Part shown: positions 1 through 64,000 of the stretch, in pieces
Layout: every line of letters begins with the position of its first letter
Position numbering within the stretch: the first letter of the stretch is position 1
Virus record (IMG/VR): IMGVR_UViG_3300021520_000002
Location: 186,001-250,000 of that record
Reading direction: 5' to 3' (one strand)
DNA: 64,000 nucleotides
Translations under genes and position numbers: made by a program
Notes under the pieces: generated by a model
Seen by the model: only the letters and a program-made list of their open reading frames with translations
The model's database searches: none
What the model was told of the DNA's origin: nothing

Positions 1-2013
1 TCCTTTGAGACCCATCTTCCAAGCTTTAATATAAAGACCATAAACATCTTTAACAGTTGCTGAATTGGGAAGATTAATTGTTTTACTCATTCCCATAGAT
101 ATAAATGGTTGAATAGCGGCACACATCTTAACATGACCCATATAATCAATCATTCTTGTGCAACCTCTTGGATTCATAGAGGTATCAAATATTGCCATAT
201 GTTCATCTTTAACAATTGTACTATTTTCTAAGCTTCCATCTTCTTCAATAGTTTCTAATATTAATTTTATTTTTTGTTCTGTATAACCTAAATTTTCTAA
301 GGCTACTTCAACAATTGGATTCACAAATTTCAGAACTGCATTTTCAGAACCAGAAAGAGTTTTATATCTTATTAAGCTAAACTCCGGTTCCATTCCAGTT
401 GTATATGCTTCCATTAAACTTGAAATTGTTCCAGTGGGAGCAAGAAGAGTTACAGTTGCATTTCTGAATGGAGCTTGATTATCAATTAAATTTTTAATAT
501 TAAGCCAATGTTCATTCAATAATATTTCCATAGTTTTTATTATTGTTGATTTTTTTGCACCAGCAAATTGAACATCTAAATATTTAATATGTTTATTTAA
601 AACATTATAAAATGGTTCTTTATTTTCTTCAAATTTATCAAATGGTCCAAATATAGTTGCTAATTTATTACTTGTTTGATAAGCAATAGCTGTTAATAAT
701 CCTGTTAACATTCCAGTAAGAGTTCTAGCTTCATCACTATCATAAGGTAAACCAAGATACATTAATAATGCACCAAGATTTGTAAAACCAGCTCCTAGCG
801 GACGAAATTCTCTTGTGTTTTTCTTAATTTCTTCTGTTGGATATGAAGATTTATTAATTAGAATATCTTGCGCAATTATCATAATTTCAACAACTTCTTT
901 AAATGTAGGATAATCAAATTTAAAATTATTAGTATATTTGTCATATTTAAAGAATTTTAAAAGATTGATGCTTGCTAAGTTACAACTTGAGTTGTCTATG
1001 AATGCAAACTCTCCACATGGATTGGTACTGTTTATTTTGCCGCTATTTATACATGTGTGCCATTCATTAAAAGTATCACTAAATAAAATTCCTGGATCGC
1101 CATTTTTCCAAGCATGTTCTGCTATTTTTACTAATAAATCTCTAGCTTTATACTTAGTACAGTTTTCTCCAGTCTTTACAAATTTAGTATACCAATCTCC
1201 ATCTTCTTCTGCAGCTTTCATAAAAGCTTCACTTAATCTAACACTAATATTTGTATTCTGATAAAATGCTTCATCAGACATTTCATAACCTTCTCTAGGA
1301 ATAAATCCAGCATCTCTTAAAATTCTTAATTTTTCTTCTTCATGATCTTTAATTTCAATAAAGTCTTCTATATCTGGATGGTCAATATTCATACAAACCA
1401 TTTTTGCAGAACGTCTTAATGTACCAGCACTTTTTATAGTGCCTGCATCAACATCATGACATCGTAAAAAAGAACAAGGTCCAGAAGCATGACCACCCCT
1501 AGATACTGTTTCTTTTTTACTTCTTAATGGACTCATATTCATTCCAGTTCCACTTCCATGTTTAAATATTTCTGCTTCGACTCCAGCAACTTCAAAAATA
1601 GATTTCATATTATCATCAATTTTAAGAATAAAACATGCTGATGTTTGTGGTTCATCTGAAAGTCCAACATTAAAATATACAGGACTATTAAATGCAAAAT
1701 ATTGATGTATTTGATAGTATTTCAATTTGTAATTAAAATCAGGAAAATCTGTTTTGTCCTCTTCAAAATATCTTTGATCTCTTGCCCAATTCGTAATTGT
1801 ATCAGATACTCTATCAATCATTTGTTTAAGACTTGTTTCTTTTAATTTTGCATTATTACATAAATATCTACTTGCAACAATTGCAGCATGACCATCATCG
1901 AATCCTTCAGGAAAGTCAATATCTTCATTGAATGTAATTTTTCCTTCTTTATTCTTAATTTCGATATGCTTCTTTACAAATTTAATATTTTTATACGGAT
2001 CTAGTTCTGACAC
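1..2013 (-). CDS. nrdJ: Class II (adenosylcobalamin-dependent) ribonucleotide reductase, runs off the window start
   Basis: Not in ORF track. Manual translation from GTG at 2013 (SD GGAGG): FNSPVYFN..PQTSACFI..GSGTG..AGTIKSAGTLRRSAKM..GDPG..STNPCGE..SCNLAS..LAPTGTIS. Confidence 0.93.
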   Translation of the reverse strand, partial: MSELDPYKNIKFVKKHIEIKNKEGKITFNEDIDFPEGFDDGHAAIVASRYLCNNAKLKETSLKQMIDRVSDTITNWARDQRYFEEDKTDFPDFNYKLKYYQIHQYFAFNSPVYFNVGLSDEPQTSACFILKIDDNMKSIFEVAGVEAEIFKHGSGTGMNMSPLRSKKETVSRGGHASGPCSFLRCHDVDAGTIKSAGTLRRSAKMVCMNIDHPDIEDFIEIKDHEEEKLRILRDAGFIPREGYEMSDEAFYQNTNISVRLSEAFMKAAEEDGDWYTKFVKTGENCTKYKARDLLVKIAEHAWKNGDPGILFSDTFNEWHTCINSGKINSTNPCGEFAFIDNSSCNLASINLLKFFKYDKYTNNFKFDYPTFKEVVEIMIIAQDILINKSSYPTEEIKKNTREFRPLGAGFTNLGALLMYLGLPYDSDEARTLTGMLTGLLTAIAYQTSNKLATIFGPFDKFEENKEPFYNVLNKHIKYLDVQFAGAKKSTIIKTMEILLNEHWLNIKNLIDNQAPFRNATVTLLAPTGTISSLMEAYTTGMEPEFSLIRYKTLSGSENAVLKFVNPIVEVALENLGYTEQKIKLILETIEEDGSLENSTIVKDEHMAIFDTSMNPRGCTRMIDYMGHVKMCAAIQPFISMGMSKTINLPNSATVKDVYGLYIKAWKMGLKG

Positions 2014-2261
2014 TATATTTCCTCCATTGGGTGTTTTATTTTATATCGTTTATAAAATTCTTCATTAGTCATAGCTGTATTATTTTCAATAAAAATTGTT
2101 CGTCCTTTTTTATATTCACCTCTTGAAGCTCTCCAAATTTGTTCATAATCATCTATTAATTTATCACATTCATAACAAAAAAAATCACCTTTTATATTTT
2201 CAGGTGTATATACATTAATAATTCTTTTTAGTTCTTTATTACAATGTGGACATATTTCCAT
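2013..2261 (-). CDS. Small zinc-ribbon protein
   Basis: CPHC...CYEC; resembles neighbour 2239-2505. Confidence 0.65.
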   Translation of the reverse strand: MEICPHCNKELKRIINVYTPENIKGDFFCYECDKLIDDYEQIWRASRGEYKKGRTIFIENNTAMTNEEFYKRYKIKHPMEEI

Positions 2262-2505
2262 TATTTTCCTCTGATTTATATATTATTTTTGTTGGTATTT
2301 TCATTTCAGAATTAATATCTGTTACAATCATATTAACTTTAAAATTTTGTTTATTTTTTCTAGTATAATCTGCAGCTAAATTATAAATTTTATCACCTTC
2401 AATTTTAGAATTACAAAATGGACAACTATAATCAGATTCTTTAGTAGATATTATTGTAACACAATTTATTTCTGATAATTCTTTATTACAGTTGATACAG
2501 TTCAT
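2239..2505 (-). CDS. Small zinc-ribbon protein
   Basis: CINC...CPFC; SD GGAG; follows promoter motif at 2540. Confidence 0.65.
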   Translation of the reverse strand: MNCINCNKELSEINCVTIISTKESDYSCPFCNSKIEGDKIYNLAADYTRKNKQNFKVNMIVTDINSEMKIPTKIIYKSEENNGNMSTL

Positions 2506-2564
2506 TACTTCTCCTTAGATTATATTTACTAATAGTAAAATTTCTATATAAAAGATGAAACTTT

Positions 2565-3251
2565 TTATACTCCTTCTTTAACATCACCGTTTGGTAAAAT
2601 AACTTTATCTACTTCTTTTTTAAAAGTGTTAAAATTTTTAAGTTTTTTATAAATTTTTTGTTGTTCTTTTTGTATACTTTTTTTAGTTTCAGGTAAGTAA
2701 TATTTTGCATAACCTTTTTCGCCAAATTTATTTGAAAGATGATCAAAAGATCTTTGAATAAGTTGTTCTCTATCCATATCTAAATAATTATCTTTTCCAT
2801 AAAGATATGATCTTTTAATCATTAATTTTAGAGACGGTGTTTTATCACTATCTTGAATAATCTTTCCAAGTAGTGTTCTTGGAGTGTTAGGATTAGATGC
2901 ACGATGATCTTCACATGCATCGGCAATATCTTTAATTTGTTCTTCAGTAAACCATTTCTTAAGATTTTTGTCCGCTAATACGAATTTAGCAGAATTAATA
3001 TGATGTTCTTCTCTACCTTTTGGAATACCAACATCATGGTATGCTGCCGCCGCGAAAGTCATATTAACATCAACTTTTCTTTTTACAGCTAAATCTAATG
3101 CTGTATTCATAACTAATTTAACATGATCTTGCCGATGACCAGAATCATGTTTATCATACATGGGTATAATTTTTGATTCAATATATTCTTTTAATTCTGG
3201 ATTTACCAATTCTATATTTTCTACTTCAAATAAATAAGATATGCTAATCAT
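2565..3251 (-). CDS. HD-domain phosphohydrolase
   Basis: H..H, AAAYHDVG, EDHRAS, IQDSD motifs. Confidence 0.88.
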   Translation of the reverse strand: MISISYLFEVENIELVNPELKEYIESKIIPMYDKHDSGHRQDHVKLVMNTALDLAVKRKVDVNMTFAAAAYHDVGIPKGREEHHINSAKFVLADKNLKKWFTEEQIKDIADACEDHRASNPNTPRTLLGKIIQDSDKTPSLKLMIKRSYLYGKDNYLDMDREQLIQRSFDHLSNKFGEKGYAKYYLPETKKSIQKEQQKIYKKLKNFNTFKKEVDKVILPNGDVKEGV

Positions 3252-3268
3252 AATTAAGCTCCTAAATA

Positions 3269-3559
3269 TTATTTTCTATTATACCCATATTTATCTCGAA
3301 AAAAATTAAGATTATTTATAGACTTTTTTAAATTTTCAACATCTTGTTTTGGAGATGTTACTTGTTTTGGTATTTTCTGAACTGTTTTTTCTTTTTCATT
3401 ATAAAAATATCCTTTTGCTGGAAATTCTATTCTTTGTAATAAACGTGGTTTTGTTTCATAAGGTTCTTTTTCAAAACGAATTCCATTAAATGCTGGATTC
3501 CATACCCAATCAAGACCAGTGTTAGTTTCAAATTCAAATAAATACCCAATATTAATCAT
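3269..3559 (-). CDS. Hypothetical protein with MIxIxYLFE N-terminus shared with the neighbouring HD protein
   Basis: ORF with SD GGAG; N-terminal similarity to 2565-3251. Confidence 0.65.
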   Translation of the reverse strand: MINIGYLFEFETNTGLDWVWNPAFNGIRFEKEPYETKPRLLQRIEFPAKGYFYNEKEKTVQKIPKQVTSPKQDVENLKKSINNLNFFRDKYGYNRK

Positions 3560-3585
3560 AATTAAACTCCTTAAAATAAAATAAA

Positions 3586-3834
3586 TAAAAAAGTCTTGAG
3601 ACCCCTTTTCGGGATCTCAATATCACGGTCTTTCGACCGGTAGTAAAAGGTGACTAGTTCTTTTACCATCTCTTGAACCCATACATCTGGGTTAGACCGA
3701 TTCTGGAAAGGTTAGTTAAAAGATTAGTCAAATCTTTTTACACCTTTTCTCGTCCAGCAAGAGAGCTAGTTTCGAGACTATGATACAAAGTAATATATCA
3801 CTTAGGATATATTACCTTTCATAGACCTGTCTAT
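3586..3834 (-). ncRNA. Putative structured ncRNA (about 245 nt)
   Basis: Promoter motif at 3842-3851; at least 7 hairpins (e.g. CGGTC-GAAA-GACCG); terminal hairpin TTGAGATCCC/GGGGTCTCAA plus U-tract; no ORF in track. Confidence 0.6.
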
Positions 3835-3861
3835 TATATTAATTTCTATATGAAAAAGAAG

Positions 3862-4010
3862 AAAATAAAATAATGTTACTTTCGTAACATTATTCTTCCT
3901 GTTGGTGGGTTATGACCCCACCGGGTGCGCGATATCACACCTTACTAGTAGTGAGAATGACTCACTACAGATCAAATTTCATAGGCTTATATCGAGCCTC
4001 AAAATGATCA
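3862..4010 (-). ncRNA. Putative structured ncRNA (about 145 nt)
   Basis: Promoter motif at 4021-4030; hairpins GTAGTGAG/CTCACTAC and GGTGGG/CCCACC; terminator AATAATGTTAC-GAAA-GTAACATTATT plus U-tract. Confidence 0.6.
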
Positions 4011-4058
4011 TACTATATTAATTTCTATATCAAATCTTTGAATAACAAAAAGGCGGAG

Positions 4059-4766
4059 TTATCCGCCTGTTAATTGATTTATGATAAGCTGGATTTTCTC
4101 AGGGATAGGAGCATTGAGATCAGGTTCATTAGTTGATCTGTAAATATGTCTTAACTCAATAATTTCGTTAAGGCATATTCCACAACTATGAACATGTTTT
4201 TCAATAACTGTCCTTTCCTCAAGATCAGAGTCGAAGAAGGCATATTTAGCCAACAATTCTGGTTCAATATGTTTCTGATGTTTTTCTTTCATTAACCTAT
4301 TAAACCCAAGTTGGATAAGATGTGGTAACATTTTATCGTTTGGTCCTGCATCCGGAGGAATTTCAGTAAACATCCAATGTTTAGTTGTGATTAAGTCTTT
4401 TTTCCACCATTTCAATTTGTTCTTGTCATATTCATATTTGAATAGATAGAACTTAATTTTGAAAAGATGGTCTAAATCATCAATCTTTTTTACAACATCT
4501 TCCCGATATCCAGTCTGTTTAAAAGCCGCTTTAAGGTTCCATAGGAATGTAAAATTCCATAAGAACGAGAATATTAAATCAGGAACTTCATTGTAATCGT
4601 CTTTATCTATACCATAAATAATTTGATAGTTAACTGTCGATTCAAGATCGGAAAGAGTTTTTTTACACTGGATTATCATATCAATAGCGCGTGAGACCAA
4701 ATGTCTCATATCCACAAATACATATCCACGTTTTTCTAAATCTTTTATTACCAGATTTATTATCAT
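4059..4766 (-). CDS. Protein with C-terminal anti-sigma-like zinc finger (zf-HC2/ZAS)
   Basis: HIEPELLAKY...IEKHVHSCGIC matches H..HxxxCxxC; own promoter motif at 4831. Confidence 0.6.
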   Translation of the reverse strand: MIINLVIKDLEKRGYVFVDMRHLVSRAIDMIIQCKKTLSDLESTVNYQIIYGIDKDDYNEVPDLIFSFLWNFTFLWNLKAAFKQTGYREDVVKKIDDLDHLFKIKFYLFKYEYDKNKLKWWKKDLITTKHWMFTEIPPDAGPNDKMLPHLIQLGFNRLMKEKHQKHIEPELLAKYAFFDSDLEERTVIEKHVHSCGICLNEIIELRHIYRSTNEPDLNAPIPEKIQLIINQLTGG

Positions 4767-4851
4767 ATCTCCTCCTTTAATTTTTAAAATAATATATTAG
4801 AAACTTTATTGTTCCTAATTATACTATATCATTTCTATATGAAAAAGGAGA

Positions 4852-5079
4852 AAACAAAAAGAGAATTTTTTACGTGTCTCTATTCACGGGTTAGAACCAT
4901 TTTTCAGATTTTTATTATCTTAGGTTCACCAAACCTAGGGATTTTTCTCGATTCCCAATCGGACCAATTTGAAGGGTGGTCGTAGACGCTTTATTAAGCA
5001 TCTGGGGCACATAATGTTACTCCCCGTTCCCGTCAGCACTATTTGCGGTTCATATGCTGATCTTTATTAGTCCCTTGTA
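4852..5079 (-). ncRNA. Putative structured ncRNA (about 220 nt)
   Basis: Promoter motif at 5088-5097; GC-enriched serial hairpins (TCAGCA/TGCTGA, AGATGCTT/AAGCGTCT, TAGGTT/AACCTA); U-rich end; no ORF in track. Confidence 0.55.
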
Positions 5080-5113
5080 TTATATTAATTTCTATATGAA
5101 AAACTTGAAAATA

Positions 5114-5389
5114 AAAACCTTTTTAAGGCTGGTTAGGCCTGTTGATCGACTTTTTTAAATATTCGATCAACTGTTTATATGTAGCTGCAAAAGTTGAAGG
5201 ATGATCATATACATCATCCTCTTCATGTCTATATTCTACGATATATTTTTTCGTAGGCATATAAACAATATCTTTTACAGTTATTGAATATACTCCGTGA
5301 TCTCCACGGATGATGATTGGATTATCAATAACTTTTGCTAATCTAATCAATATATCCTCCTTAAAACCTTTTTAAGGCTGGTTAGGCCT
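5114..5389. repeat. 27-bp perfect direct repeat AAAACCTTTTTAAGGCTGGTTAGGCCT at 5114-5140 and 5363-5389
   Basis: Read directly; brackets the 75-aa ORF. Confidence 0.9.
5123..5350 (-). CDS. Hypothetical protein
   Basis: TTG start with SD GGAGG. Confidence 0.65.
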   Translation of the reverse strand: MIRLAKVIDNPIIIRGDHGVYSITVKDIVYMPTKKYIVEYRHEEDDVYDHPSTFAATYKQLIEYLKKSINRPNQP

Positions 5390-5409
5390 AAGACCTCTTT
5401 TTGAGCTGG

Positions 5410-5997
5410 TCAGGCTCCTTCTAAGCCGCGGGAGACTTCTAATACACGAAGATTCCAGATGTCTCTTCTATATCCATACATAAGTGATTCTGCATCTGGT
5501 AATGACCATTCAAGAATTTCCTTTATATTAAAAGGATAACCTGAGAATGGTAATTCACCAAGATAACAATCTCTTGTATGATTATAGTATTGACAATTAT
5601 CTAGAATACATTCAGCACATTCACAATCAGTACATACTATAGAACGGAATTTAACTATTATATAGTTTAATTCCATCTCAAGCATTTTCTGAAAGGATTC
5701 TGTGTTGAAAACGTGATGTGAAGTTCTGAAACAACGTTGATCAACATAACAGTCGCGTTCCCAATACGATTCAGTCAAGTAGTATTTATGTTCCCAACAC
5801 TCTTGACTACAGTCACCCGGTTCATCAGGAATATTTCCCCATTGATCCGAACTGTGATCGTGAATCGCAAGGCAATAATCATTGCACTTGCTTTCACCAT
5901 CTTTACAGTTGTGACAAATCGTATCGTTGATAGCTTCTGATGTTTGAAGAAACGATGAGATGATATCAATAACAATCCTATCAAAGGCTGTTTCCAT
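5410..5997 (-). CDS. Cys-rich hypothetical protein, start revised to METAFD
   Basis: SD GGAGG before ATG at 5997; several CxxC clusters. Confidence 0.7.
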   Translation of the reverse strand: METAFDRIVIDIISSFLQTSEAINDTICHNCKDGESKCNDYCLAIHDHSSDQWGNIPDEPGDCSQECWEHKYYLTESYWERDCYVDQRCFRTSHHVFNTESFQKMLEMELNYIIVKFRSIVCTDCECAECILDNCQYYNHTRDCYLGELPFSGYPFNIKEILEWSLPDAESLMYGYRRDIWNLRVLEVSRGLEGA

Positions 5998-6007
5998 AAT
6001 ATCCTCC

Positions 6008-6181
6008 TTAGTTTGTTTTCTTCTTTCTTTTTCTTCTTCCCCAACAGAGTTTATCATCAGTCCAAGATAAGTTTGTATCCATATCTGATATTCTAATACA
6101 TCCACATGGAAGTTTTTCGAGTTTCCAATTAGGATGATCAAAAGATATTTGAAGCATTCTTTCTTGTAACTCTTTTTCCAT
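6008..6181 (-). CDS. 57-aa basic protein (MEKELQERM...LPCGC...GRRKRKKKTN)
   Basis: Not in ORF track; SD AAGGAG; stop abuts SD of next gene. Confidence 0.65.
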   Translation of the reverse strand: MEKELQERMLQISFDHPNWKLEKLPCGCIRISDMDTNLSWTDDKLCWGRRKRKKKTN

Positions 6182-6332
6182 GTTCTTCTCCTTTATTTTT
6201 ATTTACAGAATAAGAGATATCGATATATAATCGACACCTTATTCCCATGCTTTAACGCGAAAGGTTTTATCGCAACTCAGCTCCGCACGTTTACATGTAC
6301 GCTGAGATTCTAACGGACTACAGTACGGAATG

Positions 6333-6404
6333 TTACTTCCGTGCTGCAGGACATGTTCCAGCATTGCCACAGGCTCCGCATGGAATTCTACACTTGGTAG
6401 TCAT
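6333..6404 (-). CDS. 23-aa Cys-rich peptide MTTKCRIPCGACGNAGTCPAARK, probably leaderless
   Basis: ATG just downstream of promoter motif 6416-6425; similar to C-terminus of 63482-63694. Confidence 0.45.
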   Translation of the reverse strand: MTTKCRIPCGACGNAGTCPAARK

Positions 6405-6570
6405 GTACTATATTAATTTCTATATGATCTTTTTGAATATACAAAAATCTTGCAGATATATAGAAATAATAGCCTATACAAAAATGGGTGGAGAAAGAAC
6501 CCCTTATTAAGTCTTCCATAGGCTGGAATTGTTATTAAGGTGCCTATGTTCTTTCCCCACAAATTAGAAA

Positions 6571-7074
6571 TTAATCATTAACAAATTCAAACTTAGCACC
6601 CAAAATTTTCAATTCAGCATATATATGAGTTAGTTCTCTTTCGATACCTTGCCGATATTCATCATCATTAATATCTCTAACTCCATCTGAATGTAAATGA
6701 TTATTATTTTTAATAGATTTGAATATAATTTTATCATAAGTATGAATAAATTCTCGACCAGTTTTAAATAAGGCATCTCCTAATTCTTTAAAACCAAAAT
6801 AATAAGTATAAGCAACAGAATCAAATATTGTTCTGTCTGTAATTAAAATATCATATTTAGTAGCTAAAGCAATTTCACTTTGCAATTGATTACAGAATAT
6901 CCAAAGTTGAGTTTCTTTTGGTTTATCTTTATTAAAACCTAAAGGAGAATGTTTTGCGTTCTCCATGAAAATTCCCACCGTCTTATTTGGATTTTCTATT
7001 TTCATTTGTTTAGCTAAATCAAATACTGCTGTTGATTTTCCTGTTCCGTGAGTTCCTGTAAAGCTTATTTTCAT
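6571..7074 (-). CDS. P-loop nucleotide kinase/ATPase (AAA_28/NadR-like)
   Basis: GTHGTGKST; DRTIFD; DGVR. Confidence 0.8.
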   Translation of the reverse strand: MKISFTGTHGTGKSTAVFDLAKQMKIENPNKTVGIFMENAKHSPLGFNKDKPKETQLWIFCNQLQSEIALATKYDILITDRTIFDSVAYTYYFGFKELGDALFKTGREFIHTYDKIIFKSIKNNNHLHSDGVRDINDDEYRQGIERELTHIYAELKILGAKFEFVND

Positions 7075-7086
7075 AAATTTTCCTCT

Positions 7087-8994
7087 TTATCCTATTAATG
7101 AATTTACAATGTATCTAATTTTTCCCATTGTAGATTTTGCAGCATCAACATCATCAAAATCAGTAGATGATGCATTTAAAGCATCCATTACATCATCAAC
7201 AAATACTGATGGAGTAAAAATTGTACAATTTAAATTTGGTATTCTTCCAACTCTATTTAAAAGTTGTGATAAATTTCCAATAGGTATTTTTTCATTACCT
7301 GCTTTTTCTACAGATGGAATATACATTTCTTTTATATTAATATTTAAACCTTCGCCGATATAATCTGTAGTTAATACTATGTCAATTTTACCTTTACTAA
7401 ATAAATCTTGAATTATAACATTATCTTGACTGTCTGAAGGATTAACTATTTGACCACCTTTTCTTTCTGGACCATACATAATTCCAAGTCTAGATCCAGC
7501 AGCATTACGAATCATTGGATTTGTAATATCGGCAATTCTTGATTCTCCAACAACAATATCAACATCTTTTTGACTATAAAATGGTTTTTTATATCCAATT
7601 CCAGTTTTAGGTTGAGGACCAACTTCATGACCAAATGATCCACCAAAACAATATTTAGCTATTTCATTTATTTTATATTTACTAAAGAAAACGAAACATA
7701 TTTGACGTTCCCCAGCGGCCAAAAACTTCTTTACAAGGTTTTTGGTATAATTAAAATCAGCAAGTTGATCATAACTTCTAATTTTTATTCTAGCTGTATT
7801 ACGTGCTTCAGATACAAAAGGAACTGTAAAATGTCTTCCATATGCTACATTATAAAATTTAATAAGTCTTGCTGCTGTTTTTTCATTTTGTGTACCAGTT
7901 AAACAAACCATTTTTGCAGATTTTGCCGCTCTACTTGATAATGTATAATCTATTGCAGATGATATTTGTTTAGCTCTTTTATCTACATTTTCTATACCAT
8001 CTGCTGTTAATTCTGCTTTTTGAATTTCATCAAAGACCATCAATTTTAAATTTTTCATTCTATCAATAAATCCTGGTGATGATTCATAAACAGTTATAAT
8101 AACTGGTTTTATTGTCCCACCTTTTTGATGATTTTCTATTGTATCTCCATCAGCATATTTAATTCCAACAAGTTGAGTAGTAACAAATTCTTTAACAGCT
8201 TTTGTAACATTTTCAAAATATTCAGTACTTAAATTTGAAATATTTTCTTCAATTTGTGTAATTTGTTCTGCCGGTAAATTTTGATATAATAATGTATTAC
8301 TAAGATTTGTTAAATTATTATATATATAATTTAATCTTTCTTTCAACGATTGTTGTGTTGCCATATTCATAACAGTTTGATTAAGATTATTATTAACCAA
8401 TCTGTACATATTTTGATTTTGTTGATTTGGTAAAAATAGATTTCGATTTTGATATTGAAAATAATTTATATATTGTAATATAAAAGAAACAAAATTTGTA
8501 ATAAATTCATCTTTAACAGTTTGATCAGTTAAAGCTCTAATTGGACTAAACCACATTATTTGTGGTAAATTTTCTGGATGCTCAATAATTTTTTTAAGAT
8601 TATCTAAAGTTACTTGAGCACGATGTATATCACCTGGATCATTAGGATTTGGTGGATCTAAAGTTACATTAATTCCTAATAATTTTTCAGCCCAATAAAC
8701 TATAACAGGAAGAGTTTTTCCTCCTCCAGGTGATTCAGTCATAATAAAAACATCATGATTTGGTTGACTAAGTTCATCAACTATTTGTCTTTGCCAACCA
8801 TGTAGTTGTGAAGAATTTTTAAGTTGAACTCCAACAGTTGCAGAACTAGGTTCCCACATAGTTTGACTTTGTGGTTGTGGAATTGGTGTAGCCTGTTGTA
8901 ATGGAGCTGGTTGTTGAGCTATATTTTGAAAATATGTATTTATATTTGCTCCTGAACCTAAAGAGCCTAAACTTTCAAGTAAACTTTTCTTCAT
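7087..8994 (-). CDS. Superfamily 2 helicase-like protein
   Basis: SPGGGKT, SPIRAL, FDEIQ, LTGT, GEGLNI, QLLNRVGR. Confidence 0.8.
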   Translation of the reverse strand: MKKSLLESLGSLGSGANINTYFQNIAQQPAPLQQATPIPQPQSQTMWEPSSATVGVQLKNSSQLHGWQRQIVDELSQPNHDVFIMTESPGGGKTLPVIVYWAEKLLGINVTLDPPNPNDPGDIHRAQVTLDNLKKIIEHPENLPQIMWFSPIRALTDQTVKDEFITNFVSFILQYINYFQYQNRNLFLPNQQNQNMYRLVNNNLNQTVMNMATQQSLKERLNYIYNNLTNLSNTLLYQNLPAEQITQIEENISNLSTEYFENVTKAVKEFVTTQLVGIKYADGDTIENHQKGGTIKPVIITVYESSPGFIDRMKNLKLMVFDEIQKAELTADGIENVDKRAKQISSAIDYTLSSRAAKSAKMVCLTGTQNEKTAARLIKFYNVAYGRHFTVPFVSEARNTARIKIRSYDQLADFNYTKNLVKKFLAAGERQICFVFFSKYKINEIAKYCFGGSFGHEVGPQPKTGIGYKKPFYSQKDVDIVVGESRIADITNPMIRNAAGSRLGIMYGPERKGGQIVNPSDSQDNVIIQDLFSKGKIDIVLTTDYIGEGLNINIKEMYIPSVEKAGNEKIPIGNLSQLLNRVGRIPNLNCTIFTPSVFVDDVMDALNASSTDFDDVDAAKSTMGKIRYIVNSLIG

Positions 8995-9003
8995 AATTAA
9001 CTC

Positions 9004-9201
9004 CTATGGAAATCTATGATTTGTATGATTTGGTTTTAAATTTTTTAACTGTTCAAAATTCTTTCCATATCTTTTTGTAAAATCTCCAGGTTTATTTAAA
9101 TTAGAATCATAAAATGGAACCATACAAACAAATTTTTCAAATTGTCTTCTCGTTTCTATTTCTTTTCTGCCTTCTTCTGTTCGACCATCTATAATTTTCA
9201 T
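9004..9201 (-). CDS. Hypothetical protein
   Basis: ORF within operon. Confidence 0.55.
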   Translation of the reverse strand: MKIIDGRTEEGRKEIETRRQFEKFVCMVPFYDSNLNKPGDFTKRYGKNFEQLKNLKPNHTNHRFP

Positions 9202-9212
9202 ATACTATACCT

Positions 9213-9495
9213 TTATTGTTTTGTAGCGGCATAAATTGCTGTTGCTGCATCAAGTGTTATTTCATAAGGACATTCATTTGCTGAAGTTACTTTTGTCCAA
9301 ATTGATTCAGCATGACGTGGATGCATTTTTGTTCTTGCTTCATTTTGAGCTTCTTTTGTGAAAAGTGATAATACAGCAGCTTGATCTCCATCATGATCCG
9401 CCCCCAATCTTGGTAAATCGAATGGACTAAGTCTCATACTTACTCCAGTCTTATCAACTCTTACATCTCCAGCTAACCAATTGTCTCTACTATTT
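9213..9495 (-). CDS. rpoC: RNA polymerase beta'-like subunit (second RNAP), exon 2, with catalytic GADHDGD
   Basis: Spliced junction KRDPV|NSRDNW...SPFDLPRLGADHDGDQ aligns with NRxPTLHR...NADFDGDQ. Confidence 0.85.
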
Positions 9496-10648
9496 CATTT
9501 GTGTTAATCTAAGATCGCGACTCTTAGACTTCTTCTTTTAAAATAAATAAAAGAAGAACCCATAGTTACCTATGGGATCAGACTATATCATCATCCTATT
9601 ATTTTCCTAAAAATTGTTCAAATAATTTAATATTATTCCATTTTTCATTTATTTCATCATTTTTTGATTCATTTTCAGTTTTTGATAATGGTCTAAGATT
9701 TTTTAATGACCAACATTTTTCAAAATTTGAATCTTCAAACGATTTGATATTAAAAGCTATTATTGGAACAATATGATCAATAACCCAATAATTACCATAA
9801 TTATTCCAATTCATTTTATCATCAAACTGTTTTTCAAGATGTTTCATAAGATCAGTAAGATTATATCCAACAAATTTTAACCAACTTTTTCCTTCTTTTT
9901 TACCTTTTAATATTCCCCAAATAGCTCTACTTACAAGTTTTCTTAATCTAAAAGAAGGATCTGTTTTGTATTTATTTTTGATGTATTCTTTTTTCTTTTC
10001 CATTATTTTATCTTTATTATTTTCAAAATATTTTCTATCTTGTTCTCTTTTTTTCTCTGGATGTTCTTTATAATAAGTTTTTTGTTTAGCTAAAAGTTCG
10101 TTTTTATTTTCTTCCCAATGAGCTTTTCGTTCATCCTGATGTTCTAAACAGTAATTTTTATGATATTCAACTCTTTCATCTTTGTGTTTTTCATAATATC
10201 GGTCAGTTTGAGCTTTATGTTTATCAGGATGATTTTTTCGATATTCTTTTACATTCAGATAATCACAAGGTTTACAATAATATTTATATTTTATTGTACC
10301 GTTTTTTGTTTTATATGCTGGAAATTCAATAATATCTTTTTCTTGTCCACATTTACCTCTACAAATTCTTGTTTTCATAATTTTATTATTCCTCCTAGAA
10401 ATTATTAAATGATGATATAGTCTAATTTAATAATTTCTATATAAGAATCTTAATTACTAAATAATAGGATGCCTCGCGCTTCCGTCCGCTTGGACGTACT
10501 CCCTTTCGGGATAGTCGTTACACCTTCAGTTAATATAGTTCGCAGCTATATTAAAAGCTTGGCTCGGTATTGTCCTATTTCTAGGAGTTTCACCGAATTC
10601 ACGAGGTTATTCGAATATCATTACTGATATAAGCCGCTTAATAGATTA
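9496..10648 (-). mobile_element. Group I self-splicing intron (1153 nt) with homing endonuclease in the P8 loop
   Basis: 5' splice U.G pair in P1 (CCGU/GCGG); P10 CUAUU/AAUAG; core elements GAAUUCGGUGAAA, AAUACCGAGCCAAG, GUAACGACUA, GAUAUAGUCU; P8 CAUCCUAUU/AAUAGGAUG; omega-G at 9496; removal restores frame. Confidence 0.9.
9599..10378 (-). CDS. Intron-encoded HNH homing endonuclease
   Basis: N-terminal Cys motifs; WVIDHIVP...NLRPL...NESKND; own SD and promoter motif at 10433. Confidence 0.88.
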   Translation of the reverse strand: MKTRICRGKCGQEKDIIEFPAYKTKNGTIKYKYYCKPCDYLNVKEYRKNHPDKHKAQTDRYYEKHKDERVEYHKNYCLEHQDERKAHWEENKNELLAKQKTYYKEHPEKKREQDRKYFENNKDKIMEKKKEYIKNKYKTDPSFRLRKLVSRAIWGILKGKKEGKSWLKFVGYNLTDLMKHLEKQFDDKMNWNNYGNYWVIDHIVPIIAFNIKSFEDSNFEKCWSLKNLRPLSKTENESKNDEINEKWNNIKLFEQFLGK

Positions 10649-11664
10649 ACGGGATCACGTTTATAGATCACAACTTTTCCATCAACAATTTCTTCTGCTA
10701 CATGAATGAAATATTGTTTAAGTTGTTCTGATACTATATTTGGTTTACTTATTAAACTTGCAAATAATCTCTTAAGATCATTTACATCTGGTGGAACTTC
10801 TGATTTCAGAAATTGTTGGATTATTCCAAGAGCACTACTATCTTTTTTTAAGATATAATTAATTGCAAATGGTTCATATAATTTTAAAACTACTTGCCAA
10901 GGCAATCCAACTGTTCCAAGTTTAAGAGTGTGATCTGTTGTAATAACTAATCTTGCCGAATAATCAGTAGTTTTTCTTAATAATCCACCTCTGATTAATC
11001 CAGATTTTCCTTTCATTCTACTTTTAATCCAGTTATTTGTATCTAATAAAGTATGTTGAATTTGTTCCATAATTGGGACTTTAATATCATCTGGTAATTC
11101 TGGAGCGAAATACTTAATATTTCTTATTAGAGAGCCATAAAATTCTGACAAATCTGAAAAGTTAACAATAGTTTGTCCAGATGTTTTACTAACGGCAAGA
11201 TCTCTAATTCCAGCTGGTAAAAGTATAAATTTATCAATAAAGATTTTATTTTTATTTTCTTTAATAAACTTCACATTTTCTGGTTTATTCTTTTTATATT
11301 TATCTAAATTAATTTTATCAAAAATTGATACTAAATAACCTATACCTGAATTTCCACTTGCATCTTCAATAACTTCTCCTGTTGCTGATAAACTATATTT
11401 CCCTTTATTCTGTAAAAGTTTAGATATGTTTGTATCTAATCCAGATACAATTGAATAAGCTTCAGGATGTATTAATTTTGTTTTCAAATTAACATATGCA
11501 AAAGTTTTTCTACGTTCTGCACTTCCGAATCTTCCAAAAATCTCTTCTGAAAATAATCCATTAGGATCAGTTTTTCCAACTTTTTCATAAAGACGAACAG
11601 TTGTTACTTCTTTTAGTTTGTTTTTTGTTATGAATTCATCAATATCTAATAATTTAAGTTTCAT
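10649..11664 (-). CDS. rpoC: RNA polymerase beta'-like subunit (second RNAP), exon 1; spliced product about 432 aa
   Basis: GLFSEEIFG, LPAGIRD, KGKSGLIRGGLLRKTTDYSARLVI. Confidence 0.88.
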
Positions 11665-11685
11665 AATTAACCTCTCCCAATTTTA

Positions 11686-12330
11686 TTAATTACTAATTTG
11701 ACCTATATAATATTCTTCTAATTTTTTATAAAGTTCAGTATCGATATCATCAACATTCATATCTTTTAAAAGTAACATCATATAATCATTATCTTCTTCA
11801 CCATTCCAATTTTTGATATATGTTCCTTTTTTATATCCATGATTTTGCCGAAATCCATTAAGAATATTTTTGCCGATATACAATTTATACAATTGTTCTA
11901 AAGAGAATATTTCAACTTTATAACACAACATCATGAAATATCTAAGCATAGAAGATTGTTTTAGAGCGGCAAAAGCTAAACTTTCAATACATTCCTGAAC
12001 TGATTGTTTATTATCTTCTTGATCATTTAATACTCTAAAACTATTAATTACAAAATCAAAAACTTGTTTAAGATCTTTATTTTCTTTTAACAAATCACTC
12101 ATTATAAAATGCCAAATATCAACAAGTTCCAGTTGAAGTTGTTCTAAATTAACTTCTCCTTTTTTCCACCATTTCCAATCGGTGTGTTCAATCATTTCAG
12201 CACATTCTGTCCACACAGCACGATACCAAGGAATATCTCTTTCCTTCCAATTTTCACCATTAGTGTGAACACTAAGTTCTTCCTGCTTATCAAACATCTT
12301 TTGTAACATTTCGATTTGTGTCATTATCAT
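11686..12330 (-). CDS. dut: Dimeric (all-alpha) dUTPase
   Basis: ECAEM..WKWWK, ELVDIWHF, KNILNGFRQNHGYKKGTY.K.WNG.EDN. Confidence 0.9.
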   Translation of the reverse strand: MIMTQIEMLQKMFDKQEELSVHTNGENWKERDIPWYRAVWTECAEMIEHTDWKWWKKGEVNLEQLQLELVDIWHFIMSDLLKENKDLKQVFDFVINSFRVLNDQEDNKQSVQECIESLAFAALKQSSMLRYFMMLCYKVEIFSLEQLYKLYIGKNILNGFRQNHGYKKGTYIKNWNGEEDNDYMMLLLKDMNVDDIDTELYKKLEEYYIGQISN

Positions 12331-12472
12331 TTATCTCCTTCATTATTTGATCATGTTCTGCACACCATTCACAATACCAAGATTTTTGACTATTAAATCT
12401 AAAAACTTCTTTTTTAACACCACAACCATAACATTCAATTTCTTTATAAAATAATTTTTTAAAAAATTTCAT
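12290..12472 (-). CDS. Small zinc-binding protein, start revised to MKFFKK
   Basis: SD AGGAG; CYGC...CEWC. Confidence 0.55.
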   Translation of the reverse strand: MKFFKKLFYKEIECYGCGVKKEVFRFNSQKSWYCEWCAEHDQIMKEINDNDTNRNVTKDV

Positions 12473-12487
12473 ATTTTCTCCTAAAAA

Positions 12488-12690
12488 CAAAAAGTTGGGA
12501 CAGAGATCCGGTTTCTCTGTCCCTTTTACTACTATCGTGCTCCTATTTCTATAGGAGCTTTCATTATTTACTGGTAGAGGCGCGCCCACTATCTTTCGCC
12601 AAGTCGACGCGTTGTTTTTGCGTATCTACCAGTATTAGGCGCTCGTGGCTAGCCAGTCCGTTTAACGGGGGCTGCCGATGGCGCGGACAT
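12488..12690 (-). ncRNA. Putative GC-rich structured ncRNA (about 200 nt)
   Basis: Promoter motif at 12698; stems TACTGGTAGA/TCTACCAGTA and GCTCCTAT/ATAGGAGC; terminator GGGACAGAGA/TCTCTGTCCC plus U-tract. Confidence 0.62.
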
Positions 12691-12721
12691 TATATTAATT
12701 TCTATATGAAAAACTTAAAAA

Positions 12722-13056
12722 TAAAAAACCCCCGTAAGGGGGAAGGTCTTTACGACATTAACTGTCGCTCTTATTAGAGTTCCTCAGTCTCCAATAGTTC
12801 CCATAGAGCCCTCTCATCCTATTGCTAGGACTTCTTTCTAATTTTACGAACTTGTCCCTATGGCGATAGTTCAACCAAGTATTTTTCAGACTTCAGAGAT
12901 TTCTCTCAACCCTTCCGGTCGTCTGAATTTCCTTGGAAATTTAAATCGGAGAAAACCGGAGTCGCTAGTCGTTTGACCTCGTCCGATTTTTCTCCTGTAA
13001 TATGAAATATCGACTGAAATCTCCACCGAGGAGATTTCTAACTTCATCTTACTAAA
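12722..13056 (-). ncRNA. Putative structured ncRNA (about 330 nt)
   Basis: Promoter motif at 13063; stems GAAATCTCC/GGAGATTTC, GGAGAAAA/TTTTCTCC, TTCAGAC/GTCTGAA, CCATAGGG/CTCTATGG; terminator CCCCC-TTAC-GGGGG plus U-tract. Confidence 0.6.
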
Positions 13057-13157
13057 AATATTATTTCTATATATAAATAGAGATTATCAAATTAATGTAT
13101 TTTATAATTTAATAGAGCTTCCTCGCCATTCCACGGAAGCTCTTATAAGACTATTGG

Positions 13158-13685
13158 CTAGTTAGTCTGATTTGTTATAATTGGATTTTTTCTTTTATAA
13201 TTTTGATAATATTGTGTAATATCTATTGCAATTCCTGATCTTGTTTTTGTAAGAATTTCTTTACCTAATCTTTCAATATATAAGGTTATATAAGCATCAA
13301 ATTTATATGTTTGATTTTCTTTATCATTTTTTCCAACTAATTTATTTATATTAATATAATTATTAAATTCTTTTAGATCAACACTTAAAATTGCTTTTTC
13401 TTGTTCTCTAAATTCTAATTGTTCTTTATGTTTTTCATGTGGACAAAGTCTTCGACCAAAATCAAGATCACCTGGATATATAATATGTATAAATTTTTTA
13501 ATTTTTTGATCTAATCTAATAATATCTACATAAAAATCAACATATTGATTCATTGGAATACCAAGATTTTCATTCATAAAAATTCGAAAATATCGTGGCT
13601 GATATTCAATTTGAAATTTTGCTTGACTATTAATTAATGCAATAGTTTTTGCTTTAGAACTTCCTTTTGGTATTATTCTTTTCAT
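13158..13685 (-). CDS. Hypothetical protein
   Basis: 175-aa ORF followed by a hairpin at about 13114-13144. Confidence 0.7.
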   Translation of the reverse strand: MKRIIPKGSSKAKTIALINSQAKFQIEYQPRYFRIFMNENLGIPMNQYVDFYVDIIRLDQKIKKFIHIIYPGDLDFGRRLCPHEKHKEQLEFREQEKAILSVDLKEFNNYININKLVGKNDKENQTYKFDAYITLYIERLGKEILTKTRSGIAIDITQYYQNYKRKNPIITNQTN

Positions 13686-14053
13686 TTCTCTCCCTGTTCT
13701 TTAAAGTATCTCACATAACATTTTTCTAACTTCTGAAATCCAAATTTCTGATACAAAACTTCCAACTGTTCATAAGATAAATCTCCATAAGGATTTATAT
13801 CTAATAGAATGTTAGCTTTTATTGAATCTGCCCATTCAATCATTTCTTGTAATAATTTTTTTGCAATTCCTTGTTGACGCAATCTAACTGGAACATTCAA
13901 TCTGTTAAAATAATACCAAGTTTGATTTTTATGTTTAATTCCATGTTCTTTTAAAAGATCATTGTAAATTTGTGTTAAGTCACATACAGCTAAACAATTA
14001 TCACCTTTATGATAAAATGACTTTGATTCTGTTAACATTTTATCCTCCAACAA
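13682..14053 (-). CDS. GNAT-family acetyltransferase
   Basis: LNVPVRLRQQGIAKKLL (motif A), LYQKFGF. Confidence 0.82.
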   Translation of the reverse strand: MLEDKMLTESKSFYHKGDNCLAVCDLTQIYNDLLKEHGIKHKNQTWYYFNRLNVPVRLRQQGIAKKLLQEMIEWADSIKANILLDINPYGDLSYEQLEVLYQKFGFQKLEKCYVRYFKEQGEK

Positions 14054-14393
14054 GTTCTTTTAATTTAAAATTAATATCTTGAATTACACTATCATCAAAT
14101 TTATCTTGATCAATATTATGAATTTCTATTTCTAATTCATCTCTCCAATCTAAATTAAAATCTTGGGAAGTATCTTTTCTATATTTTTCAAGAAATTCTT
14201 TAAAAATTTTAAAAATTTGGTAATCAAGATGATTATATTTTACTAATAAGTCAAATGAATAATCTGGTTCTACTTCATCATAAAATCTTCTTAATTCTGT
14301 TTCTGTTTCAAATCCATAACTAAATATTCCAACAGGTTCATCAAATTCTAATCTTAAAGTTTCAGGATATCTAAAGTCATGATTTGTTATCAT
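14040..14393 (-). CDS. Hypothetical protein
   Basis: ORF in coupled operon. Confidence 0.65.
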   Translation of the reverse strand: MITNHDFRYPETLRLEFDEPVGIFSYGFETETELRRFYDEVEPDYSFDLLVKYNHLDYQIFKIFKEFLEKYRKDTSQDFNLDWRDELEIEIHNIDQDKFDDSVIQDINFKLKELVGG

Positions 14394-14901
14394 TTTCTTT
14401 TCCTTTTAAAATTTTATCTTTAACTAAACTCATTTTTATTTTTTGCATTAAAGCAAGTCTAAAATTTACCACATCGTCAAGATGTTTAAGAGCTTTGCCA
14501 ATATCTTCTTTATTAATAGATTTTTTAACACTTTCTATTGTTTCATCAAGAATATCTCTACAAGTTTCATCAAAAATATTTTTACTATCGTTAAGCGCTT
14601 TTATAAGTTCATTTTTATGAGACTGAAAATCATCATTTATTTCTTTTAAAAATTCTTCTGGATCACATTCAATAGCAGTATTACAACTTGGACAGAAATA
14701 ATCACTTGTAATTTCATCATCTGGTTGATCTGTTAAATATTCTAAATCTCCATCTTTATCAGCTTTAATAACTCCCCATTGTTTTACATCTCTTTCAAAT
14801 TTTAAATAATTTATCTCTTTTTTACAGTGTGGGCATTTAGACATAATGTCCCTCTTCTTCTTTAAGTATAGTATCTGGAGCATCAATAGTAATTGCATCA
14901 A
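14377..14901 (-). CDS. Zinc-ribbon protein, likely start MSKCPHC
   Basis: CPHC...CPSC. Confidence 0.6.
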   Translation of the reverse strand: MMQLLLMLQILYLKKKRDIMSKCPHCKKEINYLKFERDVKQWGVIKADKDGDLEYLTDQPDDEITSDYFCPSCNTAIECDPEEFLKEINDDFQSHKNELIKALNDSKNIFDETCRDILDETIESVKKSINKEDIGKALKHLDDVVNFRLALMQKIKMSLVKDKILKGKENDNKS

Positions 14902-15166
14902 TTTTTTCTCTGAAAATATATGATAATATATATTCAGCGCTATCTATTAATAATGGTTTGTTATAAGATGTTGTATCTCTATGTGTCATAAATTCTCCAA
15001 TTGTAATTGGTTTATGAATATTTAAATTTAATTTTTTTGCAAGTTCTAAAATATTTCGTTTACTTGTTTCAGTTGAACAAATAATTTGTCCATTAACTTT
15101 TGCTGCTCGTTTAACTAATTTTGTTGTTTTTCCTGTTTGTCTAGGTTGATATATTATGTGTGTCAT
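14837..15166 (-). CDS. Small P-loop NTPase-like protein
   Basis: PRQTGKTT Walker A; LLID. Confidence 0.65.
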   Translation of the reverse strand: MTHIIYQPRQTGKTTKLVKRAAKVNGQIICSTETSKRNILELAKKLNLNIHKPITIGEFMTHRDTTSYNKPLLIDSAEYILSYIFREKIDAITIDAPDTILKEEEGHYV

Positions 15167-15431
15167 TATTTTTCCCCATTTTGTTCTCTTGCTCTTTGTA
15201 TACTTAAATCAACAATTTTGTCTTGTAGTTTTTGTGCTGAATATTCTATTTCTGCATTAGTTTCAAGTTGTTTCACTTCTATTTCACCAGTTTTGACAAG
15301 ATCTGAGTCACTTCCGAAGAATAATGCTATGAAATGATTAGCTAACGTATCATAGGCATCTTCCATATTATTTGCTTCAAAGATAACATCAGCTACCATT
15401 CTAAATTTCATTATTCCTCCTTAAGGTAAGT

Positions 15432-15465
15432 TATCGGCAAGATCTATTTCTAAATCTTGCCGATA
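15432..15465. repeat. Palindromic repeat TATCGGCAAGAT-N-ATCTTGCCGATA, copy 1 of 6 (others 30416-30450, 36120-36153, 40075-40107, 49447-49481, 51020-51053)
   Basis: Near-identical inverted repeats in intergenic gaps; GAAA/GCAA loop on the minus strand in five copies. Confidence 0.92.
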
Positions 15466-15475
15466 TTTTTATAAA

Positions 15476-16324
15476 TTATTTCTCCTTTTTAACATCCTCG
15501 AACTCATTTCTATGACTGAAATTATTGAATACAAATACATGCATTCTTGGACTGAATAAATATCCAGTTCTTAAACAATAATCTACTGAATCATAACATG
15601 AATCTCTAAAATCCTGTATGAATGTAAATTCATCAGCATAAGTTAAATAGTCTGGAGTTAAAGGCATAATAGATATTGGTACTTGAGGATTAACATCTTC
15701 AATGAATTTAGTAATATCTTTTTCTGTATCTTTACTGTATACAAATTTATAATTTGCCGATAATGAAAATGGATAAACACTCAATAACTGATTCAATAAT
15801 ACATTTTTAAGTTTAAACATTTCTATAATATATTCAACACCTTTAACTATAATAGATGGATAGTAGTCTGGATTAAGCTTTGGTGAAATATTTAATTGAA
15901 TATTAACTGGTGGAAAATCTATAGCAAAAAATGCATCATCCAACAAAGTTCCATTAGTTTCAATTTCAGCAACTCTAATATCTAAACTTTCACGTAAAGA
16001 AACTAATAATTTCTTCAGAAATATTTTATTTAAAAATGGTTCACCACCAGTAATAAGAACTCTGCTTATATTATATTCTTTAATATGAATTGAACAAGCT
16101 TCCATAAATAATTTCATTTGGTCATCATTATCAATTTTTATCGGCAAAGAATATATAGATTCTATATTTGGAACATCATTTAATTTTAAATTATTGGTCC
16201 ATTTAGTATCACACCATTCACAATTCAAATTACAATTTCCTAATCTAATTAACAAACACGGTTCTCCTGCTGATGGTCCTTCACCTTGGACCGTTGTACA
16301 TAACTGTGTTACTATTCCACTCAT
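15476..16324 (-). CDS. queE: 7-carboxy-7-deazaguanine synthase-like radical SAM protein
   Basis: TVQGEG...IRLGNCNLNCEWCDT, ITGGEP, IETNGT, ISPKL, PRMH. Confidence 0.85.
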   Translation of the reverse strand: MSGIVTQLCTTVQGEGPSAGEPCLLIRLGNCNLNCEWCDTKWTNNLKLNDVPNIESIYSLPIKIDNDDQMKLFMEACSIHIKEYNISRVLITGGEPFLNKIFLKKLLVSLRESLDIRVAEIETNGTLLDDAFFAIDFPPVNIQLNISPKLNPDYYPSIIVKGVEYIIEMFKLKNVLLNQLLSVYPFSLSANYKFVYSKDTEKDITKFIEDVNPQVPISIMPLTPDYLTYADEFTFIQDFRDSCYDSVDYCLRTGYLFSPRMHVFVFNNFSHRNEFEDVKKEK

Positions 16325-16728
16325 ACATTCTCCTTATTCATTATAGTTTTATCAGTTTCAATTGTGAAATCTAATTTTTCTTTTTCTTCTGGAACTGTTA
16401 AAGCAAATCCAAGAATAGTAAAATTATTACCATCATCATCTCTTCTAAACACTCCCAATCTTTTACCAAACACAACATCAGTCATTGATGCCATTAAACT
16501 AATAATAGTAAATCCTTCTTGATCTGTATCATATCTAGCAATTCCAATTTCTGGATATATAACTTCAAGATCTCTTAATTTATCTACATTTTCATTTACT
16601 GGAAATATCAAATTAAAAGTTTCATATTTTACTTCATAAGGTAAACACTGCCACATATGATTAATAATGATTAATAATTTCTTTTCTTGTTCATTCAACT
16701 CCCAACATGGGATAGTTCTCATTCTCAT
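16321..16728 (-). CDS. Hypothetical protein
   Basis: ORF. Confidence 0.6.
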   Translation of the reverse strand: MRMRTIPCWELNEQEKKLLIIINHMWQCLPYEVKYETFNLIFPVNENVDKLRDLEVIYPEIGIARYDTDQEGFTIISLMASMTDVVFGKRLGVFRRDDDGNNFTILGFALTVPEEKEKLDFTIETDKTIMNKENV

Positions 16729-17646
16729 TTATTCTCCTTTCCAACTTTCATTATTTAACTTAGTGAATAAAGAAATTAGAAAATTTATTCCATCTTCAGA
16801 TTTTATTCCTAAATTTTTAAAATCTTCTTTAGTTTTATTCTCAAGAAACTCTAATAAATATTTAATTTCTTGTCTATTTAATTCGATAATAAATTTAGTT
16901 TCAACTTTCATTTCCACAGTTATTTCTCCTTTATCTTGTAAATGTTAAAATTTCATTATTACAACCACTCAAATGTAAATGAAATAGTTGTTTAAATCCA
17001 GAGAATATTAATCGTTTACAACAATCTTCCTAAAGAATCGTTTATTGATTTTATATTTGGTTCATCAATTTTCATCTAATGATAAAGATCCATAAATTGT
17101 TATATCATCTGCTCTAATATGAATTTCATCTATTTCTTGTTCACAACTTGGACATTTCATTTTTATTCCCTCTTTTCTATTTCTATTTTTGATGCTAAGT
17201 TAGGATGATTTCCTTCTTCATTATAAATAGCATTTTCAGTTAAAGATCTCATTGCCATTTTCCAACCAACATAAGTTTTATCATTTTCGAAATAATTATT
17301 TTCTTCATCTTCAAAAACTCCTGTAACTGTAAATGCTCTTACATCATGTTCTGGAATATGATCTTCACAAAACACTTCAATTTCATCTCTTTGTGTATCA
17401 TAATCACCAAGATGAACTGGTAACTTTGCATCACATTCTTTACATTTATGATAATAACAGTCACACATTGATTTCCTCCTTTACTTATAGTATTCATCAG
17501 ATATTAAAAGTTGAATTTCTATTATATCATCTTCAGTAAAATCAGGATAAGCAAGTTTAAAATCTTCTGTATCCCATTCACTTCTATCATCAATTAAATT
17601 ATTTTTAATAATTTCATTAAAAAGCTCTTTTACTTTATCTGACATT

Positions 17647-18195
17647 TTAACTTCCATTTCTACCAGTTTCATAAACAACTGGTTCTGATTTACTTTTTAA
17701 TTCTTGTTTAATAAGTTGTTCTTTTTTATTAATATATGTAGACCACCAATTTTTTATTGTTTTATATTTATTACCATGAATACTTTCATCTCTGTTATCT
17801 TTAAGTCGATCATCTAATTGTATTTCTGTTTCTGGATTTAAATGAATAGTGTGACACACATCTTCATAAAATCCACCCCATAATAATCTTACTTGTTCAT
17901 CAGGATGTTTATATCCTATAATTTCAGCTGAGTGTATTAAATGAGTTACAAAATGTAATGGATAACTATCAATATCTTCATAAAAATTCTGCATATCATT
18001 AGTTAAATTATTTACATTCATATAAGAACTTCCTTCTCCACCTGCATCATGAAGAATGGTTTTTCTTAATTCTCTTACTATTCCTTTTGTTGGATCGTTT
18101 TTTCGAGTACCATCACAACCACGAATAGCTGTAATAACTACAGTTTGTTGCATCCAAGACAAGTTAAATAACCAGTCTTGTAAAACTGATTTCAT
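17647..18195 (-). CDS. Hypothetical phage protein
   Basis: 182-aa ORF with SD. Confidence 0.7.
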   Translation of the reverse strand: MKSVLQDWLFNLSWMQQTVVITAIRGCDGTRKNDPTKGIVRELRKTILHDAGGEGSSYMNVNNLTNDMQNFYEDIDSYPLHFVTHLIHSAEIIGYKHPDEQVRLLWGGFYEDVCHTIHLNPETEIQLDDRLKDNRDESIHGNKYKTIKNWWSTYINKKEQLIKQELKSKSEPVVYETGRNGS

Positions 18196-18205
18196 TTTTA
18201 GCTCC

Positions 18206-19723
18206 TTAAACTGGTCTATGTTTTAACATTTTCTGAAGACATGTATCACATCTTCCACAAGTTTCTGTTCTCGAATAATCATCAAAATAATCAAGAATCT
18301 TTAACATTCTACAACTTTTATCATCTGAAATGAAATCAACCATTTCATAGAGAGTTGCAATTCTAGCTGATCTTTTTTGTTCAAGAGAAGTGGAATCAAA
18401 ACTTAGATAAAAATTTAAATCTTTGTTAATTAAATATTTGCCATTGGCAAGGGTTTCAATAAATTTGTTTCCCCTGAGTTGAGCCACACATCCATTAACA
18501 TAAAATTCTTTCATAAAATAACCACAATCTTTACCCATTTCTTTTTGAGTTTTTGAAATTATATTATTTTCATCGGCAGTTTCTTTACACCAGTTCCAGA
18601 AATTTAAAATATCTTGAATAGGTGGATAGGACATATTGATTAAGAATTTTTGTAAATTGGTATCTTTTTCAGCGTCAGTAAAAATTATACATTCTGCACC
18701 TTTTCCATCTCTAGAAGCTCTACCAATTTCTTGATAATAATTCTCAAGACTACTTGGAAGTCCAGCATGCATAACAAATCTAACATCTGATTTATCAATA
18801 CCCATACCAAAAGCAATAGTAGCTACAATTATTCCACCAGTTGCGAACCAGTTATTTTGAATGGTATCTCTTTCAGTACTTGTTAAACCAGCATGATAAA
18901 ATACTGATTGTATTTTATCTTTTTGTAACTCTTTACATATACTTTCAGCTAATTTTTTAGTTGGAGTATATATAATTCCAGTTGTTATTCCTGATTGTTT
19001 TAGTATTGAAACTTTTCTTTTAATATGGTCCATTTTTGAATCACTTGTACATCTTTTAACAGTTATTTTAAGATCAGGTCGATAAAATCCTTTAACAAAT
19101 TTTGTAGCATTTGTAATGTTTAATTGTGTACAAATATCGGCTTGAACTCTTTTTGTAGCTGTTGCAGTTAATGCTATAACTTGATTGGGGTTTAGAAATT
19201 TAATAGCGTCTTTTAATAATCTATATGAAGGTCTAAAATCATGACCTTGTGTACTAATACAATGTGATTCGTCAACGGCAAATAAACTAATTTTATTATA
19301 TGTTTTCAATTCATCAATAAAAATTTTATCACCAAATCTTTCTGGTGCTACGTATAAAAGTTTTAATTGTTGATTCATTAATTTAAAACTAATATTATCT
19401 TTTTCTTTATCAGTCATACTTGAATTATAGAAATCTGCCGATATTCCTTTTGATTTTAAAGCATCAACTTGATCTTTCATTAAACTAATCAATGGAGATA
19501 TAACTATTGTTAGACCATCCATTAAAAGTGAAGGAAGTTGATACATTAAGCTCTTGCCGCTAGCAGTTGGAAATACAGCTAAAATTCCTTTATGATTTTC
19601 TCTATCAAATGTTGCATTTATAACTTCTTCCTGTCCGGATCTGAAACTATTAAATCCAAAGTAATCTTGTAGAATTTTATGTTTTTCCATTGTTCTCCTT
19701 TTTAAATTATTATATACTCCCAT
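18206..19723 (-). CDS. recQ: RecQ-family DNA helicase
   Basis: PTASGKS, SPLISLMKDQ, DESHCIS.QGHDFRP, ATIAFGMGIDK, YQEIGRASRDG, RQC Cys motif. Confidence 0.95.
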   Translation of the reverse strand: MGVYNNLKRRTMEKHKILQDYFGFNSFRSGQEEVINATFDRENHKGILAVFPTASGKSLMYQLPSLLMDGLTIVISPLISLMKDQVDALKSKGISADFYNSSMTDKEKDNISFKLMNQQLKLLYVAPERFGDKIFIDELKTYNKISLFAVDESHCISTQGHDFRPSYRLLKDAIKFLNPNQVIALTATATKRVQADICTQLNITNATKFVKGFYRPDLKITVKRCTSDSKMDHIKRKVSILKQSGITTGIIYTPTKKLAESICKELQKDKIQSVFYHAGLTSTERDTIQNNWFATGGIIVATIAFGMGIDKSDVRFVMHAGLPSSLENYYQEIGRASRDGKGAECIIFTDAEKDTNLQKFLINMSYPPIQDILNFWNWCKETADENNIISKTQKEMGKDCGYFMKEFYVNGCVAQLRGNKFIETLANGKYLINKDLNFYLSFDSTSLEQKRSARIATLYEMVDFISDDKSCRMLKILDYFDDYSRTETCGRCDTCLQKMLKHRPV

Positions 19724-20498
19724 TTATAATCAAAATAATCTTGATAACAAAATGGACTAGCAACTAGTTGAGGTGTTCCTTTTCTTTGTACATATTGTAA
19801 CCATAATTTAACTTTTCTTCCATTTCTTTCAAATATTGTAATAGGATACCAAGCAAACCACTTATGCCAGTGAGTATAATATTCTTTTTTTGATTTATGA
19901 GTTTTTCCAGCTTTCCATATCATTTAATTTCTCCATTATCATCACACATTAATGTAACTGATAGTTCCTTTAAAATTTTCCATTTTTGTCCATATGTATC
20001 ACCATTTTTAATCTTTTTAAAAGCTTCTTCTGCTGTTTCAACAGCTTCTAAACGCCATCCTTCTGATCCATAATCAATAGCTAAATATATTTGATTTTTC
20101 ATATTTTATCCAAATTACTATTTTTAATTGATTCAAGAATTTTTTTATGGGTCATTATAACAAAACTTTTATCTCGAAGTGAGATACCCACCCTTTTAAA
20201 ATGTTTTTTAATATCTTCTTTATTTGACATAGTTGGAGATTGTTTACATCTAATAATACAACACCCACCATTAGTAATAAAATCACCTATTTCCATTTGA
20301 TCATAAACTTTATTAAATGTTCCACATATTACTTTGTTCATTTGTCCTCCAATTTAATCCACGCATCATGTAGTTTTTCAATAAGCCATTTCATATCTTT
20401 TATAATCTCATTTTCTTTTTCTTTTGGAATATGATTTAATTGATATGATATTTTTTCTAACTTTTCAACATCCTCAAAAGGTATTTTCATTTTTTCTC

Positions 20499-20630
20499 CT
20501 ATTCTTCCCAACAACCTTCACAATCACAACCTTCTATATTACAACCTTGCCAACCATGATCATCAGGATCATGATCACAACTACATCCAAAAAAACCTAT
20601 CTGTTCATCTTCATATTCTTCTTCATACAT
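20499..20630 (-). CDS. 43-aa acidic Cys/His-rich metal-binding microprotein
   Basis: Not in ORF track: MYEEEYEDEQIGFFGCSCDHDPDDHGWQGCNIEGCDCEGCWEE; SD AAGGAG; first gene after promoter motif 20687. Confidence 0.7.
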   Translation of the reverse strand: MYEEEYEDEQIGFFGCSCDHDPDDHGWQGCNIEGCDCEGCWEE

Positions 20631-20892
20631 TTTTAACTCCTTCAAAATAAGAAATAGAGAAGGAAATATTTATCCTTCTCTATATTATTTCTATATGAAA
20701 CTAATTAATCTACAATTTCAGAAGCTCTCTTTCGAGCATCTTTAATTACATCATAATGTTCATAAATTATATCAAATGTTTTAAACATATCATCAATTGT
20801 AATATTTTTTACTTTCTCTCCCTCAATCCTTTCCTCTTTATCAATATCCATTAATACTTTATGTCTAGCTTCATTCATAGGACAAGAATCTC

Positions 20893-21351
20893 TCATGATT
20901 TTATCCTCTCATTATATACTACTTGTGATAATAGTTTTAAATCTTTATAAGCTAATTCAAATTCATCACAAATAATTTTAGATCTAATTTTATTATCGGC
21001 AACTTCTTCTTCAGTAAATGTATGATCATCTTTAAATTTTTCTGGAAATTTTTGTTCTAATAGAAAATATGGAAAATGTATCCAATCATTTTTAATTTTT
21101 CTAAAACACCATTGTTGAATTGGATCACAAACAAATACATGAAATAAATCTGCAGTTGTACCATAATAATCATATAAATTAGTTACTTCTCCATCTATTT
21201 TGATTTTGATTTTTGGAAGAGGAATTGGTGGTATAAAATGACAAATCCAGGATATACAAGATTCGATTATAAATATATACCAAGGTGCCTCTTCTAATAT
21301 AACACTGCCGGTAAACCAAAAATTATTAATTCCTATTCCCCATCTAGTCAT
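20893..21351 (-). CDS. Hypothetical protein
   Basis: ORF. Confidence 0.6.
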   Translation of the reverse strand: MTRWGIGINNFWFTGSVILEEAPWYIFIIESCISWICHFIPPIPLPKIKIKIDGEVTNLYDYYGTTADLFHVFVCDPIQQWCFRKIKNDWIHFPYFLLEQKFPEKFKDDHTFTEEEVADNKIRSKIICDEFELAYKDLKLLSQVVYNERIKS

Positions 21352-21354
21352 AAT

Positions 21355-21816
21355 TTACTCCTCATTCTTTTCTAATTCTTCAAAATGTTTTAACATCTTT
21401 TCTTCACTAGGATTAAATCCTCTTGCACAATCTTCTAAACATTCTAATCCGTAAGTTAATTTGTATATTTCTATAAGATATTTTTTAATTTCTAAAAAAC
21501 CATATTCTTTAGCGATTTCAATTGGTAATAATAAATAATCTGAGTACCAATTTTCTTCTGATTTAAATTCTCCAACTACTCTTTTTACATCTTCTAGTGT
21601 GCCACCAGTAATAATAGCACAAATTGAATTTGTGATATAATCATTTTTTATTTGATTTACATAGTTTATTCCTATTATAGGTGTTATGAATATATCTGCA
21701 TTCATCTTTTTTTCTTTAATATCTTGTTCTGAATTATTTCTTTCATCACAGATAACGATAAAATTATTATCATCTATTTGTTCAATTTCTTTTTCTGATA
21801 AATTATTAATATTCAT
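21355..21816 (-). CDS. Hypothetical protein
   Basis: ORF. Confidence 0.6.
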   Translation of the reverse strand: MNINNLSEKEIEQIDDNNFIVICDERNNSEQDIKEKKMNADIFITPIIGINYVNQIKNDYITNSICAIITGGTLEDVKRVVGEFKSEENWYSDYLLLPIEIAKEYGFLEIKKYLIEIYKLTYGLECLEDCARGFNPSEEKMLKHFEELEKNEE

Positions 21817-21988
21817 AGATTTTTATCCACAATTTTAAACCATTTTTCTTTTATTTCTTCTTGAATATCTTCATCAATATTTTCCCATTCATTTCCTAGA
21901 CCTTTACGATCACAAATATCTTCAATAATATCATTTACTATATTTTTTATTGTTTCTTCAGTTACCATTTATTCCTCCTTTGTAAAAA

Positions 21989-22062
21989 TGGGAATGGATG
22001 GAATTGAACCAACAGTCTCTGGATTATCGATCCAGTGCTTCAGCCATTTAAGCTACATTCCC
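21989..22062 (-). tRNA. tRNA-Ile(GAT), no encoded CCA, atypical C33
   Basis: Acceptor GGGAATG/CATTCCC-A; anticodon arm CTGGA-TCGATAA-TCCAG; TTCAA T-loop. Confidence 0.8.
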
Positions 22063-22071
22063 AATGTTTAA

Positions 22072-23382
22072 TTACTCCTGTAAATCGAAAGGGAAACCTA
22101 TTAAGGATATAAACTTCTCAACTAATTTTTCTAGTTCAGCTTCATGTCTTCCATTGTTCCACCATTGATTAAATGCGAAACAATATTGAAAGTTGATGAG
22201 ATTCTTTTTAGTTCTATTACCAAATATTAAAGGAAATTTAATTTCTAACTTTTTTAATATCGGCATGATCTTATTTTTGAAACTATTAAAATTATTAGTT
22301 TCAATAAACATATCTAATATATTATTTTTTTCAATTTCTTCATCAATAATTTTATCTATTGTTGTTTGTGTAATAACATTTAATAAACTCGCCATTCTAG
22401 TTTCTTCTACGTTCTTACCATTCTTAACATGATTTAAATCTCTAATAACTGTTTCTAAAACTTTTTCATCCTCAATAACTATATGCATAAAATCAATTAC
22501 ATTGTGAGCATAATCACAAATATATCCATTATCTATAGGAATAAACATAATTTGTTCTTTTAATTTATACAAACCACTAAGTGAATAATTTACAGTATCA
22601 TAAGTAATTTGAGCTTTACACATTCTATCTTTTAAATAAATTCTATTAAACAGTTTATGCATAAAGGACATAATTATACGATCATGAAGACCATATACAC
22701 CTAAGATGTGTATAATACTTTTATAATCTAAATTTTTATCATAGATTGTTTTAAGAATTTTATAAGCCATAGCTATGAAAGGACTGAATTTAATTCCTGT
22801 TATTCCTCTAAGAGAAACAAGTCCACCCACAGCAAAGTTCTTTAAATTCATATTATCGGCAAGATTTTCTTCATAAACTCTTTTCCAAATATTATATTGT
22901 TTTAAGAGTTTAAACTGCCAAACGAAAATGAATTTATTCCACAGTTCAGGATTTTTATTTAAAACTTTTACTGATTCTGAAATTGATCTTGAATTTGATT
23001 CATAGATTGTTTTAATGTTATTGTTTTCTGGATACTTTAGAAATATTGGTATATCTAAACTAAAGATATAATCACAATTATCTGGAGCATCTTTTTCTAA
23101 AAACATATTATAACATTCTGTAAATTTTGCAACATCTCTTGGAGATACATCTCCTGCTATAATTGAATATCCACCACTATCTACAAAGAATTTACGACCA
23201 CCATCCAGAACTTGCCGATATAATTTAATTTCTTCGGTAACTCTATGAAGAGTATCAAATCCAAAATTACCCTGTCTCAATCCTTTAATTAAACTGAATA
23301 AATAATTGTTTACATGTTGATCAATTAATTTCAATTGATTTGGTTCTATTATATCTCCTGTTGTGTGTATGTATTCAAACAT
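22072..23382 (-). CDS. TGT-fold guanine transglycosylase-like protein (DpdA-like candidate)
   Basis: FFVDSGGYS, SLDIP, AVGGLV, IHILG, TYDT motifs; QueE and FolE2 in the same window. Confidence 0.65.
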   Translation of the reverse strand: MFEYIHTTGDIIEPNQLKLIDQHVNNYLFSLIKGLRQGNFGFDTLHRVTEEIKLYRQVLDGGRKFFVDSGGYSIIAGDVSPRDVAKFTECYNMFLEKDAPDNCDYIFSLDIPIFLKYPENNNIKTIYESNSRSISESVKVLNKNPELWNKFIFVWQFKLLKQYNIWKRVYEENLADNMNLKNFAVGGLVSLRGITGIKFSPFIAMAYKILKTIYDKNLDYKSIIHILGVYGLHDRIIMSFMHKLFNRIYLKDRMCKAQITYDTVNYSLSGLYKLKEQIMFIPIDNGYICDYAHNVIDFMHIVIEDEKVLETVIRDLNHVKNGKNVEETRMASLLNVITQTTIDKIIDEEIEKNNILDMFIETNNFNSFKNKIMPILKKLEIKFPLIFGNRTKKNLINFQYCFAFNQWWNNGRHEAELEKLVEKFISLIGFPFDLQE

Positions 23383-23384
23383 TT

Positions 23385-23630
23385 TTAACTCTCCACTATT
23401 TTCTTTTTCAGAATTTTAAAACTCACATAATCTGGAACAATTAAATTATTTGCTGCTCCCGATAATACATTTCTAATTGCTCTTTGAATCAATTCAATAT
23501 TTTGGGGTGTCATTTCTGTCATCTCTCTATGAATTTGACAAATTAATGCATCTCCTTCTTCAATCAATATATTATCTTCTGAAATTATATCACCAAAAAT
23601 ATCAGTTAGTTGTAGTAGAATTGTTTTCAT
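23385..23630 (-). CDS. Hypothetical protein, paralog of 24908-25129
   Basis: LLQ..D....EGD.L.C...LIVPD...KILK shared. Confidence 0.65.
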   Translation of the reverse strand: MKTILLQLTDIFGDIISEDNILIEEGDALICQIHREMTEMTPQNIELIQRAIRNVLSGAANNLIVPDYVSFKILKKKIVES

Positions 23631-24216
23631 TTTTTACTCCTTCTTAGTTACTATAACATTCTTGTGCTGCAATAAAATTTGTATCTTCATTTGTTTTTTT
23701 AACATGGATATGATGACAATCATCATTTTTTTCAAGTGACCACATTTGATCAATCCAAATCACCATTTTATCTTTATCTTCTTCTATAGCATCTATATCA
23801 TGAAATAATATATATGGATTATTATGATTTATTTTTACATAATCTTTTGTTTCTACATAAATTCCAAATCCAAAATCTTCTGCAATTTTATAATCAACTT
23901 TATTATTATCCATAGGTTTTCCTATTAACACTCTAATTAAACTCTTATCTGCTGCGACTATAAAAATTGGATATAAAAGTGGTTCATCTTTTTCATAAAT
24001 TACTTGATCATTAAATAGAAAAGTATACATTTTATTTATCCTTCTCTAAAATATTGCAAATTGGACATTTATGTAAACTATTTTCTAGAATTTCACCACA
24101 ACAAATACAACTATATAAAGCTACTGGAATTTTATTTTGCAACATATTATTTCTAAAATATTGTTGTATGTCTTTTTCTGTTTTTAAATTATTTAATTTT
24201 TTCCATTCTTCTATTT

Positions 24217-24906
24217 TCATTTTCTCTTCTCCAAAATATTAGTTGCTTCAAAATCAGAAGTTATTAATAATGTTACAAGCATACATTGTTTAACTGCATC
24301 ATCAAAACTTTTACCATATCCTGGATCATAATTTCCCATATGCCACCTTATTGCAAGAGCACATGAATTAGTAATTTCAATAAATTTTGATATTATATAT
24401 AAAGATTTTTCACCATGACCAAGAGGAAAATTATCTTCAATTTTATAATCAACTCGATTTAGATCTGGTTTAACTTTAGTTTCACCTTTATAAAATTTAA
24501 TTAAATCGCTTGTCAAACTTTTTGATAATAATTTTTTATTTATCATATCATCATATATTTTCCAGTCAGCTTTACTTATATCTCTTAAGTATGGAAGTTG
24601 TGCTGGAGTTATCGGTTCAACATCAATTTTATAAATATCAATTTTACAAAAATCGTGAGCTAATGCTGTTACTATTATTGTTTCTTCTGAATAGTCTGGT
24701 TTATATTGTTCACATTTTGTTTTTAAACAATTATAAACATTTAAGCTGTGTTCAGCAAGACCTCCAGGATAATTTAAATGATTTTTCTTACTTGCTGGAG
24801 CTATAAAGAAATCTGTTGTTTCTAACCATCGAATCATATCTTCGACACCTTGCCGATCAACCTTTTTCCATAATTTAATTATTTGTTGTTTTATTAAATC
24901 ATTCAT
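24217..24906 (-). CDS. HD-domain hydrolase
   Basis: APAS..H...GGLAEHS, AHDFCK, GHGEKS, AIRWHMG. Confidence 0.88.
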   Translation of the reverse strand: MNDLIKQQIIKLWKKVDRQGVEDMIRWLETTDFFIAPASKKNHLNYPGGLAEHSLNVYNCLKTKCEQYKPDYSEETIIVTALAHDFCKIDIYKIDVEPITPAQLPYLRDISKADWKIYDDMINKKLLSKSLTSDLIKFYKGETKVKPDLNRVDYKIEDNFPLGHGEKSLYIISKFIEITNSCALAIRWHMGNYDPGYGKSFDDAVKQCMLVTLLITSDFEATNILEKRK

Positions 24907-24907
24907 T

Positions 24908-25129
24908 TTACGCCTCTCTTTTGAGAATTTTAAGATCTATAAAATCTGGAAGAATAAGTTTTTTAGAATTTGAATCAGATAGTGTTTTACTTATATATCC
25001 AGCTATATTATTAAAGATTTTCATATTTACTGTTTTAGTTAATTTACAAACTAATATGTCTCCCTGAGCTAATTTAATATTATTTTCTAATACTATTTCA
25101 TGATTTATATCTTCTATTTGTAATAGCAT
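24908..25129 (-). CDS. Hypothetical protein, paralog of 23385-23630
   Basis: Shared pattern as above. Confidence 0.65.
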   Translation of the reverse strand: MLLQIEDINHEIVLENNIKLAQGDILVCKLTKTVNMKIFNNIAGYISKTLSDSNSKKLILPDFIDLKILKREA

Positions 25130-25781
25130 TTATTGCGCCTCTTTTTTTATAATTTTTAATTTATTATCAATCATTATAAATTTATATTGATTATATTTTT
25201 CAACAAATTTATATATTTTTTCAATAGTTTTATTTCTTTTTGGTTTTCCAAAATATTTCATAAACTCTTTTTCAGTTGTTATTAACATTTTTATAATCCT
25301 TTCTTAAATTAAGAATTCTATTAAATCTAACATTTCAACTTTAAGTGGTTCATCATTATCAAGAATCTGAATTTTAAGTTTACCTTTACAGCCGAGATCA
25401 TTATATAATTTTTCAGCTTTATCGGCAATTTCTTTATATTCTGGTTTGATACCAGTATATTGTTTAATTCTAACTCGAGCCGCATATATAAGTGAACATT
25501 CATATTTACCAGTATTTGGATTTATGATTGGAAATTTCAATCTTTCGGGTATTAAAAATGCTTTCTCTCCAAAGTTATTAAATAGAGCTTGTCTATCTTT
25601 TTTGCTTGAAATTTTTACTTTAACTTTATTTGGTATTATATTTTTTAACACTTCAGAAATTAATTTATCTCTTTTTTCATCATCTATTATTTGATCTGAT
25701 TCTACCATTATCATATTTTTCTCCAAAATTAGAAAAGATAGCTCATATTATTAGTATGAGCTATCTTCGTTTTTATTTTTA

Positions 25782-26465
25782 TTAAAATGGTGGTATTTCG
25801 TCAGCAAATCCATTTTCAAAAGCACCAGCAAAGTTGTTAACAACATTACTTGGTGTATTACCGGTTGGTGGAGTTCCAGGAGGATTTCCTGGAGGAGTTC
25901 CAAATGCTGTGTTAGTTGTTGTTCCATATGCAGCACCTTGTACTCTTTCCATTTCCAAGTCCATAGCTTTATCTGCCATTTTATTACAGATTCTAGCAAG
26001 AGCAACAGCTATATGTGGATTCATTCCAAATCCAAGAGGTTGATTTGATCCAGTTTTAAAATACATAACTACATTTACATTTCCTTTCTGATCAGCAGCT
26101 CTTTGAACTCCTAATGATTTTCCACCAGCTCCTGCTCCACCAAAAGCTGATTTACTAGCATCAGAATATGCTGAATATTTTCCAATATTTGCTTCAGCAT
26201 TATTTGCACTTGATATAAGTCCACTTGCTAATCCATAAATCTGATGAATTTCTTGTTTCATAGTAATTTTATTCTGAAAATTAAATGTTCTACCACCTTC
26301 AGCAGTTTGTGCTCCAGGAGCTAGAGTTATAAAGAAGAAATGTTGTTTCTTATAAGAATCGTCTGCAGTTGCTTGTTTTACCAATGAAATCTGTAAAAGA
26401 TGATTTCCAGGTAAACTATATGAAAATATTGAAGTTAAATTTGATTGTCCTTGCTGTTGAGCCAT
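25782..26465 (-). CDS. Probable single-stranded DNA-binding protein
   Basis: G/P/N-rich linker and acidic-aromatic tail ADEIPPF. Confidence 0.55.
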   Translation of the reverse strand: MAQQQGQSNLTSIFSYSLPGNHLLQISLVKQATADDSYKKQHFFFITLAPGAQTAEGGRTFNFQNKITMKQEIHQIYGLASGLISSANNAEANIGKYSAYSDASKSAFGGAGAGGKSLGVQRAADQKGNVNVVMYFKTGSNQPLGFGMNPHIAVALARICNKMADKAMDLEMERVQGAAYGTTTNTAFGTPPGNPPGTPPTGNTPSNVVNNFAGAFENGFADEIPPF

Positions 26466-26484
26466 TATATCTCCTTATTTTTTA

Positions 26485-27195
26485 TTAACTAACTTCTATT
26501 AAAATATCTGGTGGAATAGTTTCTAGAATTTGAATTATTGCTTCTCTTTCAGTTTGTCCTTCTGTTTTTAATTCTGCAAAATTTAAATTTAGTGGACCAA
26601 AAGGTGTTGATAAATTTTCAAATTTTGATCTCATTGATGAAACCCATAATTTTGTAAAAGCTAAACATAAAGGTTTAAAACATCTCTGATACAAATCAGG
26701 TCTAATAGTATTTAAAACTGTATGTGGAACTTGATACAAAACAACACTTGCCATAGTTTCTAAATCGAATAGAATAGTATCTGGTGGAACGAATTCCCAT
26801 GTATTTCTTGTTTGCATGGAACGAACAGCATCAATATATGAATTTGCAATAACTAAATCCATAGCTGCTTGAGCATTAATTAATGCTCCACCATACATAT
26901 CAACAATAGATATATCTTTTGTTGGATATGCCGCTAAAACATCTACTATATAAGTTCCTGGTTCAACTGGAATTCTATACCGATATATCGGCGATCCAGC
27001 TGGACCAGAAACTCTATTAGCATCTGTAAGATAAGCATATTTTGTGAATGGTGCATATTGTGAAAATAGAGTTAATACTTGATTTCTTAAATATCCTATT
27101 AACTCATCATCTGGTATTTCTAAAAGATTTACTGGTACACCTAATAATAATTTTGAATATTCTAATACATCATTCCAATTCTGACCTTGATTCAT
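26485..27195 (-). CDS. Probable virion neck/head-completion protein
   Basis: LLGVPVNLLEIPDDEL...RSKFENLSTPFG.LNLN resembles myovirus neck proteins. Confidence 0.5.
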   Translation of the reverse strand: MNQGQNWNDVLEYSKLLLGVPVNLLEIPDDELIGYLRNQVLTLFSQYAPFTKYAYLTDANRVSGPAGSPIYRYRIPVEPGTYIVDVLAAYPTKDISIVDMYGGALINAQAAMDLVIANSYIDAVRSMQTRNTWEFVPPDTILFDLETMASVVLYQVPHTVLNTIRPDLYQRCFKPLCLAFTKLWVSSMRSKFENLSTPFGPLNLNFAELKTEGQTEREAIIQILETIPPDILIEVS

Positions 27196-27215
27196 AATAA
27201 TTACCTCTCATAAAA

Positions 27216-27611
27216 TTATTCTTTCATAATATTTTCAAATATTTCGTTTGAAATATCGGCTAAAGCTCCTGTTTTTATAGTTGATGAAGATCTTACTAAA
27301 TCAGGATTTGTTAAATTTTTTACTAAAATTGTTTTACACTGACTAAAAAATACATTATTATGTTCTCTTATTGCATTTGGAGTTACTTTGTCATCTCTTT
27401 TTACAAGAATCAATTGAATATCATAATCAAAACCTTCAACCATTCTCTGTAGTGGTTTCATTCCAAAATCTTTGCCGTTCATAAAACCTTCGAATTGTGG
27501 TTCACTTTGAACCCCCAATGTTAAAGCACAAATGTTTCTTTTCTTAAAAGTATCATTGATTAATTGTTTGAAAAACTGCCTAAAATTTTCGTTAATTTCC
27601 TCAATCTTCAT
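27216..27611 (-). CDS. Hypothetical protein, possible HTH
   Basis: ORF. Confidence 0.55.
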   Translation of the reverse strand: MKIEEINENFRQFFKQLINDTFKKRNICALTLGVQSEPQFEGFMNGKDFGMKPLQRMVEGFDYDIQLILVKRDDKVTPNAIREHNNVFFSQCKTILVKNLTNPDLVRSSSTIKTGALADISNEIFENIMKE

Positions 27612-27968
27612 TTATTCTCCTTTTATTTTATTATTCACCACTGAAGAATTCATCAAAAACAATCCATTCAGTACCTTCCTTATTACCAATCGATATAATA
27701 TATCTATTATAATATCCAATTTGTATATTCTTATTAATAATTTTATCAAGACTTTTTGCTTTAGTTAAACTAAATAATAAAATTAAAAATTTTGATAATC
27801 TAGTTTCAGTTTGTGTAAAATCTAAGAATATATTACCTTCATTTTCATTTTTAAATTGCACTTTAATTGATATAATAATAGATGTTTTTATTTTAGATTT
27901 ATTTATACCTAATGTAATTGCTTTTATTTTTGCTTTTCTTTTACTTATTTCATCCATTAATTCTCCAT

Positions 27969-28928
27969 TTAAAAATATGCATGTTTTGGTATTCTTTTTA
28001 TTTGTTCTTCAAAAGATATCATTTTAAAATTTCTTTCGAGTTTTTTAAAATTATCTTTAATAACATCCGGCATATTATTCAATTCTATTCTTAATGCATC
28101 AAGAGTATATGGAATAGAATAATCAACAATTAAATCAAATGCATGTTTTGGTCCTATTCCTTTTTTAATTCCTGTAATTTCATCTGCTTTATCTCCTGCT
28201 ATTGCAAGAATCATGGGAATATATTTTGCCGATAATATACCTCTTTTTAAAGTCTTATGTATATATTCTATTGCATTATCTCTATCGTAATTATTAAACT
28301 GAATTTGGAATCTTCCTTCTTGAGTAGGAACAAAAGAAGTTATACATTGAATAGTATTTACAAATTCACAACACTGTAATAGATCTTTATCTACTGAAAT
28401 GATAATGTTTAAAATATCACTATCAAAACTATCATAGAAATTATTAACAATACAATAGTAAGGTATAAAATCTGCTTCATACTCTTTAAGATAATATACT
28501 TTTGAAAGATCTTTTTTATTAAATTTTTCTTCAATTTCTTTAAAATAATGTTTCTTTATTTGTTTAAATAATTCAACATTATCTTGATCAACAATAAGAT
28601 CAATTTTTGAACCTTGTTTATAAGTGCTATCAATTGCTGTTTGTTGACGACAAACCCCATCATCATAGAATAGAATAAAAAATGGATCATATATCTTAAA
28701 TTGTAAATACAAAGTATTTAAAAACTCTCGAAGTTCTTCTATTAAAATTCCACTTATTTTTCCTTCAGTTGCATATCTGCCGATTTCAACTAAAACTACT
28801 TGTTTATTATAGAATCCCTTCGCAATACTTTGTAAATCAATAAAGAAATTGATTCTTTTCTTTTTAAAACTATGTAGAATTTGATGAATCATTTGATATT
28901 TTAAAGCGTATTTAATATAATATTTCAC
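27969..28928 (-). CDS. 5'-3' exonuclease / flap endonuclease (T4 RNase H-like)
   Basis: YEADF, SVDKDLLQ, AGDKADEITGIKKGIGPK. Confidence 0.85.
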   Translation of the reverse strand: MKYYIKYALKYQMIHQILHSFKKKRINFFIDLQSIAKGFYNKQVVLVEIGRYATEGKISGILIEELREFLNTLYLQFKIYDPFFILFYDDGVCRQQTAIDSTYKQGSKIDLIVDQDNVELFKQIKKHYFKEIEEKFNKKDLSKVYYLKEYEADFIPYYCIVNNFYDSFDSDILNIIISVDKDLLQCCEFVNTIQCITSFVPTQEGRFQIQFNNYDRDNAIEYIHKTLKRGILSAKYIPMILAIAGDKADEITGIKKGIGPKHAFDLIVDYSIPYTLDALRIELNNMPDVIKDNFKKLERNFKMISFEEQIKRIPKHAYF

Positions 28929-29044
28929 ACCATTTTCTCCATTCTTTTATTTATCTAAAGAGTAACATTTCTATATAAAAATAGAAAATTATCCTTCTAC
29001 TTTATATTATTTCTATATAAACTATTTGAATATAAAAATGGAGC

Positions 29045-30424
29045 TTATTCCCAACCTTCTGTTATATTTCCTAATCCTGATGATTCTTCACTTGTAACTG
29101 ATGGTTTAGTATCATCATCCATTAACTTTATCATAGTATATTTCATCATATGATAACAATATGTCGCTTTTTCTTTTTCTTGAGTTCTATGAAAAATATT
29201 AATAATACTTATAGGTGTATATAAAAATGCTTCTCGATTATCTGATTCCATATCATAGATTTTACCAAATTGCATCCAGTCTGGTAAGCAATTGTCAGTT
29301 TGATAAAAACAGAAATATTCAAATCTATAAAACATTAATTCTTGTGCTACTAGAATTCTTTTTGCAGCATTTGTAGCATTATCTGGAGTATGTATAACTT
29401 TTGCTCTAACAGATTTATTTTTTTGTTTGTTTTGTACAGTTTGATATTTTGGAACTTTATCTTTTCTACCATAAATTTGTGCAAGTTCAGTAGTGCTTAA
29501 TGAAGTTTGTGGAGTTGTTGCATTATTACTTTGATCAGATACAAATGATATATCTTTATTTATAAAAGTAGATGTTGAATTTGGAACATCTAAAGATCTA
29601 AATTGGTCTGTAAATTCTATTTTTCCAAATCTTCTAGTTAAAAAAGCATAATCTGGATATTCACCCATTGACATTGGTTTAAAATGATTTTTAATATTAT
29701 AGAAATTTAAGAAATGGGCAGTAATAGCTTCACTAGAATCTGGTGTTAAATAAAAGTCATCAAAAAAATAAGCATTATATGAATCAAATGGTTTAAATGT
29801 ATTGATTATATATTTTGGTACATTAAGAGTATCAATTGTTGGAGGAACAAATATTTGTTCATATGAAAAATTATTCAATTTTTCAGAGGTACCAACATGA
29901 TTAAATTTAAATTGTCCATAAGTATCTTTAAGATAACTTTCATATTGTTTAATTGCTTTATAAGCAGTTACGTCTTCCATAATTTTATTAAATCCAGTAG
30001 CTGTACTTAATGAATAAAGAATAGGATTAGCTAAAACAATTTTCACAACAGTTTCTGGTTTAAGAAATTGAAAGTATTCTCTTTCTAAAGGAAGAATAGA
30101 TAACATAACAAGTTGTTTACTATAAATAACATTTATTTTATTGTTATTGTTTTCATCAATTGTATATATCTCCATTTTCCAAACATTATACATATTTTGA
30201 GATATATTTTCCATTTGTTCTCTTACAATTAAATATGGAAGATTTATTTGTATAACACAAAAAGATGCTTGTTTTATTATTGGTGCTCTTACGAATGCTA
30301 CATAATGAACATCTGAATATACATAATCATTTGATGGATTTATTAGATTTATTTCATATTTAAATTTAGTACCTTTTGTTGTTGATGCCATAATATACCT
30401 CTTTAAATAAAAATTTATCGGCAA
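29045..30424 (-). CDS. Large hypothetical protein, possibly virion/baseplate
   Basis: 459-aa ORF, no recognised motif. Confidence 0.6.
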   Translation of the reverse strand: MPINFYLKRYIMASTTKGTKFKYEINLINPSNDYVYSDVHYVAFVRAPIIKQASFCVIQINLPYLIVREQMENISQNMYNVWKMEIYTIDENNNNKINVIYSKQLVMLSILPLEREYFQFLKPETVVKIVLANPILYSLSTATGFNKIMEDVTAYKAIKQYESYLKDTYGQFKFNHVGTSEKLNNFSYEQIFVPPTIDTLNVPKYIINTFKPFDSYNAYFFDDFYLTPDSSEAITAHFLNFYNIKNHFKPMSMGEYPDYAFLTRRFGKIEFTDQFRSLDVPNSTSTFINKDISFVSDQSNNATTPQTSLSTTELAQIYGRKDKVPKYQTVQNKQKNKSVRAKVIHTPDNATNAAKRILVAQELMFYRFEYFCFYQTDNCLPDWMQFGKIYDMESDNREAFLYTPISIINIFHRTQEKEKATYCYHMMKYTMIKLMDDDTKPSVTSEESSGLGNITEGWE

Positions 30425-30654
30425 GATTCTATTTCTAGATCTTGCCGATATTTATTAATTTTTCATATCTGATAATAATTTTTCAGCTTCTTTTTCGTTC
30501 ACTTTTACAAGTTGTAATTTATATCCTGCTTGAAGAACATATTTTTCAATATCATCAAAAAGATATTTATTATTACTATCTTCAACTGTTTCTGTCCAAA
30601 AATCATCTCCAAACTTTTCTATAGCTTTATAAACTATATTTCTTTCTTTTTTTG

Positions 30655-32532
30655 TCATGTTTTAGTCACCATTAAATTTAATTGTAGTTCTGTAATTATT
30701 GGTATATTTCTTTGTTGAGCTTTTTTATATTTGCTTGAGTCACTTGGACTATTACAAACTAAATAACTACAACTTGAAATACTGGAAATTGAACCTCCAT
30801 TAGATTCAATCCATTTTTCTATTTGATCTCTTGGTCTACTTAAAGCACCAGTAATGCAAAATGATTTTCCAGTTAATTTACCAGTTTTTGGTTTTACTGA
30901 TATTATATGATTATCCATAAATTGACTAAGAAATAATTTATTCTGACTTAATCCTCTTATGATTGATTTTACTTTCTTTTCTCCTAATCCTTTAATATTA
31001 ATTAAAGTAACTATTACATTTGCTAATTTTTTATCATCATATAATGAGTCTAATAAATCTAAAAATGAAATATTTTCTAATATCAATTTTGATGAACTTG
31101 TACCAAGGTTTTCAACTCCAAGAGCAGCAAGTAATTTTTGTGGAGTTATATTTGTAATGACTTCTTTCAATCTATTTAAGAAATCATCGGCAGATTTTTC
31201 AGCCCAACCATCAATTTTTAAAATATCTTCTTTTTTCAAATTTAAAACTTCTGTAACACTGTTACAATTTAAAGATGTCAACATCTTTTCACTGAAATTT
31301 TCTAAACCTAATTCTTCAAAGAAGTGAGCTATTTTCTTTTGAACTTGAGCTGGACAATTAATATTATCACATATTAAATGTACTTTTGTTGAATCCCATC
31401 TAAGAATATTATTACATGATGGACAAGTCGTTGGAAGTTCTATAAGTTTAGCTGGAGTAATTACATTTTCAATATAAGGAATTACATCTCCAGATCTAAC
31501 AATTTTAATAATAGCTCCTGTATCAATATTATTATCCATAATATTTTTTGCATTAAATCCAGCAGTTTTACTAATTGTTGCTCCACCTAATGTTACTGGT
31601 TTAATATAAACTAAAGGAACAACATCTCCAGTTCTGGAAGTATTCCATTCAATATGATCAACTTCAGTTTCTGCCGATTGTTTATTAAACTTAAAGGCAA
31701 TCTTCTTTTCCGGTATCTTAATATTTTCTACTTCTGAATTATTAACTGTTATGACAATTCCATCTTTATCATATTGAGTTTTTTCTTCAATCATTCGTTT
31801 TGCAACTGATGTAATATCTTCTTTTTTTTGAACAAATTCATTTTTAACACAATTTGTAAAATCTTCTAAAATTCCAATTCTTACATGTTCACGATTTGAG
31901 CGTGGACCATCTGGATCTGCCCAAGTATGAAAAATCACATATAGTTTATCAAGATTTTTTCCATCATCTCGATTGATTATTCCAGCTGCAGCATTTCTTT
32001 TAGTTTTATATGGTGTTCCATCATCTTTTTTAACATCTTCTGGTTCACAATTTAAAAGAATTTCTCCTTTAAAATGTACAGTTCTATAACTTGTTGGTCC
32101 AGAAGCTTTAAGTCTATTTGGAATAAATTTAAGAGCTTTAGCTGTAATATTTTCACCAATATAATGATCACCTCTTAACCAAGCATTTATTAATTTATCG
32201 TTAGTGTATTCACACTCAATAGCAAGTCCATCTAATTTATGAGATAATACAAATCCAAATCCATTATCATGTTTATCTAACCAAGCTTGGATATCATCTT
32301 CAAATTTATTACTTAAAGAACCCAATATAAACGGTAAGGTTTCTTTATTACGTTTTGGTTTATTACCAATTTTCTGAAGTAATTTACTTTCAGGTTTATG
32401 TTGAACTAGTAAACGTTTATAATGATCATATTCATCATCTGGAACAAGTGGTTCACCTTTTTCATAAGCAGCTAACCAAAGTTCTAAATGTTTTTCTAAT
32501 TCTTCAACAGAGTTTATTTGTATATTACTCAT
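30655..32532 (-). CDS. ligA: NAD-dependent DNA ligase
   Basis: KLDG, RGD, GEI, RNAAAG, DGIV, AFKF, RSGDVIP, Zn finger, HhH, BRCT (CITGAL). Confidence 0.96.
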   Translation of the reverse strand: MSNIQINSVEELEKHLELWLAAYEKGEPLVPDDEYDHYKRLLVQHKPESKLLQKIGNKPKRNKETLPFILGSLSNKFEDDIQAWLDKHDNGFGFVLSHKLDGLAIECEYTNDKLINAWLRGDHYIGENITAKALKFIPNRLKASGPTSYRTVHFKGEILLNCEPEDVKKDDGTPYKTKRNAAAGIINRDDGKNLDKLYVIFHTWADPDGPRSNREHVRIGILEDFTNCVKNEFVQKKEDITSVAKRMIEEKTQYDKDGIVITVNNSEVENIKIPEKKIAFKFNKQSAETEVDHIEWNTSRTGDVVPLVYIKPVTLGGATISKTAGFNAKNIMDNNIDTGAIIKIVRSGDVIPYIENVITPAKLIELPTTCPSCNNILRWDSTKVHLICDNINCPAQVQKKIAHFFEELGLENFSEKMLTSLNCNSVTEVLNLKKEDILKIDGWAEKSADDFLNRLKEVITNITPQKLLAALGVENLGTSSSKLILENISFLDLLDSLYDDKKLANVIVTLINIKGLGEKKVKSIIRGLSQNKLFLSQFMDNHIISVKPKTGKLTGKSFCITGALSRPRDQIEKWIESNGGSISSISSCSYLVCNSPSDSSKYKKAQQRNIPIITELQLNLMVTKT

Positions 32533-33621
32533 TCTAACCTCTTTATCTCTTCTCTTGCTTTTTCAACCCATTTTTTACATTCTTCAGTAAACTTGTCTTC
32601 ATCTTCTTCATCATTATTAACATTTGGATAGTCAATTATTATTTTTTGTGCGATGCTATGTCCAACTTCAAATATATTTAAATTTAAAACATCATCGAAT
32701 AAATAATTAGTTATACCTTTAATAGAATTGTCAACTTCATTATCTTCAATTTCATCTTCAATAGCTATAAAAAGTTTCATTTTAAAAAGTTTCATTTTTC
32801 CTCATATTTTAAACTTAATTGTTGTTTTTCAAAATTTATTGTTGTCTTAATCATACCTATTAATCTTCTAGAAGTTTCTTTTATATATGCTCCATCAACA
32901 AAAATTATTTCACTGGTTCCATTTCTAGTTACAGAAACTTCAAGATTACAATTTTCAAAAAGTTCAATAATTTCTCCTTCAACTTCATAAACTTTATAAT
33001 GACCCATCGATTCATTTCCTACTAACCAAGAAATAAGTGGCACATAAATATCCCATTTATTTTTGAGACAAAATAAACCTTTTTGATCAAAGTCACCATA
33101 GTTTCCTTCAACTCTATAAAACATTTTATATCTCCTTTTCTCCTCTGATAAAAAGGGACAAAGAACCAAATTCTCTATCCCTTTCAGATTTAACTATTAT
33201 TATTTCTATCAATAACAAATATATATGGTGTACACATACTTTCATCCCAGTTAAGTTGTATACCTTTAACATCTTCTGGATCAAAATTTTCTTCTTTTAA
33301 ACATTCATTAATATTAATTTCTAAATCATTACCAATGTTTGGTGTTCTTTTTGGGAGTAAAATTTTTATTTTTGACATTATTAACTTTCTTCTGTTCCAC
33401 ACATTGTTTTAACAGCAGCTTTCAAAAGAGTAGAAGCTGTTTTAACACCGGAATCAAATCCAGCTGAAAACACCATATCTATCAATTTTGTAAATTTTTC
33501 AGTATTTATAGTGCTTTCATTTCCTGGATCTTCATTACAAATAGTTTCAACTTCTTTTAAATATTTTTCTTGTTCATGTTCTTTAAACTTTTTTATTTCT
33601 GATTCTTTTAACGTAATCATT

Positions 33622-34032
33622 TTATTTCTCCTTTTTTTCTCTTTTTGGAACTAAAACTCTTGTTCTATTTTCTAAATATAAATCACATGGATCAATATAA
33701 AATTTGCCGATTAAATAATCTGCATAATTAACAGTTTTTCTTTGTTCATAAATTTTAACACCATCAACTATAGTTCTCCATTCAAAGTAATCAACAACAT
33801 CAATATATTTTAATTGTAATTTCCACATTTTATGGTCTGGTATATGAATTTTATCAAATTTTATTCTAAATCTTTCAAATTCGATATATGGTCCTCTATC
33901 ACCAATCACTATTCTTTCATAACCAACAGCAATTGAATCTGTACCATTTTTTGTATAGAAACTAATAGGAGATGAACTATTTATTGGAATTATAATTCTT
34001 TTTTTATATTCTTCTATTTTATTGTTGTTCAT
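33622..34032 (-). CDS. Hypothetical phage protein
   Basis: GYERIVIGDRGPYIEF...Q..TV.YADY..GKFY. Confidence 0.65.
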   Translation of the reverse strand: MNNNKIEEYKKRIIIPINSSSPISFYTKNGTDSIAVGYERIVIGDRGPYIEFERFRIKFDKIHIPDHKMWKLQLKYIDVVDYFEWRTIVDGVKIYEQRKTVNYADYLIGKFYIDPCDLYLENRTRVLVPKREKKEK

Positions 34033-34422
34033 ATAACTCTCTTTTAATTCTACGAAATATCATAGTTACATAATCAATTTTCTTTCCTTGCTTCCATAAT
34101 CTAGTTTGTCCAGCAGCAAGAACTCCACATTCATATCTATCATAATGATATACTTCTCCTGTTGGATTACGACCTTCAATTAAAATACAATATAAAATTC
34201 TATTTGTTTTTCTATTTCTTTTTTCAAATATATAAACATCAGACCATGAAATATTATAGAAATGTGATAACTTATGTAAATTGTTAAGAGTTTTTTGATT
34301 TGCATAATAATATTCATAATCAAGAAATGGTAACTTAAAACAGTATCCAGATCTTTTTAGTCTACCATATTTATATTCAACATATTCGAATAATTTATCT
34401 TGGTATATTGATTTAGTACTCA

Positions 34423-35592
34423 TTATACTCCTATAAATTGTCCGAAATGATCAACTTTTGTAGTAGGTACAACAAATACTGTTTCACCTGGATTCTGATT
34501 ACTAATTGATATCGGACAGATTCTCTGAAAATGGGTTTCATGTAAATTAGCTATAATACTTGGAGCATTTTCACTTCCAGGATTCATCATATTAACTTTA
34601 TGTTGAAGCATTCCTGAATACGCATTTACACTATCATAAATAAATTTATTGTGTAAGTTTGTTTGAAAATGTTTTGTTATTTCCATAAGATCCATTGCTA
34701 TCTCATCAACTTTATATCCTTTAGCTGTCATTATTGCATAATGACCAATACGCTTAAATAATGGTTGTAATAAAGCTTCTAAAAATATTAATCTTTTATA
34801 TTTTAAATCAATAAATGTTTCTTCAGTAGTTACAGAACATAATTCTGCCGCTATCTCTAAAACTTTTACTATTGTTAATTCTTCTTCTTTAACATTATAA
34901 CAATTTTGATAAAGTAGTTTTGTATATCCATCAAAGAATAATTTTTTCATATGATTTAAAATATCATTTCTAATTGGTTCACAACCAAACATTTTATGAA
35001 AATAATTTAACACATCTTGTTCTGTTGTTGTTGTATTATTAATTGGAATATTTAATCTAGTAGATAAGATTTGTTTTATTTGTAATAAATTCAAATCAGA
35101 ATCTGGAAGAATAACATTCAAAAAATGTGCTGCTGGAATATTTATGCCGATAAATGTAACAAGTTTATCATACATTGATATTGAATTGAATAAACTTGTA
35201 AGTTTAATTGATTTCTTTTTAATTACTATGGGTTTATCAATAATATATAATGTTGGTACATAATAGTTTCCATTTAATATAAAGAAACAGTCATTTAATA
35301 AAGTTGGTAAAATTAATCTAAACATTATTTTAACATCATTGGTATCTTTAACTTTTGTATAAACAACAACTTTAGTATAATGACTATCATTAATTCCCAT
35401 ATACTCTGGTATTTTCATTATGTTTATCATATGTAGTTGTAAGTAATTATTATTTTGAGCGGACAAATATTCAATACAAAGATTTATAAAATATTTAATC
35501 ATAGCATCATCATATTGAATTCTCCTAAAATCTCCAATTACAATTTCAAGAGGATTACTTTGTAATTCTTGTTTTTCAGGTAATAGATTCAT
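34423..35592 (-). CDS. rpoB: RNA polymerase beta subunit, N-terminal part
   Basis: LPTL...FFILNG; LHETHFQRICPIS...NPG matches HxTHYGRxCPxET. Confidence 0.72.
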   Translation of the reverse strand: MNLLPEKQELQSNPLEIVIGDFRRIQYDDAMIKYFINLCIEYLSAQNNNYLQLHMINIMKIPEYMGINDSHYTKVVVYTKVKDTNDVKIMFRLILPTLLNDCFFILNGNYYVPTLYIIDKPIVIKKKSIKLTSLFNSISMYDKLVTFIGINIPAAHFLNVILPDSDLNLLQIKQILSTRLNIPINNTTTTEQDVLNYFHKMFGCEPIRNDILNHMKKLFFDGYTKLLYQNCYNVKEEELTIVKVLEIAAELCSVTTEETFIDLKYKRLIFLEALLQPLFKRIGHYAIMTAKGYKVDEIAMDLMEITKHFQTNLHNKFIYDSVNAYSGMLQHKVNMMNPGSENAPSIIANLHETHFQRICPISISNQNPGETVFVVPTTKVDHFGQFIGV

Positions 35593-36156
35593 TTTCCTCC
35601 TTTACAGATGAACTGTATAAGTTTCCATTGGAAACTCAACTTCAACTAAATATTTGTGTTTTAAACAATATATTCTAGGTCTACCTCTTCCACTCCAATA
35701 CATATATACTTTATGTATAGCTCCACATGTTGGACAAATACATTCAACCAAGGGTTCATGCACTTTACAATGTTTTATTACTCTTGGTGGATTATTTAAA
35801 TGGCGCATATTCTAGTCTCATTTTTAATTTTTTCCAATATAATTAAATCACTAGGTTCAAAATTAAATTCTTTTTGAATGTGTCCACCTTTAAAATGTCT
35901 TGGTTCATCAAATTTAACCATTATTCCAAGATATCTTCCAGAATTTTTAATTATAATTCCTGTTTCTGTTCCATCGAAAAAATTCATATCTTGACCTAAA
36001 GTAATTATTTGAACCTTTGTTCCAACTGGAAACATTTTAAAAGTATTATTATTTGTATTGTGTATTTCTTTCTGTTTTCTTATCATGTCAGCAACACTCG
36101 GCATAGTTACTCCTTATGATATCGGCAAGATCTATTGCTAAATCTTGCCGATATTA

Positions 36157-38127
36157 TTATTCTTTCAGAAATTGTAATTGAACATCTACCACTTCTTTTG
36201 TTCTACTTTTAACGGCGCGATCTTCTGGAAGATGATATTCTCCAGATGTTATGAGTTGTTTTATCAAATCTGGTTTACCTTCTTTCCAATCACTCTTAAC
36301 GGATAAAAATTCTTTAATTGCCTGATCTGTGCCGTTAGTTATCATACTTTCAATTTCCATTTGACCAATTTTAGAACCACCACCCTTTGATCTACCTTTT
36401 AATGGTTGTTGGGTAATAGCTTTAACAGTTCCAAGATCTCTTGCATTCATAATTTTTGAAGCTATTTTATATAATTTTTGAATATACATTGGAGCACAAA
36501 ATATATTCTTTAAAGTAAAATCTTCATTTAATAATCCAATATCTAATTTAAGATTCTGTTTCATATATTTAATAAGTTGTTTCTTTAATAAAACATTTTC
36601 TCTATAAGGTATTGATGTTTTTAATAAATCTTTTATATTTATCTCTGCAAAACATGGGGCTTCAACAAATAAATTAGATTCAGTAACATTATTAATAAAA
36701 TTATGTTTAAATATATCATCAGTTTCAAGATTCTTTATAATATCATTTTCAATTTTATTATAATAATCTTTATCTATATGTCTAATAACTGAATCATTTA
36801 ACCACTTAATTAATTCAGTTGTTTTTTCCGGAGTTTCTCTAATATGTTTATCACAATACATTACAGATTTACCAACAATTCCTTCTAGAATTTGACCTAG
36901 ATTCATTCTTGAGAAAACTGCAAAAGGATTGAAAATTAAATCCAATGGAATGTTTGAATCAACGGCAATAGGTCTTAAATCATCAGGAAGAATTAAACTA
37001 ACTACACCTTTGTTTGCATATCTATTTGCTAATTTATCACCATAATAAGTTGATTCTTGTTTTGAAATTTCTATTTCCATAATATAACAAACTTCATCTA
37101 ATTTGATATTTCCTCTTGAACCTTTCTTTTGAGAAAATCTATAATACTTATCCAATATATGTGTTGCATAATCACCTACTGTTTTTCTAGCAAGATCTTG
37201 CACAACATCTACTATGAATAAAGCATATTTTTTATAAAGACCTTTTATTATATTATGAAGATTAGTATCTATAAGATTTATTTCTCTATCTGGTTTTAAT
37301 CTATGTATTCTTATTCCAGTTACTGTACCATTTTCAACTTTAGATTTTATCTTATTGGTTGAAAATTTAGTACCTTCAAGACTATTTAATGTTAATAAAT
37401 GTGAAATAGACATCGTTTTAAGTGCTTGTTGAACTTTATTTTTGGTTGCCTGAGCATTACCAATATAACTATCTGCTCCTTTAGGTATTAATAAACTACA
37501 AACTGCATCGTCTTTAATTTTTTGGCCGATATTTGGAAAATACGTAAAAGAATTTGGAATATGATCATACATTGTTTTCATTAATGTATATTCATAGATT
37601 GGAATATAAATTTTATCAGTAAATACTGCTTTAGCTTTATCGGCAAAAGATTCAGAAATAACTATTGAATCTTCATGGTTAAAACCAAAAAATAACATAA
37701 ATCCTGTAAATGTATTATAACCATATGAAGGTACACCATTTTTAAAACAATCATATGAAGCTATAATATCTCCTTTCTTAAATTTATCTCCTTCATCCAA
37801 ACTATATCTTAATGTTGTTCCATAAATACTATACACTCTTTTAACTGCTGGAGTATGTATTTCTTCAAGTCTATCTAAATTATCATATTTAACAATTAAT
37901 AAATCATTATTATTGTTTTTATATTTTACTGAACCATCATCTTTAGCAATATTAATTCCTAAAATAGAATTATCTCTAACATGTCTGTAATCAGAACCCA
38001 CAACATATGGAATATCTGTATTAGGACTTGTTAAAGCTTGTTGTACCTGTTTAGATATCATACTTGCTCTTGTTGCGTCTGTTGAAGATAAAAATGGTAT
38101 ACTATTTAGATTAATACTTGTGATCAT
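36157..38127 (-). CDS. rpoB: RNA polymerase beta subunit, C-terminal part
   Basis: IPFLSSTDATRASM, GFNHEDS, GDKLANRYANKGVVS, NPFAVFSRMNLGQ, QQPLKGRSKGGGSKIGQME. Confidence 0.93.
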   Translation of the reverse strand: MITSINLNSIPFLSSTDATRASMISKQVQQALTSPNTDIPYVVGSDYRHVRDNSILGINIAKDDGSVKYKNNNNDLLIVKYDNLDRLEEIHTPAVKRVYSIYGTTLRYSLDEGDKFKKGDIIASYDCFKNGVPSYGYNTFTGFMLFFGFNHEDSIVISESFADKAKAVFTDKIYIPIYEYTLMKTMYDHIPNSFTYFPNIGQKIKDDAVCSLLIPKGADSYIGNAQATKNKVQQALKTMSISHLLTLNSLEGTKFSTNKIKSKVENGTVTGIRIHRLKPDREINLIDTNLHNIIKGLYKKYALFIVDVVQDLARKTVGDYATHILDKYYRFSQKKGSRGNIKLDEVCYIMEIEISKQESTYYGDKLANRYANKGVVSLILPDDLRPIAVDSNIPLDLIFNPFAVFSRMNLGQILEGIVGKSVMYCDKHIRETPEKTTELIKWLNDSVIRHIDKDYYNKIENDIIKNLETDDIFKHNFINNVTESNLFVEAPCFAEINIKDLLKTSIPYRENVLLKKQLIKYMKQNLKLDIGLLNEDFTLKNIFCAPMYIQKLYKIASKIMNARDLGTVKAITQQPLKGRSKGGGSKIGQMEIESMITNGTDQAIKEFLSVKSDWKEGKPDLIKQLITSGEYHLPEDRAVKSRTKEVVDVQLQFLKE

Positions 38128-38206
38128 ATTTTACGCCTCCTCTTATATTTTGAATAAAAAATTTTATTACCATATTATTTCTATATGAATAAGTTAAAAA
38201 TTCAAT

Positions 38207-38647
38207 TCAATTTATAAGAGATTTTTTAATTTCTGGAATCTGAAAAGCATCTCCTGGAATCTGAAAAACAAATTCAGCATTTGATTTTTCTTTTGGTTGC
38301 CAAAACAATACAATCTTTTTCTCTTTTTCTTCTTCCACCCAAAATGAAAACTGATTAACATATTTAGCTGGTGACATCATAACCATCATAGGCATTACAG
38401 TATTGAATGTGTTACTTATAAATTCAAATAATTTTTCATGAATAGACATAATACATTCAGCTGAGAATGTAATATCATCTAAATCAAGTTCATGGATTTT
38501 ATCAACATCAGCATGAATAATCTTACTTAGATGATTTTTGGTTTCTTCTACCTTTTTTTCATAATCTAAATTATAACTAAACATATTAGTTTTCCCCAAT
38601 AGTTTTTTAGTTCTATTTTTTACTCGATTTTTTAAAGATTGTATCAT
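38207..38647 (-). CDS. Hypothetical protein
   Basis: ORF. Confidence 0.6.
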   Translation of the reverse strand: MIQSLKNRVKNRTKKLLGKTNMFSYNLDYEKKVEETKNHLSKIIHADVDKIHELDLDDITFSAECIMSIHEKLFEFISNTFNTVMPMMVMMSPAKYVNQFSFWVEEEKEKKIVLFWQPKEKSNAEFVFQIPGDAFQIPEIKKSLIN

Positions 38648-39078
38648 CCCACCTCCCTGTTTGGTTCTTCATCAGGTTTTTCAAATGGATAAACAATCCA
38701 TCTATCATTAGGACATTCTTCAACATAATATGTTGGTTTTACAATAGATCTTGGTTTATAATGAATTGTTGCAACATCAAATTGTTGTATAAAAGAATCA
38801 AGAGTGACACCAGTGTCCGATAAATCATCTACTATTAATATATCATTAATTATTTCTCTATCATTTGTTCTTAAATATACAGTATATCTGACTGCAAAAT
38901 CATGTTTATCTAAAATTTCAAGTTCTAAATAATGACTTAAATAAACTCCAACAATTAAGCCACCTCTTGGAATTGCATAAATATATTCATATTTACCTTT
39001 TGGAATTTTATTAGCTAATATTATAATACTATCATGAAACTCTTGTGGTGTTACAAAGTATTTGTTCCATTCACTCAT
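38644..39078 (-). CDS. Type I purine phosphoribosyltransferase
   Basis: IPRGGL, ILIVDDLSDTGVTL, WIVYPFE. Confidence 0.9.
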   Translation of the reverse strand: MSEWNKYFVTPQEFHDSIIILANKIPKGKYEYIYAIPRGGLIVGVYLSHYLELEILDKHDFAVRYTVYLRTNDREIINDILIVDDLSDTGVTLDSFIQQFDVATIHYKPRSIVKPTYYVEECPNDRWIVYPFEKPDEEPNREVG

Positions 39079-40111
39079 TTATTTCTCCATTATTTAATTT
39101 TTTGTTCAAAAAACATTTCAAGAATAGTAAGAGTTAATACCATTAGGTCATTTTCATTAGCTATTATTGGAAATAAAGATTCTTCCTTATAAGCTGTGAT
39201 TGGTGATATTTTGAATATTTTTTGATGAATCATTTAGTATCTCCTTCCCAGTTCAAAGCATCATATTTGCCGATAAACACATTCCATGTAATTTTTAATG
39301 TTCTCCACCAATGATTTAATCCATAATATGGTAAAGGCCTTGCTGGTATCCATCTTCCATCTTTAACTTCTTGATCTGTAGACCATTGTTTTATTTCAAC
39401 TGCGGAATATGTATTTGGGTGTCTCATTCTTGTTCTCCTTAATATTTCTCTTTATAAACTATAAACATTAAAATATAATCTTCTTGATTTAAAAATTTAA
39501 CATCTATAACATCTAATTTTTTTAACCATGGATTAATATCTAATTCTTGACCATTAATTTCAAGTCTAACTGTTTTTAGTTGTACTATCATTTTTTTCCC
39601 ATCTTTTTAAACAGTCTATTACAGTAAGTTCTGGGACAATAACGTTTGAATATGATCCATTTGTAGCACTAACTGCAACTCTAATTGTTGCCCATTTAGC
39701 TATTCCTTTTGGTAATTTCCAAGCAATCCATTTTTGAATTTTATCTTTCATATTATTTCTCCTTTTTTAACTTCTATTGACATAAGACCAGCTTCTTGTA
39801 ATATCTTTTTGCATTTTGGAATTACCATAATTTTTTGAAGAGCATTTGCAATATTTTCAAGATTTGTTTTATTATCTAAATTAAAAGTCATTGTACTTCC
39901 ATCTTTAGCATAAAAAATTATATTACGTGGAATAGCACCACCTATTCTAAGAATTTCACAGCATGATTCTTTTTTTGCTAAATCAATACCGATAGGTGTA
40001 TATTTTTCAATCATTTCATCAAAGCCATCTTTTTCAGTTTCTTTTTCCATATTTTTTCCTTTAAATAAAAATTTTATCGGCAAGATCTATTTCTAGATCC
40101 TGCCGATTTTC

Positions 40112-40978
40112 TTAGTCCAGAAAGGCAACAGCTCTGGAAGCTTTCGCTTCCTGTTCTCTGTTCAAACGAACAGAGTACCATCCTTTCAAATTGATTGTCT
40201 TATGATCACTATGGCGAATATAGCCACGAACATAAACCTGTGCATCCCGAGTCATCTGTCTCCATCCTAGTTTATCCTTATCTGAACTATATTGATCATG
40301 AAACTCTTTCAGAGTAAGACCATTAGGAGCATAACTTCTATGAACCATCACAGTTGTTCCACCAGTGCGATACAACTCCTCACAGATATGAGGTTTTGCA
40401 CCTCTTCTTCCGTTGGTAATCGGCTCATTTTTGTGAATAAGTTTCGGATTTGGATCAATATTAGCCTTGGTGAAAAACCATTCACCCTGTCTAATATAGA
40501 CCTCATTTTTGCGCCGAGTTCCAGCATGTTCCAGATGTTTTTTCTTCAGAGTTCCTTTCTGAGCATTAACTACAGACTCAGGTTTAAGTGCTTCCATAGC
40601 ATCAAGAACATTTTTCGCTCCAGCTGCTTCCGGTACAGCACAAGTAAACCACTGTCTCTCATCATGTCCGCAGAGAAATTTGGAAACGGTTTCTTTTCCA
40701 ACTTTTCCTTGTTTCAGCATAAGGAGCAAATGACGTTCTGCCACTTTTGCATCGATCACAGCTACTTCGAAAGGAGTATTAGTTTGACGTTCGGAAATAG
40801 CAAAAAATTCTCCTTTTCGATCTTTTAACACATCAATACTGATTGCGAGATTTGGAGGCATTCCATCACGAAAACGTGTTGTTTCTACAAATTTAACTCT
40901 CGCGCCGATCTCTTCGAATTTTGTCTTTATTAATTCTACGTTCATTATTCCTCCTAAAAGAAATTGTAGATTTTTCAT
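40112..40978 (-). CDS. Hypothetical protein, likely start MNVELIK
   Basis: FLCGHDERQWF, RQGEWFF, HSDHKTI; higher GC than flanks; own promoter motif at 40993. Confidence 0.75.
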   Translation of the reverse strand: MKNLQFLLGGIMNVELIKTKFEEIGARVKFVETTRFRDGMPPNLAISIDVLKDRKGEFFAISERQTNTPFEVAVIDAKVAERHLLLMLKQGKVGKETVSKFLCGHDERQWFTCAVPEAAGAKNVLDAMEALKPESVVNAQKGTLKKKHLEHAGTRRKNEVYIRQGEWFFTKANIDPNPKLIHKNEPITNGRRGAKPHICEELYRTGGTTVMVHRSYAPNGLTLKEFHDQYSSDKDKLGWRQMTRDAQVYVRGYIRHSDHKTINLKGWYSVRLNREQEAKASRAVAFLD

Positions 40979-41893
40979 TCTACATAAGTATTATTTCTAT
41001 ATAAAGAGTTTGAATATGAAATTATTTTTTTGGGGTTTTTATTAATTTAGTTAAATATGTATCTTGACAGTCATCACATCTAATATAAGGTTTTTCAATT
41101 TCTTTTCCACAACGACATTTATTAGTTTGTGATTCTTTTTGATCTCCAAAAACTGTGTCATAATTTACATTATTATCCATTTAAATGATCTCCCTTAATG
41201 GTTGGAAAACTTTTATCAATCTATAAAAATCACTTTTTCTAATTCTTACTTTTTTACCTTCTGTAGAAAATATTATATAATCTTCATCAAGATCTTCATA
41301 AATTTCCATCACTCCATAATCATATTCTTCAAATTGACTTTCTATTTGTTTTTCTATATCTATGGTAATTTTTATCATATTTCTCCTTTTTCTTTTTCAT
41401 TATATTTACAACATGTAGAATCTTCACCTGATTGATAATGTCCATCAAATATACATTTTTCATTATCATCTAATTTACAAAGAACTTTTCCACATTTTTC
41501 ACATATCATTTTTCTCTGACAGATATTACAATCTTTATTCATGTTATTACCTTCCTTATTGATAGGAATGTAAACCTTTTCCAAGTTTAGAAAGTAGTCG
41601 ATTTTTTGGATCGACATGTTTGTTTTGATTATTAAACATCTGTGGTTCTTTAAATATAATTGGAAAAGGTTTCAGAACTTCTTGTTTAACTAATTTTTGT
41701 TCTTCTATATATGTTTTAAAAGTCATTGGTTTAATTTTAATTGCTGGGGTAACATGGTTAGTTGACTCTTCATAATAAAAACAATCATCAGACGGTGAAT
41801 GTGCTGTTGATGTTATTGGTGTTTGATCTGCTAAAGTTGTCCAAGTACCAGTGCTATTATATCTATTATAATAAGATACCATATTTAACCTCT

Positions 41894-42667
41894 TTATTTT
41901 TCATCAAAACATTCCAATCTTTTTAAAGCTGAATCACTACAAGAATTTAAAGATTTAACAATATCAAAATATTGAGAATATATATGAAGACCATCTGAAT
42001 ATGCTATCATTTCTCCATCTTGTAATCTTATATCAGATCCTTCATCTTCTAATCCAGAATTGACCATTGCTAAAACATATTCTTTTACTCTTTGAAATCC
42101 CCAAAGATTCTCTGGCATACCACAAACAAGATCCCAAGAACGAAAGAAAACTGATGATCTTAATATTCCATCAACAGCTTTAAAAGACATAACTCTCAAA
42201 CAAGGTGGATCACTCATTTTTGTACAAGTATTATCACCAACATTAATAGTAGCTTGATTTGTTTTTCCTTTAGAAATTATTAGATTTTGTATAATATCTT
42301 CAACTTGTGGTTTAATCCATGTTGAATATTTATAAATTTCATTTGGTTCTAATTTATCATCCATTAGATATTTTGCAAAATAAGCATCAACAGCCTCTAA
42401 ATCAGTTGGTCTGAAAGGAGAAGTTTCAGATGTGAATGGTTCCCAAATTGAAGGTGTTTTAATTTTTATCAAAACATATGGTAATTGTAATCTAAATTGT
42501 CCTATATAACTCCCAAATTCATCAACTTTTGAAGCGTTTCCAACTTTATATTTTATACTGTTTTTACTTTCAAGACACAACCACATTACACTTCTCCAAG
42601 CTTGAGCAATAGTAAATTCTTCTACATAATTAGTTTCCCAATTAATCATTCTTTTCTCCATTTTCAT
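41894..42667 (-). CDS. thyA: Thymidylate synthase (ThyA fold, divergent)
   Basis: DPPCLR, FRSWDL..G.PEN, GLHIY. Confidence 0.8.
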   Translation of the reverse strand: MKMEKRMINWETNYVEEFTIAQAWRSVMWLCLESKNSIKYKVGNASKVDEFGSYIGQFRLQLPYVLIKIKTPSIWEPFTSETSPFRPTDLEAVDAYFAKYLMDDKLEPNEIYKYSTWIKPQVEDIIQNLIISKGKTNQATINVGDNTCTKMSDPPCLRVMSFKAVDGILRSSVFFRSWDLVCGMPENLWGFQRVKEYVLAMVNSGLEDEGSDIRLQDGEMIAYSDGLHIYSQYFDIVKSLNSCSDSALKRLECFDEK

Positions 42668-43035
42668 ATTTTTTTATAACTTCAGAAAATATAACTAATC
42701 CTTTTTGATTTCTTATTTCAACTCTTATATTTTTATCATTTATATGACATCTTGACCATCCACCATTTGGAGAAACTACTGATTTAAATAATATCCCTTC
42801 AGTTTCAATATCTATAAAATTTATTTCAAAATTTCCAGTTTTTTTCGTTGCTTTAAATCCTCGTCTAAGATTCATTTTTATAATTGGAAATTCTTCTTTT
42901 GTCAATTCAACTATAAAATTATTAACTGTTTTGCTCATTTCTACTCCTTTGATTAATTAAAGGACATAGGTAGTCCTGCCTTGGCGTCTTTACCCTACAC
43001 AGAATGCACTGTGATAAGACCTATGTCCTGATTCA

Positions 43036-43959
43036 TTATTTTTCCTTTTTAAAAGGTATTTTAGTAGATATAAATCCAGCTGCACCAGCGTGCCCACCAC
43101 CACCATACTTCTTGGCTATTTCACTTACATCAACACCATTTTGACCTGAATATAAACTCACTGACCAGTTCTTGCCGTCATATATAAATGGTAATAATAT
43201 ATCATATTTATCTGTTCCACCAATTGATTTAAAATAATCTGAATTGCATTTTCCTAAGTTAACAGCAAAACATTTATAACCTTCAAATTCAACTTCAAAT
43301 CCATAAGATTTAAGAAAATCTTTAGACCAACCATCTCTATAAGCAATACAAATTTTTCCTTCAACAATAATTTTATTTATTGTTGATGCTTCATTATTTA
43401 CTAAATCTATCCAAAAATTAGATTCAGGATTTGTATCATAAATTTCACAACCAATTACAAAAGGTTTAGTTTGTGGTAATTTTAAAGTCCATGTATCCCA
43501 ATCACTAATTAATCTAGTAAATTTTGGAACTTGTTCATACATTTTAGTATTAAAAGATTTAACTTCACCTTTACCTTGTTTAGTCATAATATTAAGATAT
43601 ATATAAGTTAAAGCACATCCAGCCATATTAATATAATTTGGATCTTTTTTAATTTCATCGGCACTTTTTGTTTCATATCTAATACCAGTAATTTCATTTC
43701 TAAAATTTTTATATTTATCAATAGAACTCTTATGATGATCTATCCAAACAACATTTGGAGTTATTTCAAGAAGATCTATCATTTCTTCTGGAGAAATTGA
43801 AAAATCGACGATATATACAGTTTCATTAGGTAAGATCTTGCCGATTGGAAATGGTTTATTATAATTAATTTCAAAAAACTCTTTTTTTAGTTCTGGTATA
43901 AATGTACACCAAAAAGCGGAACAACGTCCATCTAAATCATTATGATAAAATACTTTCAT
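43036..43959 (-). CDS. DHH/DHHA1 phosphoesterase
   Basis: YHNDLDG, IVDFS, IDHH, GGGGHAGAAGF. Confidence 0.92.
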   Translation of the reverse strand: MKVFYHNDLDGRCSAFWCTFIPELKKEFFEINYNKPFPIGKILPNETVYIVDFSISPEEMIDLLEITPNVVWIDHHKSSIDKYKNFRNEITGIRYETKSADEIKKDPNYINMAGCALTYIYLNIMTKQGKGEVKSFNTKMYEQVPKFTRLISDWDTWTLKLPQTKPFVIGCEIYDTNPESNFWIDLVNNEASTINKIIVEGKICIAYRDGWSKDFLKSYGFEVEFEGYKCFAVNLGKCNSDYFKSIGGTDKYDILLPFIYDGKNWSVSLYSGQNGVDVSEIAKKYGGGGHAGAAGFISTKIPFKKEK

Positions 43960-45410
43960 TTGTTCTCCTTCACATCTGTTGTTTTTGACTGTTCTGGGAC
44001 TATTTTAATTCCTAAATAATCACTCCTGCTAGCTCCATATTTATGAAAACCTGAAAATATAGCATCACAACTTTCATTTTTTCCAAATTGTTGTAACCAT
44101 TGTGTTTCAAATTCTGTTTCTGGAACAATAAGTAACCCACTACCTCCATGATACATTTCAACTTTCATTTTATCTCCTTCTTATTATTTATCAACAATAT
44201 TATATTTTATAAACTTTCCATCTTTAAATTCAAAACATAATGTTTTACGTGGAGAATCACTTATTTCATTTAGATTGATAAAATTATAATCACTATATGG
44301 TTGATTACTATTTTCTACATATTCTATACCAATAGAGTTAAGACATTCTTTAAATTTATCAATATCTCTTAAGTTTTTTGATGCTTTTTTCTCTTTCGAA
44401 TAAAACAACTTCATATGATAAAAAAACCAGAGTAAACCATAAATAATACTCGAAGCTAATGCTGCTGGTAATAAAATATAAAATAAAAAATCTTTCATAT
44501 TCCGTCTCCTTCAATACATTTAACCCTTATCCCTCCGTTTCCCAATCTATTGGTTCTATATTTGCTCCTTGACTTTGCATCCAAGGTACTAATTTTTGTT
44601 TAAAACATTTGGGGCATATGTCAATAGTATATTCTTTTTGTCTTACAGTCACTTTTATCTCTGTTTCATCTACTTCATAAACTCCGGCATACCAACTATA
44701 GCCTTTAGATTCAAAACCACAAATATCACAACTTCTTTTATCTTCAATAACCTTTGTTTGACTTGGTACTTGAATACTTTTAAATATTTTCATTTTCCCT
44801 CCTAAGCCAATTCATGTCTTTTTGTACCTTCTTGTTTTAACTTACAATACATTTCCCATTTAGAATAATAAGACCATCTAAATAAGTAAGTAAAGATTTT
44901 TTGAATCCAACTTAATTTTATTTTGGTATAATAGTCCCATTCTTTTTTAGTTGGTACGTAATCTCCATATACTATCATTTAGTTTCCCTCCCTACACCCA
45001 GAAAACATATTTTTAAAAATAATAACACGTTTTGTTTTAAAGTTAGTCTTGGTTCTTTCCATTCGAACCATCTACAATCATAATTTTTATTAAGTTCATG
45101 TGGTGAAAAGAAATGATGTTTAAGTTCTTTAGCATAATAAGTTCTAACTTCTTTTTTGTTATCTGGGTGACCACACTCTATAAGACTTATACAATGTTTA
45201 CAGTCACTACAATAAATTTCAGTTACCATTTATTTTTCTCCTTATATATTAATAATTGTTCGAAAAAATATTATTATAATTGAGATAACAAAAATTCCAA
45301 AACAACTAAGAGTTAATATTCCACCTATTATAGATTCTATTTTATATTTTTTATCATACCAATAACATAAGAAAAATAATAATCCTGATATTACTGTTAC
45401 CCACTCCATT

Positions 45411-45671
45411 TTAAACTTCCCTCCATACACCATTTTCAAGATATCCATGCCAACCCACAATATCTTTATTAGAATAGCAAAGTATAGATGGGCTTGCTGT
45501 AATTGTTCCATCTTCATGTTCAGTTATGTTATGAATGGTTGTTCTTAATCTTCCCCAGGTTCCATTTGGACAACGTAACCACCATGTCCCATCATTTGCT
45601 TTAGCATAGTCACCAGGTTCAAGATCATGTATTTTAATATTCTCATCTGGATAAACTCTTCTACCTACCAT
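45411..45671 (-). CDS. Small metal-binding protein (DUF6527-like)
   Basis: CPNG...TASPSI...WHGYLENGVW. Confidence 0.55.
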   Translation of the reverse strand: MVGRRVYPDENIKIHDLEPGDYAKANDGTWWLRCPNGTWGRLRTTIHNITEHEDGTITASPSILCYSNKDIVGWHGYLENGVWREV

Positions 45672-46053
45672 TTTATTTCTCCATAAACTTTCTTAAATTC
45701 TTCAACCATTACTTCTTTATCTACTGGACATGTACAATTTGTAATATGTTCGGTATAAGCTATAAGATTAATTATAGTATCATTATACATCCATTTTGTT
45801 CCATTAGCTTGTTGTATCATATGGAATAAGAACTCTTTCATTTTTCTCCTTTTTTACATTCATCACATCTTAATACACCACCATCAGATTTATCAATTTT
45901 AAGTTTTTTATTAAAATAATAACAATTTCTATATTCATCATTATATCCCGAGCAACCACTTCCGAATCCTTCATTACCACAATATTCATCATCAACAGTT
46001 ATTTCAACTTCTATTAGCTTTTTAAGTTTCATACTTATACTCCTTTTTAAAAA

Positions 46054-46128
46054 TGGTGCCCAAGGTGAGAATTGAACTCACGACCTAGTGTTTTAGAGGC
46101 ACTCGCTCTACAACTGAGCTACTTAGGC
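46054..46128 (-). tRNA. Amber suppressor tRNA (anticodon CTA) with encoded CCA
   Basis: Acceptor GCCTAAG/CTTGGGC-A-CCA; D arm GCTC/GAGC; anticodon arm AGTGC-CTCTAAA-ACACT; T arm GTGAG-TTCAATT-CTCAC. Confidence 0.85.
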
Positions 46129-46141
46129 ACCGATTTTATTT

Positions 46142-46435
46142 TTAAAGTAACCTTAATTTAGAAAATATTTTTTCATTATCAACAGTAGTTGCTAATGATG
46201 TGATTTGATTTCCTATATCAGGTTCTTTAAATATACTATATTCAATACTTTTCATATCCAGCTTAAATATCCATTTTTCTAATTCTTCTTCATCATTAAC
46301 ACCAAGATAAACTAATGTACCATTATCCCAAGATGTTTTATTATGAAGAAGATATTCAGCAACAGCATGACCAGATTGAACAGCTTGTTGGGCTATCGAT
46401 AAATCACGCCGCGTTAGCACATAAAGCTTCTTCAT
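46142..46435 (-). CDS. Peptidyl-tRNA hydrolase, Pth2-like, start revised to MKKLYV
   Basis: LYVLTRRDLS..QQAVQSGHA...F.EPDIGNQITSLA...FSKLRLL. Confidence 0.8.
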   Translation of the reverse strand: MKKLYVLTRRDLSIAQQAVQSGHAVAEYLLHNKTSWDNGTLVYLGVNDEEELEKWIFKLDMKSIEYSIFKEPDIGNQITSLATTVDNEKIFSKLRLL

Positions 46436-46712
46436 ATCTTCTGGTCCATTCTTCTTTAATTTTTGTAATGTATTTTTCATTAGCTGGATGATTTTCAGAT
46501 GGTGTTTCAATCTGTTCTCTTGTTTTTCCTCTCAGTTCACATCTTGCAATGTGCCGATGACGAAATTCGTATTGAAGATTATTAAGTTTATATTGTACTT
46601 CCCAACCTTTATTATTTGTTCTATAAGCTTCACTTCTTTCAATTTTTACATTATGAATATCTAAAGCTTTTTGTTTCATTTCTTCTTTAATTTCTTGATA
46701 TACTAGATTCAT
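46404..46712 (-). CDS. Hypothetical phage protein (FRHRHIARCELRGK..EQIE)
   Basis: SD AGGAG sits inside a predicted hairpin; overlaps Pth2 start. Confidence 0.75.
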   Translation of the reverse strand: MNLVYQEIKEEMKQKALDIHNVKIERSEAYRTNNKGWEVQYKLNNLQYEFRHRHIARCELRGKTREQIETPSENHPANEKYITKIKEEWTRRYEEALCANAA

Positions 46713-46736
46713 GATTATTCTCCTTTTGATTTTTGA

Positions 46737-46802
46737 TTAAGAGTTCTACAATTTAATCTAAATCAAGGGAGGACTTCTATTACTATTTTTAACCTAGGTC
46801 AT
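46737..46802 (-). promoter_or_regulatory. Amber-containing leader ORF / translational attenuator: M T * V K N S N R S P P L I * I K L * N S TAA
   Basis: SD AAGGAGGTGA; ATG overlaps upstream TGA; 3 in-frame TAG; CTCCCTTGATTTAGATTAA pairs with TTAATCAAAAATCAAAAGGAG, which contains the downstream SD. Confidence 0.65.
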
Positions 46803-47134
46803 AATCTATCACCTCCTTTTTGCTTACTAATTATTATCGGAATTTTATATTTCATAGCTATTTCTTTTAATTGTTTATATCGTTCATGAGCTTTTTCTAA
46901 ATTTTCTTTAGTAGAACTTTCAATTACTAATAAAGAATCATAATCTAAAAATTTAATATTATTTTCTTTTAAATACATTTCTACTATTTGATCTTCTGTT
47001 ATAACTCCATAACTTATCATTAAATCAACATCACATTCTCCAATATTGCTAAACCAATCTTTTGCTTTTTTAATAAGATCATTAATACTTTCTTGAAGAT
47101 CTTTAAATGATATTTCTTTCATTATTCTATCCAT
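46799..47134 (-). CDS. Hypothetical protein
   Basis: ORF; its last codons provide the SD of the leader ORF. Confidence 0.6.
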   Translation of the reverse strand: MDRIMKEISFKDLQESINDLIKKAKDWFSNIGECDVDLMISYGVITEDQIVEMYLKENNIKFLDYDSLLVIESSTKENLEKAHERYKQLKEIAMKYKIPIIISKQKGGDRL

Positions 47135-47432
47135 TCTCCAATTATATCTGCCGGTTGAAGACCATAATGTGGTGGAGCATTAATAGCAAAAGATGATAAT
47201 GCTATTCCAAGAGGATTATGAACTATCGGCACAGATTCTATATTTTTTTCTCCAGGTCTATGTACAAAATAAATTGAATCCTTAAAATCATCTTGACAAA
47301 TCCAAACACAAATAACTTTCCATCCACCTCTAGTTCTATAATATTTACCTATTTCAAAATTATGTTGATTATTGGTAATATTTATATTGTCTAAATCATA
47401 TCCGTCATCTGTTTTCATTTATCCACTCCTCA

Positions 47433-48224
47433 TTAATAATTAGCTATTATAGCTTTTGCTGAATGTGCATGAATAGATTCATCATTAACAACTTCAACTT
47501 TAAACTTTAAAATATCTTTAACTTGTGATAGTTTATTATAACATTCACGAGCTATATCTTCAACAAATTTAGAATTTTCATACATCTTTTCTGTAACTTC
47601 TTTTTCATCAGGACGTTTTAATACTGAATAAATTTCACAAGATGATGATTCTTCGGCAATTTTAACTAAATCTTCAATCCAAATAAATGCATCTTCTTTA
47701 GCTTCACAAATAATTTTTATTCTACTTTTTTGATTATGTGCTGATATCTTACTAATTTCTTTACTACATGGACAACTTGAAGTAGCAATAGTTTCAACAC
47801 TTAATCTGAACATATGACCTTTTGCTGTTTTAATTATATTAAACCAAATTTCATATGGTAATATTCCAGGTTCAAAACTTATTGGTGCGTGCTTAGTTAG
47901 AAAATAAGGAAAATAATAACCAAGATCACACAAATCTGCTTCTGTGGATCTTCTTATATTTTCTGCAATTTTAATCATTAATTTACTACTTAATTGTTCT
48001 TTTGCAAATTTCATTAAACCAATAGGTATTCTACTCATAGATATACCTTTAATATCTGGTGCAAGATCAACAAAACAACTAATATTAGCTACACTATGTT
48101 GAACTCCCCCATCTTTTTGTGATATGAATATCGGCAATTTAAAATCAGTTATACCCACTCTATTAATTGAAATTTTATGAATAGGTTCTTGTTCATTCTG
48201 AATATCTGGTAATTTTTTGTTCAC
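47433..48224 (-). CDS. folE2: GTP cyclohydrolase IB
   Basis: LPDIQN, RVGI, KGISMSR, SCPCSKEIS..SAHNQKS, LKRPDEK, FVEDIAR, ESIHAH. Confidence 0.93.
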   Translation of the reverse strand: MNKKLPDIQNEQEPIHKISINRVGITDFKLPIFISQKDGGVQHSVANISCFVDLAPDIKGISMSRIPIGLMKFAKEQLSSKLMIKIAENIRRSTEADLCDLGYYFPYFLTKHAPISFEPGILPYEIWFNIIKTAKGHMFRLSVETIATSSCPCSKEISKISAHNQKSRIKIICEAKEDAFIWIEDLVKIAEESSSCEIYSVLKRPDEKEVTEKMYENSKFVEDIARECYNKLSQVKDILKFKVEVVNDESIHAHSAKAIIANY

Positions 48225-48601
48225 TCTATTTCTCCTTAATATTTATATTTAAGCCAGAACTTATTAAATGAAAATTTTGAATAACATTATTTTTATCAAC
48301 TCTTCCTATGCCTTTTAATGAAAGTGAAAATATATTTTCTTTAAACCCATTTTCTAATAAAGCAAAAATAGTGTTATTTATAGATTCATTAATAATTTCA
48401 ACTTCTGCTGTTTCTTTATCTTGATTAATTTTTGCAATTCCAATCATATTTTTAAATTTTACTGCAAAAGGGTTTTCTTCAAAATTATTACTACTCTCTT
48501 GAGTTATAAATATTTCTTTTCCAATATATTCTTCTAAAATATCTTCTTGATATTTTCTTCCATTTGAATTAAGATTATCAAAACTAAGTTTTAATTTCAC
48601 T

Positions 48602-49129
48602 TTATTTCTCCTCTTTTAATCTAATATGTTCATCCATAATTTTTTCAGAATAAATTCTTCCATTATAACTTGTTTTCTCTCCTAAAGCTTTAACTAAAAA
48701 ATCTTCTACATATTTTTGAATACCTGGTTTGCTACTTTCTCTGTTACCGGCAACATTTAACACTTCAATTTTGTTCCATTCAATCCATCTTTTAAAAGCT
48801 TCTTCTATTGGATTGATTATATATGGTTTTCCTAATTTCTTACATGTTCCTAAAGTTAATTTAGCTCCAGGACTATTTACATCTCCAAACCAAAGAGTAC
48901 CTTGAGAATTTTTTACATTTTCAATAGTTCTTGGTTTATACTGCCAATCAGAATGTTCTACTAATCCAAAATCTTTAAGTGTTTGATTAGGTCCTATATC
49001 TGTTCTATATCCTTTTGGTGCGGTTCCCCCAGTTTCAATTCCCAGTTTTTTACCAGCAAGAAGACCTCCAAAATCACCACCAGTTTGACCACCTGAGATT
49101 ATTTTTCTAATCATTTTTTCTCCATTCAA
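48602..49129 (-). CDS. SLOG-fold protein (molybdenum-carrier-like)
   Basis: IISGGQTGGD, GGTAPKG, RT..NV, LNVAGNRES. Confidence 0.8.
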   Translation of the reverse strand: MNGEKMIRKIISGGQTGGDFGGLLAGKKLGIETGGTAPKGYRTDIGPNQTLKDFGLVEHSDWQYKPRTIENVKNSQGTLWFGDVNSPGAKLTLGTCKKLGKPYIINPIEEAFKRWIEWNKIEVLNVAGNRESSKPGIQKYVEDFLVKALGEKTSYNGRIYSEKIMDEHIRLKEEK

Positions 49130-50695
49130 ATTGTAAAATTGTTAAATGTAATAAAGTTTCTAGTTTTAATTCAGTTTTAGTATTAAATTCTTTACTCTCT
49201 TTAATTTTTCTTACTAGAGCATTATGAGCATTAATATATTCTTCAATTGGTCCAAAATTTGTAATAAAATTTAAAGTTAAAATATCATCATTTTTAAGAT
49301 GTGCATCTTTATAATTTGAATTGCTTATATTTTTCATTATTAATATTTTATTTTCTTCTATTTCAATATAATCTTCTTTTATAATTTCTTTTAAAGAATT
49401 TAACGTTTGTACTTTCACAGTATCTTTTTCTCCTAAAAAAATATTTTATCGGCAAGATTCTATTATTAGATCTTGCCGATATTTATCAAATATATAATTT
49501 CTATATATAAATTGACATTTTATAATTTGACTTTTTTGATTGGTTCACATGTTATAGGATCTAATCTAAAGATAACTACATCTCCATAAATTTTTGCATA
49601 TGCAACTTCCAATTCTCCAATTTTATTTTTTGTAAGATATGGTGGAGCAGAGATAAGACTACTACTTGGACTAAAATTCCAAACGATTACTTTAATCCAA
49701 CCTTCTTTAGCATTAGATTCAACATCTCTATATGAATAATGTTCATTACAAATTGTTTTATAAAAACATGTTATATCACTAGCTTGAATATTAGTATAAT
49801 CTAATAACTCATATTCATCTTTATGTTCTAACATATATTTTTCTGTTTCTTTTAATATTATTTCTCCATTAACTATCATTAGTTTCCTCCTATTTATTAA
49901 TTGTCCTGAATATAACAGAACTTCTATCTTGTAATTCGTTATCTTGGTTGTCTAATAAAATTTTAAAATTCCAATCTAAAACATTTTTATCTTCTTCAAG
50001 AATTTTAATTGTTTCTGTTAATTTTTTTATTAATTCTTTAGTTTCATTTAAATTATCTAATGTGATATAACATTCTTGATATTTGGGGATAAGTTCTATT
50101 CTCATTTCTTTCTTGGACCTATTGCTGAATCAAGTAATTTAATACTTGTTTTTATTGTTTTTTGAGTAAAGAATCCTGCTGGTAAATTTACTCCAATAAC
50201 TTCAATTAGACATATTGGACAAACTTCAACATTAGTTTCTTTTTTTGTTTTTTCATCAATTAATTTAATATGTAAAGCTGTATAATTTTCAACATCAGTG
50301 TATATCATTCCATCAGCAATTATTTTTTGTCTTGTTCTTTCTAATTCAAATCCACCACAGTATGAACAATTATATTTTACTTTTTTTGTTTTTTTCATTC
50401 TTCTTCTCCTTTCACTTCAAAAAACATATTCATTTCAAAAGGTGCTTCACAACCAAGATATAAATATTTACCAAATTCAGACATTATAGACCATAGTTGA
50501 TGTTTTGAATATCCATTTTCATCTGTTTTTGGTAATTTAAATTCAAATGTAGGTTTTCCTCCAGATTGTATAATTAATAATTGTAATTCATCATAATTTT
50601 TTTTTAGAATTTCTTTTCCACGGTCAGTTAATTTTATCAAAACATAATCATTAACATTAAAAGGTATTTTTTTCATTTGATCTCCTAAAATTAAG

Positions 50696-50842
50696 TAGAG
50701 GGTGTACGATACTTTTACTGGCACCCTCTAAACCAGCTCTCAAAGGAGTCCATGATTATGTGGGAGAAAAAGCCACACCCATCACCACCCACATAATCAA
50801 CCACAGTAATCGCTGATGGCATGCACCAAAAATGGTGAGGGG
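50696..50842 (-). other. GC-rich structured intergenic RNA element
   Basis: Stems TGATTATGTGGG/CCCACATAATCA, TAGAGGGTG/CACCCTCTA, CACCA/TGGTG. Confidence 0.45.
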
Positions 50843-51059
50843 TTATATTCTATTTTTTTCCATATCTATTATAAGAGTTGTTAATCTTATTTTTTCTTCA
50901 GTTAAAAATTTTAAATTATTAGTTAAATAATTTTTATTATGATACTCTAATAAAGCAATTGCTTTAAGTACTTCTGCAATTTCTTGTATGCTTTTATATT
51001 CCATTATTCTTCTCCTTTTTATCGGCAAGATCTATTGCTAAATCTTGCCGATATTTATT

Positions 51060-53048
51060 TTACACTTGACCTAGCCAAATCTTTTCATAAATTGTTAATA
51101 TTGGACTATCTATTACTTCTTCCATATCAAGTTCTATTTTCTCAACTGAATTTTTATTTGGTTGATATAAAAGACCTAATAATGGACTTATATAACTTGC
51201 TAATTGTTTATCACCAAGTTTGAATGTTGGAGTTTGACTTTGATTATATCTCCAAAATACTTTATTATCATAATCTACTAGGAACATATTTGCAAATAAC
51301 ATTTCAATAAATGAACTGTAAACTGTTCCTACACTTAACATTAAAGTCATAAAATCTTGATAATATTCTTTTGGTGTTTTTGTTAATTTACTTTGTTGTT
51401 TTAACACATTTTTAACTTGATTCATAACAGATATAACATCTTCATTTTTTACTACTTTAGAATCAGCTCTGAATGAAAGTTGATTAGTTTTATAATCAAT
51501 ATTCATTAATCCAGGTATATCAGATAAAATTTTATCTGTTAGAATATCTGGAAATTCATTAGTGTCAAAAGTTAGAATTGTTTGCTCATTAATTCTTTCA
51601 ACATTAATCAAATGATCTCTAAAAAATTCTAAAACTTCTTTATTTTTTGGTAAATTTGCACCACCTGATACATGAAAAGTTCGAAGGATTAATTGTGTTA
51701 TCCTTTCGACCACACTTTGACCTGCAGTGATACCAACATACTTTGTTGGAAATTCTCTTGCACCAAAACATTTTCTACAAATTTTAAAATTTGGTTCTTC
51801 ACAAGTTATTAAAGAACGAATATAGATTTTATTATTTATAAATTTTATAGCTTCTGAAAGAGTTAAAACTTTCCATTCAAGTTCAGTACTTTGTGGATCT
51901 CTATAATATTTTCCAACTAAAGTTTGTGCATGTTTCTGTGAAGTTACAATAATATCTAAATAATTTTCAGTTCCACAATCATCTGATTCTAGTTCCATGA
52001 CCGAAAGTCCCATAACTATTGTTCTTTCAAGATACCCAGAATCTGGCGTCCATTTAGCCTTGTCCTGGATACTTTTTCTTGTTCCTGGAGCGACTATAAA
52101 AAATTCTTCTTCTGTTAAACCTTCTAAAAGAGAGGTTTTAATTGGAATTGGAGTAATATTATTTTCCGCGTCAGCGCTATATCCGATCGAGATACAAGAT
52201 CTTGCCAATTGTAATTTAGAAAATCTTGAACCTGATTTAAATAACTTATATAAATTTGATTCTTTATCAAAATGTTTTAAACATCTTTCAACAAGAGATT
52301 CATTTATATAATAACCTAACATTATATTATCATTAGGTATTTGTTTAAGCAATCTAGTTGTTTCATCATCTTTAAGATCAACCATTTCTAAAACATCTAA
52401 ACTTGGTGAATGCTTTGTAACTGATATGAAGAAGAATAGTTTCTTTTCAAGATCAGTTAATCGATCATAATATTTTTTATTATCTTTTTCATTTTCAAGA
52501 ATTAAACGACTAATCTCATTAGAATAATCTTTTTTAACACTTTTATTAATTATTATATTATTAAAACCACACCATTTATTGAATAAACACATTCCATATG
52601 GTACTAGTTTATTTTTAAATTTAACGGCAGAATATAATTGATCATTCCATAATTCTATAGTTTCTGGAAGATCATTAAGATCATCTATTTCTAATATAAT
52701 TTTGGTTTTATCAAATTCTGTTCTTGTTAATACAAATGCAGCATACAAAGCTTCATATCTCACTGTTGATAAAAAATTGGAATTTTGATCATAATGAATT
52801 GTATTCATCCAAAATGCTTTCTGTTCCAGTTCTTTTAATGCATCAATATCATGAACAATATATATCGCACATGTGTCTCCATCAAAATCTGCATTTAAAG
52901 CTTCAAGCATAAGCGGACTGATTTGAATTGAATCATTATCTCCATCCTCAATCGCTTCGATTAAAACTCCAACACAACTATGACGCCATAATGAAGGTTG
53001 TCTATTAATAAATGCTATCCTTTTTAATTTATTTAAAGATTTGTTCAA
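51060..53048 (-). CDS. rpoC: RNA polymerase beta' subunit, catalytic middle/C-terminal part
   Basis: NRQPSL, NADFDGD, KSGSR, SLLEGL, RKSIQDKA..TPDSGYLER, DDCGT, C..CFG, VGITAGQS, TQLILRTFH. Confidence 0.95.
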   Translation of the reverse strand: MNKSLNKLKRIAFINRQPSLWRHSCVGVLIEAIEDGDNDSIQISPLMLEALNADFDGDTCAIYIVHDIDALKELEQKAFWMNTIHYDQNSNFLSTVRYEALYAAFVLTRTEFDKTKIILEIDDLNDLPETIELWNDQLYSAVKFKNKLVPYGMCLFNKWCGFNNIIINKSVKKDYSNEISRLILENEKDNKKYYDRLTDLEKKLFFFISVTKHSPSLDVLEMVDLKDDETTRLLKQIPNDNIMLGYYINESLVERCLKHFDKESNLYKLFKSGSRFSKLQLARSCISIGYSADAENNITPIPIKTSLLEGLTEEEFFIVAPGTRKSIQDKAKWTPDSGYLERTIVMGLSVMELESDDCGTENYLDIIVTSQKHAQTLVGKYYRDPQSTELEWKVLTLSEAIKFINNKIYIRSLITCEEPNFKICRKCFGAREFPTKYVGITAGQSVVERITQLILRTFHVSGGANLPKNKEVLEFFRDHLINVERINEQTILTFDTNEFPDILTDKILSDIPGLMNIDYKTNQLSFRADSKVVKNEDVISVMNQVKNVLKQQSKLTKTPKEYYQDFMTLMLSVGTVYSSFIEMLFANMFLVDYDNKVFWRYNQSQTPTFKLGDKQLASYISPLLGLLYQPNKNSVEKIELDMEEVIDSPILTIYEKIWLGQV

Positions 53049-54183
53049 GCGGCCTCCTTGATTTTCTCCTTCTAAAATTCAATTGTGACTTTGATGTTTT
53101 TTGGAAATGGTTTTGGAAGTTTATCTTTTAATAAATAAACTGTTCCTATCCAAGGTCTTTCTCCATCATCCTCTTCCTTATATCTGACTGTACCTTTTGT
53201 TTCTTTTTCTATTTCAAAATCTAACTCTATTTTTTTATCATCAAAAGATTTACTCATTTTCCTTTTTCTCCTTCTTTGTTATTTTCCTAAGAATTTTTAC
53301 AACTTCATCAATTATCTTACTCCATATTATTTGTATTAAAAGAAATAAGAGTAGAGCTTGTAAAAATCCCCCATACCATATAATACTAAAATTTGATGGA
53401 AAATATAATTCACAAAAGATTCTCATAATTGATAATAATGATATTGATATTAAAAATATTAGTATATATCTCATCTTTATCCCTTCTTTGTTAAAGTTAT
53501 TTCAACATTACAACTATATTCCATATCATAATCATCAAAATTAATATTTAATGTTTCTGCTAATTTTTTACCTTTTTCAAGAATTGCTTCTTCTAAAGGT
53601 TCAACATCAAAAAATTCAACATCTACAACATCTTCAATAGCATAAGTTTCAATTATTATTTTATCCATTTCTTATTTCAGCTATCATTTCATTAAATTTA
53701 ATTCTTGCCGATTTATATTCATTTACAATTTCATCATAATTTATATCATCAAAATTTCCGAAAGTTCTGTTTAATATACTTCTATATTCATTAATTACAT
53801 TTGACATTTTATCAATATCATAATTAAGAGGAATTTCTTTTTCTACTTCTTCCATTCTTTTTTCAAATTCTTCATGTGATTTCATTTCTTACTCCTTAAC
53901 AACTAACTCTATAATTGTGATTTCTACTTCATAATCTTTTCCATCAATATATGTTAAATCGTGATCATCTTTTGGAGTTGTACATATTTTTAGAAACTCT
54001 TCCATATATTCTTTAGCTTTATCTTCAGATGTGAATATGAATTTACTTTTAATAACTGTCTTCTGTTCAAAACAAGCTAATTGTCCACGAATACTGAGTT
54101 GATATAATTTAAGATCTTTAATATTATAAGTTGTTGTTTCAGAATATTTAAATAAACTATCAGGTTTTATATTTGTTTTCTTC

Positions 54184-55374
54184 TTACTCATCTTCTTCCT
54201 CAATATTAATTTTTTTCATTCTAACTATTGTTGTTGCTAACAATTTTTCTTGTGGAACATCTTCAGCTGTGAAGTATTCAACAAATTCATCAAATAATTG
54301 TTTATTATCTTTATATTCTTGAGTAACAACAGTATGATATATTTGAAGATAAGTATATTCTGGATGTTTTTCTTGAATATAATTAGCAAAATAAGGTAAC
54401 CACAATTTATATAAAATTTCTTTACTTACTTTAATTTTATATGGTGGTAAGCTTGGATTGATTGTAATTACAGATCTTGCCGAAAACTCAATAGTTTTAC
54501 CAAGAACAGATGATCTTATAAGACCCCATTTTCCAGATATATTTTCAAATACTTTTTCATATACCTTATCAACATAATATTGATATTTAGCGGTCATTCT
54601 ATCATATTCCTGAATCATTTGTTCTACAATTTCATCATCTAATTGTTCTTTCATACTTTTGTTAATTCTTAATAACCAATCTTCTTCTTTATCATCTTTA
54701 ACACTTCTTGTTGAAGCATTAGATTTATTTAATTGAACTAAACTAATATAAGGTTTATTCACTTCTGTATATCTAAAACTTTCAGGTTTATTTGGATCTC
54801 TTATTACCGGCCGAACTTCAGGAGGTAATACTTTTATTGTATCCATTATATAACCTTTATCAAATAATTCTTGAGCTACAGCAATATGCATATAGTCCGC
54901 TAAATATTTTAAACAAAGAATAAAACTATATATTCCTGTTATTCTTAATGGTATAATATACCATCCATTTATTTTATTAATTGAATCAACAATTTTTAAT
55001 TTAGTTGTGTCACCAGATAATGCAAGAAATCTTGATGTTGCAGCTGTTGCATCTGCTCTTCTTGGATTTAATAAATGTTTATGTGTTCCAACTATTTTCT
55101 TAAAATACTTTGTTCTTTTTGTTGGTTTAATAACCGGAAAAATTAAATTTATTTTACCGAAAGTTGATAATCTTGATTCATTACTAATACACATTACTCC
55201 ACATTTATCACAAATATTTCCTTGATCAAGAACTTTTACTGATAATTTACCACATTTACATGTAAAATCTTTTATTGGTCCAAATATACTTTCACTAAAA
55301 AGTCCATCTTCATCAAACTTATTCTGTTTGTTAAAGATCTTGGGACTTGTTACTTCGCCTCGGTACTGTCCCAA
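54184..55374 (-). CDS. rpoC: RNA polymerase beta' subunit, N-terminal part
   Basis: GLFSESIFGPIKDFTCKCG...CDKCG, VLPPEVRP, GKWGLIR..VLGKTIEFSARSVI. Confidence 0.92.
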   Translation of the reverse strand: MGQYRGEVTSPKIFNKQNKFDEDGLFSESIFGPIKDFTCKCGKLSVKVLDQGNICDKCGVMCISNESRLSTFGKINLIFPVIKPTKRTKYFKKIVGTHKHLLNPRRADATAATSRFLALSGDTTKLKIVDSINKINGWYIIPLRITGIYSFILCLKYLADYMHIAVAQELFDKGYIMDTIKVLPPEVRPVIRDPNKPESFRYTEVNKPYISLVQLNKSNASTRSVKDDKEEDWLLRINKSMKEQLDDEIVEQMIQEYDRMTAKYQYYVDKVYEKVFENISGKWGLIRSSVLGKTIEFSARSVITINPSLPPYKIKVSKEILYKLWLPYFANYIQEKHPEYTYLQIYHTVVTQEYKDNKQLFDEFVEYFTAEDVPQEKLLATTIVRMKKINIEEEDE

Positions 55375-55389
55375 TATACGCCTCCTTTT

Positions 55390-55848
55390 TTATTTTTTTC
55401 TGGCATCGTCGAGGATACGTTCAACTTCATCTGTTACTAGATTTTTCTTTGTATTTATTTTTCCCAATTTTTCAGCTTCTCTTTGAGCTTCTATATTTGC
55501 ATCTCTCAAATCTCTTTTATTTTTACAAACTTCTTCATGTTGTTCACTAAATGGAACTTTTGCTCTAATTGGCATATTTAATAAATGATAATCATCAGTT
55601 TTTAAACTTTTATCAAATGTTGGAGATATTCTAAATTTAAATCTGATAACATCTTGACTTGTTTTACTTGATTTTGTTTTATAACAAACAAATTTACCAA
55701 GTTGTCTTATAGCACAAGCTCCATCGGTTATAGTTTTATTAACAACTTCATCAAAAATTTCATCTGCTATTTGTTTTATAGGAGCATTTGGAAATCTTCT
55801 TTTCAGTTTATTTTCAATATCATCTGGAAGACTATATTTCGACATCAA
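55390..55848 (-). CDS. HU/IHF-like DNA-binding protein
   Basis: IFDEVVNKTITDG..AIRQLGKF...KFRISPTF pattern. Confidence 0.5.
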   Translation of the reverse strand: MMSKYSLPDDIENKLKRRFPNAPIKQIADEIFDEVVNKTITDGACAIRQLGKFVCYKTKSSKTSQDVIRFKFRISPTFDKSLKTDDYHLLNMPIRAKVPFSEQHEEVCKNKRDLRDANIEAQREAEKLGKINTKKNLVTDEVERILDDARKK

Positions 55849-56263
55849 TTCCCTCCCAAGTTTTGTTTTATAAAGTCATTATACAAAGACGTTGATCATT
55901 TTTAATAATTGTATTATGTTGTAAAGGTACAACACAAGCATATTTTTCTTTAATAAATCTTACATCAATTTTATCTGCCATATCACTAGGAATTTTAATA
56001 CTTTTATAATCATCAGAATTAACTTCTGTTCCAACTGGAACATAATAAGTTCTACCCTGCATCATTTGAAGTTTACCATTGATAATAGAAACTTTATTTA
56101 CTTCTCCTGTTGAATTATGAGTATATGCAACTACTGGAACATTTTCAATTTCTGTTTTTACAACAATTATTTTAGGTAAATTTTTTCTTTCTTCTTCTTT
56201 AAGTAATTCTTGTATTGATTCGTCCTGATCAAATTCTGTTGCTAAATTCATTACATCCTCCAA

Positions 56264-56650
56264 TTATATTTTAATTTTCAAACATGCCCTAGCTAGAGCT
56301 ATAATATGTTTACAACCTGATGGTATATTAAATTCGTTTTTTTCTTTTGGTCTCTTGATAATTGATCTTAAGAAAGCTATAGCATTTATTAAACTACCAG
56401 CTTTAAATACAGCATTAGCAAATTCAAATTTAAAGCTTTCACAATTACATGTAACTTTTACAGAAGATTTAAGATTTATTTTATTATCATAAATTTCTAT
56501 AATTTGTTCATATTTATCAGTTCTACTTTTTACTTCAATACCATATTCTGTTTTCTTCGGAATAATAGATAATAATCTTATTTTATCAACAAGTTTTTCT
56601 CTATCTTTAAAGGCTGTTGGAAATCTAATAAAATCATTAAGTGTAAGCAA
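56264..56650 (-). CDS. SWIM zinc-finger protein
   Basis: VTCNCESF...GCKHII. Confidence 0.7.
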   Translation of the reverse strand: MLTLNDFIRFPTAFKDREKLVDKIRLLSIIPKKTEYGIEVKSRTDKYEQIIEIYDNKINLKSSVKVTCNCESFKFEFANAVFKAGSLINAIAFLRSIIKRPKEKNEFNIPSGCKHIIALARACLKIKI

Positions 56651-56659
56651 TATAACCTC

Positions 56660-56965
56660 CTATCCATTCGACATTACTGATCCTGCTGCTGTTATAATAC
56701 TACCATTTATACATCCAGCAACAGTATCACCAAGTCGAGCTACACCAAGATTATTTGCCATTACAGTTGGACTTGCAGATACTATAGTAGTAGAATGTCC
56801 ACAGAAACCTATACCAATATCACCCATTCTAGCTTGTCCCATATTTTCAGTCATTACATTTGGACTTGCTGTAATTATTATTCCAGATGAACTTATACAT
56901 GGTGGTTTAGCATGACAACAACAAACACCTATAAACATATCATTCATTCTTGCATTTCCTGGCAT
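56660..56965 (-). CDS. PAAR-repeat tail spike tip protein
   Basis: NARMND, QARMGD, VARLGD repeats with Cys/His. Confidence 0.88.
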   Translation of the reverse strand: MPGNARMNDMFIGVCCCHAKPPCISSSGIIITASPNVMTENMGQARMGDIGIGFCGHSTTIVSASPTVMANNLGVARLGDTVAGCINGSIITAAGSVMSNG

Positions 56966-56974
56966 AATTTCCTC

Positions 56975-58120
56975 CTAACCAATTAAGTACCAATATATTT
57001 TCCAACCATTTTCAACGAAAATCCAATCATAGGTCCATTTATCTCCAGTTTGTGTCCAATATCTTGTCCAATCGGCACCAACTCCTGGCTCTGTTGCTGA
57101 TGAAGATCTATGTTTAAGAATACAAGTATAAATATGATCACCATTGTAAAGAACTCTATCAATTTTATAAGATTTATTAGTAATCCAATTATCATATAAA
57201 GTTACACCTGGTTCTGTTTGAGATGATGCTGTATGATTTCTTAAACATCTATAAACTAAATTATTACTTGCATAAATTATATTATCAGTAATGTAAGCTG
57301 TTCCAGAAGTCCAATTACCATATAAATCAACACCTGGTTCATTTCTATTTGATGATGTATGATCTAATAAACACCCATAAACATGAGTAGACAAATATAA
57401 TGCTTGTCCTTGACCATAAGCTGTAGCTAATATCCAATCACCATCATATAAACCAACATAAGTCCAACCAAATTCTCTTAATATTTCTAATAAATACATA
57501 ACAAATAATTGTTGATTTCTAGCATCAAATCCTGGAACTGGAGTTACTCTTGGGTGTGCGTTTGTCATATAAATTGATCTAAGACCAAGACCAGAACCAA
57601 GACTATATCTAAATTCTTCCAAATTTGCCGTATCAGATGCATCTCCACCATCTATAAGAGCTTTTAAATCTATATATCCATCTGCTATTTCTATTTCACC
57701 AGTTGTTGGATCTGGTGGAGGATCTGGATCTGGTGGTATTGTAGGTTCTGGTGGTGGAGTTGCCGATAAATCAAATAAAGATTCATAAAATGGAACACCA
57801 ACAGTTAATATATCAGACCAATTTTCATATAAGCTTCTTATATCTTCACCAGCAATAAGTTCTGGAATTGGTGGAGCTTGAACTGGTAAATTCATACTGA
57901 ATTTAATAGCTATATACCCATATAAAGGTAATAGAAAATCAGTCATTGAAGCTTTAACAGCACCAATCTTATAACTATCATAAGAAGTTTGTAAATCTGT
58001 TAAAAATCCATTCATAATAGATAATAATTCTGGTTTATTTGTATAACTAGTTTCATTTATTCTTGTTGTCCAATGACTTTGAGCTAAAGGTATCCATGTT
58101 GCGATCTGACGTAATAACAT
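56975..58120 (-). CDS. Virion protein with C-terminal CBM5/12-like repeats
   Basis: Three W...Y......Y.C...H.S....EPGV repeats; Pro-rich linker; next to PAAR. Confidence 0.7.
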   Translation of the reverse strand: MLLRQIATWIPLAQSHWTTRINETSYTNKPELLSIMNGFLTDLQTSYDSYKIGAVKASMTDFLLPLYGYIAIKFSMNLPVQAPPIPELIAGEDIRSLYENWSDILTVGVPFYESLFDLSATPPPEPTIPPDPDPPPDPTTGEIEIADGYIDLKALIDGGDASDTANLEEFRYSLGSGLGLRSIYMTNAHPRVTPVPGFDARNQQLFVMYLLEILREFGWTYVGLYDGDWILATAYGQGQALYLSTHVYGCLLDHTSSNRNEPGVDLYGNWTSGTAYITDNIIYASNNLVYRCLRNHTASSQTEPGVTLYDNWITNKSYKIDRVLYNGDHIYTCILKHRSSSATEPGVGADWTRYWTQTGDKWTYDWIFVENGWKIYWYLIG

Positions 58121-58149
58121 TTTTCCTCCGAAAAATATTTGATATTAAA

Positions 58150-58920
58150 TTTATTATTTCTATAAATAAATAGAAATTTTATTTTAAAAAGAAAAGATCA
58201 AGAAAAGTTCAGGAGTCTACCATTTAAGATAGACTCCTGATTTGTACATCAACCATTTTCCATTTTTTGTATAAAATTTTATTTTTAAATAATATTTCAA
58301 ATTAAAATCTTTTTAATTAGTTCAATGAACTGGGTACCATGTTACAGAATAACTACTTTCCATTTAGCCCTTCCTCCTTTTTTGAGTTTTGCTACATTCA
58401 ATTATTTCTATATTAAATAACTGAATATACAAATTAATTTCTATATGAAATGATTAAATATTAACTTTATTTGAACTGAATAATTTCAACTTTTTAAATA
58501 TAAAGTTTAAATTAATCTGAACAATATGTATATAGAATTGAATAAGAAAAAATAATGTTCATCTTTAATATAGAAATAATACTCAAAAAGAAAAAGTGGG
58601 AAGGGATAAAAAAAGTAATGGTTATAAAGAGTAAGTCAATAATGTTGTTCATGTCTATCAACATTAACTATACTCTTCCATATAAAACTTCGATTGTTAT
58701 TATCTGTAGATTCGACTGCCATGCTATCCTTTCTTTAAGAAACAGATTCAGAAAAGAACCAAAGAATTTCAGTAATTTCTATTTGAAGATACAGATAAAA
58801 GATTCAACTTCAAAATCATTTGGTTAGGAATTTCAAAAACTATTCCTTAATTTATTTACGGCCGGCGCGCGAGCTAAAAATAGTAAAAATAATTTTTCTA
58901 TTTTCCTATAGAAATAATAA
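58150..58920. promoter_or_regulatory. Divergent promoter region; ATATAGAAAT motif on minus strand at 58156, 58404, 58437 and on plus strand at 58568, 58907
   Basis: Motif orientation flips where gene orientation flips. Confidence 0.7.
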
Positions 58921-59035
58921 TTTTGTAAAAAGTGAAATGTTGACATCGATGTGCCTATCAATGTCAGCGGCTAACTCTTATCGTCTTTAAATAAAAAAGA
59001 TCATTAGACGATTGATCTAAAAAACAGGAGGTAGT

Positions 59036-59881
59036 ATGGTGTATAAAGAACGCTTTATAGCTGTTGTTAAGGTTAATGGTTCTATCTTACGGGAAAGAGG
59101 AGAATCAAGAGATGAAGTTTATATCCCATTTGGTAGTGAATATTCTCTACTTCTTAAAAATAAGGAAAGTAGAAAAGCACAAGTTCAAGTTCAGATTGAT
59201 GGGGTGGATGTTCTTGGTGGAAATTCATTAGTTTTAGAACCATTCCAAGAAATGGAACTTGAAAGATTTCTTGATAGTTGTAATATGAGTCAAGGAAATA
59301 AATTCAAATTTATTCAGAAGACTCAACAAATAGTTGAACATCGTGGAGATAAAATTGATGATGGATTCATAACAGTTATATTTCAGTTTGAAGCTGAAAA
59401 ACCTGAAAAGAAAATTGTTGAAGAACATCATCATCATACTTATCATGATCATTATCCGTGGAGAGTATATCCAACATATTATAGTAGTAATCCAGTTTTC
59501 ACATCTGGATTAACTAGAGGCAGTTGTACTGGTGAAAATCTTGGTGGAGTTTTTTCTTCCAATATTTCATCTAATATTTCTGATTCAATACAAGTTAATT
59601 CTTGTAATTTTGCCGATATTAAACAAGCACCAATAATTGATCAAGATGAAGGAATAACTGTTAAAGGGAGTATTTCTAATCAACAATTTAGATATGCTTA
59701 TATCGGCAGATTGGAAGAAAATTCTCATACAATTAACATTAGATTGAAAGGAACAAAATCTAATGGTGTTGTTGTTGATCAACCAATAACAGTTAAAACT
59801 AAGTTAGAATGTAAAACTTGCGGAAAGAAGTCTAATTCTAATGAAAAGTTTTGTTCCAATTGTGGAACATTTTTAAATTAA
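59036..59881 (+). CDS. Hypothetical phage protein with C-terminal zinc ribbon
   Basis: SD AGGAGG; His-rich segment; CKTCG...CSNCG. Confidence 0.8.
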   Translation: MVYKERFIAVVKVNGSILRERGESRDEVYIPFGSEYSLLLKNKESRKAQVQVQIDGVDVLGGNSLVLEPFQEMELERFLDSCNMSQGNKFKFIQKTQQIVEHRGDKIDDGFITVIFQFEAEKPEKKIVEEHHHHTYHDHYPWRVYPTYYSSNPVFTSGLTRGSCTGENLGGVFSSNISSNISDSIQVNSCNFADIKQAPIIDQDEGITVKGSISNQQFRYAYIGRLEENSHTINIRLKGTKSNGVVVDQPITVKTKLECKTCGKKSNSNEKFCSNCGTFLN

Positions 59882-59956
59882 AATAGAGTAAGCTGATAAT
59901 TGATGGGCACATTTTTCTAATTGTATATAGAAATGGTAGTTTTGGAGGCGGAAAAA

Positions 59957-61651
59957 ATGGATATAGAAATAAATAATATGCATGTTTTTGTTAGTAACTA
60001 TTCTTTTACCGGAGTAGTTAAAACATCACTTGTAAAGGATTTTCATTTATTAAAACTTAAAATTGAATTTTTTAAAATTTTAAGTAATGATAGTAAAATA
60101 ATTTCAATGATATCAAAGACTTGTCAAGAAGATCCAAGAAACGGTAACTCTTTAGGACTTGTAAGTACAAAAGTTGATTATGAAAAAGTTTTGAATTTTT
60201 ATGATGCGGAAGAATTTAGAAATTATTTGCATTTTATAACGGCAAGACCATTCTTAGATGATAAAGTTAATGGTCAGTTATGGACAATTGAATTTAAATT
60301 TCAGAATGATGTACATTATTATAAGGTGTTATTAAGTACAAATGAAGTGTTAAGATTATATAATGTTGTTAATTCTTATTATTCTCTTTATTTTGCTTTA
60401 GATTTTATTGTAAAAGAACATTCAAATCTAGCTCCAGTAGAAAAAGTTGAAGAGAAAAAAATAACAGAATATATTCCAAGCAGAAAAGAAGTTGTTGAAG
60501 AAAAATTTGAAGTTAAGGAGAGAAATGGAACAGATGATATTTTTGAATTATGTTTAACAAATTCAATTAAGTCAAGCTTGATTCATTATACAACCAATTA
60601 TTTTAAATTCTTTTCATCAGAACATTGTAAGATTGTTACTAATGATCAGAAGACACAAATTAAAGTAGTTTGTCCGATATTAATTCCTGGAAAGTTTAAT
60701 ATTGATGAGAACTATTTTAAATCTTTAATTGTGACATCATCATTACATTTGGATAGTATAACTTTTACAATTAAGAAGATTTTATCTTTGCTATTACAGA
60801 GTTATGATAAATATAATAATCCTCTACATTTAATGATGATTAGTTATTTATTATTTGTATATATGTTAAGATATATTTATGATGTGAACAGAGATATATT
60901 TAGAGATTATTTTACTAAATTTATTTGTGTTCCAGAGATGCAGAGACATTTAATTATGAATTTAATTCGTAATAATTTTTCGGATTATCACAATAAAATC
61001 TTCTTTGATTTTATAGCTGTTAATCCTCAGGATATTATGAATGAACAGACAAATAAAGAAATAAACACATTTTCTGAAACTTATAAACATCTTCTTCCGA
61101 TTTCACAAGAAGAATTTGCCGATAAAGTATTCAATAGTCTTAATGGTCAAAATAAAAAATTTCCTGTTGACTTTAAAATAGCCAACAAGAAAATGATAGA
61201 CATTAAAAATCTATTTGAAGAGAAACCAAAACAAACATTACAATCAAAATTGTTTGATTATGAAGGAACATTAGATACAACAGCTGGAATATTTAATGAA
61301 TATACTTTTTTAAATTATACAAAGAATAATGGAAGTAAAATTATAAGTAAAACATATAAACATCTTTTAGATTATATTCAGAATCCATCTTCTCTTCTAT
61401 TAATGAATGAAAAAGATGTGCCAAAAGATGTTCTTAATTTATTTGATTTACTTTCAAAATCAGTTCTAAATACAGAGAAATTAGCTAAGGATAATATATC
61501 AACATTAAATTATTATAATATATTAGTTGAATCTTTGCCGAATGCAAATTTATTTAAACATACAACTTTATTATATGTTGTATATCAAATCATGGTACCT
61601 TATTATTATGATGTCTATGGTACAACACAATTTTATGATAATTTTTTATAG
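59957..61651 (+). CDS. Large hypothetical protein, start revised to MDIEIN
   Basis: SD GGAGG after promoter motif at 59925. Confidence 0.75.
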   Translation: MDIEINNMHVFVSNYSFTGVVKTSLVKDFHLLKLKIEFFKILSNDSKIISMISKTCQEDPRNGNSLGLVSTKVDYEKVLNFYDAEEFRNYLHFITARPFLDDKVNGQLWTIEFKFQNDVHYYKVLLSTNEVLRLYNVVNSYYSLYFALDFIVKEHSNLAPVEKVEEKKITEYIPSRKEVVEEKFEVKERNGTDDIFELCLTNSIKSSLIHYTTNYFKFFSSEHCKIVTNDQKTQIKVVCPILIPGKFNIDENYFKSLIVTSSLHLDSITFTIKKILSLLLQSYDKYNNPLHLMMISYLLFVYMLRYIYDVNRDIFRDYFTKFICVPEMQRHLIMNLIRNNFSDYHNKIFFDFIAVNPQDIMNEQTNKEINTFSETYKHLLPISQEEFADKVFNSLNGQNKKFPVDFKIANKKMIDIKNLFEEKPKQTLQSKLFDYEGTLDTTAGIFNEYTFLNYTKNNGSKIISKTYKHLLDYIQNPSSLLLMNEKDVPKDVLNLFDLLSKSVLNTEKLAKDNISTLNYYNILVESLPNANLFKHTTLLYVVYQIMVPYYYDVYGTTQFYDNFL

Positions 61652-61662
61652 GAGATGTAATT

Positions 61663-62247
61663 ATGATTATAGATGATATGACTATTTATAATAGTGTAGT
61701 AGATAGAGATAGAATGAGATCTTTAGCTGAAAAATTAGAAAAAGTTAAAGATCTTGCCGGTGGAGTATGTGAAGTTGGAGTGTATAGAGGTGGAACGGCA
61801 AGATTATTATGTTTAAACACTAATGAAAAAGTATTTCTTATAGATACTTTTGAGGGATTACCACAGGAATGTGAATTTGATAATCATCACAGAAAAGGTG
61901 AATTTAATAACACATCGATTGAACATATTAAAAATATTTTATCTGATTTATCTAATTATGAAATAATTAAACAAGAATTTCCTAAAGGTGACACATCTAA
62001 ACTTGATAATTTAAAATTTAAATTTGTTCATCTCGATGTTGATTTATATGAATCTGTAAAAAATTGTTTAGAATATTTTTATCCTAAAATGGTTGATGGT
62101 GGATATATAATTTTTGATGATTATGGTTGGTTTCTTTGTCTTGGAGCAAAGAAGGCTGTTGATGAATTTTTTGTTGAATTAAAAGAAAAACCAGTTCAAG
62201 GAGCTAATTGTCAATACTATATTATAAAAGAAGGTGAAAAATGTTAA
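61663..62247 (+). CDS. TylF/MycF-family O-methyltransferase
   Basis: EVGVYRGG, DTFEGLP, VHLDVDLYES, GGYIIFDDY. Confidence 0.9.
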   Translation: MIIDDMTIYNSVVDRDRMRSLAEKLEKVKDLAGGVCEVGVYRGGTARLLCLNTNEKVFLIDTFEGLPQECEFDNHHRKGEFNNTSIEHIKNILSDLSNYEIIKQEFPKGDTSKLDNLKFKFVHLDVDLYESVKNCLEYFYPKMVDGGYIIFDDYGWFLCLGAKKAVDEFFVELKEKPVQGANCQYYIIKEGEKC

Positions 62248-62610
62248 AAGAGATAAAAGAAAATCGAAAATATTTTATTATAAATTTAGATGAAAGTTAT
62301 GCGCCAAAAATATTTCAAGTTTTGAAAGAAGAAGAAATGAAAGCTGGTAGATGGCCAGAAGGTGATATTACATTTGAACAATGGATTTTTGATACTTATG
62401 GTCAAGAAGGACTAGATTATTTAAAGTTTAATAAAGTTTGATATTCAATGAATTTATATAGAAATTAAATGGTATAGAAAGATAAAAAATATAAAGGATT
62501 TTTCGTGACGTATTTTTTGGTCATGTTTTTTCTTTCTGGACAAAAGATTTTGTGAAGTGTTGTAAGATATTTTACAAAGTCTTTTGTTTGTATTCTTTTT
62601 TGGGGGTTTT

Positions 62611-62928
62611 ATGAAAGAATTAAATGATGATAATTTTGCTGAAGAAGTATATACAACTAAAAAACCAATATTAATTGAGTTTATGGCTCAATGGTGTGTA
62701 GTATGTAGAGAATTTGATAAGAAATTGGAACAACTAAAAAAAATTTATGGTGATAAAGTTGTGTTTGCAAAAGTTGATATAGATGAGAGTTTTAGATTAT
62801 CATCTGGATTTAATATTGATAAATTACCAACATTTATTTTATACTATAAAAGAGAACCTATGAACTTTATTATTGGAGCGGCAAATTTGTCAGAATTTAA
62901 AACTGCTATTGATGAAGTTATAAACTAG
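62611..62928 (+). CDS. Thioredoxin (WCVVC)
   Basis: FMAQWCVVC, AKVDID, LPTF. Confidence 0.88.
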   Translation: MKELNDDNFAEEVYTTKKPILIEFMAQWCVVCREFDKKLEQLKKIYGDKVVFAKVDIDESFRLSSGFNIDKLPTFILYYKREPMNFIIGAANLSEFKTAIDEVIN

Positions 62929-62959
62929 CTAATACCTCTTTCCATTTTTTCTCCTTCCT

Positions 62960-62990
62960 TAGGGGTGATAGCTTTTCCACTATCACCCTA
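62960..62990. terminator. Hairpin between convergent transcription units
   Basis: TAGGGGTGATAG/CTATCACCCTA. Confidence 0.5.
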
Positions 62991-62992
62991 CT

Positions 62993-63169
62993 TTAAACAA
63001 ATAAAAAACTGGCATTACGTTCTCGATATGAGTCGCGTAATGCCAATTTGTTTTGTTTTCTGTTGTAGCCCTTCTTCCCCTTTTTAGAGGTTTGAGGTCC
63101 ACCATGTGAAGAGATATAAAGGACTTCCTCAACAATTCGCCGATGTTTCAGTTTCTTTTCTTTTTTCAT
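62993..63169 (-). CDS. ArfA/BrfA-like alternative ribosome-rescue factor candidate (58 aa)
   Basis: Not in ORF track. SD GGAGG; MKKEKKLKHRRIVEEVLYISSHGGPQTSKKGKKGYNRKQNKLALRDSYRERNASFLFV; terminator before the stop codon. Confidence 0.6.
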   Translation of the reverse strand: MKKEKKLKHRRIVEEVLYISSHGGPQTSKKGKKGYNRKQNKLALRDSYRERNASFLFV

Positions 63170-63344
63170 AATTATCCTCCATTATCATTTTACTTACAAT
63201 TGCACATTTATGTTTTTGAACTAAACGAAATTCTTTATGAACTTCTTTGTGTATTTTAGTAGTTTTCTTTTTTTGAGAAAAACTAACATAAATAACTTTT
63301 GGTTTAGGAGTCCAATCTATTATTTCTTCCTCTTCTTCAATCAT
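63129..63344 (-). CDS. Hypothetical protein
   Basis: G-rich SD; follows promoter motif at 63379. Confidence 0.5.
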   Translation of the reverse strand: MIEEEEEIIDWTPKPKVIYVSFSQKKKTTKIHKEVHKEFRLVQKHKCAIVSKMIMEDNYEKRKETETSANC

Positions 63345-63481
63345 GTATCCCCCTTTTTTATAGTTTTATAAATATATTATTTCTATATTAAAATGAAGAA
63401 AAAACAAAAGGGTCAAGATTTCATGAGCGCGCCCCTTTGCGATACTTCAATCCATATAACCTCCTTGGCCACTAGGCCATT

Positions 63482-63694
63482 TTACATAGCTCTTACACAG
63501 GTTCCAGCCATTCCACAAACGGAACAGCTTATACCAAGTGAACATCTCGTTTTCTTTTTCGGACGAGTCTTGTGCAGAACGTCGTTGAAATATTTTCGAG
63601 ATTTATGTTCAGTTTCAGCCGCTTTGTGTATTTCTACACTTAAAAAAGCGTTCTGAAGCTTACGAGCCAAAGTTGAATCTTGTAAAATTTGCAT
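63482..63694 (-). CDS. Small protein with C-terminal CxxCGxAGTC motif
   Basis: SD AGGAGG; promoter motif at 63727. Confidence 0.65.
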   Translation of the reverse strand: MQILQDSTLARKLQNAFLSVEIHKAAETEHKSRKYFNDVLHKTRPKKKTRCSLGISCSVCGMAGTCVRAM

Positions 63695-63756
63695 GTTCTC
63701 CTCCTAGAGTTTTTTGTTACTTTATTATTTCTATATGAAATCTTTAAAAATAAAAA

Positions 63757-63898
63757 CAAACAAAATTTTCATATGATACGAATATCACATGAAAATCTTG
63801 CCGGTAGAACAATTTCTTAAACCAGCAAGTGGTTCAGAACAGGAACATCTACAGCCTACTGTAGCGTCCTTCAACTAAAGGTTACCCTTTAATCTATA
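63757..63898 (-). ncRNA. Putative structured ncRNA (about 140 nt); 3' end of a related unit at 63945-64000
   Basis: Promoter motif at 63906; hairpins TAAAGG/CCTTTA, CTACAG/CTGTAG, AACCA/TGGTT; terminator TTTTCATGTGATA/TATCATATGAAAA plus U-tract. Confidence 0.58.
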
Positions 63899-64000
63899 CT
63901 TATTAATTTCTATATGAAAAGCTTGAATATCAAAAAAAGAAAATAAACAAAGAACTTATGTGATATAAATATCACATAAATCCTTCGCCAGTCGGAGCAA

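What the first reader, a model, noticed from the sequence alone, without database searches (positions are those of the whole stretch)
12488..13075. Second tandem pair of structured RNA genes (about 330 and 200 nt)
Seen: promoter 13063, a multi-stem unit ending in CCCCC-TTAC-GGGGG-U6, then promoter 12698 and a very GC-rich unit with a 10-bp enclosing stem and terminator. One hairpin of the second unit (GCTCCTATAGAAATAGGAGC) contains the promoter core TATAGAAAT. Inference: large novel ncRNAs; the embedded promoter word hints at a 6S-like RNAP decoy, though it may be just a GNRA-like loop.
Basis: partly seen in the sequence, partly recalled or inferred. Interest (0 to 1): 0.68.

Follow-up and report, generated by a model that had tools for sequence, protein, structure and literature searches.

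The report
Two structured phage non-coding RNA genes
A 286-kb freshwater jumbo phage carries two back-to-back genes, each with its own phage promoter and terminator, that encode folded RNAs rather than proteins; the larger one turns up as a discrete RNA in lake metatranscriptomes, it matches no known RNA family, and what it does is unknown.

Summary
On the minus strand, 13072-12483 holds two promoter-to-terminator units without a credible ORF. E is about 330 nt (about 13052-12723) and F about 200 nt (about 12688-12489). Both fold far better than shuffled sequence (z -4.3 and -5.6) and are 42-50% GC in a 29% GC genome.

The TATAGAAAT "promoter word" is the core of a roughly 35-nt motif. About 60 copies sit 20-60 nt upstream of non-structural genes and one tRNA of this AR9-like phage, and none precede the tail-fibre blocks.

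Unit E alone, not its flanking genes, appears as 294-nt and 257-nt contigs in metatranscriptomes from two independent studies. F was not seen as RNA. It ends in a terminator about 15 nt before the RBS of orf60, which is followed by a dimeric dUTPase and an RNAP beta' fragment.

Sensitive Rfam scans, ARAGORN and BLAST against GenBank phages found nothing. The genome has no RT, TnpB or Ro60. Two more distant relatives lack E/F at the syntenic site. About 90%-identical relatives exist only as short read-run contigs that I could not retrieve, so there is no covariation test.

The 6S-like decoy idea has no support. My best reading is that E is a stable early trans-acting ncRNA and F a terminated leader or attenuator. 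Four similar units lie 6-9 kb away.

The parts
13114..13143 (-). Hairpin AGAGCTTCC-12 nt-GGAAGCTCT just after the stop of the upstream 175-aa gene (13158-13685). It is the probable 3' end or stabiliser of the upstream transcript, so E starts a new unit.
   Evidence: Sequence read directly. It falls in the low z-score zone.
13056..13095 (-). Promoter of unit E. The core ATATAGAAAT is at 13072-13063, with the common GAAATAATAT tail and an upstream TTTGATAAT element.
   Evidence: Member of the genome-wide motif. RNA contigs begin 18-20 nt downstream of its conserved part, at 13040 and 13038.
12723..13052 (-). Unit E, a non-coding RNA of about 330 nt with roughly 12 hairpins or helices, including GAAA and GCAA tetraloops. 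The 5' end is inferred by analogy with AR9 (transcription start about 6 nt past the motif); the 3' end is inferred at the terminator.
   Evidence: MFE -103 kcal/mol, z -4.3. The minus strand is 14 kcal/mol more stable than the plus strand. Helix map. No Rfam or tRNA match.
12747..13040 (-). The stretch of E seen as RNA. A 294-nt metatranscriptome contig with 0 differences (run X12) covers it, and a 257-nt contig covers 12782-13038 with 3 differences (run X15, a different study).
   Evidence: table 8. No near-identical RNA contig lies on the neighbouring genes within 10000-15000. The share of sampled words in the three RNA runs (0.25, 0.17, 0.15) fits E alone.
12723..12742 (-). Intrinsic terminator of E: CCCCC-TTAC-GGGGG plus T6.
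12691..12728 (-). Promoter of unit F. The core ATATAGAAAT is at 12707-12698 and carries the rarer GAAATTAATATA variant. Its T-rich upstream element overlaps E's terminator tail.
   Evidence: Five of the seven genome copies of this variant drive non-coding units.
12489..12688 (-). Unit F, a structured RNA or leader of about 200 nt at 50% GC. It comprises P1 (12684-12639), a central domain closed by a 10-bp stem (12634-12569), hairpin P3, and a terminator.
   Evidence: MFE -77 kcal/mol, z -5.6, low ensemble diversity. Not seen in the RNA runs.
12539..12558 (-). Hairpin GCUCCUAU-AGAA-AUAGGAGC, which contains the promoter word TATAGAAAT.
   Evidence: Chance expectation is about 0.07. It lies inside the segment missing in a relative.
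12483..12523 (-). Intrinsic terminator of F: a 10-bp stem (12523-12497) followed by T5-G-T5. It is immediately followed by the RBS AGGAG (12482-12478).
   Evidence: With the 3' strand withheld, the terminator's GGAC pairs with GUCC at the RNA's 5' end.
12290..12472 (-). orf60, a CxxC...CxxC zinc-ribbon protein. It is the first gene downstream of F and has no promoter motif of its own. It is followed by a dimeric dUTPase-like gene (11686-12330) and an RNAP beta' N-terminal fragment (10621-11664).
   Evidence: GC3 is 0.11, as in real genes. It has no homologues in the 5.8-billion-protein database.

Best explanation
E and F are two autonomous transcription units of an AR9-like jumbo phage that encodes its own multisubunit RNA polymerases. 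Each is driven by the phage's own long AT-rich promoter. This is the promoter class that precedes its non-structural genes, an RNAP subunit gene and a tRNA, and by analogy with AR9 it is read by the injected virion RNAP early in infection. Each unit is closed by an intrinsic terminator, and each produces a folded RNA rather than a protein.

E (about 330 nt) is a stand-alone stable RNA that accumulates in infected cells well above the neighbouring mRNAs. I infer that it acts in trans during host take-over, most likely by binding and titrating a protein, because it is large and multi-helical and sits in a hypervariable accessory region.

F (about 200 nt) is the promoter-proximal leader of the orf60 - dUTPase-like - RNAP beta' operon. 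Transcripts from its promoter either stop at its terminator about 15 nt before the RBS or read through into the operon. On this reading F works mainly in cis as an attenuator that sets, or possibly regulates, expression of that operon.

Shown: promoter-class membership, terminators, absence of coding potential, excess folding, and E present as RNA.
Inferred: early timing, trans action of E, and attenuation by F.
For: Phage identity: 285.6 kb, 29% GC, multisubunit RNAP genes 25-35% identical to those of AR9, PBS1 and Staphylococcus jumbo phages.

Promoter class: there are 65 ATATAGAAAT sites with a conserved context of about 35 nt. They typically lie 20-60 nt upstream of an RBS and start codon, one precedes tRNA-Asn, and one precedes the RNAP beta gene at 38186. 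They are absent from the tail-fibre blocks. AR9 early promoters are likewise extended, AT-rich and highly conserved, with the start 6 nt downstream, and are read by the virion RNAP (PMC5312081).

Terminators.

Structure: z -4.3 and -5.6, confined to the non-coding gap. E shows strand asymmetry in folding energy.

Non-coding status.

Expression: a 294-nt exact contig (13040-12747) and a 257-nt contig (13038-12782) in metatranscriptomes from two studies. No near-identical RNA contig covers the flanking 5 kb, which argues against DNA carry-over.

F as a leader: there is no promoter motif between F's terminator and orf60, and only about 15 nt separate the terminator tail from the RBS. F is absent from RNA contigs while E is present. 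A 5'-GUCC / GGAC alternative pairing competes with the terminator.

Accessory, variable context: two more distant relatives (64% beta' identity; 51% dUTPase identity with conserved gene order) lack E/F at this site. orf175 and orf60 have no homologues. Four further promoter-driven non-coding units lie at 3.5-6.4 kb.
Against: - No covariation test was possible. More than 20 contigs of the same phage species are 100% identical across the region, and the contigs of about 90%-identical relatives could not be retrieved.
- The RNA evidence comes from assembled contigs, which cannot give true 5' and 3' ends, strand or abundance.
- F was not seen as RNA at all.
- The transcription start, the timing, and the polymerase that reads this promoter are inferred from AR9, whose promoter sequence differs.
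- No binding partner or target was found. The adjacent proteins gave no RNA-binding signal.
- The alternative pairing in F is only 4 bp.
- Absence from two relatives also fits dispensable sequence.
Confidence: 0.55

Rival explanations
1. F, and possibly unit D, is a ligand-sensing riboswitch of a new class. The 160-nt fold would bind a nucleotide-related metabolite and decide between the terminator and read-through into a nucleotide-metabolism and RNAP operon.
For: The layout is the classic promoter - structured domain - terminator - RBS. The fold is well defined, with low ensemble diversity. The 5'-end GUCC can pair with the GGAC of the terminator's 5' half, giving a P1-versus-terminator switch. 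The downstream genes include a dimeric dUTPase / NTP-pyrophosphatase. Unit D has the same layout upstream of an HD-domain phosphohydrolase.
Against: No known riboswitch class matches. The switch helix is only 4 bp. No homologues are available to show a conserved binding core. A relative lacks the whole central domain while keeping P1 and the terminator. Riboswitches that act on a phage-encoded non-canonical RNAP are unknown.
Confidence: 0.1
2. One reading: a 6S-like RNA that mimics a promoter and sequesters an RNA polymerase, phage or host, through the TATAGAAAT hairpin.
For: The hairpin at 12558-12539 contains the promoter core word. A phage with its own RNAPs could afford to block the host enzyme.
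Against: There is no 6S family hit. The fold is not a rod with a central bubble. Only 10 of about 35 promoter positions match, and the 9-mer core is expected by chance about 0.07 times in the region. The domain carrying the hairpin is deleted in a relative. F is not detectably accumulated, whereas 6S-type decoys are stable and abundant.
Confidence: 0.04
3. There is no RNA-level function. On this view the units are transcribed spacers or insulators, or decayed remnants of mobile DNA such as a degenerate intron or homing cassette, that happen to lie between strong promoters and terminators in a fast-changing region.
For: The region is hypervariable and E/F are absent at the syntenic site of two relatives. 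One relative carries a 115-nt deletion in F. The phage does carry mobile introns nearby. Tandem promoters are common in this genome.
Against: GC content is 13-21 points above the genome's, and folding is far above shuffles, which is hard to maintain without selection in a 29% GC phage. Each unit has its own complete promoter and terminator. There are six such units. E accumulates as a discrete RNA. The deletion breakpoints fall exactly on predicted helix boundaries, as expected for a modular RNA. There is no intron signal, although the same scan mode found the real intron.
Confidence: 0.15
4. The units encode small proteins, for example the 53-codon frame at 13047-12886 in E, translated from a near-leaderless mRNA.
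For: An ATG lies about 5 nt past the inferred start, and 38-53-codon frames exist.
Against: GC3 is 43-54% against 5-20% in the phage's genes. There is no RBS. Both RNA contigs start downstream of that ATG. Gene callers called a gene inside E/F on only one of the roughly ten public contigs examined: a 39-codon fragment on the opposite strand at a contig end.
Confidence: 0.03

Closest known systems
Abundant phage-encoded non-coding RNAs of unknown role, such as the T4 species 1/2 RNAs and the early small RNAs reported for some Pseudomonas phages (from memory), and the four ncRNAs reported for jumbo phage PA5oct (abstract of PMC7318152)
   Same: They are phage-borne, have their own promoter and terminator, have no ORF, are highly expressed during infection, and have no known function.
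   Different: There is no sequence or family relationship. E is much larger (about 330 nt) and multi-helical. The promoter here is of the class that, in AR9, is read by a virion multisubunit RNAP. Six such units are clustered.
6S RNA (Rfam RF00013 and relatives)
   Same: Similar size range for F (about 200 nt), and the idea of an RNA that engages a polymerase.
   Different: No covariance-model match, no rod-and-bubble architecture, and no accumulation seen for F.
Transcription-terminating riboswitches and leaders, and phage cis-acting leader RNAs such as HK022 put (from memory)
   Same: F sits between a promoter and the first gene and ends in a terminator next to the RBS. A 5'-end/terminator alternative pairing exists.
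   Different: No known aptamer class matches, conservation is untested, and E is not in a leader position at all.
Environmental high-abundance structured RNAs found through metatranscriptomes (IMES-1 to -4) and large phage-associated RNAs (GOLLD, ROOL); all are in Rfam, the comparison is from memory
   Same: A structured RNA that stands out in environmental RNA data and, like GOLLD and ROOL, is carried by phages. Its GC-rich intergenic signature is the one used to find such RNAs.
   Different: No match to any of these models. E is smaller than GOLLD or ROOL. E is known from one phage species only, so it is not yet a family.
Group I introns of AR9-like phages
   Same: GC-rich structured RNA islands in the same genome; one true intron splits the RNAP beta' gene 2 kb away.
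   Different: E and F give no intron hit in the scan mode that scored the true intron at 57 bits. They interrupt no gene, and they have their own promoters and terminators.

Membership tests
6S RNA | Match to the family covariance models | tested here: not met
   Sensitive cmscan of 12000-13600, both strands, E-value up to 10: no 6S-type hit.
6S RNA | Extended rod with a closing stem, a large central bubble and a terminal stem | tested here: not met
   The MFE and centroid folds of F and E are multi-branched, and the ends are not joined by a long stem. This rests on prediction only.
6S RNA | Binds RNAP holoenzyme and templates product RNA | not testable with these tools
   Needs biochemistry.
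Riboswitch / attenuating leader (unit F) | Lies in the 5' leader between a promoter and the regulated gene, with a terminator as the expression platform | tested here: met
   Promoter core 12707-12698, terminator 12523-12483, RBS 12482-12478, ATG 12472.
Riboswitch / attenuating leader (unit F) | Mutually exclusive terminator and antiterminator pairing linked to the sensor domain | tested here: inconclusive
   Only a 4-bp GUCC/GGAC alternative was found.
Riboswitch / attenuating leader (unit F) | Conserved aptamer core with covariation across many genomes, or a match to a known class | tested here: not met
   No Rfam class matches. No homologues could be retrieved. A relative lacks the central domain.
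Group I intron | Match to RF00028 and interruption of a gene | tested here: not met
   No hit in 12000-13600, while the same mode scored a true intron at 10391-10658 with 57 bits. The flanking ORFs are complete genes with their own stop and RBS.
tRNA / tmRNA / tRNA-like | Cloverleaf or tmRNA architecture | tested here: not met
   ARAGORN at default and relaxed thresholds found nothing credible.
Retron msr-msd, TnpB/IscB guide RNA, Y RNA | Partner protein (RT, TnpB/IscB, Ro60) encoded alongside | tested here: not met
   No PF00078, PF07282 or PF05731 match anywhere in the 285.6-kb genome; the control genomes were positive.
Independent phage non-coding RNA gene (generic kind) | Own promoter of the phage's class, own terminator, no coding potential, transcript detected | tested here: met
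   All four criteria are met for E. For F the first three are met, and the transcript was not detected.

The most novel reading that the evidence does not exclude
E is the founding member of a new class of large (about 330 nt), intricately folded phage RNA that is among the most abundant transcripts of an uncultured jumbo phage in nature. It would act as a ribozyme or as the RNA core of a host-takeover or anti-defence ribonucleoprotein. With F and units A-D it would form an RNA arsenal cassette in the early region of AR9-like phages.
Probability: 0.12. Interest if true: 0.8.

Novelty: new member of a known kind. Interest (0 to 1): 0.5.

Why it matters
Structured bacterial and phage RNAs longer than 200 nt are rare, and they have repeatedly turned out to be ribozymes or RNP scaffolds. 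Here an uncultured jumbo phage with its own RNA polymerases devotes at least six strong promoters to non-coding, GC-rich, highly folded transcripts. One of them is directly visible in lake metatranscriptomes while the flanking genes are not.

This gives a concrete, expressed candidate for RNA-based host take-over or anti-defence in jumbo phages, where non-coding RNAs have barely been explored. It also shows that the phage's promoter motif can be used to enumerate such genes.

The value is limited by the lack of relatives. At present this is one phage species, with no covariation and no function.

Tried and rejected
RNA family and homology searches
- Rfam at the gathering threshold over the whole window returned only two tRNAs. 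It also missed a true group I intron, so I did not rely on it.
- Sensitive Rfam mode on 12000-13600 and on 3400-6500 gave only chance-level hits.
- BLASTN (distant mode) of 12400-13200 against 50,697 GenBank phages gave no match.
- BLAST within the own genome found only the promoter repeats, no paralogues.
- Units A-F share no significant k-mers or duplexes with one another.
- A covariance model of E or F was not built. E is too long for the tool's time limit, and a single-sequence model would add little.

Searches for relatives
- A promoter 21-mer scan of IMG/VR returned 11 unrelated phages of 17-78 kb with one chance site each.
- Protein-anchored searches in IMG/VR: orf175 gave nothing. The dUTPase gave only unrelated phages at 34-42% identity. 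The beta' fragment gave one true relative, G012, which uses the same promoter but has no E/F in its 51 kb. The beta' C-terminal subunit gave nothing.
- The JGI metagenome scan with orf175 found only the source contig.
- The 5.8-billion-protein search returned only orf175 and orf60 themselves. The dUTPase has relatives at 85% and 66% identity on contigs under 1 kb that stop short of F, and a 51% relative whose syntenic site lacks E/F.
- More than 20 public contigs of the same phage species are 100% identical, so they carry no variation.
- I considered fetching relatives' contigs through spurious ORFs translated from E or F. I did not do it: the odds were low and the cost high.

Other checks
- Relaxed ARAGORN gave only noise.
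- RT, TnpB and Ro60 are absent from the genome.
- An ESM Atlas look-up of orf175 had low confidence and gave no lead.
- Literature searches found no description of such RNAs.

Full report
CONTEXT. The window is bases 186001-250000 of a single 285,572-bp virus record (CheckV completeness 95%) with 29% GC. Sequencing runs that hold the stretch are lake and freshwater metagenomes from several studies. The phage encodes split multisubunit RNA polymerase subunits. The beta' N-terminal fragment (10621-11664) is 25-35% identical to those of Bacillus phages AR9, PBS1 and BpSp and of Staphylococcus jumbo phages, and further beta and beta' pieces lie at 36157-38127, 51060-53048 and 54184-55374. Nearly all genes in this part of the genome are on the minus strand.

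THE OBSERVATION. On the minus strand, the 685-nt gap between a 175-aa ORF (13158-13685) and a 60-aa zinc-ribbon ORF (12290-12472) contains, in order:
- a hairpin after the upstream stop codon (13143-13114);
- a promoter motif with core ATATAGAAAT at 13072-13063;
- about 330 nt of GC-rich sequence ending in CCCCC-TTAC-GGGGG-T6 (12742-12723);
- a second promoter motif (core 12707-12698);
- about 200 nt at 50% GC ending in a 10-bp terminator stem and a T-run (12523-12483);
- the RBS AGGAG, and the ATG at 12472.

The terminator scan finds 6 sites here against 0.5 expected. The hairpin GCUCCUAU-AGAA-AUAGGAGC (12558-12539) and the 10-bp stem (12634-12625 pairing with 12578-12569) are both present in the MFE fold.

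THE PROMOTER WORD IS A REAL PHAGE PROMOTER CLASS. TATAGAAAT occurs 84 times in the genome, 64 of them on the minus strand. Sixty-five sites share ATATAGAAAT within the consensus atTTTnATaTTtaannnTTTcATATAGAAATAATA. These sites typically lie 20-60 nt upstream of an RBS and start codon. One precedes tRNA-Asn and one precedes the RNAP beta gene. The tail-fibre blocks at 28-46 kb and 270-285 kb have none. A relative with 64% beta' identity uses the same motif.

The motif does not fit sigma-70 spacing. [quoted passage not shown] Early timing and the identity of the polymerase are inferred by that analogy and were not shown here.

NON-CODING AND STRUCTURED. No ORF exceeds 53 aa under table 11. With TAG read through, a check made only because a tRNA(CTA) lies at 46054-46128, the only longer frame is a 99-codon one on the opposite strand. 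The frames inside E have GC3 of 43-54%, against 5-20% in the phage's genes.

E folds at -103 kcal/mol (z -4.3, 0 of 100 shuffles as good). F folds at -77 kcal/mol (z -5.6, 0 of 200). A sliding 150-nt scan puts z below -2 only between about 13250 and 12400, while the coding flanks stay near 0. E's minus strand is 14 kcal/mol more stable than its complement. F shows no such asymmetry.

EXPRESSION. Three metatranscriptome runs hold 15-25% of the sampled words of 12300-13300. Two of them, from different studies, were laid on 10000-15000. In each, the only near-identical contig is inside E: 294 nt covering 13040-12747 with no differences, and 257 nt covering 13038-12782 with three. Apart from a conserved intron core at about 10467-10528, which many organisms share, nothing else in the 5 kb is represented. 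DNA carry-over is therefore unlikely, and E must be far more abundant or stable than the neighbouring mRNAs.

The contig ends sit 12-14 nt inside the inferred start and 5 nt before the terminator stem. That fits the unit, but contigs cannot define true RNA ends. F was not seen as RNA.

WHAT IT IS NOT.
- The sensitive Rfam mode gave only chance-level hits on 12000-13600. The same mode found a true group I intron at 10391-10658 (57 bits), which the whole-window scan had missed.
- There is no tRNA, tmRNA or tRNA-like fold.
- The own genome has no paralogue, and GenBank phages give no match.
- No reverse transcriptase, TnpB-type nuclease or Ro60 is encoded anywhere in the genome. This removes retron, guide-RNA and Y-RNA models.

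RELATIVES. More than 20 public contigs of the same phage species (JGI, ENA, Logan, NCBI) are identical across the region. orf175 and orf60 have no homologues among 5.8 billion proteins. Two more distant relatives lack E/F. G012 has fully coding sequence upstream of its beta' gene. L059/L060 keeps the order QueE-like gene ... 109-aa gene ... dUTPase ... beta', with only an 88-nt gap where our phage has about 2.9 kb that includes E and F. E and F therefore sit in a variable accessory insert.

A DNA run (X16) holds relatives about 90% identical across 12215-13168, but only as 330-450-nt contigs that I could not fetch. One of them replaces 12524-12638 with 7 nt. These breakpoints coincide exactly with the 3' end of F's first domain and the first base of its terminator. 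That is what a modular RNA would show. It also removes the domain carrying the promoter-word hairpin. This is one contig at low depth and should be treated with caution.

A LARGER PATTERN. Four more promoter-driven, ORF-free, GC-rich, strongly folding units lie at 6425 to about 6185 (A), 5097 to about 4862 (B), 4030 to about 3868 (C) and 3851 to about 3580 (D). C and D form another tandem pair, and D, like F, ends in a terminator just before an RBS. Five of the seven genome copies of the promoter variant GAAATTAATATA drive these units. The six RNAs share no detectable sequence similarity.

INTERPRETATION. E is best read as a stand-alone, stable, early, trans-acting non-coding RNA. F is best read as a terminated leader, that is an attenuator, of the orf60 - dUTPase-like - beta' operon. 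That operon has no promoter motif of its own, so it must be reached by read-through. A 4-bp pairing between the 5' end and the terminator hints at a switch but is weak.

The 6S-like decoy idea fails every test I could make: family match, architecture, significance of the word (about 0.07 expected by chance), persistence in a relative, and accumulation. What E binds or does remains unknown. Protein titration during host take-over or counter-defence is my inference from its size, its fold and its hypervariable early context.

VERDICT. This is a real pair of phage non-coding RNA units, one with direct expression evidence, and neither belongs to a described family. It is known from a single phage species, with no evolutionary support for the fold and no function. 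Interest is moderate.

Noticed in passing
window 10391-10658 (-) and 9559-9643 (-), with ORF 9599-10378 (-): A group I intron (RF00028, 57 bits, E 2e-13) follows the RNAP beta' N-terminal fragment. It carries its own phage promoter (core at 10442) and an endonuclease VII/HNH-like ORF. The whole-window gathering-threshold scan missed it. Its core (about 10467-10528) is shared at 80-90% identity by many contigs in the laid runs.
   Followed up: partly
window 3580-6425 (-): Four further promoter-driven, ORF-free, GC-rich structured units: A 6425 to about 6185, B 5097 to about 4862, C 4030 to about 3868, D 3851 to about 3580. C and D form a tandem pair, and D ends in a terminator before an RBS. 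None has an Rfam match. Five of the seven GAAATTAATATA promoter variants in the genome drive such units.
   Followed up: partly
window 46054-46128 (-) and 21988-22063 (-): A suppressor-type tRNA with anticodon CTA (ARAGORN calls it tRNA-Pyl) and a tRNA-Ile(GAT). The genome has nine tRNAs in all. This may mean that TAG is read through in some genes; I did not test that.
   Followed up: no
genome-wide, e.g. L062 6420-6500, 8810-8890 and 10540-10610; relative L060 about 5900-5960: The palindrome ...CGGCAAGATCT-loop-AGATCTTGCCGAT... occurs about 37 times in the genome. It sits between genes and just upstream of promoters, and it is conserved in a distant relative. It is a probable clade-specific terminator or RNA-end hairpin.
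   Followed up: partly
window 12524-12638 in run X16: A contig from a relative replaces F's central and P3 domains (115 nt) with 7 nt. The breakpoints fall exactly on predicted helix boundaries.
   Followed up: partly
window 50670-50864 (-); genome 116.55-116.82 kb (-), 114.16-114.35 kb (-), 89.1-89.3 kb (+): More GC-rich structured non-coding stretches, several directly upstream of an RBS. By eye, the one at 89.1 kb carries the same intron-core sequence as the beta' intron.
   Followed up: no
window 6425 (-) / 6458 (+): A back-to-back divergent pair of the phage promoter motif. Close tandem promoters also occur at 29018/28976 and 58446/58413.
   Followed up: no
window 11686-12330 (-), 15476-16324 (-), 2565-3251 (-): Nucleotide- and DNA-modification-related genes near the RNA units: a dimeric dUTPase/MazG-like gene, a QueE-like radical SAM gene (suggesting 7-deazaguanine chemistry), and an HD-domain phosphohydrolase.
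   Followed up: no

Follow-up and report, generated by a model that had tools for sequence, protein, structure and literature searches.

We identified, in a jumbo phage from lake water, a small and very basic gene whose predicted transcription terminator sits inside the reading frame just before the stop codon. This is the design that bacteria use for the backup ribosome-rescue factors ArfA and BrfA. The gene belongs to an undescribed family that is also found in Saccharibacteria, and hence it is a good but unproven candidate for a new rescue factor. The analyzed DNA (the window) is the 64,000-nucleotide stretch at bases 186001-250000 of a 285,572-bp virus record, IMGVR_UViG_3300021520_000002, which is about 95% complete by the estimate of CheckV and recurs in freshwater and lake metagenomes from several years.

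The ORF and Its Internal Hairpin

An earlier note, made from the sequence alone, had described a basic 58-aa ORF with a GGAGG Shine-Dalgarno sequence and the motif KKGKKGYNRK, of which the 3' part folds into a hairpin followed by a U-tract ending a few nucleotides before TAA. This description proved correct in every detail, and all elements were located on the minus strand (Table 1). The 121-nt stretch 62940-63060(-) folded with RNAfold at -40.9 kcal/mol, against -18.8 +/- 3.0 kcal/mol for shuffled sequences (z = -7.3, 0 of 200 shuffles as good), and the hairpin alone was evaluated at about -17 to -20 kcal/mol. Its 10-bp stem contains 5 G-C pairs and is immediately followed by GUUUUUUAUUU, as expected for an intrinsic (rho-independent) terminator. 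The loop of 16 nt is longer than typical, and a simple terminator scan missed the hairpin only because its loop limit was 8 nt. Termination 7-9 nt after the stem would leave the mRNA 6-8 nt short of the stop codon and give a product of 55-57 residues with a net charge of about +12. The note had named mapping of the transcript 3' end as a check of this point; we sought such evidence in three lake metatranscriptomes from samples that hold the phage, which contained no contig over the gene. A feature not mentioned in the note is that the same hairpin is followed on the plus strand by the T-rich tract ATTTGTTTTGTTTTCTG, so that it could also terminate the convergent thioredoxin gene.

Table 1. Positions of the features in the window.
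Position (strand)	Feature	Observation
63374-63390 (-)	Promoter-like motif TAATATAGAAATAATAT, a variant of a phage-wide motif	At the head of the small transcription unit; function as a promoter is inferred
63129-63344 (-)	Upstream 71-codon ORF of unknown function	Overlaps the first 41 nt of the rescue-factor-like ORF; no significant Pfam, NCBIfam or PHROG match; not in this position in L002
63176-63180 (-)	Shine-Dalgarno sequence GGAGG	6 nt upstream of the ATG
62993-63169 (-)	58-codon ORF plus TAA (protein P0001)	Very basic small protein
63056-63085 (-)	Motif KKGKKGYNRK	Residues 29-38; most conserved block of the family (G31, G34, Y35 and R37 are >=90% conserved)
63011-63046 (-)	Terminator hairpin inside codons 42-53	Arms TGGCATTACG (63046-63037) and CGTAATGCCA (63020-63011); 10-bp G+C-containing stem; 16-nt loop with a 3-bp inner stem; extendable by A-U pairs to 63050-63007
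62996-63009 (-)	U-tract GUUUUUUAUUUGUU	Translated as S-F-L-F-V in the last 5 codons; predicted transcript 3' end at about 63003-63001
62993-62995 (-)	TAA stop codon	Predicted to lie beyond the transcript end
62963-62988 (-)	Second 10-bp hairpin just after the stop	No U-tract on either strand; role unknown; a hairpin with a changed sequence lies at the same place in L002
62584-62928 (+)	Convergent thioredoxin gene	Pfam Thioredoxin, E 9.2e-22; may share the ORF-internal hairpin as a bidirectional terminator; same synteny in L002-L004
46054-46128	CUA-anticodon tRNA	Next to the PTH2-like ORF
46196-46429	Weak PTH2-like ORF	17.6 bits, below the cut-off of 23

Two other features near the gene were rejected. 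Promoter-like hexamers at 63199-63171 overlap the Shine-Dalgarno sequence, and were hence not taken as the promoter. A sub-threshold Rfam hit to the Moco riboswitch at 62922-63065 (26.8 bits against a cut-off of 36) was ascribed to the two adjacent hairpins.

The Gene Family and Its Distribution

A phage relative found on 22 metagenomic contigs (protein P0002; three of the contigs were read as the loci L002-L004, where L with a number denotes a locus carrying the gene) keeps the ORF at 88% amino-acid identity and in the same synteny. Between the two, pS is 0.53 and pN is 0.087, giving a pN/pS of 0.16 with saturating synonymous change. Within the hairpin, only loop positions differ between the window and L002, although the synonymous divergence elsewhere is 0.53. 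An exhaustive profile search found 155 cluster representatives at E<=1e-3 (34 at <=1e-10), nearly all of which are 40-90 aa. The possibility of a spurious ORF was rejected on the basis of pN/pS and family size. The consensus of the family is MKKKK..RLPxEAVxxLRxxGGA[HQ]S[ST]KKGK[KR]GY[ND]RKxEK, and none of the members carries a Pfam domain or a functional name. Pfam, NCBIfam and PHROG scans of the ORF itself gave nothing meaningful, the best being PHROG 9898 of unknown function (E 0.046). Searches of the phage collection with the ORF (DNA and tblastn) and with the family member P0085 gave no relatives. The ESM Atlas gave only leads, namely DUF7230 at a score of 0.90 and one viral cluster in which 16% of members carry ArfA; DUF7230 was not confirmed by a Pfam scan of 149 members.

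An AlphaFold2 model of P0001 (mean pLDDT 81, pTM 0.35) predicted a helix at residues 13-22 (IVEEVLYISS), a Gly/Lys loop at 23-36 and a helix at 37-56, with a basic stretch at 28-52. Foldseek comparison of this model with the PDB gave no match, which says little for a model of two helices and a loop.

The nearest cellular homologues (47-53% identity) lie beside the rny and HU genes. The RNase Y next to one of them is 90% identical to that of a Candidatus Saccharibacteria MAG, G001, which itself carries the gene. The family is patchy and rare even among Saccharibacteria, since 3 of 61 relatives of G001 and 5 of 401 genomes in the phylum sample have it. G001 has tmRNA, SmpB and two full-length release factors that we take to be RF1 and RF2, while no ArfB-sized RF-1-domain protein or RqcH was found in this incomplete genome.

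Position of the Terminator in Homologous Genes

Absence of a pre-stop terminator from homologues had been named in advance as evidence against the proposal, and we read the 3' ends of 22 distinct genes. A stable hairpin plus U-tract upstream of the stop was present in 11 of them (the window, L002, L005, L007/L013, L029, L030, L031, L032, L014, L036 and L037), and 2 were borderline (L033 and L016). The stop codon lies inside the hairpin in 6 (L019, L025, L026, L022, L034 and L035), and no overlapping terminator was found in 3 (L020, L023 and L024). L036 and L037 were chosen because of their Phe-rich tails, and the unbiased count is therefore 9 of 20. The design is thus conserved in the closest homologues and in several other clades, but about half of the family members have their stop codon inside or before the hairpin, so that it is clade-specific rather than a family-wide requirement.

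Three features argue for function rather than compaction. The hairpin sequences are unrelated between clades, with at least six classes, yet the predicted transcript end always falls 19-24 residues after the motif Tyr. Beyond the U-tract the ORFs run on for 0-37 unconserved codons; in L029, L030, L031, L014, L036 and L037 these number about 12-37, and differ in length and sequence even between proteins that are 80-90% identical upstream. The apparent C-terminal "motif" (AFLF, SFYFC, VYFC, CFFYF and similar) is simply the translated U-tract. Such a Phe-rich tail was observed 17-25 residues after the Tyr in 47 of 154 representatives, and both cases then checked at the DNA level were internal terminators.

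Comparison with ArfA, BrfA and ArfT

E. coli ArfA (PF03889; YhdL), which was read from the genome record, has KKGKGSYMRK at residues 33-42, closely matching KKGKKGYNRK at 29-38 of the phage protein, with the Tyr at nearly the same position (Tyr39 against Tyr35). The KGKGS block is the conserved mRNA-channel element of ArfA (10.1101/465609; PMC5378476); for the phage protein only the sequence was compared, and occupancy of the channel was not examined. Two family members, P0078 and P0085, have exactly KKGKGSY, and P0117 has KKGRGSY. A hydrophobic N-terminal segment followed by a Lys/Arg-rich part is the layout described for ArfA (PMC5378476) and is also seen here, and the mature sizes are similar (52-55 aa for ArfA, about 55-57 aa predicted here). 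In arfA a hairpin before the stop codon likewise gives a non-stop mRNA, and hydrophobic residues encoded after the hairpin are not part of the mature protein, which ends at Tyr39+13 to +16 (PMC8012679; PMC5378476). E. coli arfA however relies largely on RNase III cleavage, whereas a plain intrinsic terminator is present here. The Gly-Gly-x-[QH] block before the motif has no counterpart in ArfA, and the Pro23, Leu-Phe-Arg and Lys-His features of ArfA are absent. ArfA is reported only from beta- and gamma-proteobacteria (PMC11633108), whereas the present family is in Saccharibacteria, unassigned metagenomic bacteria and a jumbo phage.

The profile and structure comparisons that the note had proposed for establishing kinship were weak or negative where they were made. 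The Pfam ArfA model (gathering score 25.5 bits) gave no hit at E<=10 to the phage protein or in a six-frame search of the whole phage genome, NCBIfam gave no hit to the phage protein, and BLASTP against E. coli ArfA gave no alignment. Only 3 of 149 family members, those with KKG[KR]GSY, hit the ArfA model, at 14.8-19.7 bits (E 6e-4 to 0.02) and over profile positions 27-42 only, which is the motif alone. Profile-profile comparison with hhalign gave probabilities of 2-11%. Against enterobacterial ArfA it aligned the two families collinearly over 32 columns (P 0.0026), while enriching the ArfA profile with eight phage ArfA homologues made the match weaker (P 0.005-0.019 over 18-20 columns). The motif is Lys/Gly-rich and could be convergent or coincidental. 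We therefore do not file the protein under ArfA; it may be a very distant relative or a convergent solution, and common ancestry, which was not shown, is considered rather unlikely.

BrfA (YqkK) of Bacillus subtilis is the closest match in gene design. A rho-independent terminator lies inside its ORF 9 codons before the stop, giving a non-stop mRNA and tmRNA-dependent degradation, with the product seen only without SmpB (PMC6881298). BrfA is a small basic protein with an N-terminal helix, and a C-terminal helix plus basic tail in the mRNA channel (PMC6881298). It is confined to Bacillus and close relatives, and its authors describe no KGKGS-type motif and report no obvious sequence similarity to ArfA. 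Similarity to BrfA, for which two N-terminal helices and a conserved Arg25 contacting H69 were the features considered, was sought only through searches of PDB chains at E<=10 with the protein and the family profile. These returned nothing relevant, only chance TetR matches at E about 0.5. The same kind of search does find ArfA chains with an ArfA query, but we did not confirm that the chain of entry 6SZS, which holds BrfA (PMC6881298), was among those searched, and the result thus speaks neither for nor against kinship with BrfA, whose sequence was not aligned directly. ArfT of Francisella tularensis, also not aligned, is a very small basic protein of 40 aa with a KKGGSTNKK block resembling the ArfA motif, and is release-factor dependent (10.1101/465609). 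It has a normal stop codon and no internal terminator, and is restricted to Francisella.

True ArfA homologues are already known in cultured phages, namely pelagiphage HTVC027P gp30, Salmonella phage Arash gp99c, Pseudomonas phage pf16, Pseudoalteromonas phage J2-1, Citromicrobium phage RXM, Erythrobacter phage XM05, Ralstonia phage RsoM2USA and Roseobacter phage CRP-212. Of these, HTVC027P gp30 is reported as highly expressed during infection (PMC12753301). They are recognizable ArfA family members (LFRxRxEKxKKGKGSYRR), and in the seven phage copies inspected the stop codon is not preceded by a terminator. The Pseudomonas "phage Y3" record, which has an ArfA-type hairpin before its stop codon, looks like host-type arfA. 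A phage with a rescue factor is therefore not new, but a separate family with the non-stop design, shared with Saccharibacteria, is new as far as the libraries and literature searched show.

Proposed Function and Alternative Explanations

The note had interpreted the ORF as an ArfA/BrfA-like backup rescue factor tuned to tmRNA status and complementing a Pth2/suppressor module, an interpretation that our analysis supports in part. That the ORF is a real, conserved gene for a small basic protein, that a strong intrinsic-terminator structure precedes its stop codon, that this arrangement recurs across clades, and that an ArfA-type motif is present were all demonstrated from the sequences. The remaining steps are inferred: it is likely that the transcripts are non-stop, somewhat less likely though still probable that the protein level is gated by tmRNA, and about as likely as not that the protein rescues non-stop ribosomes with a release factor. 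Neither tagging by tmRNA-SmpB nor peptidyl-tRNA hydrolysis and synthetic lethality with loss of trans-translation was assayed here.

We propose that the protein works like ArfA and BrfA, as a release-factor-dependent backup rescue factor. Transcription from the promoter-like motif would stop at the terminator inside codons 42-57, so that the mRNA lacks the stop codon, and ribosomes translating this mRNA would stall at its 3' end. By analogy with arfA and brfA, the product would be tagged and degraded while host tmRNA-SmpB has spare capacity. When trans-translation is saturated or disabled, for example when infection or a nuclease-based defence produces many truncated mRNAs, the untagged product would accumulate, and its N-terminal amphipathic helix is speculated to recruit a host class-I release factor to free the peptide and recycle the ribosome. 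As the codons downstream of the U-tract show no conservation, the position of the stop codon is not under selection, but the hairpin is. The phage most likely acquired the gene from, or shares it with, bacteria, and the nearest cellular copies are in Candidatus Saccharibacteria.

Among the alternatives, none is favored over this proposal. The protein may be a small basic ribosome- or nucleic-acid-binding protein with another role, such as a ribosome-associated or hibernation-type factor or an RNA chaperone, with the overlap of its 3' end and a terminator reflecting genome compaction. The stop codons lying inside or before the hairpin in about half of the DNA-verified members, the lack of a Phe-rich tail in about 70% of the representatives, the absence of a significant match to ArfA or any solved structure, and the location of the bacterial copies next to rny and HU are compatible with this reading. 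Compaction does not, however, explain why ORFs read 13-37 unconserved codons past a conserved hairpin and U-tract, nor the fixed distance from the motif Tyr, and the ArfA-type motif is the best-conserved block of the family; we regard this reading as unlikely. Less likely still, the hairpin may be simply a shared bidirectional terminator of the ORF and thioredoxin gene, with premature termination as an incidental cost or with read-through mRNA yielding a functional 58-aa protein. The U-rich tracts on both sides, the convergent arrangement in L002-L004, and the ability of a closely coupled ribosome to suppress a terminator within or just after an ORF (PMC4824070) are in line with it. Against it, bacterial homologues with quite different neighbors keep an ORF-internal terminator (downstream genes lie on the same strand in L005, L029 and L030, and on the opposite strand in L031 and L032), and the last residues (FLFV, FYFC, AFLF) are only translated U-tract and are not conserved as protein.

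A leader or attenuator peptide controlling read-through into downstream genes is very unlikely. In L029 and L030 a gene on the same strand starts within a few nucleotides of, or overlapping, the unused stop codon, but in the phage and its relatives nothing lies downstream on that strand, and the protein sequence, not only the RNA, is under purifying selection across a large family.

Release-factor-dependent backup factors are known from only three narrow groups, ArfA in beta- and gamma-proteobacteria, BrfA in Bacillus and ArfT in Francisella, and the discoverers of BrfA predicted that many bacteria hold unidentified ones. It is possible, though slightly less likely than not, that the present family is a fourth, so far unrecognized, spread patchily through uncultivated bacteria including Candidatus Saccharibacteria, captured by a freshwater jumbo phage, and wired to tmRNA in many lineages through an ORF-internal terminator. 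In the phage it would act as a sensor and actuator that appears only when host trans-translation is overwhelmed during infection or nuclease-based defence, and that keeps ribosomes available for phage protein synthesis. A basic small ORF with a terminator 19-24 codons after a KKGKxGYxRK motif would then be a general signature for finding such factors. A family of about 155 clusters combining the channel-binding motif of ArfA with the non-stop gene design of brfA would widen the known range to candidate-phyla-radiation bacteria and to a phage, and offer a natural test of whether the non-stop, tmRNA-gated circuit evolved repeatedly. For phage biology, it suggests that some large phages monitor and compensate for the state of host ribosome rescue.

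Phage Context

The phage encodes no tmRNA above threshold, no SmpB and no release factor, and any such factor would therefore have to work with host components. The functional link that the note proposed with the Pth2/suppressor-tRNA module, represented by the CUA-anticodon tRNA and the weak PTH2-like ORF, is inference only and was not examined. The gene sits in a short unit headed by a variant of the motif TCATATAGAAATTAATA, which occurs 11 times in the window against 0.6 expected. Ten of the 11 are on the minus strand, often just after a terminator-like hairpin, and in L002 the same motif lies directly in front of the homologous gene.

Promoter-Like Motif and Hairpins in the Window

The 17-nt motif TCATATAGAAATTAATA was found 11 times in the window against 0.6 expected, of which ten copies were located on the minus strand and one on the plus strand. 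The motif typically lies just downstream of a terminator-like hairpin and upstream of a Shine-Dalgarno sequence and start codon, and is probably a phage-specific promoter class. A variant of this motif heads the unit studied here. Two near-identical 20-bp hairpins with T-tracts, which look like terminators, are each followed by the promoter-like motif. Since 36-nt pieces around 63720–63755 and 63901–63936 also matched several other contigs of the same metagenome, this is a repeated intergenic cassette.

A second 10-bp hairpin of unknown role lies immediately after the stop codon of the studied ORF and has no U-tract on either strand, and a hairpin with a different sequence was observed at the same place in L002, a locus of a phage relative. 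On the minus strand, this second hairpin is followed by GGAAGGAG, 7 nt, and then ATG and a mini-ORF of 6 codons, which is 12 codons in L002. A sub-threshold Rfam hit to the Moco riboswitch (26.8 bits against 36, E 6.5e-4) spanned both hairpins, which we judged to be a structural coincidence. The first 41 nt of the studied ORF are overlapped by a 71-codon ORF with an acidic N-terminus and a basic middle, for which no family match was obtained. In the relative L002, the promoter-like motif instead directly precedes the rescue-factor-like gene.

Elsewhere in the window, a tRNA with a CUA anticodon, which would read UAG, was detected. This was called tRNA-Pyl by ARAGORN and gave 66 bits with the Rfam tRNA model, although whether the phage recodes TAG was not examined. 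It lies next to an ORF with a weak match to PTH2 (peptidyl-tRNA hydrolase 2) of 17.6 bits, which is below the cut-off of 23.

Positions of the additional features (window coordinates unless a phage is named)
Feature	Position	Strand
17-nt promoter-like motif	3837–3853, 4016–4032, 5083–5099, 6411–6427, 10428–10444, 12693–12709, 33312–33328, 58432–58448, 63722–63738, 63901–63917	−
17-nt promoter-like motif	59959–59975	+
Motif variant heading the studied unit	63374–63390	
20-bp terminator-like hairpin	63759–63802	−
20-bp terminator-like hairpin	63946–63989	−
Second 10-bp hairpin, after the stop codon	62963–62988	
Sub-threshold Moco riboswitch hit	62922–63065	−
71-codon overlapping ORF	63129–63344	−
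tRNA with CUA anticodon	46054–46128	−
ORF with weak PTH2 match	46196–46429	−
ArfA-type ORF, Salmonella phage Arash	57934–58158	

Family Members and ArfA-Type ORFs of Cultured Phages

In the Saccharibacteria-type bacterial loci (L005, L029, L031, and L032), the gene lies within about 1–2.6 kb of rny (RNase Y), and in L005 and L031 it is also located next to an HU gene. It is the last of a run of small same-strand ORFs of unknown function. Two family members, P0013 and P0014, carry an extra N-terminal extension of about 30 residues (MK.EK.YWFV.QW.ESNGLDIGY..) of unknown meaning, which is fused to the conserved core.

Clear ArfA-type ORFs (..LFRxRxEKPKKGKGSYRR..) are carried by cultured phages, namely Salmonella phage Arash, Pseudomonas phage pf16, Ralstonia phage RsoM2USA, Roseobacter phage CRP-212, and Erythrobacter phage XM05. 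Some of them are mis-annotated, as “ribosomal protein L2” in Arash, while others are labeled hypothetical, as in XM05. In pf16, RsoM2USA, and CRP-212, the ArfA-type frame is not annotated as its own gene.
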